64,000 nucleotides of DNA, from positions 186,001-250,000 of the forward strand of contig CM102287.1 of NCBI GenBank assembly GCA_046563655.1, given 5' to 3'. The translations under genes and the position numbers were made by a program. A model generated the notes under the pieces. The model saw only the letters and a list, made by a program, of their open reading frames with translations, was not told where the DNA came from and did no database searches. Shown here piece by piece: positions 1 through 64,000 of the stretch. The DNA is from Yuukianura sp. NJ FZ-2021. Taxonomy: Eukaryota. Every line of letters begins with the position of its first letter. Position 1 is the first letter of the stretch.

Positions 1-330
1 AAGCCTTTCCTCGGGAGATTTAGGAGACGGAGACCTTGGTCGGCTCCAAAAATAAATGGAAGGCGGGAACTTCTCGCGCAGGACAGAATCGAGGTACATG
101 AGCTTGGAGGTCGTGAGGCCTCTGCCAGTTTTATGCCAGGAGGTAGGAATGGCTTCGATAATCGCAGGATTCAAGTTACGCTTGGCATAGTAAACGATTT
201 CAGAGTCTGTAGGCTTTCGCTGGAGAGCAGATTCTATCTTAGGGATCAAACGCTTCAGGAAATCAGTGACGATCTCTCCGTCCCACTGAGGAAAATCAAG
301 TTTAGGTCTGGCTGATCGCTGAGAAGACAT
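1..330 (-). CDS. ORF3 downstream of integrase (110 codons, open at window edge), unknown or Gag-capsid-like protein
   Basis: Manual translation from ATG 330-328: MSSQRSARPKLDFPQWDGEIVTDFLKRLIPKIESALQRKPTDSEIVYYAKRNLNPAIIEAIPTSW...SPSPKSPEERL, with no stop. It is absent from the ORF track because it is truncated by the window. Confidence 0.6.
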   Translation of the reverse strand, partial: MSSQRSARPKLDFPQWDGEIVTDFLKRLIPKIESALQRKPTDSEIVYYAKRNLNPAIIEAIPTSWHKTGRGLTTSKLMYLDSVLREKFPPSIYFWSRPRSPSPKSPEERL

Positions 331-360
331 GCTAAACCAACAAAAGAACAGAACGAAAAA

Positions 361-1560
361 TTAAATGCCTGTTGTACGATTACGTAACTGGTAACTACTC
401 TGTACAGGTACTGGCTTGGTCTTAACGACTTTAGCATAGGTCATAGGCTCAGGTAATGGTTCTGAAGGGCGGGAAAAATACCTTTTCAAATTGACTATGT
501 TATGTCTGCCTGCATTTTCCTCGGAACCAAACAACTTTAGGCCGTAAACTAAGGGCGTGACCTTCTCCGAAATGACATAAGGGCCTTCCCACTTAAATGC
601 AAACTTTTTCATGATTCCCTTAGCCTTGTCTGACTGTATGTGAGTGCGCAGAAGGACTAAATCACCTACTTCAAAGCTGTCTGACCTACGTTTTTGATTG
701 TAGTACTTGGCCTGAGAGGCTTGAGACTTTTCTAAATGTTCTCTGGCTAATCGATAGACTTTAGAAAGACGCTCTATCAGGGTCAATTGGTAGTCTGTCC
801 ACTCGGAAAATGCGTCGCTCTGAGAATCTTCTAAGGCCAAATCAAAGGGAGTGGAAAGCTCACGACCGAAATTTAACATAGAGGGACTAAAACCTGTCGA
901 ATCGCTAATCGCAGTACGCAAAGCCATGGCAACTTCTGGAAGATTCTCATCCCATTTTGAATGTTTACGTGCTACGTAGGCTCTAAGAATGGCTATGACG
1001 TTCCGATTGACACGCTCGGTAATGTTCGCCTGAGGATGATAGGTCGAAATGAATTTTAGCTTAACCTGCCAAGTTTTGCAAAGTTTCTTAAACAACTCAG
1101 AAGTGAATTGAGAACCATTGTCACTAAGTAACGCTCTAGGCCTACCGAAACGACAAAATACTTCCTGCTCGAGCTTTTTTGAACAATCTGAAAGGAGTCG
1201 TAGCTTCTCTAAGAGGAAAAATCTCAACCCATTTCGTAAAATGATCTGTCACGACTAGCAAAAACGTATTTTGACGTTGAGTTTTCGTAAGGGGGCCTAT
1301 CAAATCAAGGGCTAACATATCCCATGGACCTCTAGTCTGAACACTTTGGAGCTCACCTACTGGTTTCGTAGTGGGATTTTTAGTCTTTTGGCAAATGTCA
1401 CAGGACGTAACGAATTTGTAAATGTCCTCGTGCATACCAAACCAGAAAACTCGACGAAGTAAGCGATAAAGGGTCTTTCTGGAAGCCCATGTGACCTGAC
1501 TCTGGACGATCATGAAAATAACTCAGAACTTGGGAACGTAAAGAAGTAAGGAATGAAAGG
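361..1560 (-). CDS. Integrase, broken by frameshifts (~1548, ~1481, ~1175-1193)
   Basis: Removing extra homopolymer bases gives FHDRPESGHMGFRKT...CDIC (HHCC), then LALDLIGP, SDNGSQF, ERVNR (DDE) and WEGPY (GPY/F). Stop codon at 363-361. Confidence 0.88.
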
Positions 1561-3684
1561 AAGTTTTCCTGCGTACTTTCCTAATCGATAAAGGATTCCG
1601 TCGTGCACTACGAAATCTTTACCCATGTCAGTTAAAAGCGCTTGGACCTCTAAATCTTTACTTTGTTCCTCTTTGAGCTGATCTAAAGAAATTTCCCTTG
1701 TGAGTGAAAGAAAAATGGCGGGAGAAGAACTATTTAGTGGAAAATGTAAATTTTCGCGATGAACTTCTGCATCCTCACTTTCTCCTACTGGGGCTCTAGA
1801 CAAGGCGTCTGCTACAACGTTAAGTTTCCCTGGACAATGAGTAATAATGGGCTGAAAATCCTGAATTCTAAGGGCCCAACGGGTAAACTTACTGTTGACA
1901 TCTTTCATTTTGTCTAACCAAACTAGAGCTTTGTTGTCTGTCTCGAGGCGAAATCTCTGACCGTCAATGTAATGTTCGAATTTCTTAAGGGCAAACAAAA
2001 TACCTACACACTCAATTTCACTGGAACCGTAGTTCTTTTCTGCGTTATTTAGGGAACGACTGGCAAAAGCTATTGGTCTCTCAAAACCATTGATTTCCTG
2101 GGCAAGGACTGCAGAAACACCAACCTTGGACGCGTCCGTCCGGATGATGAACTCTTTAGAAAAATCGGGAAAAGCCAAAACTAAATTATCGGAACAAATC
2201 GCTGCTCTGAGCTTTAAAAATGCGGACTCCTGAGCATCTGACCAATCAAAGGGAACATCCTTATGTAACAATCTGTTAAGGGGCTCACTAACCTCCGAAA
2301 ACTTGTCGACAAACTGCCGATACCAGGAGCAAAGTCCTAAAAACTGACGAACTTGTTTAGGCGTCGTTGGCCTGGGGAACTCAGAAACTGCCGAAACTTT
2401 CTCCGGATCACGCTCAATTCCGTTAGGAGAAATGATGTAACCTAAGTACTTTAATGTAGTTTTGCCAAACTCACATTTATCCTTATTTACAGTAAGACCT
2501 GCAGATTGTAAACGTTCGAAAACGTACTTTAAGTGCTCTAAATGCTCTGTCCAAGAGTTGGAGTATACAATGATATCGTCAATGTATCCATCAGCAAAGC
2601 GACCTCTCGCTGTGCCCAGAACTTTATTTACAAGCCTTTGAAAAAGAGAAGGGGCTGACTTTAAACCAAAGGGCATTCGAGTGAATTGAAATTTCCCTTC
2701 ATGACAAATAAAAGCAGTATATTTGGCACTATTTTCATCTAAAGCTACTTGCCAATAGCCTTTCTTTAAATCAATGACAGAAAGAAACTTAGCTTGTCCT
2801 AAGTTGTGGAAAAGATAATCTAACCTAGGAATTGGGAATGGATCATGAGGAAGCCGCGCGTTAACTTTTCTCAAGTCCAGGGTAAATCTCCAAGATTCAC
2901 CTTTGTCTTTGGTGTGCATATATACAGGGGAAGCCCATTCAGATTCGGAGGGAACAATGACTCCTAACTTTAGCATTTCAGAAATGTTGTCAGCAATCAA
3001 TTGTCTTTTAAAGGGACTAACGGGATAGGGCTTGGAAGCAATTGGGGGTCCAGGAGACGGTGTCAACTCACACTTAACCCAATCAGTCAGGCCTAACTGA
3101 GAAGAGAAAAGTGAAGGAAAACTATCGGTAAGGGTCTTTAATTCCTGAGACTGTACGTCACTGAGGCCAAGAAGTGCGCACAAGTACTCGCGATTGTGAA
3201 AGTCGTATTCCAATCTACCTTTAGTTTTTGTCCCGTTAATGGAAAAAGTACCGTCATGAAAATCTGGAACCAAATGATAGTTCCGAATGAAGTCAAGTCC
3301 GAGAATTAATGGAAAAGGGGGAGACTGGAGTACGTGTACTCGTTGGACATAATCGTCTGTGTGAATTTTGAATTTTAAATCAGCTGAACCTAAAGTACTG
3401 ATCGTACTAGAGTCACCAATCGTTAACGTTACTTTACAATCCTTAGAAAAAATCAATCCCAACTTATTTGCTAAGGAAAGAGAAATGTGGGAATACGTAG
3501 AGAGAGAATCTAGGTGGGCTGAATGCACCGAATTCCGAATTCGTACCATTATGGTGGGAGCTGCTTTAGAAAAATTTAATTGTGGAAGGATAGGGGGCTC
3601 CCGTCCTACCTTCCTTGGGGGTTTGGATCCCTGGGAACTTGATGGGGCAGGGTGTAAACTACAACGTCTATTCCCCTCATGCAT
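1510..3684 (-). CDS. pol: Pol: aspartic protease, reverse transcriptase, RNase H
   Basis: PR: LDSLS and LILGLDF. RT: DLRKVN, IDLKKGYWQ, MPFGLKSAP, YIDD (2586-2575), YLG. RNase H: TDAS, EIE, TDN, ADALSR. The true start is likely by fusion or frameshift from upstream. Confidence 0.93.
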   Translation of the reverse strand: MHEGNRRCSLHPAPSSSQGSKPPRKVGREPPILPQLNFSKAAPTIMVRIRNSVHSAHLDSLSTYSHISLSLANKLGLIFSKDCKVTLTIGDSSTISTLGSADLKFKIHTDDYVQRVHVLQSPPFPLILGLDFIRNYHLVPDFHDGTFSINGTKTKGRLEYDFHNREYLCALLGLSDVQSQELKTLTDSFPSLFSSQLGLTDWVKCELTPSPGPPIASKPYPVSPFKRQLIADNISEMLKLGVIVPSESEWASPVYMHTKDKGESWRFTLDLRKVNARLPHDPFPIPRLDYLFHNLGQAKFLSVIDLKKGYWQVALDENSAKYTAFICHEGKFQFTRMPFGLKSAPSLFQRLVNKVLGTARGRFADGYIDDIIVYSNSWTEHLEHLKYVFERLQSAGLTVNKDKCEFGKTTLKYLGYIISPNGIERDPEKVSAVSEFPRPTTPKQVRQFLGLCSWYRQFVDKFSEVSEPLNRLLHKDVPFDWSDAQESAFLKLRAAICSDNLVLAFPDFSKEFIIRTDASKVGVSAVLAQEINGFERPIAFASRSLNNAEKNYGSSEIECVGILFALKKFEHYIDGQRFRLETDNKALVWLDKMKDVNSKFTRWALRIQDFQPIITHCPGKLNVVADALSRAPVGESEDAEVHRENLHFPLNSSSPAIFLSLTREISLDQLKEEQSKDLEVQALLTDMGKDFVVHDGILYRLGKYAGKLPFIPYFFTFPSSELFS

Positions 3685-4097
3685 AATTCAGACCAAATAA
3701 TGTGGGAAATAATGTTCCATCGTCCTCTGGAAAGACCTACTCCAATTCTGGGCATGTGGACAACTGAATTTGTGTCTAAGGCTCGTTTGGCTACAGTTTG
3801 TAAAGCTACACGAAGAGCATCGTAGTCAATTGGGACTGGCTCGTTGGGATGTCCTTGGGCTATCATGTTGGCAACTTCTATGTCTTTGGCTACTTGGACA
3901 AACTGTACATGACCTCTCTGAATTGGGGCTCGTAATTTTCTGTACTCCATTTCTGGAGCACGAAATGCCTTGGAAAGCGAAGTGACAAAACCTTTTCCCC
4001 AAAAACCCTGATCGTTACAAATGTGTGCCAAGATACAACGTTGATTCTTTAAAATGGGCTGAGTTGCATCGCCAGTAACATGATGAATTTGACCTTT
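3645..4097 (-). CDS. Macrodomain, SCO6735/TARG1(Poa1p)/DarG-like ADP-ribosylhydrolase class, within ORF 3606-4553
   Basis: Motifs IHHVTGDAT, ILAHICNDQGFWGKGFV, GHVQFVQV, VANMIAQ, IDYDAL, VHMPRIGVGLSRGRW and VVVY occur in canonical macrodomain order. Confidence 0.88.
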
Positions 4098-4182
4098 CTG
4101 GGGAGGATTAGGAGTACTGGAAGTTAAAGGAACGAAAACTGGAGAATCAAACAATGACGGAAGAGCGACCTTCTCCTGCGAG

Positions 4183-5433
4183 TCACTCCTCCTTAAACTT
4201 TTGGGTAACCGCCCTGATTTGTTTTCCTCGCTTTTTGGGACATTGTGGAGCGTAGTGACCCTTCTGGTTACAGTAGAAGCACGTGACCTGATCGATTGAC
4301 CATTCTCTAGAGGGTGGAGGTTGACCTGAACTACCCTGTCTACTCTCATTTCCTGGGGGTGGACGACCTTTACCATAATTGCTAGGCTGAACTGAACCTG
4401 ATGCAGCTGGAGGACGCTGTGCATTGGAACTAGAAGATCCTGAATCGTTAGAAGCCCTAGGCTGATACCGTGCAGAAGTTCTCTCTTTAAGTCTTTGATT
4501 GTACTCAGAAAAATCATCGGAAGTTTTCGCTCGAAGGAGGGGCTTATTCTCAAATCGCCTAGTCCTATTCAAGTCTCCTATAATCTCTTTACCATGTGAA
4601 ATGAGCTCTGCTATCCCTGTAGCCTGCGAAGATCTAAGCAAAAGAGAGATTTCTGGGATACACGAATTAATGATTCTGTCCCTAATCGTTTCTGTGGAAA
4701 CCTGAGGATCGATTCTCCTGTAGGAATTTGAAATGTCCCACGCAAAAGTTTCAAAAGATTCAGCAAAAAATTGTTTTCGAGAAAATAATTCAGCAAGAAG
4801 TTTGTCTTTTGACTGACCGACTCCCTCATAATTTTGAAAAACGACTTTAAAATCTTCCCAGGTTGTGATACTGTCCTTCGTATCCAACCACCATCGAAAA
4901 GTGTCAGAATCTTTGTGGAACATTCGGCTAATTAATACCAATTTCCCTTCTTCAGTTAAATTTTTCAGAGCAAAATAATCTTCAGCGTCTTTAAAGAAAG
5001 CTTGAATTGGCATACGCTGCGAATATTTGGGAATAGGAATCACTGCTGCTTGTTCCACTAATAAAACTTGGGGCGCGTTAGGTGGTGTGATAGCTAGTGC
5101 GGGTGCGGTACTGGGTTGGGGTGCGGCAACCACTGGCGCGGCGGTTAATTGTTGTGCTTGCATAGCCGCTAATTGTGCTTGTAAAGTTTGTAATTGTTGA
5201 CGAAGGTCAGCAATTACAACGTCTTTATTATCCGGGGGGTCCATAATTGCGAGTGAATCTGAAAATTCCTCCTCTGAATCTGATTTGTTTTCGTTAATTA
5301 CTGGGGAAATCAAAAGAACAGACGGGGGTGCGCTTTTCGCCCGCTCCGGTTCAGCAGGGACAAGTAGTCCTGTGTGGGAAGCCTCTGCTTGAGACTTTTG
5401 TAATTCCCGACTCGCACTGCGGGTGATTACCAT
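4183..5433 (-). CDS. gag: Gag polyprotein (coiled-coil, capsid-like region, CCHC zinc knuckle)
   Basis: 416-aa ORF. CFYCNQKGHYAPQC (CX2CX4HX4C) at 4281-4240. Capsid-like WW...TWEDFK...F and QxxxESFETF segments. Confidence 0.9.
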   Translation of the reverse strand: MVITRSASRELQKSQAEASHTGLLVPAEPERAKSAPPSVLLISPVINENKSDSEEEFSDSLAIMDPPDNKDVVIADLRQQLQTLQAQLAAMQAQQLTAAPVVAAPQPSTAPALAITPPNAPQVLLVEQAAVIPIPKYSQRMPIQAFFKDAEDYFALKNLTEEGKLVLISRMFHKDSDTFRWWLDTKDSITTWEDFKVVFQNYEGVGQSKDKLLAELFSRKQFFAESFETFAWDISNSYRRIDPQVSTETIRDRIINSCIPEISLLLRSSQATGIAELISHGKEIIGDLNRTRRFENKPLLRAKTSDDFSEYNQRLKERTSARYQPRASNDSGSSSSNAQRPPAASGSVQPSNYGKGRPPPGNESRQGSSGQPPPSREWSIDQVTCFYCNQKGHYAPQCPKKRGKQIRAVTQKFKEE

Positions 5434-5829
5434 GAAAGAAAACTAAAAAAAACAACAAAAACTGAAATTTAGAAATTAATTTTGAATGATTTACTGAAAT
5501 TTACGCGGCATAATTGGAAAAAGTTTTGAATTTAAACTTTGAAAAGAATTTGCACTGCAAAAAGCCGAATTGTTAATTTGGGGTGCGGGACCGCGCTCGA
5601 CTTGAAAAATGTTAAGCAGAGCGGTGCACTCAGCACTGCTGTGCAAAACCGTACCGTATTGCTGTTATGCCTATAGGAAGGGGAAAACCATGCCGTTATC
5701 CGTACCAATGACCGAAATGTACCGTTTTCTACGGTAAACAATGATGAATCGGTGCTTAATCACTGATTAAGCATCGATTAATGATTAAAACATGAAATGG
5801 GAGAGCGGGGGAGGCAGTTCGAACACTGC

Positions 5830-5840
5830 TTTCGGCACCA
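5830..5840 (-). promoter_or_regulatory. Primer binding site TGGTGCCGAAA, complementary to the 3' end of tRNA-Phe
   Basis: Starts with TGG 2-4 nt downstream of the LTR end. 11 nt match the animal tRNA-Phe 3' end (...UUUCGGCACCA). Confidence 0.8.
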
Positions 5841-5940
5841 GATATGAGGGCTACGGGTAAGGATGCCTTGGACCTTGCCCGTGCTCTCAAATAAACAAAA
5901 GAAAAACCGAAAACCGAAACGACGATGTGTGGGCTACGAA

Positions 5941-5946
5941 TTTATT
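5941..5946 (-). promoter_or_regulatory. Candidate LTR polyadenylation signal AATAAA
   Basis: tttatt on the plus strand, about 100 nt before the LTR 3' end, inside an 8-9 bp hairpin. Confidence 0.55.
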
Positions 5947-6058
5947 CGTAGCTCATGACCTCTACACTAAACAATGGCCCTCTAGGGCAAAGAAAACAAT
6001 GGGCCTGAAGGGCCTAGAACCGAACCAATGAGGGAAGGGAGGGAAGGAAGCGGGTAAC

Positions 6059-6144
6059 AGGCCAATACCTGGCCTATGACCACTAACTGGTCAGTGACCA
6101 CTAACTGGTCATGACCACTAACTGGTCAGGGCCACTAACTGGCC
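6059..6144. repeat. Five tandem palindromic units (TGACCA-ctaac-TGGTCA type) in the LTR
   Basis: AGGCCAataccTGGCCT, three copies of TGACCActaacTGGTCA, and GGCCActaacTGGCC are read directly from the sequence. Confidence 0.85.
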
Positions 6145-6499
6145 TCAAGAGGACGTAGAGCGTCCATTTGACCTTACGGTGACCCTTTGGCTGGCGGAAG
6201 AAGACGAAGAGGACAGGCACGGCGTGGCAGGAGGATCTGCTGCTGCTGCTGCTGCTGACTGCATGAGAGCTGGAGTCCGAGTGAGTGCTCGTGCAGCTCG
6301 TGCTTCTGCTTCTGCTCTTCTTCTTTTTTGAATTCGGGGAAGCGGGAAGCGGGGAAACACTTATGGGCATTGCCCTAACTTTTATTTTTAATTGTTTTTA
6401 TCTATTTTATATTTTTAACTTAGCTTATACTTTTAATTAGTTGTTAATTGAGGATCATATCCTCACATACAAATTTCAAAATTTGTATGTGAGGACAAA

Positions 6500-9400
6500 A
6501 AGTTTGGCAAATTTCAAAACTTCGTTTCTGAGAAACCGCTCACATGTAGCAAACAATGGTTTTTTTTGGAAATCAACAGGTTTGCCTGGTTACAAATTAG
6601 AGCATTAGTAGAATAACTTGTTGTCTATAAAGGCTTATAATCTGGACACAATGGTTTGCCCGGTTACAAATTAGAGCATTAGTAGAATAACTTGTTGTCT
6701 ATAAAGGCTTATAATCTGGACACAATGCTAATTACCTCTGTACAAGCTCATTTTTTAAAGCAGCAGTTTGTCAAATTTCAAAACTTCGTTTCTGAGAAAC
6801 CGCTCACATGTAGCAAACAATGTTTTTTTTTGGAAATCAACAGGTTTGCCCGGTTACAAATTAGAGCATTAGTAGAATAACTTGTTGTCTATAAAGGCTT
6901 ATAATCTGGACACAATGCTAATTACCTCTGTACAAGCTCATTTTTTAAAGCAGCAGTTTGGCAAATTTCAAAACTTCGTTTCTGAGAAACCGCTCACATG
7001 TAGCAAACAATGGTTTTTTTTTGGAAATCAACAGGTTTGCCCGGTTACAAATTAGAGCATTAGTAGAATAACTTGTTGTCTATAAAGGCTTATAATCTGG
7101 ACACAATGCTAATTACCTCTGTACAAGCTCATTTTTTAAAGCAGCAGTTTGGCAAATTTCAAAACTTCGTTTCTGAGAAACCGCTCACATGTAGCAAACA
7201 ATGGTTTTTTTGGGGAATCGACAGGTTTGCTCGGTTACAAATTAGAGCATTAGTAGAATAACTTGTTGTCTATAAAGGCTTATAATCTGGACACAATGCT
7301 AATTACCTCTGTACACGCTCATTTTTTAAAGCAGCAGTTTGGTAAATTTTCAAAACTTCGTTTCTGAGAAACCGCTCACATGTATGCAAACAGTGGGGTT
7401 TTTTGGAAATCAACAGGTTAGCATGGTTACAAATTAGAGCATTAGTAGAATAACTTGTTGTCTATAAAGGCTTATAATCTGGACACAATGCTAATTACCT
7501 CTGTACAAGCTCATTTTTTAAAGCAGCAGTTTGGCAAATTTCAAAACTTCGTTTCTGAGAAACCGCTCACATGTAGCAAACAATGGTTTTTTTTGGAAAT
7601 CAACAGGTTTGCCCGGTTACAAATTAGAGCATTAGTAGAATAACTTGTTGTCTATAAAGGCTTATAATCTGGACACAATGCTAATTACCTCTGTACAAGC
7701 TCATTTTTTAAAGCAGCAGTTTGGCAAATTTCAAAACTTCGTTTCTGAGAAACCGCTCACATGTAGCAAACAATGGTTTTTTTTGGAAATCAACAGGTTT
7801 GCCCGGTTACAAATTAGAGCATTAGTAGAATAACTTGTTGTCTATAAAGGCTTATAATCTGGACACAATGCTAATTACCTCTGTACAAGCTCATTTTTTA
7901 AAGCAGCAGTTTGGCAAATTTCAAAACTTCGTTTCTGAGAAACCGCTCACATGTAGCAAACAATGGTTTTTTTTGGGAATCAACAGGTTTGCTCGGTTAC
8001 AAATTAGAGCATTAGTAGAATAACTTGTTGTCTATAAAGGCTTATAATCTGGACACAATGCTAATTACCTCTGTACACGCTCATTTTTTAAAGCAGCAGT
8101 TTGGTAAATTTCAAAACTTCGTTTCTGAGAAACCGCTCACATGTATGCAAACAATGGGGTTTTTTGGAAATCAACAGGTTTGCCCGGTTACAAATTAGAG
8201 CATTAGTAGAATAACTTGTTGTCTATAAAGGCTTATAATCTGGACACAATGCTAATTACCTCTGTACACGCTCATTTTTTAAAGCAGCAGTTTGGTAAAT
8301 TTCAAAACTTCGTTTCTGAGAAACCGCTCACATGTATGCAAACAATGGGGTTTTTTGGAAATCAACAGGTTAGCATGGTTACAAATTAGAGCATTAGTAG
8401 AATAACTTGTTGTCTATAAAGGCTTATAATCTGGACACAATGCTAATTACCTCTGTACAAGCTCATTTTTTAAAGCAGCAGTTTGGTAAATTTCAAAACT
8501 TCGTTTCTGAGAAACCGCTCACATGTAGCAAACAATGGTTTTTTGGAAATCAACAGGTTTGCCCGGTTACAAATTAGAGCATTAGTAGAATAACTTGTTG
8601 TCTATAAAGGCTTATAATCTGGACACAATGCTAATTACCTCTGTACAAGCTCATTTTTTAAAGCAGCAGTTTGTCAAATTTCAAAACTTCGTTTCTGAGA
8701 AACCGCTCACATGTAGCAAACAATGTTTTTTTTTTGGAAATCAACAGGTTTGCTCGGTTACAAATTAGAGCATTAGTAGAATAACTTGTTGTCTATAAAG
8801 GCTTATAATCTGGACACAATGCTAATTACCTCTGTACACGCTCATTTTTTAAAGCAGCAGTTTGGTAAATTTCAAAACTTCGTTTCTGAGAAACCGCTCA
8901 CATGTATGCAAACAATGGGGTTTTTTTGGAAATCAACAGGTTAGCATGGTTACAAATTAGAGCATTAGTAGAATAACTTGTTGTCTATAAAGGCTTATAA
9001 TCTGGACACAATGCTAATTACCTCTGTACAAGCTCATTTTTTAAAGCAGCAGTTTGGTAATTTTCAAAACTTCGTTTCTGAGAAACCGCTCACATGTATG
9101 CAAACAATGGGGTTTTTTGGAAATCAACAGGTTTGCCCGGTTACAAATTAGAGCATTAGTAGAATAACTTGTTGTCTATAAAGGCTTATAATCTGGACAC
9201 AATGCTAATTACCTCTGTACAAGCTCATTTTTTAAAGCAGCAGTTTGGCAAATTTCAAAACTTCGTTTCTGAGAAACCGCTCACATGTAGCAAACAATGG
9301 TTTTTTTTTGGGAATCAACAGGTTTGCTCGGTTACAAATTAGAGCATTAGTAGAATAACTTGTTGTCTATAAAGGCTTATAATCTGGACACAATGCTAAT

Positions 9401-12400
9401 TACCTCTGTACACGCTCATTTTTTAAAGCAGCAGTTTGGTAAATTTCAAAACTTCGTTTCTGAGAAACCGCTCACATGTATGCAAACAATGGGGTTTTTT
9501 GGAAATCAACAGGGTTGCATGGTTACAAATTAGAGCAGTAGTAGAATAACTTGTTGTCTATAAAGGCTTATAATCTGGACACAATGCTAATTACCTCTGT
9601 ACACGCTCATTTTTTAAAGCAGCAGTTTGGTAAATTTCAAAACTTCGTTTCTGAGAAACCGCTCACATGTATGCAAACAATGGTTTTTTTGGGGAATCAA
9701 CAGGTTTGCATGGTTACAAATTAGAGCATTAGTAGAATAACTTGTTGTCTATAAAGGCTTATAATCTGGACACAATGCTAATTACCTCTGTACAAGCTCA
9801 TTTTTTAAAGCAGCAGTTTGGCAAATTTCAAAACTTCGTTTCTGAGAAACCGCTCACATGTAGCAAACAATGGTTTTTTGGAAATCAACAGGTTTGCCCG
9901 GTTACAAATTAGAGCATTAGTAGAATAACTTGTTGTCTATAAAGGCTTATAATCTGGACACAATGCTAATTACCTCTGTACAAGCTCATTTTTTAAAGCA
10001 GCAGTTTGTCAAATTTCAAAACTTCGTTTCTGAGAAACCGCTCACATGTAGCAAACAATGGTTTTTTTTTTTGGAAATCAACAGGTTTGCCCGGTTACAA
10101 ATTAGAGCATTAGTAGAATAACTTGTTGTCTATAAAGGCTTATAATCTGGACACAATGCTAATTACCTCTGTACTAGCTCATTTTTTAAAGCAGCAGTTT
10201 GGTCAAATTTCAAAACTTCGTTTCTGAGAAACCGCTCACATGTAGCAAACAATGGCTTTTTTTGGAATCAACAGGTTTGCTCGGTTACAAATTAGAGCAT
10301 TAGTAGAATAACTTGTTGTCTATAAAGGCTTATAATCTGGACACAATGCTAATTACCTCTGTACACGCTCATTTTTTAAAGCAGCAGTTTGGTAAATTTC
10401 AAAACTTCGTTTCTGAGAAACCGCTCACATGTATGCAAACAATGGGGTTTTTTGGAAATCAACAGGTTAGCATGGTTACAAATTAGAGCATTAGTAGAAT
10501 AACTTGTTGTCTATAAAGGCTTATAATCTGGACACAATGCTAATTACCTCTGTACACGCTCATTTTTTAAAGCAGCAGTTTGGTAAATTTCAAAACTTCG
10601 TTTCTGAGAAACCGCTCACATGTATGCAAACAATGGGGTTTTTTGGAAATCAACAGGTTTGCCCGGTTACAAATTAGAGCATTAGTAGAATAACTTGTTG
10701 TCTATAAAGGCTTATAATCTGGACACAATGCTAATTACCTCTGTACAAGCTCATTTTTTAAAGCAGCAGTTTGGCAAATTTCAAAACTTCGTTTCTGAGA
10801 AACCGCTCACATGTAGCAAACAATGGTTTTTTTTGGAAATCAACAGGTTTGCCCGGTTACAAATTAGAGCATTAGTAGAATAACTTGTTGTCTATAAAGG
10901 CTTATAATCTGGACACAATGCTAATTACCTCTGTACACGCTCATTTTTTAAAGCAGCAGTTTGGTAAATTTCAAAACTTCGTTTCTGAGAAACCGCTCAC
11001 ATGTATGCAAACAATGGGGTTTTTTGGAAATCAACAGGTTTGCCCGGTTACAAATTAGAGCATTAGTAGAATAACTTGTTGTCTATAAAGGCTTATAATC
11101 TGGACACAATGCTAATTACCTCTGTACACGCTCATTTTTTAAAGCAGCGGTTTGGTAAATTTCAAAACTTCGTTTCTGAGAAACCGCTCACATGTATGCA
11201 AACAATGGGGTTTTTTGGAAATCAACAGGTTAGCATGGTTACAAATTAGAGCAGTAGTAGAATAACTTGTTGTCTATAAAGGCTTATAATCTGGACACAA
11301 TGCTAATTACCTCTGTACACGCTCATTTTTTAAAGCAGCAGTTTGGTAAATTTCAAAACTTCGTTTCTGAGAAACCGCTCACATGTATGCAAACAATGGG
11401 GTTTTTTGGAAATCAACAGGGTTGCCCGGTTACAAATTAGAGCAGTAGTAGAATAACTTGTTGTCTATAAAGGCTTATAATCTGGACACAATGATAATTA
11501 CCTCTGTACAAGCTCATTTTTTAAAGCTGCAGTTTGGCAAAGGCTACCGTAGTTCGCTTATGGAACAAACGGGACCCGTACGATTCGGCTGAAAATTTAA
11601 CCAGGTGCTCTCCACACCAATAGGAACAACTTTTGTACAGGGTCCAGATGGGGCGTCAAACGGTTTGACCTCCAGGGGTCACCAAAGGTCAAGGGGTCAT
11701 CCTATGACAACCCCCATTAAGTAAGGTATCGTTGGAAAGCCCTATAACCTCCTGATTCAGAAAATGCTATGGGTATTAATACTTTGGTCCAGCTCATTTT
11801 GTAAGAGGTCACCGAAGGTCAACTATGAAAAAAGTTGCAAAGTACCAACAAATGAAAATCGTTCCATGACAACCGGCAAATTGACCTATACAAAAGTTGT
11901 TCCACTCGAAGAGATAAGCAACTTTTTTCCCTGGGATTTTTCTCTACCGTGAACAGCTGATAAGATACCGGCCAAGGCAAGAACTACTAAAAGTAGATTT
12001 CAGCTAGGACATTCGCAACAGTAAAAGGAAATTGGACAACAACGATGGTTGTACAGCTCTATATTCCCCCAGTACATGGAAAGGGTTCAAGAAATTAACT
12101 TCTTAAAACAATATGCTGACGTTTAAATCAAAACTGTAGGAAAGAATCAGATTCCGTTTCACCGTGGCGAATGTCCTACCTGAAATCTACTTTTAGCAGT
12201 TCTTGCCTTGGCCGGTATCTTATCAGCTGTTCACGGTAGAGAAAAATCCCAGGGGAAAAAGTTGCTTATCTCGTCGAGTGGAACAACTTTTGTATAGGTC
12301 AGTTTGCCGGTTGTCATGGAACGATTTTCATTTGTTGGTACTTTGCAACTTTTTTCATAGTTGACCTTCGGTGACCTCTTACGGCTAAACGGCTGGACCA

Positions 12401-15400
12401 AAGTATTAATACCCATACATTTTCTGAATCAGGAGGTGAAGGGCTTTCCAACGATACCTTACTTAATGGGGGTTGTCATAGGATGACCCCTTGACCTTTG
12501 GTGACCCCTGGAGGTCAAACCGTTTGACGCCCCATCTGGACCCTGTACAAAAGTTGTTCCTATTGGTGTGGAGAGCACCTGGTTAAATTTTCAGCCGAAT
12601 CGTACGGGTCCCGTTTGTTCCATAAGCGAACTACGGTAGCCTTTCAAAACTTCGTTTCTGAGAAACCGCTCACATGTATGCAAACAATGGGGTTTTTTGG
12701 AAATCAACAGGTTAGCATGGTTACAAATTAGAGCAGTAGTAGAATAACTTGTTGTCTATAAAGGCTTATAATCTGGACACAATGCTAATTACCTCTGTAC
12801 ACGCTCATTTTTTAAAGCAGCAGTTTGTCAAATTTAAAACTTCGTTTCTGAGAAACCGCTCACATGTAGCAAACAATAGGTTTTTTTTTGAACTCAACAG
12901 GTTTGCCCGGTTACAAATTAGAGCATTAGTAGAATAACTTGTTGTCTATAAAGGCTTATAATCTGGACACAATGCTAATTACCTCTGTACAAGCTCATTT
13001 TTTAAAGCAGCAGTTTGGCAAATTTCAAAACTTCGTTTCTGAGAAACCGCTCACATGTAGCAAACAATGGTTTTTTTTGGGAATCAACAGGTTTGCTCGG
13101 TTACAAATTAGAGCATTAGTAGAATAACTTGTTGTCTATAAAGGCTTATAATCTGGACACAATGCTAATTACCTCTGTACACGCTCATTTTTTAAAGCAG
13201 CAGTTTGGTAAATTTCAAAACTTCGTTTCTGAGAAACCGCTCACATGTATGCAAACAATGGGGTTTTTTGGAAATCAACAGGTTAGCATGGTTACAAATT
13301 AGAGCAGTAGTAGAATAACTTGTTGTCTATAAAGGCTTATAATCTGGACACAATGCTAATTACCTCTGTACAAGCTCATTTTTTAAAGCAGCAGTTTGGT
13401 AAATTTCAAAACTTCGTTTCTGAGAAACCGCTCACATGTATGCAAACAATGGTTTTTGGAAATCAACAGGTTTGCCGGTTACAAATTAGAGCAGTAGTAG
13501 AATAACTTGTTGTCTATAAAGGCTTATAATCTGGACACAATGCTAATTACCTCTGTACAAGCTCATTTTTTAAAGCAGCAGTTTGTCAAATTTCAAAACT
13601 TCGTTTCTGAGAAACCGCTCACATGTAGCAAACAATGTTTTTTTTTGGAAATCAACAGGTTTGCCCGGTTACAAATTAGAGCATTAGTAGAATAACTTGT
13701 TGTCTATAAAGGCTTATAATCTGGACACAATGCTAATTACCTCTGTACACGCTCATTTTTTAAAGCAGCAGTTTGGTAAATTTCAAAACTTCGTTTCTGA
13801 GAAACCGCTCACATGTATGCAAACAATGGGGTTTTTTGGAAATCAACAGGTTTGCCCGGTTACAAATTAGAGCATTAGTAGAATAACTTGTTGTCTATAA
13901 AGGCTTATAATCTGGACACAATGCTAATTACCTCTGTACACGCTCATTTTTTAAAGCAGCAGTTTGGTAAATTTCAAAACTTCGTTTCTGAGAAACCGCT
14001 CACATGTATGCAAACAATGGGGTTTTTTGGAAATCAACAGGTTTGCCCGGTTACAAATTAGAGCATTAGTAGAATAACTTGTTGTCTATAAAGGCTTATA
14101 ATCTGGACACAATGCTAATTACCTCTGTACAAGCTCATTTTTTAAAGCAGCAGTTTGGTAATTTTCAAAACTTCGTTTCTGAGAAACCGCTCACATGTAG
14201 CAAACAATGGTTTTTTTTTTTGGAAATCAACAGGTTAGCATGGTTACAAATTAGAGCAGTAGTAGAATAACTTGTTGTCTATAAAGGCTTATAATCTGGA
14301 CACAATGCTAATTACCTCTGTACACGCTCATTTTTTAAAGCAGCAGTTTGGTAAATTTCAAAACTTCGTTTCTGAGAAACCGCTCACATGTATGCAAACA
14401 ATGGGGTTTTTTGGAAATCAACAGGGTTACCCGGTTACAAATTAGAGCAGTTAGTAGAATAACTTGTTGTCTATAAAGGCTTATAATCTGGACACAATGC
14501 TAATTACCTCTGTACACGCTCATTTTTTAAAGCAGCAGTTTGGCAAATTTTCAAAACTTCGTTTCTGAGAAACCGCTCACATGTAGCAAACAATGGTTTT
14601 GGAAATCAACAGGTTTGCCCGGTTACAAATTAGAGCATTAGTAGAATAACTTGTTGTCTATAAAGGCTTATAATCTGGACACAATGCTAATTACCTCTGT
14701 ACACGCTCATTTTTTAAAGCAGCAGTTTGGTAAATTTTCAAAACTTCGTTTCTGAGAAACCGCTCACATGTATGCAAACAATGGGGTTTTTGGAAATCAA
14801 CAGGTTTGCCCGGTTACAAATTAGAGCATTAGTAGAATAACTTGTTGTCTATAAAGGCTTATAATCTGGACACAATGCTAATTACCTCTGTACACGCTCA
14901 TTTTTTAAAGCAGCAGTTTGGTAAATTTCAAAACTTCGTTTCTGAGAAACCGCTCACATGTATGCAAACAATGGGTTTTTTGGAAATCAACAGGTTTGAC
15001 TGGTTACAAATTAGAGCATTAGTAGAATAACTTGTTGTCTATAAAGGCTTATAATCTGGACACAATGCTAATTACCTCTGTACAAGCTCATTTTTTAAAG
15101 CAGCAGTTTGGTAAATTTCAAAACTTCGTTTCTGAGAAACCGCTCACATGTATGCAAACAATGGTTTTTTTTTGGAAATCAACATGTTTGCCCGGTTACA
15201 AATTAGAGCATTAGTAGAATAACTTGTTGTCTATAAAGGCTTATAATCTGGACACAATGCTAATTACCTCTGTACAAGCTCATTTTTTAAAGCAGCAGTT
15301 TGGTAATTTTCAAAACTTCGTTTCTGAGAAACCGCTCACATGTATGCAAACAATGGGGTTTTTTGGAAATCAACAGGTTAGCATGGTTACAAATTAGAGC

Positions 15401-18400
15401 ATTAGTAGAATAACTTGTTGTCTATAAAGGCTTATAATCTGGACACAATGCTAATTACCTCTGTACAAGCTCATTTTTTAAAGCAGCAGTTTGGTAAATT
15501 TCAAAACTTCGTTTCTGAGAAACCGCTCACATGTATGCAAACAATGGGTTTTTTTTTGGAAATCAACAGGTTAGCATGGTTACAAATTAGAGCAGTAGTA
15601 GAATAACTTGTTGTCTATAAAGGCTTATAATCTGGACACAATGCTAATTACCTCTGTACACGCTCATTTTTTAAATCAGCAGTTTGGTAATTTCAAAACT
15701 TCGTTTCTGAGAAACCGCTCACATGTATGCAAACAATGGGGTTTTTTGGAAATCAACAGGTTAGCATGGTTACAAATTAGAGCAGTAGTAGACTAACTTG
15801 TTGTCTATAAAGGCTTATAATCTGGACACAATGCTAATTACCTCTGTACAAGCTCATTTTTTAAAGCAGCAGTTTGGTAATTTTCAAAACTTCGTTTCTG
15901 AGAAACCGCTCACATGTATGCAAACAATGGGGTTTTTTTGGAAATCAACAGGGTTACCCGGTTACAAATTAGAGCAGTATTAGAATAACTTGTTGTCTAT
16001 AAAGGCTTATAATCTGGACACAATGCTAATTACCTCTGTACAAGCTCATTTTTTAAAGCTGCAGTTTGGCAAATTTAAAACTTCGTTTCTGAGAAACCGC
16101 TCACTTGTAGCAAACAATGGTTTTTTTTTGGAAATCAACAGGTTTGCCCGGTTACAAATTAGAGCATTAGTAGAATAACTTGTTGTCTATAAAGGCTTAT
16201 AATCTGGACACAATGCTAATTACCTCTGTACACGCTCATTTTTTGAGGCACCAGTTTTATAAATTTCAAAACTTTGTTTCTGAGAAACCGCTCACATGTT
16301 GACAAACAATAGGTTTTTTTTTTAAATCAACAGGTTTGCCCGGTTACAAATTAGAGCATTAGTAGAATAACTTGTTGTCTATAAAGGCTTATAATCTGGA
16401 CACAATGCTAATTACCTCTGTACAAGCTCATTTTTTAAAGCAGCAGTTTGGCAAATTTCAAAACTTCGTTTCTGAGAAACCGCTCACATGTAGCAAACAA
16501 TGGTTTTTTTGGGAATCAACAGGTTTGCTCGGTTACAAATTAGAGCATTAGTAGAATAACTTGTTGTCTATAAAGGCTTATAATCTGGACACAATGCTAA
16601 TTACCTCTGTACAAGCTCATGTTTTAAAGCAGCAGTTTGGTAATTTTCAAAACTTCGTTTCTGAGAAACCGCTCACATGTATGCAAACAATGGGGTTTTT
16701 TGGAAATCAACAGGTTTACTGGTTACAAATTAGAGCATTAGTAGAATAACTTGTTGTCTATAAAGGCTTATAATCTGGACACAATGCTAATTACCTCTGT
16801 ACACGCTCATTTTTTAAAGCAGCAGTTTGGTAAATTTTCAAAACTTCGTTTCTGAGAAACCGCTCACATGTATGCAAACAGTGGGGTTTTTTGGAAATCA
16901 ACAGGTTAGCATGGTTACAAATTAGAGCATTAGTAGAATAACTTGTTGTCTATAAAGGCTTATAATCTGGACACAATGCTAATTACCTCTGTACAAGCTC
17001 ATTTTTTAAAGCAGCAGTTTGGTAAATTTCAAAACTTCGTTTCTGAGAAACCGCTCACATGTATGCAAACAATGGGGTTTTTTGGAAATCAACAGGTTAG
17101 CATGGTTACAAATTAGAGCAGTAGTAGAATAACTTGTTGTCTATAAAGGCTTATAATCTGGACACAATGCTAATTACCTCTGTACACGCTCATTTTTTAA
17201 AGCAGCAGTTTGCTAAATTTCAAAACTTCGTTTCTGAGAAACCGCTCACATGTAGCAAACAATGGTTTTTTTTTTTTGGAAATCAACAGGTTTGCCCGGT
17301 TACAAATTAGAGCATTAGTAGAATAACTTGTTGTCTATAAAGGCTTATAATCTGGACACAATGCTAATTACCTCTGTACACGCTCATTTTTTAAAGCAGC
17401 AGTTTGGTAAATTTCAAAACTTCGTTTCTGAGAAACCGCTCACATGTATGCAAACAATGGGGTTTTTTGGAAATCAACAGGTTAGCATGGTTACAAATTA
17501 GAGCATTAGTAGAATAACTTGTTGTCTATAAAGGCTTATAATCTGGACACAATGCTAATTACCTCTGTACACGCTCATTTTTTAAAGCAGCAGTTTGGCA
17601 AATTTCAAAACTTCGTTTCTGAGAAACCGCTCACATGTATGCAAACAATGGTTTTTTTGGAAATCAACAGGTTTGCCCGGTTACAAATTAGAGCATTAGT
17701 AGAATAACTTGTTGTCTATAAAGGCTTATAATCTGGACACAATGCTAATTACCTCTGTACACGCTCATTTTTTAAAGCAGCAGTTTGGTAAATTTCAAAA
17801 CTTCGTTTCTGAGAAACCGCTCACATGTAGCAAACAATGGTTTTTTTTTTGGAAATCAACAGGTTTGCCCGGTTACAAATTAGAGCATTAGTAGAATAAC
17901 TTGTTGTCTATAAAGGCTTATAATCTGGACACAATGCTAATTACCTCTGTACACGCTCATTTTTTAAAGCAGCAGTTTGAAAAATCTTAAAACTTGGTTT
18001 CTGAGAAACCGCTCACGTTTTTTGGAAATCAACAGGTTTGCCCGGTTACAAATTAGAGCATTAGTAGAATAACTTGTTGTCTATAAAGGCTTATAATCTG
18101 GACACAATGCTAATTACCTCTGTACAAGCTCATTTTTTAAAGCAGCAGTTTGGCAAATTTCAAAACTTCGTTTCTGAGAAACCGCTCACATGTAGCAAAC
18201 AATGGTTTTTTTTTTAGAAATCAACAGGTTTGCTCGGTTACAAATTAGAGCATTAGTAGAATAACTTGTTGTCTATAAAGGCTTATAATCTGGACACAAT
18301 GCTAATTACCTCTGTACACGCTCATTTTTTAAAGCAGCAGTTTGGTAAATTTCAAAACTTCGTTTCTGAGAAACCGCTCACATGTATGCAAACAATGGGT

Positions 18401-19785
18401 TTTTTTTGGAAATCAACAGGTCAGCATGGTTACAAATTAGAGCAGTATTAGAATAACTTGTTGTCTATAAAGGCTTATAATCTGGACACAATGCTAATTA
18501 CCTCTGTACACGCTCATTTTTTAAAGCAGCAGTTTGGTAAATTTTCAAAACTTCGTTTCTGAGAAACCGCTCACATGTATGCAAACAATGGGGTTTTTTG
18601 GAAATCAACAGGTTAGCCCGGTTACAAATTAGAGCAGTAGTAGAATAACTTGTTGTCTATAAAGGCTTATAATCTGGACACAATGCTAATTACCTCTGTA
18701 CAAGCTCATTTTTTAAAGCAGCAGTTTGGCAAATTTCAAAACTTCGTTTCTGAGAAACCGCTCACATGTAGCAAACAATGGTTTTTTGAAATCAACAGGT
18801 TAGCATCGGTTACAAATTAGAGCATTAGTAGAATAACTTGTTGTCTATAAAGGCTTATAATCTGGACACAATGCTAATTACCTCTGTACACGCTCATTTT
18901 TTAAAGCAGCAGTTTGGTAAATTTTCAAAACTTCGTTTCTGAGAAACCGCTCACATGTATGCAAACAATGGGTTTTTTTTTGGAAATCAACAGGTTAGCA
19001 TGGTTACAAATTAGAGCAGTAGTAGAATAACTTGTTGTCTATAAAGGCTTATAATCTGGACACAATGCTAATTACCTCTGTACAAGCTCATTTTTTAAAG
19101 CAGCAGTTTGGCAAATTTCAAAACTTCGTTTCTGAGAAACCGCTCACATGTAGCAAACAATGGGGTTTTTTGGAAATCAACAGGTTAGCATGGTTACAAA
19201 TTAGAGCATTAGTAGAATAACTTGTTGTCTATAAAGGCTTATAATCTGGACACAATGCTAATTACCTCTGTACACGCTCATTTTTTAAAGCAGCAGTTTG
19301 GTAAATTTCAAAACTTCGTTTCTGAGAAACCGCTCACATGTATGCAAACAATGGGGTTTTTTTTTGGAAATCAACAGGTTTGCCCGGTTACAAATTAGAG
19401 CATTAGTAGAATAACTTGTTGTCTATAAAGGCTTATAATCTGGACACAATGCTAATTACCTCTGTACAAGCTCATTTTTTAAAGCAGCAGTTTGGCAAAT
19501 TTCAAAACTTCGTTTCTGAGAAACCGCTCACATGTAGCAAACAATGGTTTTTTTTGGGAATCAACAGGTTTGCTCGGTTACAAATTAGAGCATTAGTAGA
19601 ATAACTTGTTGTCTATAAAGGCTTATAATCTTGACACAATGCTAATTACCTCTGTACACGCTCATTTTTTAAAGCAGCAGTTTGGTAATTTTCAAAACTT
19701 CGTTTCTGAGAAACCGCTCACATGTATGCAAACAATGGGGTTTTTTGGAAATCAACAGGTTAGCATGGTTACAAATTAGAGCAGT
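6500..19785 (+). repeat. Satellite A, ~190-bp monomer, roughly 60-65 copies
   Basis: The head-to-tail unit ttgttgtctataaaggcttataatctggacac...gcattagtagaataac recurs every 187-194 bp. Confidence 0.98.
11542..12641. mobile_element. Non-autonomous fold-back DNA transposon (MITE), Spy-like, 1100 bp with ~480-490-bp TIRs
   Basis: GGCTACCGTAG...CTACGGTAGCC termini. Arms ~11542-12030 and ~12153-12641 are near-perfect inverted copies. The flanks ggcaaa|tttcaaaac rebuild the intact satellite site with no duplication. Confidence 0.85.
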
Positions 19786-19885
19786 NNNNNNNNNNNNNNN
19801 NNNNNNNNNNNNNNNNNNNNNNNNNNNNNNNNNNNNNNNNNNNNNNNNNNNNNNNNNNNNNNNNNNNNNNNNNNNNNNNNNNNNN
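19786..19885. other. Assembly gap (100 N, probably an unknown-size scaffold gap)
   Basis: Exactly 100 Ns separate two unrelated satellites. Confidence 0.98.
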
Positions 19886-22800
19886 CAGAGCAATTTAACC
19901 ACCTTCAAAATTCTAGAAAAACTGCCTTTCTAAATACCCAACTTTGAAAGTGTACTCACATCAATTTCAAGTCGGTGAATCCGAATTTGCAATTAGATTT
20001 CACCGGAAATCCATATTTCTCGAGATACAGCCATTTTGTGAATTTGCAGAGCAATTTAACCCCCTTCAAAATTCTAGAAAAACTACCTTTCTAAATACCC
20101 AACTTTGAAAGTGTAATCACATCAATTTCAAGTCGGTGAATCCGAATTTGCAATTAGATTTCACCGGAAATCCATATTTCTCGAGATACAGCCATTTTGT
20201 GAATTTGCAGAGCAATTTAACCCCTTCAAAATTCTAGAAAAACTACCTTTCTAAATACCCACCTTTGAAAGTGTACTCACATCAATTTCAAGTCGGTGAA
20301 TCCGAATTTGCAATTAGATTTCACCGGCAAATCCATATTTCTCGAGATACAGCCATTTTGTGAATTTGCAGAGCAATTTAACCACCTTCAAAATTCTAGA
20401 AAAACTACCTTTCTAAATACCCAACTTTGAAAGTGTACTCACATCAATTTCAAGTCGGTGAATCCGAATTTGCAATTAGATTTCACCGGAAATCCATATT
20501 TCTCGAGATACAGCCATTTTGTGAATTTGCAGAGCAATTTAACCCCCTTCAAAATTCTAGAAAAACTACCTTTCTAAATACCCAACTTTGAAAGTGTAAT
20601 CACATCAATTTCAAGTCGGTGAATCCGAATTTGCAATTAGATTTCACCGGAAATCCATATTTCTCGAGATACAGCCATTTTGTGAATTTGCAGAGCAATT
20701 TAACCCCCTTCAAAATTCTAGAAAAACTACCTTTCTAAATACCCACCTTTGAAAGTGTACTCACATCAATTTCAAGTCGGTGAATCCGAATTTGCAATTA
20801 GATTTCACCGGAAATCCATATTTCTCGAGATACAGCCATTTTGTGAATTTGCAGAGCAATTTAACCACCTTCAAAATTCTAGAAAAACTGCCTTTCTAAA
20901 TACCCAACTTTGAAAGTGTACTCACATCAATTTCAAGTCGGTGAATCCGAATTTGCAATTAGATTTCACCGGAAATCCATATTTCTCGAGATACAGCCAT
21001 TTTGTGAATTTGCAGAGCAATTTAACCCCTTCAAAATTCTAGAAAAACTACCTTTCTAAATACCCAACTTTGAAAGTGTAATCACATCAATTTCAAGTCG
21101 GTGAATCCGAATTTGCAATTAGATTTCACCGGAAATCCATATTTCTCGAGATACAGCCATTTTGTGAATTTGCAGAGCAATTTAACCACCTTCAAAATTC
21201 TATAAAAACTGTCTTTCTAAATACCCAACTTTGAAAGTATACTCACATCAATTTCAAGTCGGTGAATCCGAATTTGCAATTAGATTTCACCGGAAATCCA
21301 TATTTCTCGAGATACAGCCATTTTGTGAATTTGCAGAGCAATTTAACCCCCTACAAAATTCTAGAAAAACACCTTTCTAAATACCCAACTTTGAAAGTGT
21401 GATCACATCAATTTCAAGTCGGTGAATCCGAATTTGCAATTAGATTTCACCGGAAATCCATATTTCTCGAGATACAGCCATTTTGTGAATTTGCAGAGCA
21501 ATTTAACCACCTTCAAAATTCTATAAAAACTGTCTTTCTAAATACCCAACTTTGAAAGTATACTCACATCAATTTCAAGTCGGTGAATCCGAATTTGCAA
21601 TTAGATTTCACCGGAAATCCATATTTCTCGAGATACAGCCATTTTGTGAATTTGCGGAGCAATTTAACCCCCTTCAAAATTCTAGAAAAACACCTTTCTA
21701 AATACCCAACTTTGAAAGTGTAATCACATCAATTTCAAGTCGGTGAATCCGAATTTGCAATTAGATTTCACCGGAAATCCATATTTCTCGAGATACAGCC
21801 ATTTTGTGAATTTGCAGAGCAATTTAACCCCTTCAAAATTCTAGAAAAACACCTTTCTAAATACCCAACTTTGAAAGTGTAATCACATCAATTTCAAGTC
21901 GGTGAATCCGAATTTGCAATTAGATTTCACCGGAAATCCATATTTCTCGAGATACAGCCATTTTGTGAATTTGCAGAGCAATTTAACCCCCTTCAAAATT
22001 CTAGAAAAACTACCTTTCTAAATACCCAACTTTGAAAGTATACTCACATCAATTTCAAGTCGGTGAATCCGAATTTGCAATTAGATTTCACCGGAAATCC
22101 ATATTTCTCGAGATACAGCCATTTTGTGAATTTGCAGAGCAATTTAACCCCTTCAAAATTCTAGAAAAACACCTTTCTAAATACCAACCTTTGAAAGTGT
22201 ACTCACATCAATTTCAAGTCGGTGAATCCGAATTTGCAATCAGATTTCACCGGAAATCCATATTTCTCGAGATACCGCCATTTTGTGAATTTGCAGAGCA
22301 ACTTAACCACCTTCAAAATTCTATAAAAACTGTCTTTCTAAATACCCAACTTTGAAAGTATACTCACATCAATTTCAAGTCGGTGAATCCGAATTTGCAA
22401 TTAGATTTCACCGGAAATCCATATTTCTCGAGATACAGCCATTTTGTGAATTTGCAGAGCAATTTAAAACCCTTCAAAATTCTAGAAAAACACCTTTCTA
22501 AATACCCAACCTTTGAAAGTGTACTCACATCAATTTCAAGTCGGTGAATCCGAATTTGCAATTAGATTTCACCGGAAATCCATATTTCTCGAGATACAGC
22601 CATTTTGTGAATTTGCAGAGCAATTTAACCCCATTCAAAATTCTAGAAAAACACCTTTCTAAATACCCAACTTTGAAAGTGTAATCACATCAATTTCAAG
22701 TCGGTGAATCCGAATTTGCAATTAGATTTCACCGGAAATCCATATTTCTCGAGATACAGCCATTTTGTGAATTTGCAGAGCAATTTAACCCCCTTCAAAA

Positions 22801-25800
22801 TTCTAGAAAAACACCTTTCTAAATACCCAACCTTTGAAAGTGTAATCACATCAATTTCAAGTCGGTGAATCCGAATTTGCAATTAGATTTCACCGGAAAT
22901 CCATATTTCTCGAGATACAGCCATTTTGTGAATTTGCAGAGCAATTTAACCCCTTCAAAATTCTAGAAAAACACCTTTCTAAATACCCAACCTTTGAAAG
23001 TGTAATCACATCAATTTCAAGTCGGTGAATCCGAATTTGCAATTAGATTTCACCGGAAATCCATATTTCTCGAGATACAGCCATTTTGTGAATTTGCAGA
23101 GCAATTTAACCCCTTCAAAATTCTAGAAAAACTACCTTTCTAAATACCCAACTTTGAAAGTATACTCACATCAATTTCAAGTCGGTGAATCCGAATTTGC
23201 AATTAGATTTCACCGGAAATCCATATTTCTCGAGATACAGCCATTTTGTGAATTTGCAGAGCAATTTAACCCCTTCAAAATTCTAGAAAAACACCTTTCT
23301 AAATACCCACCTTTGAAAGTGTACTCACATCAATTTCAAGTCGGTGAATCCGAATTTGCAATTAGATTTCACCGGAAATCCATATTTCTCGAGATACAGC
23401 CATTTTGTGAATTTGCAGAGCAACTTAACCCCCTTCAAAATTCTAGAAAAACTACCTTTCTAAATACCCAACTTTGAAAGTATACTCACATCAATTTCAA
23501 GTCGGTGAATCCGAATTTGCAATTAGATTTCACCGGAAATCCATATTTCTCGAGATACAGCCATTTTGTGAATTTGCAGAGCAATTTAACCCCTTCAAAA
23601 TTCTAGAAAAACACCTTTCTAAATACCCAACTTTGAAAGTGTACTCACATCAATTTCAAGTCGGTGAATCCGAATTTGCAATTAGATTTCACCGGAAATC
23701 CATATTTCTCGAGATACAGCCATTTTGTGAATTTGCAGAGCAATTTAACCACCTTCAAAATTCTAGAAAAACTATCTTTCTAAATACCCAACTTTGAAAG
23801 TATACTCACATCAATTTCAAGTCGGTGAATCCGAATTTGCAATTAGATTTCACCGGAAATCCATATTTCTCGAGATACAGCCATTTTGTGAATTTGCAGA
23901 GCAATTTAACCCCTTCAAAATTCTAGAAAAACACCTTTCTAAATACCCAACCTTTGAAAGTGTAATCACATCAATTTCAAGTCGGTGAATCCGAATTTGC
24001 AATTAGATTTCACCGGAAATCCATATTTCTCGAGATACAGCCATTTTGTGAATTTGCAGAGCAATTTAACCCCTTCAAAATTCTAGAAAAACTGCCTTTC
24101 TAAATACCAACCTTTGAAAGTGTACTCACATCAATTTCAAGTCGGTGAATCCGAATTTGCAATTAGATTTCACCGGAAATCCATATTTCTCGAGATACAG
24201 CCATTTTGTGAATTTGCAGAGCAATTTAACCCCCTTCAAATTCTAGAAAAACTGCCTTTCTAAACGTCAACCTTTGAAAGTGTACTCACATCAATTTCAA
24301 GTCGGTGAATCCGAATTTGCAATTAGATTTCACCGGAAATCCATATTTCTCGAGATACAGCCATTTTGTGAATTTGCAGAGCAATTTAACCCCCTTCAAA
24401 ATTCTAGAAAAACTGCCTTTCTAAATACCAACCTTTGAAAGTGTACTCACATCAATTTCAAGTCGGTGAATCCGAATTTGCAATTAGATTTCACCGGAAA
24501 TCCATATTTCTCGAGATACAGCCATTTTGTGAATTTGCAGAGCAATTTAACCCACTTCAAAATTCTAGAAAAACTACCTTTCTAAATACCCAACTTTGAA
24601 AGTGTACTCACATCAATTTCAAGTCGGTGAATCCGAATTTGCAATTAGATTTCACCGGAAATCCATATTTCTCGAGATACAGCCATTTTGTGAATTTGCA
24701 GACCAATTTTACGCCATACAAATTCTAGAAAAACTGCATTTCTAAATGTGCAACTTTGAAAGTGTACTCACATCAATTTCAAGTCGGTGAATCCGAATTT
24801 GCAATTAGATTTCACCGGAAATCCATATTTCTCGAGATACAGCCATTTTGTGAATTTGCAGACCAATTTAACCCCCTTCAAAATTCTAGAAAAACTACCT
24901 TTCTAAATACCCACCTTTGAAAGTGTACTCACATCAATTTCAAGTCGGTGAATCCGAATTTGCAATTAGATTTCACCGGAAATCCATATTTCTCGAGATA
25001 CAGCCATTTTGTGAATTTGCAGAGCAATTTAACCCCATACAAAATTCTAGAAAAACTGCCTTTCTAAATGTCCACCTTTGAAAGTGTACTCACATCAATT
25101 TCAAGTCGGTGAATCCGAATTTGCAATTAGATTTCACCGGAAATCCATATTTCTCGAGATACAGCCATTTTGTGAATTTGCGGAGCAATTTAACCCTTTA
25201 CAAAATTCTAGAAAAACTACCTTTCTAAATACCCACCTTTGAAAGTGTACTCACATCAATTTCAAGTCGGTGAATCCGAATTTGCAATTAGATTTCACCG
25301 GAAATCCATATTTCTCGAGATACAGCCATTTTGTGAATTTGCAGAGCAATTTAACCCACTTCAAAATTCTAGAAAAACTACCTTTCTAAATACCCAACCT
25401 TTGAAAGTGTGCTCACATCAATTTCAAGTCGGTGAATCCGAATTTGCAATTAGATTTCACCGGAAATCCATATTTCTCGAGATACAGCCATTTTGTGAAT
25501 TTGCAGAGCAATTTAACCCCTTCAAAATTCTAGAAATACTGCCTTTCTAAACGTCAACCTTTGAAAGTGTACTCACATCAATTTCAAGTCGGTGAATCCG
25601 AATTTGCAATTAGATTTCACCGGAAATCCATATTTCTCGAGATACAGCCATTTTGTGAATTTGCAGAGCAATTTAACCCCCTTCAAAATTCTAGAAAAAC
25701 TACCTTTCTAAATACCCAACTTTGAAAGTGTACTCACATCAATTTCAAGTCGGTGAATCCGAATTTGCAATTAGATTTCACCGGAAATCCATATTTCTCG

Positions 25801-28800
25801 AGATACAGCCATTTTGTGAATTTGCAGAGCAATTTAACCCCTTCAAAATTCTAGAAAAACTGCCTTTCTAAATACCAACCTTTGAAAGTGTACTCACATC
25901 AATTTCAAGTCGGTGAATCCGAATTTGCAATTAGATTTCACCGGAAATCCATATTTCTCGAGATACAGCCATTTTGTGAATTTGCAGAGCAATTTAACCC
26001 CTTCAAAATTCTAGAAAAACTACCTTTCTAAATACCCAACTTTGAAAGTGTACTCACATCAATTTCAAGTCGGTGAATCCGAATTTGCAATTAGATTTCA
26101 CCGGAAATCCATATTTCTCGAGATACAGCCATTTTGTGAATTTGCAGAGCAAGTTTACGCCATACAAATTCTAGAAAAACTACCTTTCTAAATACCCAAC
26201 TTTGAAAGTATACTCACATCAATTTCAAGTCGGTGAATCCGAATTTGCAATTAGATTTCACCGGAAATCCATATTTCTCGAGATACAGCCATTTTGTGAA
26301 TTTGCAGAGCAATTTAACCCCCTTCAAAATTCTAGAAAAACTAACTTTCTAAATACCCAACTTTGAAAGTGTACTCACATCAATTTCAAGTCGGTGAAAC
26401 CGAATTTGCAATTAGATTTCACCGGAAATCCATATTTCTCGAGATACAGCCATTTTGTGAATTTGCAGGGCAATTTTTCCCCTTACAAAATTCTAGAAAA
26501 ACTACCTTTCTAAATGTCCACCTTTGAAAGTATACTCACATCAATTTCAAGTCGGTGAATCCGAATTTGCAATTAGATTTCACCGGAAATCCATATTTCT
26601 CGAGATACAGCCATTTTGTGAATTTGCAGAGCAATTACCCCCCTTCAAAATTCTAGAAAAACTACCTTTCTAAATACCCAACTTTGAAAGTATACTCACA
26701 TCAATTTCAAGTCGGTGAATCCGAATTTGCAATTAGATTTCACCGGAAATCCATATTTCTCGAGATACAGCCATTTTGTGAATTTGCAGAGCAATTTAAC
26801 CCCTTCAAAATTCTAGAAAAACTACCTTTCTAAATACCCAACTTTGAAAGTGTACTCACATCAATTTCAAGTCGGTGAATCCGAATTTGCAATTAGATTT
26901 CACCGGAAATCCATATTTCTCGAGATACAGCCATTTTGTGAATTTGCAGAGCAATTTAACCACCTTCAAAATTCTAGAAAAACTGCCTTTCTAAATACCC
27001 AACTTTGAAAGTGTACTCACATCAATTTCAAGTCGGTGAATCCGAATTTGCAATTAGATTTCACCGGAAATCCATATTTCTCGAGATACAGCCATTTTGT
27101 GAATTTGCAGAGCAATTTAACCCCCTTCAAAATTCTAGAAAAACTACCTTTCTAAATACCCAACTTTGAAAGTGTACTCACATCAATTTCAAGTCGGTGA
27201 ATCCGAATTTGCAATTAGATTTCACCGGAAATCCATATTTCTCGAGATACAGCCATTTTGTGAATTTGCAGAGCAAGTTTACGCCATACAAATTCTAGAA
27301 AAACTGCCTTTCTAAATACCCAACTTTGAAAGTGTACTCACATCAATTTCAAGTCGGTGAATCCGAATTTGCAATTAGATTTCACCGGAAATCCATATTT
27401 CTCGAGATACAGCCATTTTGTGAATTTGCAGAGCAATTTAACCACCTTCAAAATTCTATAAAAACTGTCTTTCTAAATACCCAACTTTGAAAGTATACTC
27501 ACATCAATTTCAAGTCGGTGAATCCGAATTTGCAATTAGATTTCACCGGAAATCCATATTTCTCGAGATACAGCCATTTTGTGAATTTGCAGAGCAATTT
27601 AACCCCTTACAAAATTCTAGAAAAACACCTTTCTAAATACCCAACTTTGAAAGTGTACTCACATCAATTTCAAGTCGGTGAATCCGAATTTGCAATTAGA
27701 TTTCACCGGAAATCCATATTTCTCGAGATACAGCCATTTTGTGAATTTGCAGAGCAATTTAACCCACTTCAAAATTCTAGAAAAACTACCTTTCTAAATA
27801 CCCAACTTTGAAAGTATACTCACATCAATTTCAAGTCGGTGAATCCGAATTTGCAATTAGATTTCACCGGAAATCCATATTTCTCGAGATACAGCCATTT
27901 TGTGAATTTGCAGAGCAATTTAACCCCTTCAAAATTCTAGAAAAACTACCTTTCTAAATACCCACCTTTGAAAGTGTACTCACATCAATTTCAAGTCGGT
28001 GAATCCGAATTTGCAATTAGATTTCACCGGAAATCCATATTTCTCGAGATACAGCCATTTTGTGAATTTGCAGAGCAATTTAACCCCCTTCAAAATTCTA
28101 GAAAAACTACCTTTCTAAATACCCAACTTTGAAAGTATACTCACATCAATTTCAAGTCGGTGAATCCGAATTTGCAATTAGATTTCACCGGAAATCCATA
28201 TTTCTCGAGATACAGCCATTTTGTGAATTTGCAGAGCAATTTAACCACCTTCAAAATTCTAGAAAAACTATCTTTCTAAATACCCAACTTTGAAAGTTTA
28301 CTCACATCAATTTCAAGTCGGTGAATCCGAATTTGCAATTAGATTTCACCGGAAATCCATATTTCTCGAGATACAGCCATTTTGTGAATTTGCAGAGCAA
28401 TTTTTCCCATTACAAAATTCTAGAAAAACTGCATTTCTAAATACCCAACTTTGAAAGTGTACTCACATCAATTTCAAGTCGGTGAATCCGAATTTGCAAT
28501 TAGATTTCACCGGAAATCCATATTTCTCGAGATACAGCCATTTTGTGAATTTGCAGAGCAATTTATCCCCCTTCAAAATTCTAGAAAAACTGTCTTTCTA
28601 AATACCCACCTTTGAAAGTATACTCACATCAATTTCAAGTCGGTGAATCCGAATTTGCAATTAGATTTCACCGGAAATCCATATTTCTCGAGATACAGCC
28701 ATTTTGTGAATTTGCAGAGCAATTTAACCCCCTTCAAAATTCTAGAAAAACTACCTTTCTAAATACCCACCTTTGAAAGTGTACTCACATCAATTTCAAG

Positions 28801-31800
28801 TCGGTGAATCCGAATTTGCAATTAGATTTCACCGGAAATCCATATTTCTCGAGATACAGCCATTTTGTGAATTTGCAGAGCAATTTAACCCCCTTCAAAA
28901 TTCTAGAAAAACTACCTTTCTAAATACCCAACTTTGAAAGTGTACTCACATCAATTTCAAGTCGGTGAATCCGAATTTGCAATTAGATTTCACCGGAAAT
29001 CCATATTTCTCGAGATACAGCCATTTTGTGAATTTGCAGAGCAATTTAACCACCTTCAAAATTCTATAAAAACTGTCTTTCTAAATACCCAACTTTGAAA
29101 GTGTACTCACATCAATTTCAAGTCGGTGAATCCGAATTTGCAATTAGATTTCACCGGAAATCCATATTTCTCGAGATACAGCCATTTTGTGAATTTGCAG
29201 AGCAATTTAACCCCTTCAAAATTCTAGAAAAACACCTTTCTAAATACCCAACTTTGAAAGTGTACTCACATCAATTTCAAGTCGGTGAATCCGAATTTGC
29301 AATTAGATTTCACCGGAAATCCATATTTCTCGAGATACAGCCATTTTGTGAATTTGCAGAGAAATTTTTCCCCTTACAAAATTCTAGAAAAACTACCTTT
29401 CTAAATACCCAACTTTGAAAGTGTACTCACATCAATTTCAAGTCGGTGAATCCGAATTTGCAATTAGATTTCACCGGAAATCCATATTTCTCGAGATACA
29501 GCCATTTTGTGAATTTGCAGAGCAATTTAACCCCTTCAAAATTCTAGAAAAACTACCTTTCTAAATACCCAACTTTGAAAGTGTACTCACATCAATTTCA
29601 AGTCGGTGAATCCGAATTTGCAATTAGATTTCACCGGAAATCCATATTTCTCGAGATACAGCCATTTTGTGAATTTGCAGAGCAATTTAACCCCCTTCAA
29701 AATTCTAGAAAAACTACCTTTCTAAATACCCAACTTTGAAAGTGTAATCACATCAATTTCAAGTCGGTGAATCCGAATTTGCAATTAGATTTCACCGGAA
29801 ATCCATATTTCTCGAGATACAGCCATTTTGTGAATTTGCAGAGCAATTTAACCCACTTCAAAATTCTAGAAAAACTACCTTTCTAAATACCCAACTTTGA
29901 AAGTGTACTCACATCAATTTCAAGTCGGTGAATCCGAATTTGCAATTAGATTTCACCGGAAATCCATATTTCTCGAGATACAGCCATTTTGTGAATTTGC
30001 AGAGCAATTTTTCCCTTTACAAAATTCTAGAAAAACTACCTTTCTAAATCTCCAACTTTGAAAGTGTACTCACATCAATTTCAAGTCGGTGAATCCGAAT
30101 TTGCAATTAGATTTCACCGGAAATCCATATTTCTCGAGATACAGCCATTTTGTGAATTTGCAGAGCAATTTAACCCCGTTCAAAATTCTAGAAAAACTAC
30201 CTTTCTAAATACCCACCTTTGAAAGTGTACTCACATCAATTTCAAGTCGGTGAATCCGAATTTGCAATCAGATTTCACCGGAAATCCATATTTCTCGAGA
30301 TACCGCCATTTTGTGAATTTGCAGAGCAACTTAACCACCTTCAAAATTCTATAAAAACTGTCTTTCTAAATACCCAACTTTGAAAGTATACTCACATCAA
30401 TTTCAAGTCGGTGAATCCGAATTTGCAATTAGATTTCACCGGAAATCCATATTTCTCGAGATACAGCCATTTTGTGAATTTGCAGAGCAATTTAACCCCT
30501 TCAAAATTCTAGAAAAACTGCCTGTCTAAATACCCAACTTTGAAAGTGTAATCACATCAATTTCAAGTCGGTGAATCCGAATTTGCAATTAGATTTCACC
30601 GGAAATCCATATTTCTCGAGATACAGCCATTTTGTGAATTTGCAGAGCAATTTAACCCCTTCAAAATTCTAGAAAAACTACCTTTCTAAATACCCAACTT
30701 TGAAAGTGTAATCACATCAATTTCAAGTCGGTGAATCCGAATTTGCAATTAGATTTCACCGGAAATCCATATTTCTCGAGATACAGCCATTTTGTGAATT
30801 TGCAGAGCAATTTAACCCCTTCAAAATTCTAGAAAAACTACCTTTCTAAATACCCAACTTTGAAAGTGTAATCACATCAATTTCAAGTCGGTGAATCCGA
30901 ATTTGCAATTAGATTTCACCGGAAATCCATATTTCTCGAGATACAGCCATTTTGTGAATTTGCGGAGCAATTTAACCCCTACAAAATTCTAGAAAAACTA
31001 CCTTTCTAAATACCCAACTTTGAAAGTGTAATCACATCAATTTCAAGTCGGTGAATCCGAATTTGCAATTAGATTTCACCGGAAATCCATATTTCTCGAG
31101 ATACAGCCATTTTGTGAATTTGCAGAGCAATTTTTCCCCTCACAAAATTCTAGAAAAACTACCTTTCTAAATACCCAACTTTGAAAGTGTACTCACATCA
31201 ATTTCAAGTCGGTGAATCCGAATTTGCAATTAGATTTCACCGGAAATCCATATTTCTCGAGATACAGCCATTTTGTGAATTTGCAGAGCAATTTAACGCT
31301 CTTCAAAATTCTAAAAAAAATTACTTTTCTAAATACCCACCTTTGAAAGTGTACTCACATCAATTTCAAGTCGGTGAATCCGAATTTGCAATTAGATTTC
31401 ACCGGCAAATCCATATTTCTCGAGATACAGCCATTTTGTGAATTTGCAGATCAATTTTTCCGCTTACAAAATTCTAGAAAAACTACCTTTCTAAATGTCC
31501 ACCTTTGAAAGTGTACTCACATCAATTTCAAGTCGGTGAATCCGAATTTGCAATTAGATTTCACCGGAAATCCATATTTCTCGAGATACAGCCATTTTGT
31601 GAATTTGCGGAGCAATTTAACCCCCTTCAAAATTCTAGAAAAACTACCTTTCTAAATGTCCACCTTTGAAAGTGTACTCACATCAATTTCAAGTCGGTGA
31701 ATCCGAATTTGCAATTAGATTTCACCGGAAATCCATATTTCTCGAGATACAGCCATTTTGTGAATTTGCAGAGCAATTTAACCCCCTTCAAAATTCTAGA

Positions 31801-34800
31801 AAAACTACATTTCTAAATGTCCAACTTTGAAAGTGTACTCACATCAATTTCAAGTCGGTGAATCCGAATTTGCAATTAGATTTCACCGGAAATCCATATT
31901 TCTCGAGATACAGCCATTTTGTGAATTTGCAGAGCAATTTAACCACCTTCAAAATTCTAGAAAAACTACCTTTCTAAATACCCAACTTTGAAAGTGTACT
32001 CACATCAATTTCAAGTCGGTGAATCCGAATTTGCAATTAGATTTCACCGGAAATCCATATTTCTCGAGATACAGCCATTTTGTGAATTTGCAGAGCAATT
32101 TAACCCCCTTCAAAATTCTAGAAAAACTACCTTTCTAAATACCAACCTTTGAAAGTGTACTCACATCAATTTCAAGTCGGTGAATCCGAATTTGCAATTA
32201 GATTTCACCGGAAATCCATATTTCTCGAGATACAGCCATTTTGTGAATTTGCAGAGCAATTTTACCCCTTCAAAATTCTAGAAAAACTACCTTTCTAAAT
32301 GTCCACCTTTGAAAGTGTACTCACATCAATTTCAAGTCGGTGAATCCGAATTTGCAATTAGATTTCACCGGAAATCCATATTTCTCGAGATACAGCCATT
32401 TTGTGAATTTGCAGAGCAATTTAACCACCTTCAAAATTCTAGAAAAACACCTTTCTAAATACCCAACTTTGAAAGTGTAATCACATCAATTTCAAGTCGG
32501 TGAATCCGAATTTGCAATTAGATTTCACCGGAAATCCATATTTCTCGAGATACAGCCATTTTGTGAATTTGCAGAGCAATTTAACCCCCTTCAAAATTCT
32601 AGAAAAACTACCTTTCTAAATACCCAACTTTGAAAGTGTACTCACATCAATTTCAAGTCGGTGAATCCGAATTTGCAATTAGATTTCACCGGAAATCCAT
32701 ATTTCTCGAGATACAGCCATTTTGTGAATTTGCAGAGCAATTTAACCCCTTCAAAATTCTAGAAAAACTACCTTTCTAAATACCCAACTTTGAAAGTGTA
32801 ATCACATCAATTTCAAGTCGGTGAATCCGAATTTGCAATTAGATTTCACCGGAAATCCATATTTCTCGAGATACAGCCATTTTGTGAATTTGCAGAGCAA
32901 TTTAACCCCTTCAAAATTCTAGAAAAACTACCTTTCTAAATACCCACCTTTGAAAGTGTACTCACATCAATTTCAAGTCGGTGAATCCGAATTTGCAATT
33001 AGATTTCACCGGAAATCCATATTTCTCGAGATACAGCCATTTTGTGAATTTGCAGAGCAATTTAACCCCTTCAAAATTCTAGAAAAACACCTTTCTAAAT
33101 ACCCAACCTTTGAAAGTGTACTCACATCAATTTCAAGTCGGTGAATCCGAATTTGCAATTAGATTTCACCGGAAATCCATATTTCTCGAGATACAGCCAT
33201 TTTGTGAATTTGCAGAGCAATTTAACCCCATTCAAAATTCTAGAAAAACTACCTTTCTAAATACCCAACTTTGAAAGTGTACTCACATCAATTTCAAGTC
33301 GGTGAATCCGAATTTGCAATTAGATTTCACCGGAAATCCATATTTCTCGAGATACAGCCATTTTGTGAATTTGCAGAGCAATTTAACCCCTTCAAAATTC
33401 TAGAAAAACTACCTTTCTAAATACCCAACTTTGAAAGTGTAATCACATCAATTTCAAGTCGGTGAATCCGAATTTGCAATTAGATTTCACCGGAAATCCA
33501 TATTTCTCGAGATACAGCCATTTTGTGAATTTGCAGAGCAATTTTTCCCCATACAAAATTCTAGAAAAACTACCTTTCTAAATGTCCACCTTTGAAAGTG
33601 TACTCACATCAATTTCAAGTCGGTGAATCCGAATTTGCAATTAGATTTCACCGGAAATCCATATTTCTCGAGATACAGCCATTTTGTGAATTTGCAGAGC
33701 AATTTAACCCCCTTCAAAATTCTAAAAAAAATTACTTTTCTAAATACCCACCTTTGAAAGTGTACTCACATCAATTTCAAGTCGGTGAATCCGAATTTGC
33801 AATTAGATTTCACCGGAAATCCATATTTCTCGAGATACAGCCATTTTGTGAATTTGCAGAGCAATTTAACCCAATTCAAAATTCTAGAAAAACACCTTTC
33901 TAAATACCCAACTTTGAAAGTGTAATCACATCAATTTCAAGTCGGTGAATCCGAATTTGCAATTAGATTTCACCGGAAATCCATATTTCTCGAGATACAG
34001 CCATTTTGTGAATTTGCAGAGCAATTTAACCCCCTTCAAAATTCTAGAAAAACTACCTTTCTAAATACCCAACTTTGAAAGTGTACTCACATCAATTTCA
34101 AGTCGGTGAATCCGAATTTGCAATTAGATTTCACCGGAAATCCATATTTCTCGAGATACAGCCATTTTGTGAATTTGCAGAGCAATTTAACCCCTTCAAA
34201 ATTCTAGAAAAACTACCTTTCTAAATACCCAACTTTGAAAGTGTAATCACATCAATTTCAAGTCGGTGAATCCGAATTTGCAATTAGATTTCACCGGAAA
34301 TCCATATTTCTCGAGATACAGCCATTTTGTGAATTTGCAGAGCAATTTAACCCCCTTCAAAATTCTAGAAAAACTGCATTTCTAAATACCCAACTTTGAA
34401 AGTGTACTCACATCAATTTCAAGTCGGTGAATCCGAATTTGCAATTAGATTTCACCGGAAATCCATATTTCTCGAGATACAGCCATTTTGTGAATTTGCA
34501 GACCAATTTAACCCCTTCAAAATTCTAGAAAAACTACCTTTCTAAATACCCAACTTTGAAAGTGTAATCACATCAATTTCAAGTCGGTGAATCCGAATTT
34601 GCAATTAGATTTCACCGGAAATCCATATTTCTCGAGATACAGCCATTTTGTGAATTTGCAGAGCAATTTAACCCCTTCAAAATTCTAGAAAAACTACCTT
34701 TCTAAATACCCAACTTTGAAAGTGTAATCACATCAATTTCAAGTCGGTGAATCCGAATTTGCAATTAGATTTCACCGGAAATCCATATTTCTCGAGATAC

Positions 34801-37800
34801 AGCCATTTTGTGAATTTGCAGAGCAATTTAACCCCTTCAAAATTCTAGAAAAACACCTTTCTAAATACCCAACTTTGAAAGTGTACTCACATCAATTTCA
34901 AGTCGGTGAATCCGAATTTGCAATTAGATTTCACCGGAAATCCATATTTCTCGAGATACAGCCATTTTGTGAATTTGCAGAGCAATTTTACGCCCTACAA
35001 AATTCTAGAAAAACTACCTTTCTAAATACCCAACTTTGAAAGTGTACTCACATCAATTTCAAGTCGGTGAATCCGAATTTGCAATTAGATTTCACCGGAA
35101 ATCCATATTTCTCGAGATACAGCCATTTTGTGAATTTGCAGAGCAATTTAACCCCCTTCAAAATTCTAGAAAAACTACCTTTCTAAATACCCAACTTTGA
35201 AAGTGTAATCACATCAATTTCAAGTCGGTGAATCCGAATTTGCAATTAGATTTCACCGGAAATCCATATTTCTCGAGATACAGCCATTTTGTGAATTTGC
35301 AGAGCAATTTAACCCCCTTCAAAATTCTAGAAAAACTGCCTTTCTAAATACCCAACTTTGAAAGTGTACTCACATCAATTTCAAGTCGGTGAATCCGAAT
35401 TTGCAATTAGATTTCACCGGAAATCCATATTTCTCGAGATACAGCCATTTTGTGAATTTGCAGACCAATTTTACGCCATACAAATTCTAGAAAAACTACC
35501 TTTCTAAATACCCACCTTTGAAAGTATACTCACATCAATTTCAAGTCGGTGAATCCGAATTTGCAATTAGATTTCACCGGAAATCCATATTTCTCGAGAT
35601 ACAGCCATTTTGTGAATTTGCAGAGCAATTTAACCCCTTTCAAAATTCTAGAAAAACTACCTTTCTAAATACCCAACTTTGAAAGTGTACTCACATCAAT
35701 TTCAAGTCGGTGAATCCGAATTTGCAATTAGATTTCACCGGAAATCCATATTTCTCGAGATACAGCCATTTTGTGAATTTGCAGAGCAATTTAACCCCTT
35801 CAAAATTCTAGAAAAACTACCTTTCTAAATACCCAACTTTGAAAGTGTACTCACATCAATTTCAAGTCGGTGAATCCGAATTTGCAATTAGATTTCACCG
35901 GAAATCCATATTTCTCGAGATACAGCCATTTTGTGAATTTGCAGAGCAATTTTTCCCCTTACAAAATTCTAGAAAAACTGCCTTTCTAAATACCCAACTT
36001 TGAAAGTGTACTCACATCAATTTCAAGTCGGTGAATCCGAATTTGCAATTAGATTTCACCGGAAATCCATATTTCTCGAGATACAGCCATTTTGTGAATT
36101 TGCAGAGCAATTTAATACCTTTCAAAATTCTAGAAAAACTGCCTTTCTAAATACCCAACTTTGAAAGTGTACTCACATCAATTTCAAGTCGGTGAATCCG
36201 AATTTGCAATTAGATTTCACCGGAAATCCATATTTCTCGAGATACAGCCATTTTGTGAATTTGCAGAGCAATTTATCCCCCTTCAAAATTCTAGAAAAAC
36301 TGCCTTTCTAAATACCCAACTTTGAAAGTGTACTCACATCAATTTCAAGTCGGTGAATCCGAATTTGCAATTAGATTTCACCGGAAATCCATATTTCTCG
36401 AGATACAGCCATTTTGTGAATTTGCAGAGCAATTTAACCACCTTCAAAATTCTATAAAAACTGTCTTTCTAAATACCCAACTTTGAAAGTATACTCACAT
36501 CAATTTCAAGTCGGTGAATCCGAATTTGCAATCAGATTTCACCGGAAATCCATATTTCTCGAGATACCGCCATTTTGTGAATTTGCAGAGCAACTTAACC
36601 ACCTTCAAAATTCTATAAAAACTGTCTTTCTAAATACCCAACTTTGAAAGTATACTCACATCAATTTCAAGTCGGTGAATCCGAATTTGCAATCAGATTT
36701 CACCGGAAATCCATATTTCTCGAGATACCGCCATTTTGTGAATTTGCAGAGCAACTTAACCACCTTCAAAATTCTATAAAAACTGTCTTTCTAAATACCC
36801 AACTTTGAAAGTATACTCACATCAATTTCAAGTCGGTGAATCCGAATTTGCAATTAGATCTCACCGGAAATCCATATTTCTCGAGATACAGCCATTTTGT
36901 GAATTTGCAGAGCAATTTAACCCCTTACAAAATTCTAGAAAAACTACCTTTCTAAATACCCACCTTTGAAAGTGTACTCACATCAATTTCAAGTCGGTGA
37001 ATCCGAATTTGCAATTAGATTTCACCGGAAATCCATATTTCTCGAGATACAGCCATTTTGTGAATTTGCAGAGCAATTTAACGCCCTACAAATTCTAGAA
37101 AAACTGCCTTTCTAAATACCCAACTTTGAAAGTGTACTCACATCAATTTCAAGTCGGTGAATCCGAATTTGCAATTAGATTTCACCGGAAATCCATATTT
37201 CTCGAGATACAGCCATTTTGTGAATTTGCAGAGCAATTTAACCCCCTTCAAAATTCTATAAAAACTGTCTTTCTAAATACCCAACTTTGAAAGTATACTC
37301 ACATCAATTTCAAGTCGGTGAATCCGAATTTGCAATTAGATTTCACCGGAAATCCATATTTCTCGAGATACAGCCATTTTGTGAATTTGCAGAGCAATTT
37401 AACCCCCTTCAAAATTCTATAAAAACTGCCTTTCTAAATACCCAACTTTGAAAGTGTACTCACATCAATTTCAAGTCGGTGAATCCGAATTTGCAATTAG
37501 ATTTCACCGGAAATCCATATTTCTCGAGATACAGCCATTTTGTGAATTTGCAGAGCAATTTAACCCCTTCAAAATTCTAGAAAAACTACCTTTCTAAATA
37601 CCCACCTTTGAAAGTGTACTCACATCAATTTCAAGTCGGTGAATCCGAATTTGCAATTAGATTTCACCGGAAATCCATATTTCTCGAGATACAGCCATTT
37701 TGTGAATTTGCAGAGCAATTTAACCCCTTCAAAATTCTAGAAAAACTACCTTTCTAAATACCCAACTTTGAAAGTATACTCACATCAATTTCAAGTCGGT

Positions 37801-40800
37801 GAATCCGAATTTGCAATTAGATTTCACCGGAAATCCATATTTCTCGAGATACAGCCATTTTGTGAATTTGCAGAGCAATTTAACCCCCTTCAAAATTCTA
37901 GAAAAACTGACTTTCTAAATACCCAACTTTGAAAGTATACTCACATCAATTTCAAGTCGGTGAATCCGAATTTGCAATTAGATTTCACCGGAAATCCATA
38001 TTTCTCGAGATACAGCCATTTTGTGAATTTGCAGAGCAATTTAACCCCTTCAAAATTCTAGAAAAACTACCTTTCTAAATACCCAACTTTGAAAGTGTAA
38101 TCACATCAATTTCAAGTCGGTGAATCCGAATTTGCAATTAGATTTCACCGGAAATCCATATTTCTCGAGATACAGCCATTTTGTGAATTTGCAGAGCAAT
38201 TTAATCCCGTTCAAAATTCTAGAAAAACTGCATTTCTAAATACCCAACTTTGAAAGTGTACTCACATCAATTTCAAGTCGGTGAATCCGAATTTGCAATT
38301 AGATTTCACCGGAAATCCATATTTCTCGAGATACAGCCATTTTGTGAATTTGCAGAGCAAGTTTACGCCATACAAATTCTAGAAAAACTACCTTTCTAAA
38401 TACCCAACTTTGAAAGTGTACTCACATCAATTTCAAGTCGGTGAATCCGAATTTGCAATTAGATTTCACCGGAAATCCATATTTCTCGAGATACAGCCAT
38501 TTTGTGAATTTGCAGAGCAAGTTTACGCCATACAAATTCTAGAAAAACTACCTTTCTAAATGTCAACCTTTGAAAGTGTACTCACATCAATTTCAAGTCG
38601 GTGAATCCGAATTTGCAATTAGATTTCACCGGCAAATCCATATTTCTCGAGATACAGCCATTTTGTGAATTTGCAGAGCAATTTAACCCCTTCAAAATTC
38701 TAGAAAAACTACCTTTCTAAATGTCCACCTTTGAAAGCGTACTCACATCAATTTCAAGTCGGTGAATCCGAATTTGCAATTAGATTTCACCGGAAATCCA
38801 TATTTCTCGAGATACAGCCATTTTGTGAATTTGCAGAGCAATTTATCCGCTTACAAAATTCTAGAAAAACTACATTTCTAAATGTCCAACTTTGAAAGTG
38901 TACTCACATCAATTTCAAGTCGGTGAATCCGAATTTGCAATTAGATTTCACCGGAAATCCATATTTCTCGAGATACAGCCATTTTGTGAATTTGCAGATC
39001 AATTTAACCCCTTCAAAATTCTAGAAAAACTACCTTTCTAAATACCCAACTTTGAAAGTATACTCACATCAATTTCAAGTCGGTGAATCCGAATTTGCAA
39101 TTAGATTTCACCGGAAATCCATATTTCTCGAGATACAGCCATTTTGTGAATTTGCAGAGCAATTTAACCACCTTCAAAATTCTATAAAAACTGTCTTTCT
39201 AAATACCCAACTTTGAAAGTGTACTCACATCAATTTCAAGTCGGTGAATCCGAATTTGCAATTAGATTTCACCGGAAATCCATATTTCTCGAGATACAGC
39301 CATTTTGTGAATTTGCAGAGCAATTTATCGCCATACAAATTCTAGAAAAACTACCTTTCTAAATACCCAACTTTGAAAGTGTAATCACATCAATTTCAAG
39401 TCGGTGAATCCGAATTTGCAATTAGATTTCACCGGAAATCCATATTTCTCGAGATACAGCCATTTTGTGAATTTGCAGAGCAATTTATCCCATTACAAAA
39501 TTCTAGAAAAACTACCTTTCTAAATACCCAACTTTGAAAGTGTACTCACATCAATTTCAAGTCGGTGAATCCGAATTTGCAATTAGATTTCACCGGAAAT
39601 CCATATTTCTCGAGATACAGCCATTTTGTGAATTTGCAGAGCAATTTAACCCCCTTCAAATTCTAGAAAAACTGCCTTTCTAAACGTCAACCTTTGAAAG
39701 TGTACTCACATCAATTTCAAGTCGGTGAATCCGAATTTGCAATTAGATTTCACCGGAAATCCATATTTCTCGAGATACAGCCATTTTGTGAATTTGCAGA
39801 GCAATTTAACCCACTTCAAAATTCTAGAAAAACTACCTTTCTAAATACCCACCTTTGAAAGTGTACTCACATCAATTTCAAGTCGGTGAATCCGAATTTG
39901 CAATTAGATTTCACCGGAAATCCATATTTCTCGAGATACAGCCATTTTGTGAATTTGCAGAGCAATTTAACCCACTTCAAAATTCTAGAAAAACTACCTT
40001 TCTAAATACCCACCTTTGAAAGTGTACTCACATCAATTTCAAGTCGGTGAATCCGAATTTGCAATTAGATTTCACCGGAAATCCATATTTCTCGAGATAC
40101 AGCCATTTTGTGAATTTGCAGAGCAATTTAACCCCCTTCAAAATTCTAGAAAAACTACCTTTCTAAATACCCACCTTTGAAAGTGTACTCACATCAATTT
40201 CAAGTCGGTGAATCCGAATTTGCAATTAGATTTCACCGGAAATCCATATTTCTCGAGATACAGCCATTTTGTGAATTTGCAGAGCAATTTAACCCCATAC
40301 AAAATTCTAGAAAAACTACCTTTCTAAATGTCCACCTTTGAAAGTGTACTCACATCAATTTCAAGTCGGTGAATCCGAATTTGCAATTAGATTTCACCGG
40401 AAATCCATATTTCTCGAGATACAGCCATTTTGTGAATTTGCAGAGCAATTTAACCCCTTCAAAATTCTAGAAAAACTACCTTTCTAAATACCCACCTTTG
40501 AAAGTGTACTCACATCAATTTCAAGTCGGTGAATCCGAATTTGCAATTAGATTTCACCGGAAATCCATATTTCTCGAGATACAGCCATTTTGTGAATTTG
40601 CAGAGCAATTTAACCCCCTTCAAAATTCTAGAAAAACACCTTTCTAAATACCAACCTTTGAAAGTGTACTCACATCAATTTCAAGTCGGTGAATCCGAAT
40701 TTGCAATTAGATTTCACCGGAAATCCATATTTCTCGAGATACAGCCATTTTGTGAATTTGCAGAGCAATTTAACCCCCTTCAAAATTCTAGAAAAACTAC

Positions 40801-43800
40801 CTTTCTAAATACCCACCTTTGAAAGTGTACTCACATCAATTTCAAGTCGGTGAATCCGAATTTGCAATTAGATTTCACCGGAAATCCATATTTCTCGAGA
40901 TACAGCCATTTTGTGAATTTGCAGAGCAATTTAACCCCTTACAAAATTCTAGAAAAACTACCTTTCTAAATGTCTACCTTTGAAAGTGTACTCACATCAA
41001 TTTCAAGTCGGTGAATCCGAATTTGCAATTAGATTTCACCGGAAATCCATATTTCTCGAGATACAGCCATTTTGTGAATTTGCAGAGCAATTTAACCCCT
41101 TCAAAATTCTAGAAAAACTACCTTTCTAAATGTCCACCTTTGAAAGTGTACTCACATCAATTTCAAGTCGGTGAATCCGAATTTGCAATTAGATTTCACC
41201 GGAAATCCATATTTCTCGAGATACAGCCATTTTGTGAATTTGCAGAGCAATTTAAAACCCTTCAAAATTCTAGAAAAACTGCCTTTCTAAATACCAACCT
41301 TTGAAAGTGTACTCACATCAATTTCAAGTCGGTGAATCCGAATTTGCAATTAGATTTCACCGGAAATCCATATTTCTCGAGATACAGCCATTTTGTGAAT
41401 TTGCAGAGCAATTTATCAAAATTCTAGAAAAACTACCTTTCTAAATACCCACCTTTGAAAGTGTACTCACATCAATTTCAAGTCGGTGAATCCGAATTTG
41501 CAATTAGATTTCACCGGAAATCCATATTTCTCGAGATACAGCCATTTTGTGAATTTGCAGAGCAATTTAACCCCATACAAAATTCTAGAAAAACTACCTT
41601 TCTAAATGTCCACCTTTGAAAGTGTACTCACATCAATTTCAAGTCGGTGAATCCGAATTTGCAATTAGATTTCACCGGAAATCCATATTTCTCGAGATAC
41701 AGCCATTTTGTGAATTTGCAGAGCAATTTAACCCCTTCAAAATTCTAGAAAAACACCTTTCTAAATACCCAACTTTGAAAGTGTAATCACATCAATTTCA
41801 AGTCGGTGAATCCGAATTTGCAATTAGATTTCACCGGAAATCCATATTTCTCGAGATACAGCCATTTTGTGAATTTGCAGAGCAATTTAACACCCTTCAA
41901 AATTCTAGAAAAACTACCTTTCTAAATACCCACCTTTGAAAGTGTACTCACATCAATTTCAAGTCGGTGAATCCGAATTTGCAATTAGATTTCACCGGAA
42001 ATCCATATTTCTCGAGATACAGCCATTTTGTGAATTTGCAGAGGAATTTTTCCCCCTACAAAATTCTAGAAAAACTACCTTTCTAAATGTCCACCTTTGA
42101 AAGTGTACTCACATCAATTTCAAGTCGGTGAATCCGAATTTGCAATTAGATTTCACCGGAAATCCATATTTCTCGAGATACAGCCATTTTGTGAATTTGC
42201 AGAGCAATTTAACCCCCTTCAAAATTTTAGAAAAACTACCTTTCTAAATGTCCACCTTTGAAAGTGTACTCACATCAATTTCAAGTCGGTGAATCCGAAT
42301 TTGCAATTAGATTTCACCGGAAATCCATATTTCTCGAGATACAGCCATTTTGTGAATTTGCAGAGCAATTTAACCCCTTCAAAATTCTAGACAAACTACA
42401 TTTCTAAATGTCCAACTTTGAAAGTGTACTCACATCAATTTCAAGTCGGTGAATCCGAATTTGCAATTAGATTTCACCGGAAATCCATATTTCTCGAGAT
42501 ACAGCCATTTTGTGAATTTGCAGAGCAATTTAACCACCTTCAAAATTCTAGAAAAACTACCTTTCTAAATACCCAACTTTGAAAGTGTACTCACATCAAT
42601 TTCAAGTCGGTGAATCCGAATTTGCAATTAGATTTCACCGGAAATCCATATTTCTCGAGATACAGCCATTTTGTGAATTTGCAGAGCAATTTAACCCCTT
42701 CAAAATTCTAGAAAAACTACCTTTCTAAATACCCAACTTTGAAAGTGTAATCACATCAATTTCAAGTCGGTGAATCCGAATTTGCAATTAGATTTCACCG
42801 GAAATCCATATTTCTCGAGATACAGCCATTTTGTGAATTTGCAGACCAATTTAACCCCCTTCAAAATTCTAGAAAAACTGCCTTTCTAAATACCCAACTT
42901 TGAAAGTGTACTCACATCAATTTCAAGTCGGTGAATCCGAATTTGCAATTAGATTTCACCGGAAATCCATATTTCTCGAGATACAGCCATTTTGTGAATT
43001 TGCAGAGCAATTTAACCCCCTTCAAAATTCTAGAAAAACACCTTTCTAAATACCCAACTTTGAAAGTGTACTCACATCAATTTCAAGTCGGTGAATCCGA
43101 ATTTGCAATTAGATTTCACCGGCAATCCATATTTCTCGAGATACAGCCATTTTGTGAATTTGCAGAGGAATTTTACCCCATACAAAATTCTAGAAAAACT
43201 ACCTTTCTAAATACCCACCTTTGAAAGTATACTCACATCAATTTCAAGTCGGTGAATCCGAATTTGCAATTAGATCTCACCGGAAATCCATATTTCTCGA
43301 GATACAGCCATTTTGTGAATTTGCAGAGCAATTTAACCCCTTCAAAATTCTAGAAAAACTACCTTTCTAAATACCCAACTTTGAAAGTGTACTCACATCA
43401 ATTTCAAGTCGGTGAATCCGAATTTGCAATTAGATTTCACCGGAAATCCATATTTCTCGAGATACAGCCATTTTGTGAATTTGCAGAGCAATTTAACCCC
43501 CTTCAAAATTCTAGAAAAACACCTTTCTAAATACCCAACTTTGAAAGTGTAATCACATCAATTTCAAGTCGGTGAATCCGAATTTGCAATTAGATTTCAC
43601 CGGAAATCCATATTTCTCGAGATACAGCCATTTTGTGAATTTGCAGAGCAATTTAATCAAAATTCTAGAAAAACTACCTTTCTAAATACCCACCTTTGAA
43701 AGTGTACTCACATCAATTTCAAGTCGGTGAATACGAATTTGCAATTAGATTTCACCGGCAATCCATATTTCTCGAGATACAGCCATTTTGTGAATTTGCA

Positions 43801-46800
43801 GAGCAATTTTTCCCTTTACAAAATTCTAGAAAAACTACCTTTCTAAATGTCCACCTTTGAAAGTGTACTCACATCAATTTCAAGTCGGTGAATCCGAATT
43901 TGCAATTAGATTTCACCGGAAATCCATATTTCTCGAGATACAGCCATTTTGTGAATTTGCAGAGCAATTTTTCCCCTTACAAAATTCTAGAAAAACTACC
44001 TTTCTAAATGTCCACCTTTGAAAGTGTACTCACATCAATTTCAAGTCGGTGAATCCGAATTTGCAATTAGATTTCACCGGAAATCCATATTTCTCGAGAT
44101 ACAGCCATTTTGTGAATTTGCAGAGCAATTTAACCCCCTTCAAAATTCTAGAAAAACACCTTTCTAAATACCCAACTTTGAAAGTGTAATCACATCAATT
44201 TCAAGTCGGTGAATCCGAATTTGCAATTAGATTTCACCGGAAATCCATATTTCTCGAGATACAGCCATTTTGTGAATTTGCAGAGCAATTTAACCACCTT
44301 CAAAATTCTAGAAAAACTACCTTTCTAAATACCCAACTTTGAAAGTGTACTCACATCAATTTCAAGTCGGTGAATCCGAATTTGCAATTAGATTTCACCG
44401 GAAATCCATATTTCTCGAGATACAGCCATTTTGTGAATTTGCAGAGCAATTTAACCCCTTCAAAATTCTAGAAAAACTGCCTGTCTAAATACCCACCTTT
44501 GAAAGTGTAATCACATCAATTTCAAGTCGGTGAATCCGAATTTGCAATCAGATTTCACCGGAAATCCATATTTCTCGAGATACCGCCATTTTGTGAATTT
44601 GCAGAGCAACTTAACCACCTTCAAAATTCTATAAAAACTGTCTTTCTAAATACCCAACTTTGAAAGTATACTCACATCAATTTCAAGTCGGTGAATCCGA
44701 ATTTGCAATTAGATTTCACCGGAAATCCATATTTCTCGAGATACAGCCATTTTGTGAATTTGCAGAGCAATTTAACCCCCTTCAAAATTCTAGAAAAACA
44801 CCTTTCTAAATACCCAACTTTGAAAGTGTAATCACATCAATTTCAAGTCGGTGAATCCGAATTTGCAATTAGATTTCACCGGCAATCCATATTTCTCGAG
44901 ATACAGCCATTTTGTGAATTTGCAGAGGAATTTTACCCCATACAAAATTCTAGAAAAACTACCTTTCTAAATACCCACCTTTGAAAGTATACTCACATCA
45001 ATTTCAAGTCGGTGAATCCGAATTTGCAATTAGATCTCACCGGAAATCCATATTTCTCGAGATACAGCCATTTTGTGAATTTGCAGAGCAATTTAACCAC
45101 CTTCAAAATTCTAGAAAAGCTACCTTTCTAAATACCCAACTTTGAAAGTGTACTCACATCAATTTCAAGTCGGTGAATCCGAATTTGCAATTAGATTTCA
45201 CCGGAAATCCATATTTCTCGAGATACAGCCATTTTGTGAATTTGCAGAGCAATTTATCCCCGTTCAAAATTCTAGAAAAACTACCTTTCTAAATACCCAA
45301 CTTTGAAAGTGTACTCACATCAATTTCAAGTCGGTGAATCCGAATTTGCAATTAGATTTCACCGGAAATCCATATTTCTCGAGATACAGCCATTTTGTGA
45401 ATTTGCAGAGCAATTTAACGCCCAACAAATTCTAGAAAAACTGCATTTCTAAATACCCAACTTTGAAAGTGTACTCACATCAATTTCAAGTCGGTGAATC
45501 CGAATTTGCAATTAGATTTCACCGGAAATCCATATTTCTCGAGATACAGCCATTTTGTGAATTTGCAGACCAATTTAACCCCTTCAAAATTCTAGAAAAA
45601 CTACCTTTCTAAATACCCACCTTTGAAAGTGTACTCACATCAATTTCAAGTCGGTGAATCCGAATTTGCAATTAGATTTCACCGGAAATCCATATTTCTC
45701 GAGATACAGCCATTTTGTGAATTTGCAGAGGAATTTTACCCCATACAAAATTCTAGAAAAACTACCTTTCTAAATGTCCACCTTTGAAAGTGTACTCACA
45801 TCAATTTCAAGTCGGTGAATCCGAATTTGCAATTAGATTTCACCGGAAATCCATATTTCTCGAGATACAGCCATTTTGTGAATTTGCAGGGCAATTTATC
45901 CCCCTTCAAAATTCTAGAAAAACTACCTTTCTAAATACCCACCTTTGAAAGTGTACTCACATCAATTTCAAGTCGGTGAATCCGAATTTGCAATTAGATT
46001 TCACCGGAAATCCATATTTCTCGAGATACAGCCATTTTGTGAATTTGCAGAGCAATTTAACCCCTTCAAAATTCTAGAAAAACACCTTTCTAAATACCCA
46101 ACTTTGAAAGTGTAATCACATCAATTTCAAGTCGGTGAATCCGAATTTGCAATTAGATTTCACCGGAAATCCATATTTCTCGAGATACAGCCATTTTGTG
46201 AATTTGCAGAGCAATTTAACCACCTTCAAAATTCTAGAAAAACTACCTTTCTAAATACCCAACTTTGAAAGTGTACTCACATCAATTTCAAGTCGGTGAA
46301 TCCGAATTTGCAATTAGATTTCACCGGAAATCCATATTTCTCGAGATACAGCCATTTTGTGAATTTGCAGAGCAATTTAACCCCCTTCAAAATTCTAGAA
46401 AAACTACCTTTCTAAATACCCAACTTTGAAAGTGTAATCACATCAATTTCAAGTCGGTGAATCCGAATTTGCAATTAGATTTCACCGGAAATCCATATTT
46501 CTCGAGATACAGCCATTTTGTGAATTTGCAGAGCAATTTAACCACCTTCAAAATTCTATAAAAACTGTCTTTCTAAATACCCAACTTTGAAAGTGTAATC
46601 ACATCAATTTCAAGTCGGTGAATCCGAATTTGCAATCAGATTTCACCGGAAATCCATATTTCTCGAGATACCGCCATTTTGTGAATTTGCAGAGCAACTT
46701 AACCACCTTCAAAATTCTATAAAAACTGTCTTTCTAAATACCCAACTTTGAAAGTATACTCACATCAATTTCAAGTCGGTGAATCCGAATTTGCAATTAG

Positions 46801-49800
46801 ATTTCACCGGAAATCCATATTTCTCGAGATACAGCCATTTTGTGAATTTGCGGAGCAATTTAACCCCCTTCAAAATTCTAGAAAAACACCTTTCTAAATA
46901 CCCAACTTTGAAAGTGTAATCACATCAATTTCAAGTCGGTGAATCCGAATTTGCAATTAGATTTCACCGGAAATCCATATTTCTCGAGATACAGCCATTT
47001 TGTGAATTTGCAGAGCAATTTAACCCCCTTCAAAATTCTAGAAAAACACCTTTCTAAATACCCAACTTTGAAAGTGTAATCACATCAATTTCAAGTCGGT
47101 GAATCCGAATTTGCAATTAGATTTCACCGGAAATCCATATTTCTCGAGATACAGCCATTTTGTGAATTTGCAGAGCAATTTAACCCCCTTCAAAATTCTA
47201 GAAAAACTACCTTTCTAAATACCCAACTTTGAAAGTGTACTCACATCAATTTCAAGTCGGTGAATCCGAATTTGCAATTAGATTTCACCGGAAATCCATA
47301 TTTCTCGAGATACAGCCATTTTGTGAATTTGCAGACCAATTTAACCCCCTTCAAAATTCTAGAAAAACTACCTTTCTAAATACCCAACTTTGAAAGTGTA
47401 CTCACATCAATTTCAAGTCGGTGAATCCGAATTTGCAATTAGATTTCACCGGAAATCCATATTTCTCGAGATACAGCCATTTTGTGAATTTGCGGAGCAA
47501 TTTAACCCCTTCAAAATTCTAGAAAAACTGCCTTTCTAAATACCCAACTTTGAAAGTGTACTCACATCAATTTCAAGTCGGTGAATCCGAATTTGCAATT
47601 AGATTTCACCGGAAATCCATATTTCTCGAGATACAGCCATTTTGTGAATTTGCAGAGCAATTTATCCCCCTTCAAAATTCTAGAAAAACTACCTTTCTAA
47701 ATACCCAACTTTGAAAGTGTAATCACATCAATTTCAAGTCGGTGAATCCGAATTTGCAATTAGATTTCACCGGAAATCCATATTTCTCGAGATACAGCCA
47801 TTTTGTGAATTTGCAGAGCAATTTAACCCCCTTCAAAATTCTAAAAAAAAACTGCCTTTCTAAATACCCACCTTTGAAAGTGTACTCACATCAATTTCAA
47901 GTCGGTGAATCCGAATTTGCAATTAGATTTCACCGGAAATCCATATTTCTCGAGATACAGCCATTTTGTGAATTTGCAGAGCAATTTTTCCCCATACAAA
48001 ATTCTAGAAAAACTACCTTTCTAAATGTCCACCTTTGAAAGTATACTCACATCAATTTCAAGTCGGTGAATCCGAATTTGCAATTAGATTTCACCGGAAA
48101 TCCATATTTCTCGAGATACAGCCATTTTGTGAATTTGCAGAGCAATTTAACCCCCTTCAAAATTCTAGAAAAACTGCCTTTCTAAATACCCAACTTTGAA
48201 AGTGTACTCACATCAATTTCAAGTCGGTGAATCCGAATTTGCAATTAGATTTCACCGGAAATCCATATTTCTCGAGATACAGCCATTTTGTGAATTTGCA
48301 GAGCAATTTAACCACCTTCAAAATTCTAGAAAAACTACCTTTCTAAATACCCACCTTTGAAAGTGTACTCACATCAATTTCAAGTCGGTGAATCCGAATT
48401 TGCAATTAGATTTCACCGGAAATCCATATTTCTCGAGATACAGCCATTTTGTGAATTTGCAGAGCAATTTAACCCCCTACAAAATTCTAGAAAAACTACC
48501 TTTCTAAATGTCCACCTTTGAAAGTGTACTCACATCAATTTCAAGTCGGTGAATCCGAATTTGCAATTAGATTTCACCGGAAATCCATATTTCTCGAGAT
48601 ACAGCCATTTTGTGAATTTGCAGAGCAATTTAACCCCCTTCAAAATTCTAGAAAAACTACCTTTCTAAATACCCACCTTTGAAAGTGTACTCACATCAAT
48701 TTCAAGTCGGTGAATCCGAATTTGCAATTAGATTTCACCGGAAATCCATATTTCTCGAGATACAGCCATTTTGTGAATTTGCGGACCAATTTAACCCCCT
48801 TCAAAATTCTAGAAAAACTGCCTTTCTAAATACCCAACTTTGAAAGTGTACTCACATCAATTTCAAGTCGGTGAATCCGAATTTGCAATTAGATTTCACC
48901 GGAAATCCATATTTCTCGAGATACAGCCATTTTGTGAATTTGCAGAGCAATTTAACCCCCTACAAAATTCTAGAAAAACTGCCTTTCTAAATACCCACCT
49001 TTGAAAGTGTACTCACATCAATTTCAAGTCGGTGAATCCAAATTTGCAATCAGATTTCACCGGAAATCCATATTTCTCGAGATACAGCCATTTTGTGAAT
49101 TTGCAGAGCAATTTAACCCTCTTCAAAATTCTAGAAAAACTACCTTTCTAAATACCCAACTTTGAAAGTGTACTCACATCAATTTCAAGTCGGTGAATCC
49201 GAATTTGCAATTAGATTTCACCGGAAATCCATATTTCTCGAGATACAGCCATTTTGTGAATTTGCAGAGCAATTTAACCCCCTTCAAAATTCTAGAAAAA
49301 CACCTTTCTAAATACCCAACTTTGAAAGTGTAATCACATCAATTTCAAGTCGGTGAATCCGAATTTGCAATTAGATTTCACCGGAAATCCATATTTCTCG
49401 AGATACAGCCATTTTGTGAATTTGCAGAGCAATTTAACCCCTTCAAAATTCTAGAAAAACTACCTTTCTAAATACCCACCTTTGAAAGTGTACTCACATC
49501 AATTTCAAGTCGGTGAATCCGAATTTGCAATTAGATTTCACCGGCAATCCATATTTCTCGAGATACAGCCATTTTGTGAATTTGCGGAGCAATTTAACCC
49601 CCTACAAAATTCTACAAAAACTACCTTTCTAAATACCCAACTTTGAAAGTGTAATCACATCAATTTCAAGTCGGTGAATCCGAATTTGCAATTAGATCTC
49701 ACCGGAAATCCATATTTCTCGAGATACAGCCATTTTGTGAATTTGCAGAGCAATTTAACCCCTTCAAAATTCTAGAAAAACTACCTTTCTAAATACCCAA

Positions 49801-52800
49801 CTTTGAAAGTGTAATCACATCAATTTCAAGTCGGTGAATCCGAATTTGCAATTAGATTTCACCGGAAATCCATATTTCTCGAGATACAGCCATTTTGTGA
49901 ATTTGCAGAGCAATTTAACGCCCTACAAAATTCTAGAAAAACTGCCTTTCTAAATACCCACCTTTGAAAGTGTAATCACATCAATTTCAAGTCGGTGAAT
50001 CCAAATTTGCAATTAGATTTCACCGGAAATCCATATTTCTCGAGATACAGCCATTTTGTGAATTTGCAGAGCAATTTAACCCCCTTCAAAATTCTAGAAA
50101 AACTACCTTTCTAAATACCCAACTTTGAAAGTGTACTCACATCAATTTCAAGTCGGTGAATCCGAATTGGCAATTAGATTTCACCGGCAATCCATATTTC
50201 TCGAGATACAGCCATTTTGTGAATTTGCAGAGCAATTTTTCCCCATACAAAATTCTAGAAAAACTACCTTTCTAAATGTCCACCTTTGAAAGTGTACTCA
50301 CATCAATTTCAAGTCGGTGAATCCGAATTTGCAATTAGATTTCACCGGAAATCCATATTTCTCGAGATACAGCCATTTTGTGAATTTGCAGAGCAATTTA
50401 ACCCCTTCAAAATTCTAGAAAAACTACCTTTCTAAATACCCAACTTTGAAAGTGTACTCACATCAATTTCAAGTCGGTGAATCCGAATTTGCAATTAGAT
50501 TTCACCGGAAATCCATATTTCTCGAGATACAGCCATTTTGTGAATTTGCAGAGCAATTTAACCATCTTCAAAATTCTAGAAAAACTACCTTTCTAAATAC
50601 CCACCTTTGAAAGTGTACTCACATCAATTTCAAGTCGGTGAATCCGAATTTGCAATTAGATTTCACCGGAAATCCATATTTCTCGAGATACAGCCATTTT
50701 GTGAATTTGCAGAGCAATTTAACCCCTTCAAAATTCTAGAAAAACTACCTTTCTAAATACCCAACTTTGAAAGTGTACTCACATCAATTTCAAGTCGGTG
50801 AATCGGAATTCGCAATTAGATTTCACCGGAAATCCATATTTCTCGAGATACAGCCATTTTGTGAATTTGCAGAGCAATTTAACCCCCTACAAAATTCTAG
50901 AAAAACTACCTTTCTAAATACCCAACTTTGAAAGTGTAATCACATCAATTTCAAGTCGGTGAATCCAAATTCGCAATTAGATTTCACCGGAAATCCATAT
51001 TTCTCGAGATACAGCCATTTTGTGAATTTGCAGAGCAATTTAACCCCTTCAAAATTCTAGAAAAACTGCCTTTCTAAATACCCACCTTTGAAAGTGTACT
51101 CACATCAATTTCAAGTCGGTGAATCCGAATTTGCAATTAGATTTCACCGGAAATCCATATTTCTCGAGATACAGCCATTTTGTGAATTTGCGGAGCAATT
51201 TAACCCCCTACAAAATTCTAGAAAAACTACCTTTCTAAATACCCAACTTTGAAAGTGTAATCACATCAATTTCAAGTCGGTGAATCCGAATTGGCAATTA
51301 GATTTCACCGGAAATCCATATTTCTCGAGATACAGCCATTTTGTGAATTTGCAGAGCAATTTAACCCCCTTCAAAATTCTAGAAAAACTACCTTTCTAAA
51401 TACCCAACTTTGAAAGTGTACTCACATCAATTTCAAGTCGGTGAATCGGAATTCGCAATTAGATTTCACCGGAAATCCATATTTCTCGAGATACAGCCAT
51501 TTTGTGAATTTGCAGAGCAATTTAACCCCCTACAAAATTCTAGAAAAACTACCTTTCTAAATACCCAACTTTGAAAGTGTAATCACATCAATTTCAAGTC
51601 GGTGAATCCAAATTCGCAATTAGATTTCACCGGAAATCCATATTTCTCGAGATACAGCCATTTTGTGAATTTGCAGAGCAATTTAACCCCCTTCAAAATT
51701 CTAGAAAAACTACCTTTCTAAATACCCAACTTTGAAAGTGTAATCACATCAATTTCAAGTCGGTGAATCCGAATTGGCAATTAGATTTCACCGGCAATCC
51801 ATATTTCTCGAGATACAGCCATTTTGTGAATTTGCAGAGGAATTTTACCCCATACAAAATTCTAGAAAAACTACCTTTTTAAATGTCCACCTTTGAAAGT
51901 ATACTCACATCAATTTCAAGTCGGTGAATCCGAATTTGCAATCAGATTTCACCGGAAATCCATATTTCTCGAGATACAGCCATTTTGTGAATTTGCAGAG
52001 CAATTTAACCCCCTTCAAAATTCTAGAAAAACTACCTTTCTAAATACCCAACTTTGAAAGAGTACTCACATCAATTTCAAGTCGTTGAATCCGATTTTGC
52101 AATTAGATTTCACCGGAAATCCATATTTCTCGAGATACAGCCATTTTGTGAATTTGCAGAGCAATTTAACCATCTTCAAAATTCTATAAAAACTACCTTT
52201 CTAAATACACACCTTTGAAAGTGTACTCACATCAATTTCAAGTCGGTGAATCCGAATTCGCAATTAGATTTCACCGGAAATCCATATTTCTCGAGATACA
52301 GCCATTTTGTGAATTTGCGGAGCAATTTAACCCCTTCAAAATTCTAGAAAAACTACCTTTCTAAATACCCACCTTTGAAAGTGTACTCACATCAATTTCA
52401 AGTCGGTGAATCGGAATTCGCAATTAGATTTCACCGGAAATCCATATTTCTCGAGATACAGCCATTTTGTGAATTTGCAGAGCAATTTAACCCCCTACAA
52501 AATTCTAGAAAAACTACCTTTCTAAATACCCAACTTTGAAAGTGTAATCACATCAATTTCAAGTCGGTGAATCCAAATTCGCAATTAGATTTCACCGGAA
52601 ATCCATATTTCTCGAGATACAGCCATTTTGTGAATTTGCAGAGCAATTTAACCCCTTCAAAATTCTAGAAAAACTAACTTTCTAAATACCCACCTTTGAA
52701 AGTGTACTCACATCAATTTCAAGTCGGTGAATCCGAATTGGCAATTAGATTTCACCGGAAATCTATATTTCTCGAGATACAGCCATTTTGTGAATTTGCA

Positions 52801-55800
52801 GAGCAATTTTACCCCATACAAAATTCTAGAAAAACTACCTTTTTAAATGTCCACCTTTGAAAGTATACTCACATCAATTTCAAGTCGGTGAATCCGAATT
52901 TGCAATCAGATTTCACCGGAAATCCATATTTCTCGAGATACAGCCATTTTGTGAATTTGCAGAGCAATTTAACCCCCTACAAAATTCTACAAAAACTACC
53001 TTTCTAAATACCCAACTTTGAAAGTGTAATCACATCAATTTCAAGTCGGTGAATCCGAATTTGCAATTAGATCTCACCGGAAATCCATATTTCTCGAGAT
53101 ACAGCCATTTTGTGAATTTGCAGAGCAATTTAACCCCTTCAAAATTCTAGAAAAACTACCTTTCTAAATACCCAACTTTGAAAGTGTAATCACATCAATT
53201 TCAAGTCGGTGAATCCAAATTCGCAATTAGATTTCACCGGAAATCCATATTTCTCGAGATACAGCCATTTTGTGAATTTGCAGAGCAATTTAACCCCCTA
53301 CAAAATTCTAGAAAAACTACCTTTCTAAATACCCAACTTTGAAAGTGTAATCACATCAATTTCAAGTCGGTGAATCCAAATTCGCAATTAGATTTCACCG
53401 GAAATCCATATTTCTCGAGATACAGCCATTTTGTGAATTTGCAGAGCAATTTAACCCCCTTCAAAATTCTAGAAAAACTACCTTTCTAAATACCCAACTT
53501 TGAAAGTGTAATCACATCAATTTCAAGTCGGTGAATCCAAATTCGCAATTAGATTTCACCGGAAATCCATATTTCTCGAGATACAGCCATTTTGTGAATT
53601 TGCAGAGGAATTTTACCCCATACAAAATTCTAGAAAAACTACCTTTTTAAATGTCCACCTTTGAAAGTATACTCACATCAATTTCAAGTCGGTGAATCCG
53701 AATTTGCAATCAGATTTCACCGGAAATCCATATTTCTCGAGATACAGCCATTTTGTGAATTTGCAGAGCAATTTAACCCCTTCAAAATTCTAGAAAAACT
53801 ACCTTTCTAAATACCCAACTTTGAAAGTGTACTCACATCAATTTCAAGTCGGTGAATCCGAATTTGCAATTAGATTTCACCGGAAATCCATATTTCTCGA
53901 GATACAGCCATTTTGTGAATTTGCAGAGCAATTTAACCATCTTCAAAATTCTATAAAAACTACCTTTCTAAATACACACCTTTGAAAGTTTACTCACATC
54001 AATTTCAAGTCGGTGAATCCGAATTCGCAATTAGATTTCACCGGAAATCCATATTTCTCGAGATACAGCCATTTTGTGAATTTGCGGATTAATTTAACCC
54101 CCTTCAAAATTCTAGAAAAACTACCTTTCTAAATACCCAACTTTGAAAGTGTACTCACATCAATTTCAAGTCGGTGAATCGGAATTTGCAATTAGATTTC
54201 ACCGGAAATCCATATTTCTCGAGATACAGCCATTTTGTGAATTTGCGGGGCAATTTAACCCCCTACAAAATTCTAGAAAAACTACCTTTCTAAATACCTA
54301 ACTTTGAAAGTGTAATCACATCAATTTCAAGTCGGTGAATCCAAATTCGCAATTAGATTTCACCGGAAATCCATATTTCTCGAGATACAGCCATTTTGTG
54401 AATTTGCAGAGCAATTTAACCCCCTTCAAAATTCTAGAAAAACTACCTTTCTAAATACCCAACTTTGAAAGTGTACTCACATCAATTTCAAGTCGGTGAA
54501 TCCGAATTTGCAATTAGATTTCACCGGAAATCCATATTTCTCGAGATACAGCCATTTTGTGAATTTGCAGAGCAATTTAACCATCTTCAAAATTCTAGAA
54601 AAACTGCCTTTCTAAATACCCACCTTTGAAAGTGTACTCACATCAATTTCAAGTCGGTGAATCCGAATTCGCAATTAGATTTCACCGGAAATCCATATTT
54701 CTCGAGATACAGCCATTTTGTGAATTTGCAGAGCAATTTTACCCCTACAAAATTCTAGAAAAACTACCTTTTTAAATGTCCACCTTTGAAAGTATACTCA
54801 CATCAATTTCAAGTCGGTGAATCCGAATTTGCAATTAGATTTCACCGGAAATCCATATTTCTCGAGATACAGCCATTTTGTGAATTTGCAGAGCAATTTA
54901 ACCCCCTTCAAAATTCTAGAAAAACTACCTTTCTAAATACCCACCTTTGAAAGTGTACTCACATCAATTTCAAGTCGGTGAATCCGAATTTGCAATTAGA
55001 TTTCACCGGAAATCCATATTTCTCGAGATACAGCCATTTTGTGAATTTGCAGAGCAATTTAACCCCCTTCAAAATTCTAGAAAAACTACCTTTCTAAATA
55101 CCCAACTTTGAAAGTGTACTCACATCAATTTCAAGTCGGTGAATCCGAATTCGCAATTAGATTTCACCGGAAATCCATATTTCTCGAGATACAGCCATTT
55201 TGTGAATTTGCAGAGCAATTTAACCCCCTACAAAATTCTAGAAAAACTACCTTTCTAAATACCCAGCTTTGAAAGTGTACTCACATCAATTTCAAGTCGG
55301 TGAATCCAAATTCGCAATTAGATTTCACCGGAAATCCATATTTCTCGAGATACAGCCATTTTGTGAATTTGCGGAGAAATTTAACCCCCTACAAAAATCT
55401 AGAAAAACTAGCTTTCTAAATACCCAACTTTGAAAGTGTACTCACATCAATTTCAAGTCGGTGAATCCGAATTTGCAATTAGATTTCACCGGAAATCCAT
55501 ATTTCTCGAGATACAGCCATTTTGTGAATTTGCGGAGCAATTTAACACCCCTTCAAAATTCTAGAAAAACTACCTTTCTAAATACCCAACTTTGAAAGTG
55601 TAATCACATCAATTTCAAGTCGGTGAATCCAAATTCGCAATTAGATTTCACCGGAAATCCATATTTCTCGAGATACAGCCATTTTGTGAATTTGCAGAGC
55701 AATTTAACCCCTTCAAAATTCTAGAAAAACTACCTTTCTAAATACCCACCTTTGAAAGTGTACTCACATCAATTTCAAGTCGGTGAATCCGAATTGGCAA

Positions 55801-58800
55801 TTAGATTTCACCGGCAATCCATATTTCTCGAGATACAGCCATTTTGTGAATTTGCAGAGGAATTTTACCCCATACAAAATTCTAGAAAAACTACCTTTCT
55901 AAATACCCACCTTTGAAAGTATACTCACATCAATTTCAAGTCGGTGAATCCGAATTTGCAATTAGATTTCACCGGAAATCCATATTTCTCGAGATACAGC
56001 CATTTTGTGAATTTGCAGAGCAATTTAACCCCCTACAAAATTCTAGAAAAACTACCTTTCTAAATACCCAGCTTTGAAAGTGTACTCACATCAATTTCAA
56101 GTCAGTGAATCCAAATTCGAAATTAGATTTCACCGGAAATCCATATTTCTCGAGATACAGCCATTTTGTGAATTTGCGGAGCAATTTAACCCTCTTCAAA
56201 GTTCTTGAAAAACTACCTTTCTAAATACCCAACTTTGAAAGTGTACTCACATCAATTTCAAGTCGGTGAATCCGAATTTGCAATTAGATTTCACCGGAAA
56301 TCCATATTTCTCGAGATACAGCCATTTTGTGAATTTGCGGAGCAATTTAACACCCCTTCAAAATTCTAGAAAAACACCTTTCTAAATACCCAACTTTGAA
56401 AGTGTAATCACATCAATTTCAAGTCGGTGAATCCAAATTCGCAATTAGATTTCACCGGAAATCCATATTTCTCGAGATACAGCCATTTTGTGAATTTGCA
56501 GAGCAATTTAACCCCCTTCAAAATTCTAGAAAAACTACCTTTCTAAATACCCACCTTTGAAAGTGTACTCACATCAATTTCAAGTCGGTGAATCCGAATT
56601 GGCAATTAGATTTCACCGGCAATCCATATTTCTCGAGATACAGCCATTTTGTGAATTTGCAGAGGAATTTTACCCCATACAAAATTCTAGAAAAACTACC
56701 TTTCTAAATACCCACCTTTGAAAGTATACTCACATCAATTTCAAGTCGGTGAATCCGAATTTGCAATTAGATTTCACCGGAAATCCATATTTCTCGAGAT
56801 ACAGCCATTTTGTGAATTTGCGGACCAATTTTACGCCCTACAAAATTCTAGAAAAACTACCTTTCTAAATACCCAACTTTGAAAGTGTAATCACATCAAT
56901 TTCAAGTCGGTGAATCCAAATTCGCAATTAGATTTCACCGGAAATCCATATTTCTCGAGATACAGCCATTTTGTGAATTTGCAGAGCAATTTAACCCCCT
57001 TCAAAATTCTAGAAAAACTACCTTTCTAAATACCCAACTTTGAAAGTGTACTCACATCAATTTCAAGTCGGTGAATCCGAATTTGCAATTAGATTTCACC
57101 GGAAATCCATATTTCTCGAGATACAGCCATTTTGTGAATTTGCAGAGCAATTTAACCCCCTTCAAAATTCTAGAAAAACTACCTTTCTAAATACCCAACT
57201 TTGAAAGTGTAATCACATCAATTTCAAGTCGGTGAATCCAAATTCGCAATTAGATTTCACCGGAAATCCATATTTCTCGAGATACAGCCATTTTGTGAAT
57301 TTGCAGAGCAATTTAACCCCCTTCAAAATTCTAGAAAAACTACCTTTCTAAATACCCAACTTTGAAAGTGTACTCACATCAATTTCAAGTCGGTGAATCC
57401 GAATTCGCAATTAGATTTCACCGGAAATCCATATTTCTCGAGATACAGCCATTTTGTGAATTTGCAGAGCAATTTTACCCCCTACAAAATTCTAGAAAAA
57501 CTACCTTTTTAAATGTCCACCTTTGAAAGTGTACTCACATCAATTTCAAGTCGGTGAATCCGAATTTGCAATTAGATTTCACCGGAAATCCATATTTCTC
57601 GAGATACAGCCATTTTGTGAATTTGCAGAGCAATTTAACCCCCTTCAAAATTCTAGAAAAACTACCTTTCTAAATACCCACCTTTGAAAGTGTACTCACA
57701 TCAATTTCAAGTCGGTGAATCCGAATTTGCAATTAGATTTCACCGGAAATCCATATTTCTCGAGATACAGCCATTTTGTGAATTTGCGGATTAATTTAAC
57801 CCCTTCAAAATTCTAGAAAAACTACCTTTCTAAATACCCAACTTTGAAAGTGTACTCACATCAATTTCAAGTCGGTGAATCCGAATTCGCAATTAGATTT
57901 CACCGGAAATCCATATTTCTCGAGATACAGCCATTTTGTGAATTTGCAGAGCAATTTAACCCCCTACAAAATTCTAGAAAAACTACCTTTCTAAATACCC
58001 AGCTTTGAAAGTGTACTCACATCAATTTCAAGTCAGTGAATCCAAATTCGCAATCAGATTTCACCGGAAATCCATATTTCTCGAGATACAGCCATTTTGT
58101 GAATTTGCGGAGCAATTTAACCCTCTTCAAAGTTCTTGAAAAACTACCTTTCTAAATACCCAACTTTGAAAGTGTACTCACATCAATTTCAAGTCGGTGA
58201 ATCCGAATTTGCAATTTGATCTCACCGGAAATCCATATTTCTCGAGATACAGCCATTTTGTGAATTTGCGGAGCAATTTAACACCCCTTCAAAATTCTAG
58301 AAAAACACCTTTCTAAATACCCAACTTTGAAAGTGTAATCACATCAATTTCAAGTCGGTGAATCCAAATTCGCAATTAGATTTCACCGGAAATCCATATT
58401 TCTCGAGATACAGCCATTTTGTGAATTTGCAGAGCAATTTAACCCCCTTCAAAATTCTAGAAAAACTACCTTTCTAAATACCCACCTTTGAAAGTGTACT
58501 CACATCAATTTCAAGTCGGTGAATCCGAATTGGCAATTAGATTTCACCGGCAATCCATATTTCTCGAGATACAGCCATTTTGTGAATTTGCAGAGGAATT
58601 TTACCCCATACAAAATTCTAGAAAAACTACCTTTTTAAATGTCCACCTTTGAAAGTATACTCACATCAATTTCAAGTCGGTGAATCCGAATTTGCAATCA
58701 GATTTCACCGGAAATCCATATTTCTCGAGATACAGCCATTTTGTGAATTTGCAGAGCAATTTAACCCCCTACAAAATTCTAGAAAAACTACCTTTCTAAA

Positions 58801-61800
58801 TACCCAGCTTTGAAAGTGTACTCACATCAATTTCAAGTCAGTGAATCCAAATTCGCAATCAGATTTCACCGGAAATCCATATTTCTCGAGATACAGCCAT
58901 TTTGTGAATTTGCGGAGCAATTTAACCCTCTTCAAAGTTCTTGAAAAACTACCTTTCTAAATACCCAACTTTGAAAGTGTACTCACATCAATTTCAAGTC
59001 GGTGAATCCGAATTTGCAATTTGATTTCACCGGAAATCCATATTTCTCGAGATACAGCCATTTTGTGAATTTGCGGAGCAATTTAACACCCCTTCAAAAT
59101 TCTAGAAAAACTACCTTTCTAAATACCCAACTTTGAAAGTGTACTCACATCAATTTCAAGTCGGTGAATCCAAATTCGCAATTAGATTTCACCGGAAATC
59201 CATATTTCTCGAGATACAGCCATTTTGTGAATTTGCAGAGCAATTTAACCCCCTTCAAAATTCTAGAAAAACTACCTTTCTAAATACCCAACTTTGAAAG
59301 TGTACTCACATCAATTTCAAGTCGGTGAATCCGAATTCGCAATTAGATTTCACCGGAAATCCATATTTCTCGAAATACAGCCATTTTGTGAATTTGCAGA
59401 GCAATTTTACCCCCTACAAAATTCTAGAAAAACTACCTTTTTAAATGTCCACCTTTGAAAGTATACTCACATCAATTTCAAGTCGGTGAATCCGAATTTG
59501 CAATCAGATTTCACCGGAAATCCATATTTCTCGAGATACAGCCATTTTGTGAATTTGCAGAGCAATTTAACCCCCTTCAAAATTCTAGAAAAACTACCTT
59601 TCTAAATACCCACCTTTGAAAGTGTACTCACCTCAATTTCAAGTCGGTGAATCCGAATTTGCAATTAGATTTCACCGGAAATCCATATTTCTCGAGATAC
59701 AGCCATTTTGTGAATTTGCGGATTAATTTAACCCCCTTCAAAATTCTAGAAAAACTACCTTTCTAAATACCCAACTTTGGAAGTGTACTCACATCAATTT
59801 CAAGTCGGTGAATCGGAATTCGCAATTAGATTTCACCGGAAATCCATATTTCTCGAGATACAGCCATTTTGTGAATTTGCAGAGCAATTTAACCCCCTAC
59901 AAAATTCTAGAAAAACTACCTTTCTAAATACCCAGCTTTGAAAGTGTACTCACATCAATTTCAAGTCAGTGAATCCAAATTCGCAATCAGATTTCACCGG
60001 AAATCCATATTTCTCGAGATACAGCCATTTTGTGAATTTGCGGAGCAATTTAACCCTCTTCAAAGTTCTTGAAAAACTACCTTTCTAAATACCCAACTTT
60101 GAAAGTGTACTCACATCAATTTCAAGTCGGTGAATCCGAATTTGCAATTTGATCTCACCGGAAATCCATATTTCTCGAGATACAGCCATTTTGTGAATTT
60201 GCGGAGCAATTTAACACCCCTTCAAAATTCTAGAAAAACACCTTTCTAAATACCCAACTTTGAAAGTGTAATCACATCAATTTCAAATCGGTGAATCCAA
60301 ATTCGCAATTAGATTTCACCGGAAATCCATATTTCTCGAGATACAGCCATTTTGTGAATTTGCAGAGCAATTTAACCCCCTTCAAAATTCTAGAAAAACT
60401 ACCTTTCTAAATACCCACCTTTGAAAGTGTACTCACATCAATTTCAAGTCGGTGAATCCGAATTGGCAATTAGATTTCACCGGCAATCCATATTTCTCGA
60501 GATACAGCCATTTTGTGAATTTGCAGAGGAATTTTACCCCATACAAAATTCTAGAAAAACTACCTTTTTAAATGTCCACCTTTGAAAGTATACTCACATC
60601 AATTTCAAGTCGGTGAATCCGAATTTGCAATCAGATTTCACCGGAAATCCATATTTCTCGAGATACAGCCATTTTGTGAATTTGCAGAGCAATTTAACCC
60701 CCTACAAAATTCTAGAAAAACTACCTTTCTAAATACCCAGCTTTGAAAGTGTACTCACATCAATTTCAAGTCAGTGAATCCAAATTCGCAATCAGATTTC
60801 ACCGGAAATCCATATTTCTCGAGATACAGCCATTTTGTGAATTTGCGGAGCAATTTAACCCTCTTCAAAGTTCTTGAAAAACTACCTTTCTAAATACCCA
60901 ACTTTGAAAGTGTACTCACATCAATTTCAAGTCGGTGAATCCGAATTTGCAATTTGATCTCACCGGAAATCCATATTTCTCGAGATACAGCCATTTTGTG
61001 AATTTGCGGAGCAATTTAACACCCCTTCAAAATTCTAGAAAAACACCTTTCTAAATACCCAACTTTGAAAGTGTAATCACATCAATTTCAAATCGGTGAA
61101 TCCAAATTCGCAATTAGATTTCACCGGAAATCCATATTTCTCGAGATACAGCCATTTTGTGAATTTGCAGAGCAATTTAACCCCTTCAAAATTCTAGAAA
61201 AACTACCTTTCTAAATACCCACCTTTGAAAGTGTACTCACATCAATTTCAAGTCGGTGAATCCGAATTGGCAATTAGATTTCACCGGCAATCCATATTTC
61301 TCGAGATACAGCCATTTTGTGAATTTGCAGAGGAATTTTACCCCATACAAAATTCTAGAAAAACTACCTTTTTAAATGTCCACCTTTGAAAGTATACTCA
61401 CATCAATTTCAAGTCGGTGAATCCGAATTTGCAATCAGATTTCACCGGAAATCCATATTTCTCGAGATACAGCCATTTTGTGAATTTGCGGAGCAATTTA
61501 ACCCCCTACAAAATTCTAGAAAAACTACCTTTCTAAATACCCAACTTTGAAAGTGTAATCACATCAATTTCAAGTCGGTGAATCCAAATTCGCAATTAGA
61601 TTTCAACGGAAATCCATATTTCTCGAGATACAGCCATTTTGTGAATTTGCAGAGCAATTTAACCCCCTTCAAAATTCTAGAAAAACTACCTTTCTAAATA
61701 CCCAACTTTGAAAGTGTACTCACATCAATTTCAAGTCGGTGAATCCGAATTTGCAATTAGATCTCACCGGAAATCCATATTTCTCGAGATACAGCCATTT

Positions 61801-64000
61801 TGTGAATTTGCAGAGCAATTTAACACCCCTTCAAAATTCTAGAAAAACTACCTTTCTAAATACCCAACTTTGAAAGTGTAATCACATCAATTTCAAGTCG
61901 GTGAATCCAAATTCGCAATTAGATTTCACCGGAAATCCATATTTCTCGAGATACAGCCATTTTGTGAATTTGCAGAGCAATTTAACCCCCTTCAAAATTC
62001 TAGAAAAACTACCTTTCTAAATACCCACCTTTGAAAGTGTACTCACATCAATTTCAAGTCGGTGAATCCGAATTTGCAATTAGATTTCACCGGCAATCCA
62101 TATTTCTCGAGATACAGCCATTTTGTGAATTTGCAGAGGAATTTTACCCCATACAAAATTCTAGAAAAACTACCTTTTTAAATGTCCACCTTTGAAAGTA
62201 TACTCACATCAATTTCAAGTCGGTGAATCCGAATTTGCAATCAGATTTCACCGGAAATCCATATTTCTCGAGATACAGCCATTTTGTGAATTTGCAGAGC
62301 AATTTAACCCCCTACAAAATTCTAGAAAAACTACCTTTCTAAATACCCAGCTTTGAAAGTGTACTCACATCAATTTCAAGTCGGTGAATCCGAATTCGCA
62401 ATCAGATTTCACCGGAAATCCATATTTCTCGAGATACAGCCATTTTGTGAATTTGCTGAGCAATTTAACCCACTACAAAGTTCTAGAAAAACTACCTTTC
62501 TAAATACCCAACTTTGAAAGTGTACTCACATCAATTTCAAGTCGGTGAATCCGAATTTGCAATTTGATCTCACCGGAAATCCATATTTCTCGAGATACAG
62601 CCATTTTGTGAATTTGCGGAGCAATTTAACACCCCTTCAAAATTCTAGAAAAACACCTTTCTAAATACCCAACTTTGAAAGTGTAATCACATCAATTTCA
62701 AATCGGTGAATCCAAATTCGCAATTAGATTTCACCGGAAATCCATATTTCTCGAGATACAGCCATTTTGTGAATTTGCAGAGCAATTTAACCCCCTTCAA
62801 AATTCTAGAAAAACTACCTTTCTAAATACCCACCTTTGAAAGTGTACTCACATCAATTTCAAGTCGGTGAATCCGAATTGGCAATTAGATTTCACCGGCA
62901 ATCCATATTTCTCGAGATACAGCCATTTTGTGAATTTGCAGAGGAATTTTACCCCATACAAAATTCTAGAAAAACTACCTTTTTAAATGTCCACCTTTGA
63001 AAGTATACTCACATCAATTTCAAGTCGGTGAATCCGAATTTGCAATCAGATTTCACCGGAAATCCATATTTCTCGAGATACAGCCATTTTGTGAATTTGC
63101 GGAGCAATTTAACCCCTACAAAATTCTAGAAAAACTACCTTTCTAAATACCCAACTTTGAAAGTGTACTCACATCAATTTCAAGTCGGTGAATCCAAATT
63201 CGCAATTAGATTTCACCGGAAATCCATATTTCTCGAGATACAGCCATTTTGTGAATTTGCAGAGCAATTTAACCCCCTTCAAAATTCTAGAAAAACTACC
63301 TTTCTAAATACCCAACTTTGAAAGTGTACTCACATCAATTTCAAGTCGGTGAATCCGAATTTGCAATTAGATTTCACCGGCAATCCATATTTCTCGAGAT
63401 ACAGCCATTTTGTGAATTTGCAGAGCAATTTAACCCCCTTCAAAATTCTAGAAAAACTACCTTTCTAAATACCCAACTTTGAAAGTGTACTCACATCAAT
63501 TTCAAGTCGGTGAATCCGAATTTGCAATTAGATTTCACCGGAAATCCATATTTCTCGAGATACAGCCATTTTGTGAATTTGCAGAGCAATTTAACCCCCT
63601 TCAAAATTCTAGAAAAACTACCTTTCTAAATACCCAACTTTGAAAGTGTACTCACATCAATTTCAAGTCGGTGAATCGGAATTCGCAATTAGATTTCACC
63701 GGAAATCCATATTTCTCGAGATACAGCCATTTTGTGAATTTGCAGAGCAATTTAACCCCCTACAAAATTCTAGAAAAACTACCTTTCTAAATACCCAACT
63801 TTGAAAGTGTACTCACATCAATTTCAAGTCGGTGAATCCAAATTCGCAATCAGATTTCACCGGAAATCCATATTTCTCGAGATACAGCCATTTTGTGAAT
63901 TTGCGGAGCAATTTAACCCCTTCAAAATTCTAGAAAAACTACCTTTCTAAATACCCAACTTTGAAAGTGTACTCACATCAATTTCAAGTCGGTGAATCCG
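19886..64000 (+). repeat. Satellite B, 160-161-bp monomer, roughly 275 copies, continues past window end
   Basis: The unit cagagcaatttaacccc...tttcaagtcggtgaatccgaatttgcaattagatttcaccggaaatccatatttctcgagatacagccattttgtgaatttg recurs head-to-tail. XhoI and usually XbaI sites occur once per monomer. Confidence 0.98.
55500..63050 (+). repeat. Higher-order repeat of satellite B (5-mer ~805 bp, with 7-mer variants giving a 12-mer ~1.93 kb)
   Basis: The variant aacacccc occurs near 55545, 56349, 58280, 59085, 60212, 61018, 61822 and 62628. The variant gaggaattttacccca occurs near 55859, 56663, 58595, 60528, 61331, 62138 and 62941. Confidence 0.8.

Follow-up and report, generated by a model that had tools for sequence, protein, structure and literature searches.

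SCO6735 from Streptomyces coelicolor (5E3B) and BT1257 from Bacteroides thetaiotaomicron (2AFC/2FG1) are macrodomains encoded by free bacterial genes. SCO6735 removes ADP-ribose from thymidine in single-stranded DNA and from PARP1-modified protein (PMC9411070), and SCO6735, TARG1 and DarG all remove PARP10-made ADP-ribose from uracil in single-stranded RNA (PMC13036486); T-ADPr DNA and U-ADPr RNA are substrates that DarG and TARG1 share with SCO6735. Vertebrate retroviruses with a macrodomain in an additional ORF have been described (Basta 2009, as cited in PMC4977317). In searches of the text of published articles we found no macrodomain in a Gypsy/Metaviridae element, and a survey of zebrafish ERVs mentions no macrodomain. 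The betaretroviruses MMTV and MPMV carry gag, pro and pol with a dUTPase in the middle frame and are read through two −1 frameshifts.

Here, we analysed a window of 64,000 nt of contig CM102287.1 from Yuukianura sp. NJ FZ-2021, in which a macrodomain of the SCO6735/BT1257 type is encoded within a eukaryotic LTR retrotransposon. As in the vertebrate retroviruses, as far as the cited source describes them, an animal reverse-transcribing element carries an accessory macrodomain; unlike them, the element is of the Gypsy type, and the domain lies between gag and pol, or past pol in relatives. Alphavirus nsP3 and coronavirus Mac1 likewise place an ADP-ribose eraser in the replicase-side polyprotein of a mobile or viral genome, the eraser role being a putative one in the present case, but they belong to RNA viruses and their macrodomains to the MacroD-like class.

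Identity and fold of the macrodomain

At 3642–4091, the minus strand of the window encodes a macrodomain of the SCO6735/BT1257 type, within the ALC1-like class to which TARG1 and DarG belong as well; this assignment is confirmed by both sequence and fold. Searching the PDB by phmmer returned 5e3b (SCO6735) at E 4.8e-30, 2afc at 9.7e-30 and 2fg1 at 2e-29, with weaker matches to ALC1 (1.5e-07) and TARG1 (0.017). The macro frame contains only its terminal stop in 165 codons, whereas the two alternative frames contain 3 and 12 stops, which together with the PDB E-values places the domain far beyond chance. The AF2 model (pLDDT 93.6, pTM 0.88) displays the three-layer α/β/α arrangement with a central mixed sheet and the ADP-ribose cleft of a macrodomain and superimposes on BT1257 (2fg1) with TM 0.87/0.91 and an rmsd of 1.3, and on 5e3b with TM 0.79/0.87, at 41–43% identity to the two bacterial proteins in the structural alignment. 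Foldseek gave 238 PDB matches at E ≤ 0.001, those listed being nearly all macrodomains plus a few designed serine-hydrolase variants; the proteins follow each other in the order BT1257, SCO6735, ALC1 (fourth in the ranking), TARG1 and DarG. DarG and human TARG1/OARD1 are matched in fold (5m3e and 4j5q, TM 0.73–0.85) and weakly by sequence, and the macrodomains of nsP3 and Mac1 are weaker fold matches (3gqo, 6vuq) at 15–20% identity.

The domain lies below detection by the Pfam Macro profile (PF01661), which gave no match even at E ≤ 10, and NCBIfam gave none either. The bacterial relatives P0189 and P0194 score 23.6–24.1 bits against the Pfam cut-off of 22, and the profile is insensitive to the macro clade of retroelements. 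Since Pfam Macro misses the domain, it would go unnoticed when transposable elements are annotated by routine procedures. The DarG profile of PADLOC matched over positions 9–147 of 329 (E 2.6e-04).

A preliminary description of this DNA had placed a macrodomain at 3645–4097, which matches the limits of the PDB alignment, and all the motifs it had named (GDAT, AHICNDQGFWGKGFV, VQFVQV, ANMIAQ and MPRIGVGLSRGRW) are present in the minus-strand translation of 3606–4568. Its assignment to the SCO6735 type within the TARG1/DarG clade agrees with the top phmmer and Foldseek matches. It had proposed profile and fold comparison as a check, of which the fold and the PDB sequence match were obtained and a Pfam or NCBIfam profile match was not.

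The Gypsy element and its reading frames

The domain order gag-CCHC, PR, RT, RNase H and IN, established by Pfam, identifies the surrounding minus-strand element as a Ty3/Gypsy (Metaviridae) LTR retrotransposon, as the preliminary description had held. The pol frame matches RVT_1 (4.5e-36) and RT_RNaseH (2e-33), and the protease matches RVP_2 at E 0.001 with 19.3 bits, just under the cut-off of 20.3. Gag of the window copy shares 41% identity (E 3e-65) with the Gag part of P0038, a distant metagenomic relative, and its closest organism-named relative is from the springtail Orchesella dallaii (31%, E 6.8e-42). The element is high-copy, and the copy at hand is decayed and cut off by the window start. 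The open frame at this edge has no Pfam match, and the sibling depth at 300–500 resembles that of the rest of the element. No repeat was found between 1–700 and 5300–6700 that would form an LTR pair within the window, the 3' LTR lying outside it. The features are collected in Table 1. The minus-strand orientation, the fact that the macrodomain of this copy shares a frame with neither gag nor pol, and the damage and truncation of the copy had escaped the preliminary description.

Table 1. Features of the retrotransposon copy, in window coordinates
Feature	Position	Strand	Remarks
PBS-like stretch, 5' of gag	5817..5840	-	reverse complement ends ...GTTCGAA...CCA, resembling a tRNA 3' end; read from sequence
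gag ORF, frame f0	4184..5433	-	ATG at 5433, stop at 4184-4186
Gag CCHC zinc knuckle	4234..4284	-	Pfam PF00098 (zf-CCHC), E 5.5e-05, 23.5 bits vs cut-off 20.8; residues 387-403 of P0002
One-letter length difference vs sibling contigs	4225..4226		between knuckle and gag stop
Heptamer 1, C_CCA_AAA, slippery-type	4199..4205	-	frame f2, one codon ahead of f2 stop
Hairpin 1, 12-bp	4159..4192	-	6 nt past heptamer 1
Open frame f1 containing the macrodomain	3606..4568	-	320 codons + stop
SCO6735/BT1257-type macrodomain, intact	3642..4091	-	limits from PDB alignment
Heptamer 2, A_AAC_CCC, slippery-type	3618..3624	-	macro frame, three codons ahead of macro stop
Hairpin 2	3584..3614	-	3 nt past heptamer 2
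pol frame f0	1513..3687	-	protease 3247-3543, reverse transcriptase 2431-2910, RNase H 1855-2244
Integrase; in window copy distributed between two overlapping frames	361..1522	-	Integrase_H2C2 1.4e-10, rve 3.7e-08, SH3_Tf2-1 7.3e-05
Open frame past integrase, runs off window start	1..360	-	belongs to repeated family

In the window copy, gag and pol both occupy frame f0 and the macrodomain frame f1, so that the macro frame is +1 from gag. Breaks in the copy lie at the gag end (4225) and in the integrase, where sibling contigs differ from it in length at 1547, 1480/1481 and 1191. At 4225, both length forms are abundant among the siblings: the depth of the form with the extra letter relative to the total amounts to 789.7/789.7 in X1, 1044.9/2405.7 in X2, 102.9/102.9 in X3 and 9.2/26.2 in X4. 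Heptamer 1 lies in the gag frame only in this one-letter-longer form, and the macro frame is −1 from heptamer 1, as pol is −1 from heptamer 2. Both junctions, gag/macro as judged from the register of heptamer 1 and macro/pol, are −1 steps. The preliminary description had set the domain between Gag and protease, which stands insofar as it follows the CCHC knuckle and precedes the protease; it does so in a separate frame that needs frameshifting, and a simple in-line Gag-macro-protease does not hold, the link from gag to macro being broken in the window copy.

As a −1 frameshift cassette we regarded an in-frame X_XXY_YYZ heptamer followed, after a spacer of 5–9 nt, by a stable downstream structure. 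Each junction holds exactly one in-frame heptamer of this type, 1–3 codons ahead of the upstream stop; across the element, in-frame heptamers of this kind occur at a density of about 0.008 per codon. For hairpin 1, a stretch of 70 nt folds at −21.6 kcal/mol (z −2.44), which one of 200 shuffled sequences equals. Hairpin 2 (−15 kcal/mol, z −0.71) is no better than shuffles and its spacer is shorter than in this definition; its loop GGGAGC could pair with a downstream GCUCCC to form a candidate pseudoknot, noticed by eye. In heptamer 2, YYY is CCC, which makes for an unusual A-site slip. The four relatives whose gag ORF is complete (L002, L003, L005 and L006) all encode pol in the −1 frame, and A_AAA_AAC in L005 and G_GGA_AAC in L006 are situated directly ahead of the gag stop. 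We also weighed a +1 frameshift where gag of the window copy terminates, but dropped it, because the gag stop is part of the hairpin stem and the relatives all use −1.

The predicted arrangement resembles that of betaretroviruses in its three successive −1 frames, in heptamers placed just ahead of the upstream stops and in an accessory enzyme for the care of nucleic acids between Gag and polymerase. Unlike in betaretroviruses, the middle frame holds the macrodomain only, the protease being read together with pol. The element, moreover, belongs to the Gypsy retrotransposons and not to the retroviruses, and the window copy has lost register at the first frameshift site.

Copies, relatives and origin of the domain

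Sibling contigs from four sequencing runs of two organisms cover the macro part at about 98–100% identity, for example record 6 of X1 (3745–4055, 1 difference) and record 30 of X4 (3820–4210, 5 differences); none of the runs containing the window stretch is recorded as RNA. The preliminary description had staked its reading on the presence of the domain in sibling copies, and these as well as more distant relatives do carry it. On the same grounds we rejected the readings as an exon of a host gene or as an assembly chimera. In P0038, a single ORF of 568 aa encodes Gag, CCHC knuckle and macrodomain, and in L003 and L002 a related macrodomain forms a third ORF past pol. Since P0038 needs no frameshift and L003 has a separate ORF, packaging by fusion to Gag would not be universal. 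L005 and L007 are complete relatives without a macrodomain. Among the other eight members of the macro clade, only P0038 is shown within a retroelement, the rest being short fragments without context. A search for longer proteins, in which 32 of 180 candidates passed, yielded no polyprotein, which is weak evidence.

The summed sibling depth is lower in macro bins than in pol bins, and two joints (3614 to 4330 and 3626 to 4628, one contig each, side 27) fall below the reliability threshold. Taken together, the lower depth and these weak joints hint at macro-less relatives in the same genomes.

These data bear on the possibility that the domain is a functionless passenger, that is, a captured bacterial gene fragment in neutral decay or an assembly chimera. 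The breaks of the window copy at the end of gag and in the integrase would fit such a passenger, as would the clade member P0042, which has a long branch and an Asp at the position of Gly128. Yet the fold of 150 residues and its active-site residues are intact across sequences that are only 45–65% identical, the domain occurs in many sibling contigs of two organisms and in three architectures among related elements, and it is better conserved than Gag (56% versus 41% identity between the window and P0038). We therefore regard a passenger as very improbable.

The nine macro sequences of the retroelement clade group together (SH-aLRT 88), and in the tree the macros of retroelements cluster within the bacterial and phage radiation. 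We found 3538 homologues at E ≤ 0.001; among the best 120 of these, all six organism-named rows are bacterial. A homologue from Nematostella is named in PMC9411070. In viral contigs, 95 of 105 matched stretches are relatives, with a highest identity of 46%, and the contigs are of large phage or giant-virus type only; gag or pol was found near the macrodomain at none of the 80 viral loci kept. The module thus most likely came from bacteria or phages, as judged from the tree, with which the bacterial capture suggested by the preliminary description is in line. A single clade of all 12 retroelement-type macros was not rejected (lnL 26 higher, p-AU 0.857), and the domain was possibly captured once and later repositioned within the Gypsy lineage.

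Active site and proposed role

In the alignment with 5e3b, the window equivalents of His24, Val25 (Ile here), Asn27, Lys34, Gln85, Gly126 and Gly128 of SCO6735 are kept, and the motifs at these sites read H-I-C-N, ANMIAQ and IGVG. Every residue whose mutation disables SCO6735 (PMC9411070) is retained in the window domain when aligned to the numbering of that paper. Across an alignment of 30 rows, Asn27, Gln85 and Gly126 are invariant (30/30) and Gly128 is kept in 29. The Gln of NMIxQ had been proposed to occupy the catalytic position of the clade, and it does align with SCO6735 Gln85, which corresponds to TARG1 Lys84 and DarG Lys80 (PMC9411070). According to the same source, SCO6735 lacks both residues of the Lys84/Asp125 dyad of TARG1, Q85A abolishes its activity, and N27S and G128E bring the activity close to zero or lower it strongly. 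The window domain has Gln and not Lys at the catalytic position, as do SCO6735 and BT1257 and unlike TARG1/OARD1 and DarG; it also lacks the C-terminal domain and the DarT partner of DarG, its neighbours being gag and pol. On this alignment, the macrodomain is probably an active ADP-ribosylhydrolase.

The domain differs from SCO6735 and BT1257 in the loop after the Gln and in the second phosphate loop. The former comprises 7 residues in all nine rows of the retroelement clade and in none of the 21 others; it measures 10–13 residues in the 18 rows that belong to neither retroelement group, and 8, 13 and 11 in the L003 group. Compared to the extended mobile loop of SCO6735, the window loop is 3 residues shorter, and the position of Lys89, which matters for DNA and not for protein substrates according to PMC9411070, falls into the gap. 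In addition, the second phosphate loop carries an Arg in eight of the nine clade rows and in none of the 21 others, where bacteria have Gly. With the mobile loop lacking Lys89 and with the phosphate-loop Arg, substrate or activity may therefore differ from SCO6735.

The Gly-to-Arg exchange and the shortened loop could alter catalysis and would also suit a non-catalytic reader of ADP-ribose or PAR, which, tethered to Gag or Pol, would direct pre-integration complexes towards PARylated chromatin or DNA breaks in the manner of the ALC1 macrodomain or the chromovirus chromodomain. Among the accessories of Gypsy elements, targeting domains form a known class, and ALC1 is matched by sequence and ranks high by fold. 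The Gln at the catalytic position is common to ALC1, whose macrodomain binds PAR (PMC9411070). However, the SCO6735/BT1257 hydrolases are a more than 20 orders of magnitude stronger match than ALC1, and the clade has retained Asn27, Gln85 and Gly128 (the last save in P0042), all of them required by SCO6735 for its activity. Moreover, the free ORF3 macrodomain of L003 and L002 is tethered to neither integrase nor Gag, so a shared targeting role is hard to see, and we consider a reader function unlikely.

An active eraser could also serve housekeeping or timing, clearing cDNA ends, integrase or Gag of the ADP-ribose that PARP1 places on them in the course of integration and repair, or processing ADP-ribose metabolites, comparable to nucleotide-pool clean-up by retroviral dUTPase. 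The position of the macrodomain beside replication enzymes parallels that of the dUTPase in the betaretroviral pro frame, and the evidence for identity and active site applies here equally. Action of SCO6735 on PARP1-modified protein (PMC9411070) fits as well. But since L005 and L007 are complete without it, the macrodomain is dispensable for the basic cycle, which is more in keeping with an accessory used in an arms race than with a core function. To housekeeping we assign little probability.

We propose, with moderate confidence, that this high-copy Gypsy element carries a probably active eraser module of bacterial or phage origin, which is produced as Gag-Macro and Gag-Macro-Pol by −1 slips and counters host ADP-ribosylation. 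In working members of the family, a −1 slip of the ribosome on the gag-terminal heptamer with its hairpin would yield Gag-Macro, and slipping by −1 once more where the macro frame ends would give Gag-Macro-Pol. The eraser would then be made in a fixed proportion to Gag and enter the particle alongside RT and IN, where it may strip ADP-ribose, placed by host transferases, from U or T bases of the single-stranded RNA or cDNA of the element, or from its proteins. Such an action would parallel that of RNA-virus macrodomains in countering antiviral PARPs, and in relatives the same kind of domain would act fused in frame to Gag or as a free third ORF past pol. The preliminary description had likewise put forward a packaged eraser protecting proteins or cDNA, or else a reader targeting chromatin, as possibilities. 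Conservation of the eraser would be notable because T-ADPr single-stranded DNA and U-ADPr single-stranded RNA correspond to the two nucleic-acid states of a retroelement. A more specific version, which we put forward only tentatively and rate as doubtful, is that an animal Gypsy lineage captured a bacterial or phage SCO6735-type eraser of ADP-ribose on thymine and uracil, deployed by frameshift fusion to Gag, direct Gag fusion or ORF3, and thereby keeps base ADP-ribosylation off its single-stranded RNA genome and its cDNA.

Accessory enzymes and domains of retroelements such as dUTPase, chromodomains and env mark the pressures acting on the element, and the macrodomain suggests that the host may fight such elements by ADP-ribosylation. 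The conflict between macrodomains and PARPs would thereby be extended from RNA viruses to reverse-transcribing elements, and the module, which appears to have moved among three sites within a single Gypsy lineage, would provide a small natural experiment in polyprotein building. If the specific version holds true, invertebrates would possess an innate defence against retroelements in the form of nucleic-acid ADP-ribosylation by host enzymes that resemble PARP10, pierisin or DarT, to which retroelements would have evolved a dedicated counter-measure. This provides a testable lead, namely that base ADP-ribosylation may restrict retrotransposition in animals.

Fold and active site of the domain

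In this analysis, the macrodomain of the Ty3/Gypsy element was compared with known structures and its active site was examined residue by residue. All motifs quoted in the preliminary description are present in the f1 translation (minus-strand frame 1), and its assignment to the SCO6735-type macrodomains agrees with a phmmer search of the PDB, an AlphaFold2 model and Foldseek alike. Against all PDB chains, phmmer returned 5e3b (SCO6735, E 4.8e-30), 2afc (9.7e-30) and 2fg1 (BT1257, 2e-29), all bacterial macrodomain hydrolases, with weaker matches to ALC1/CHD1L (1.5e-07) and TARG1 (0.017). The model, calculated from a 30-row alignment, reached pLDDT 93.6 and pTM 0.88, and Foldseek ranked 2fg1 (TM 0.87/0.91, rmsd 1.3), 2afc, 5e3b (TM 0.79/0.87), ALC1, TARG1 and DarG in this order. 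The PADLOC DarG model matched weakly and only to the macrodomain part (E 2.6e-04), while PHROG 335, which carries the annotation 'phosphatase', matched at 5.6e-21. Pfam Macro and NCBIfam gave no detection of the domain even at E<=10.

The PDB chain is numbered 20 above native SCO6735, an offset which recovers the mutant names H24, N27, K34, Q85 and G128 described in PMC9411070. On this basis His24, Asn27, Lys34, Gln85 (the Q of ANMIAQ), Gly126 and Gly128 are each met by the same residue in the window, and Val25 by Ile, either of which is given as subfamily-typical at this position (PMC9411070). In the same source Q85A is described as inactive and N27S and G128E as nearly inactive or strongly reduced. 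Asn27, Gln85 and Gly126 are each kept in 30/30 rows of the alignment and Gly128 in 29/30, the exception being the relative P0042 with Asp. Alignment and model show that the SCO6735-type fold is intact and that all residues needed for SCO6735 activity are kept across the retroelement clade. The loop following Gln85 comprises 7 residues in 9/9 rows of this clade. In the three rows that group with L003, a related Gypsy element, it measures 8, 13 and 11 residues, and the 18 rows belonging to neither retroelement group have 10–13. With this shortening the position of Lys89, reported to aid SCO6735 action on DNA but not on protein (PMC9411070), is gone. In the second phosphate loop, Arg replaces Gly in 8/9 clade rows and in 0/21 other rows.

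Reading frames and sibling copies

The domain order of the element, judged from Pfam matches to zf-CCHC, RVP_2 (E 0.001, just under the cut-off), RVT_1 (4.5e-36), RT_RNaseH (2e-33), Integrase_H2C2, rve and SH3_Tf2-1, is that of Ty3/Gypsy. Comparison of 1–700 with 5300–6700 gave no repeat that would mark a 3' LTR in the window, so that the window start truncates the element. Just past the integrase stop, an ATG opens a minus-strand frame in window 1–360 which runs off the window start; it has no Pfam match, belongs by depth to the repeated family and may represent an additional ORF of the element. Satellite DNA makes up most of the window outside the element. The element itself borders a block resembling heterochromatin. 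Among Gag relatives with a named organism, the best is that of the springtail Orchesella dallaii (31%).

Features of the element and its surroundings, with sibling-contig evidence from the sequencing runs X1–X4
Feature	Window position	Strand	Basis or remark
gag frame f0	ATG 5433 to stop 4184-4186	minus	stop-to-stop frames, three-frame junction view
CCHC knuckle of gag	4234-4284	minus	Pfam zf-CCHC
macrodomain frame f1	open from 4568 to stop 3606-3608	minus	stop-to-stop frames
pol frame f0	open 3687 to 1513	minus	stop-to-stop frames
integrase, two overlapping frames	1522-361	minus	stop-to-stop frames
PBS-like stretch	5817-5840	minus	read from sequence
X1 piece on macrodomain part	3745-4055		1 difference
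X3 piece on macrodomain part	3800-4260		3 differences, 1 gap
X4 piece on macrodomain part	3820-4210		5 differences, 3 gaps
extra letter, X1	4225		depth 789.7 of total 789.7
extra letter, X2	4225		depth 1044.9 of total 2405.7
extra letter, X3	4225		depth 102.9 of total 102.9
extra letter, X4	4225		depth 9.2 of total 26.2
191-bp repeat, two arrays	6653-11541, 12642-19783		
gap	19786-19885		100 N, parting the two repeats
161-bp repeat	19886-64000		~275 copies, 96% matches, constant GC skew near -0.25

Sibling copies, on whose carrying the domain the preliminary description had made its case depend, do carry it: contigs of all four runs, which stem from two coded organisms and two studies, cover the macrodomain part at ~98–100% identity. 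Contigs matching the element at >=85% identity numbered 551, 719, 299 and 172 in X1 to X4. Aligned to the element, they differ in length from this copy at 1547, 1480/1481 and 1191, sites that lie in the integrase region or immediately precede it, in agreement with the split integrase frames of this copy, and are one letter longer at 4225.

The step from the macrodomain to pol is -1, and the overlap of the two frames (3687–3606) contains a single in-frame heptamer, A_AAC_CCC (3624–3618), three codons upstream of the macrodomain stop; the hairpin 3 nt past it (z -0.71) folds no better than shuffles. At the gag end, C_CCA_AAA (4205–4199) lies one codon ahead of a stop and is followed by a 6-nt spacer and a 12-bp hairpin (z -2.44; 1/200 shuffles as stable), but it is read in f2, outside the gag frame of this copy. 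By frame arithmetic, in the longer form at 4225 the upstream gag frame runs into f2, placing C_CCA_AAA in the gag frame and the macrodomain at -1. The family layout would, from this arrangement, most simply be a three-frame order of gag / macrodomain / pol with a -1 step at each transition, the first register, as read from its sequence, lost in the window copy. Since both length forms are plentiful in both organisms, the working form at 4225 is one that we infer. Counting all three frames, 5042 nt of the element contain 40 in-frame heptamers, about 0.008 per codon, and chance alone is unlikely to place one no more than three codons from each of the two upstream stops. Pol also lies in the -1 frame in 4/4 relatives whose gag ORF is complete (L002, L003, L005 and L006), with A_AAA_AAC and G_GGA_AAC immediately ahead of the gag stop in L005 and L006, respectively.

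Related elements and origin of the domain

An exhaustive protein search yielded 3538 homologues of the domain at E<=0.001, headed by P0036 (64%), P0038 (56%), P0039, P0040, P0041 and P0042. P0038, from a metagenome, joins Gag, CCHC knuckle and macrodomain in a single 568-aa ORF, its Gag being 41% identical to that of the window (E 3e-65). Scanning metagenome contigs by Gag gave 7 loci, and in all five that cross the junction gag is followed immediately by pol, without a macrodomain between. The third ORF of L003 (5020–5496), after pol, encodes a same-type macrodomain with 47% identity. L002 and L003 share 76% identity in pol, and in L002 the contig breaks off after the beginning of this ORF (about 4700–4932), which also has a frame break. 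This separate ORF occupies the place of env in errantiviruses, directly after pol. No macrodomain was found in L005 and L007, whose first 123 or 63 bases are repeated exactly at the contig end. Such repeats are expected from assembly collapse of one element's two LTRs, and the loci therefore look like complete relatives of about 6.2–6.3 kb lacking the domain. Elsewhere the same macrodomain type occurs as a tandem pair (P0037), joined to DUF4291 (P0063) or an ADP-ribosylglycohydrolase domain (P0066), in the 1774-aa P0008 (source name N12 adenine methylase) and with a weak G-patch-like tail (P0042).

In a FastTree of 275 domain segments, two changes were needed for ten labelled sequences. A quick IQ-TREE search on 78/275 rows (33 picked, 45 random) united the nine gag-side-type sequences in one clade (SH-aLRT 88) and L003-ORF3, P0057 and P0142 in another (SH-aLRT 96), both inside one unresolved cluster of 15 rows. 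Retroelement context is known for P0038 alone among the eight other members of the former clade, the rest being short fragments. A tree constrained to hold all 12 together scored a log-likelihood 26 above the free quick search and was not rejected (p-AU 0.857), making a single capture with later repositioning possible. Six of the best 120 near-length hits name an organism, a bacterium in every case. On viral contigs, 95/105 matched stretches are relatives, with 37–46% identity to the window domain. Read most simply, these unrooted trees and hits point to a source in bacteria or phages. Gag or pol was found on 0/80 macrodomain-bearing viral loci. SCO6735-type macrodomains are common on these large IMG/VR contigs (L008–L087, 12–527 kb), where phages may use them to counter defences of the DarT type.

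Novelty and proposed function

Accessory enzymes in LTR retroelements and viral macrodomains are already known. The nearest precedent is vertebrate retroviruses with an accessory macrodomain ORF, mentioned in one review sentence (PMC4977317), and Nematostella is reported to have a homologue of SCO6735 joined to a beta-lactamase-type domain (PMC9411070). A search covering the full text of articles turned up no account of Gypsy/Metaviridae elements with a macrodomain; a catalogue entry, as in Repbase or Dfam, may exist, and where such elements are uncatalogued, this is probably because Pfam Macro and NCBIfam miss the domain. A predicted SCO6735-type eraser of nucleic-acid ADP-ribose in Gypsy elements, in three architectures, appears to be new.

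SCO6735 is described as stripping ADP-ribose off ssDNA thymidine and PARP1-modified protein and as guarding against DarT (PMC9411070), and PARP10-made uracil ADP-ribosylation in ssRNA is reported to be reversed by SCO6735, TARG1 and DarG (PMC13036486). Three rival readings, in which the domain would be a non-catalytic ADP-ribose reader, a housekeeping enzyme or a functionless passenger, were weighed as less probable than counter-defence. We propose a model in which -1 frameshifting would yield Gag-Macro and Gag-Macro-Pol from the element, direct fusion or a free ORF taking its place in relatives, and in which the eraser would work on element RNA, cDNA or proteins, countering ADP-ribosylation by the host.
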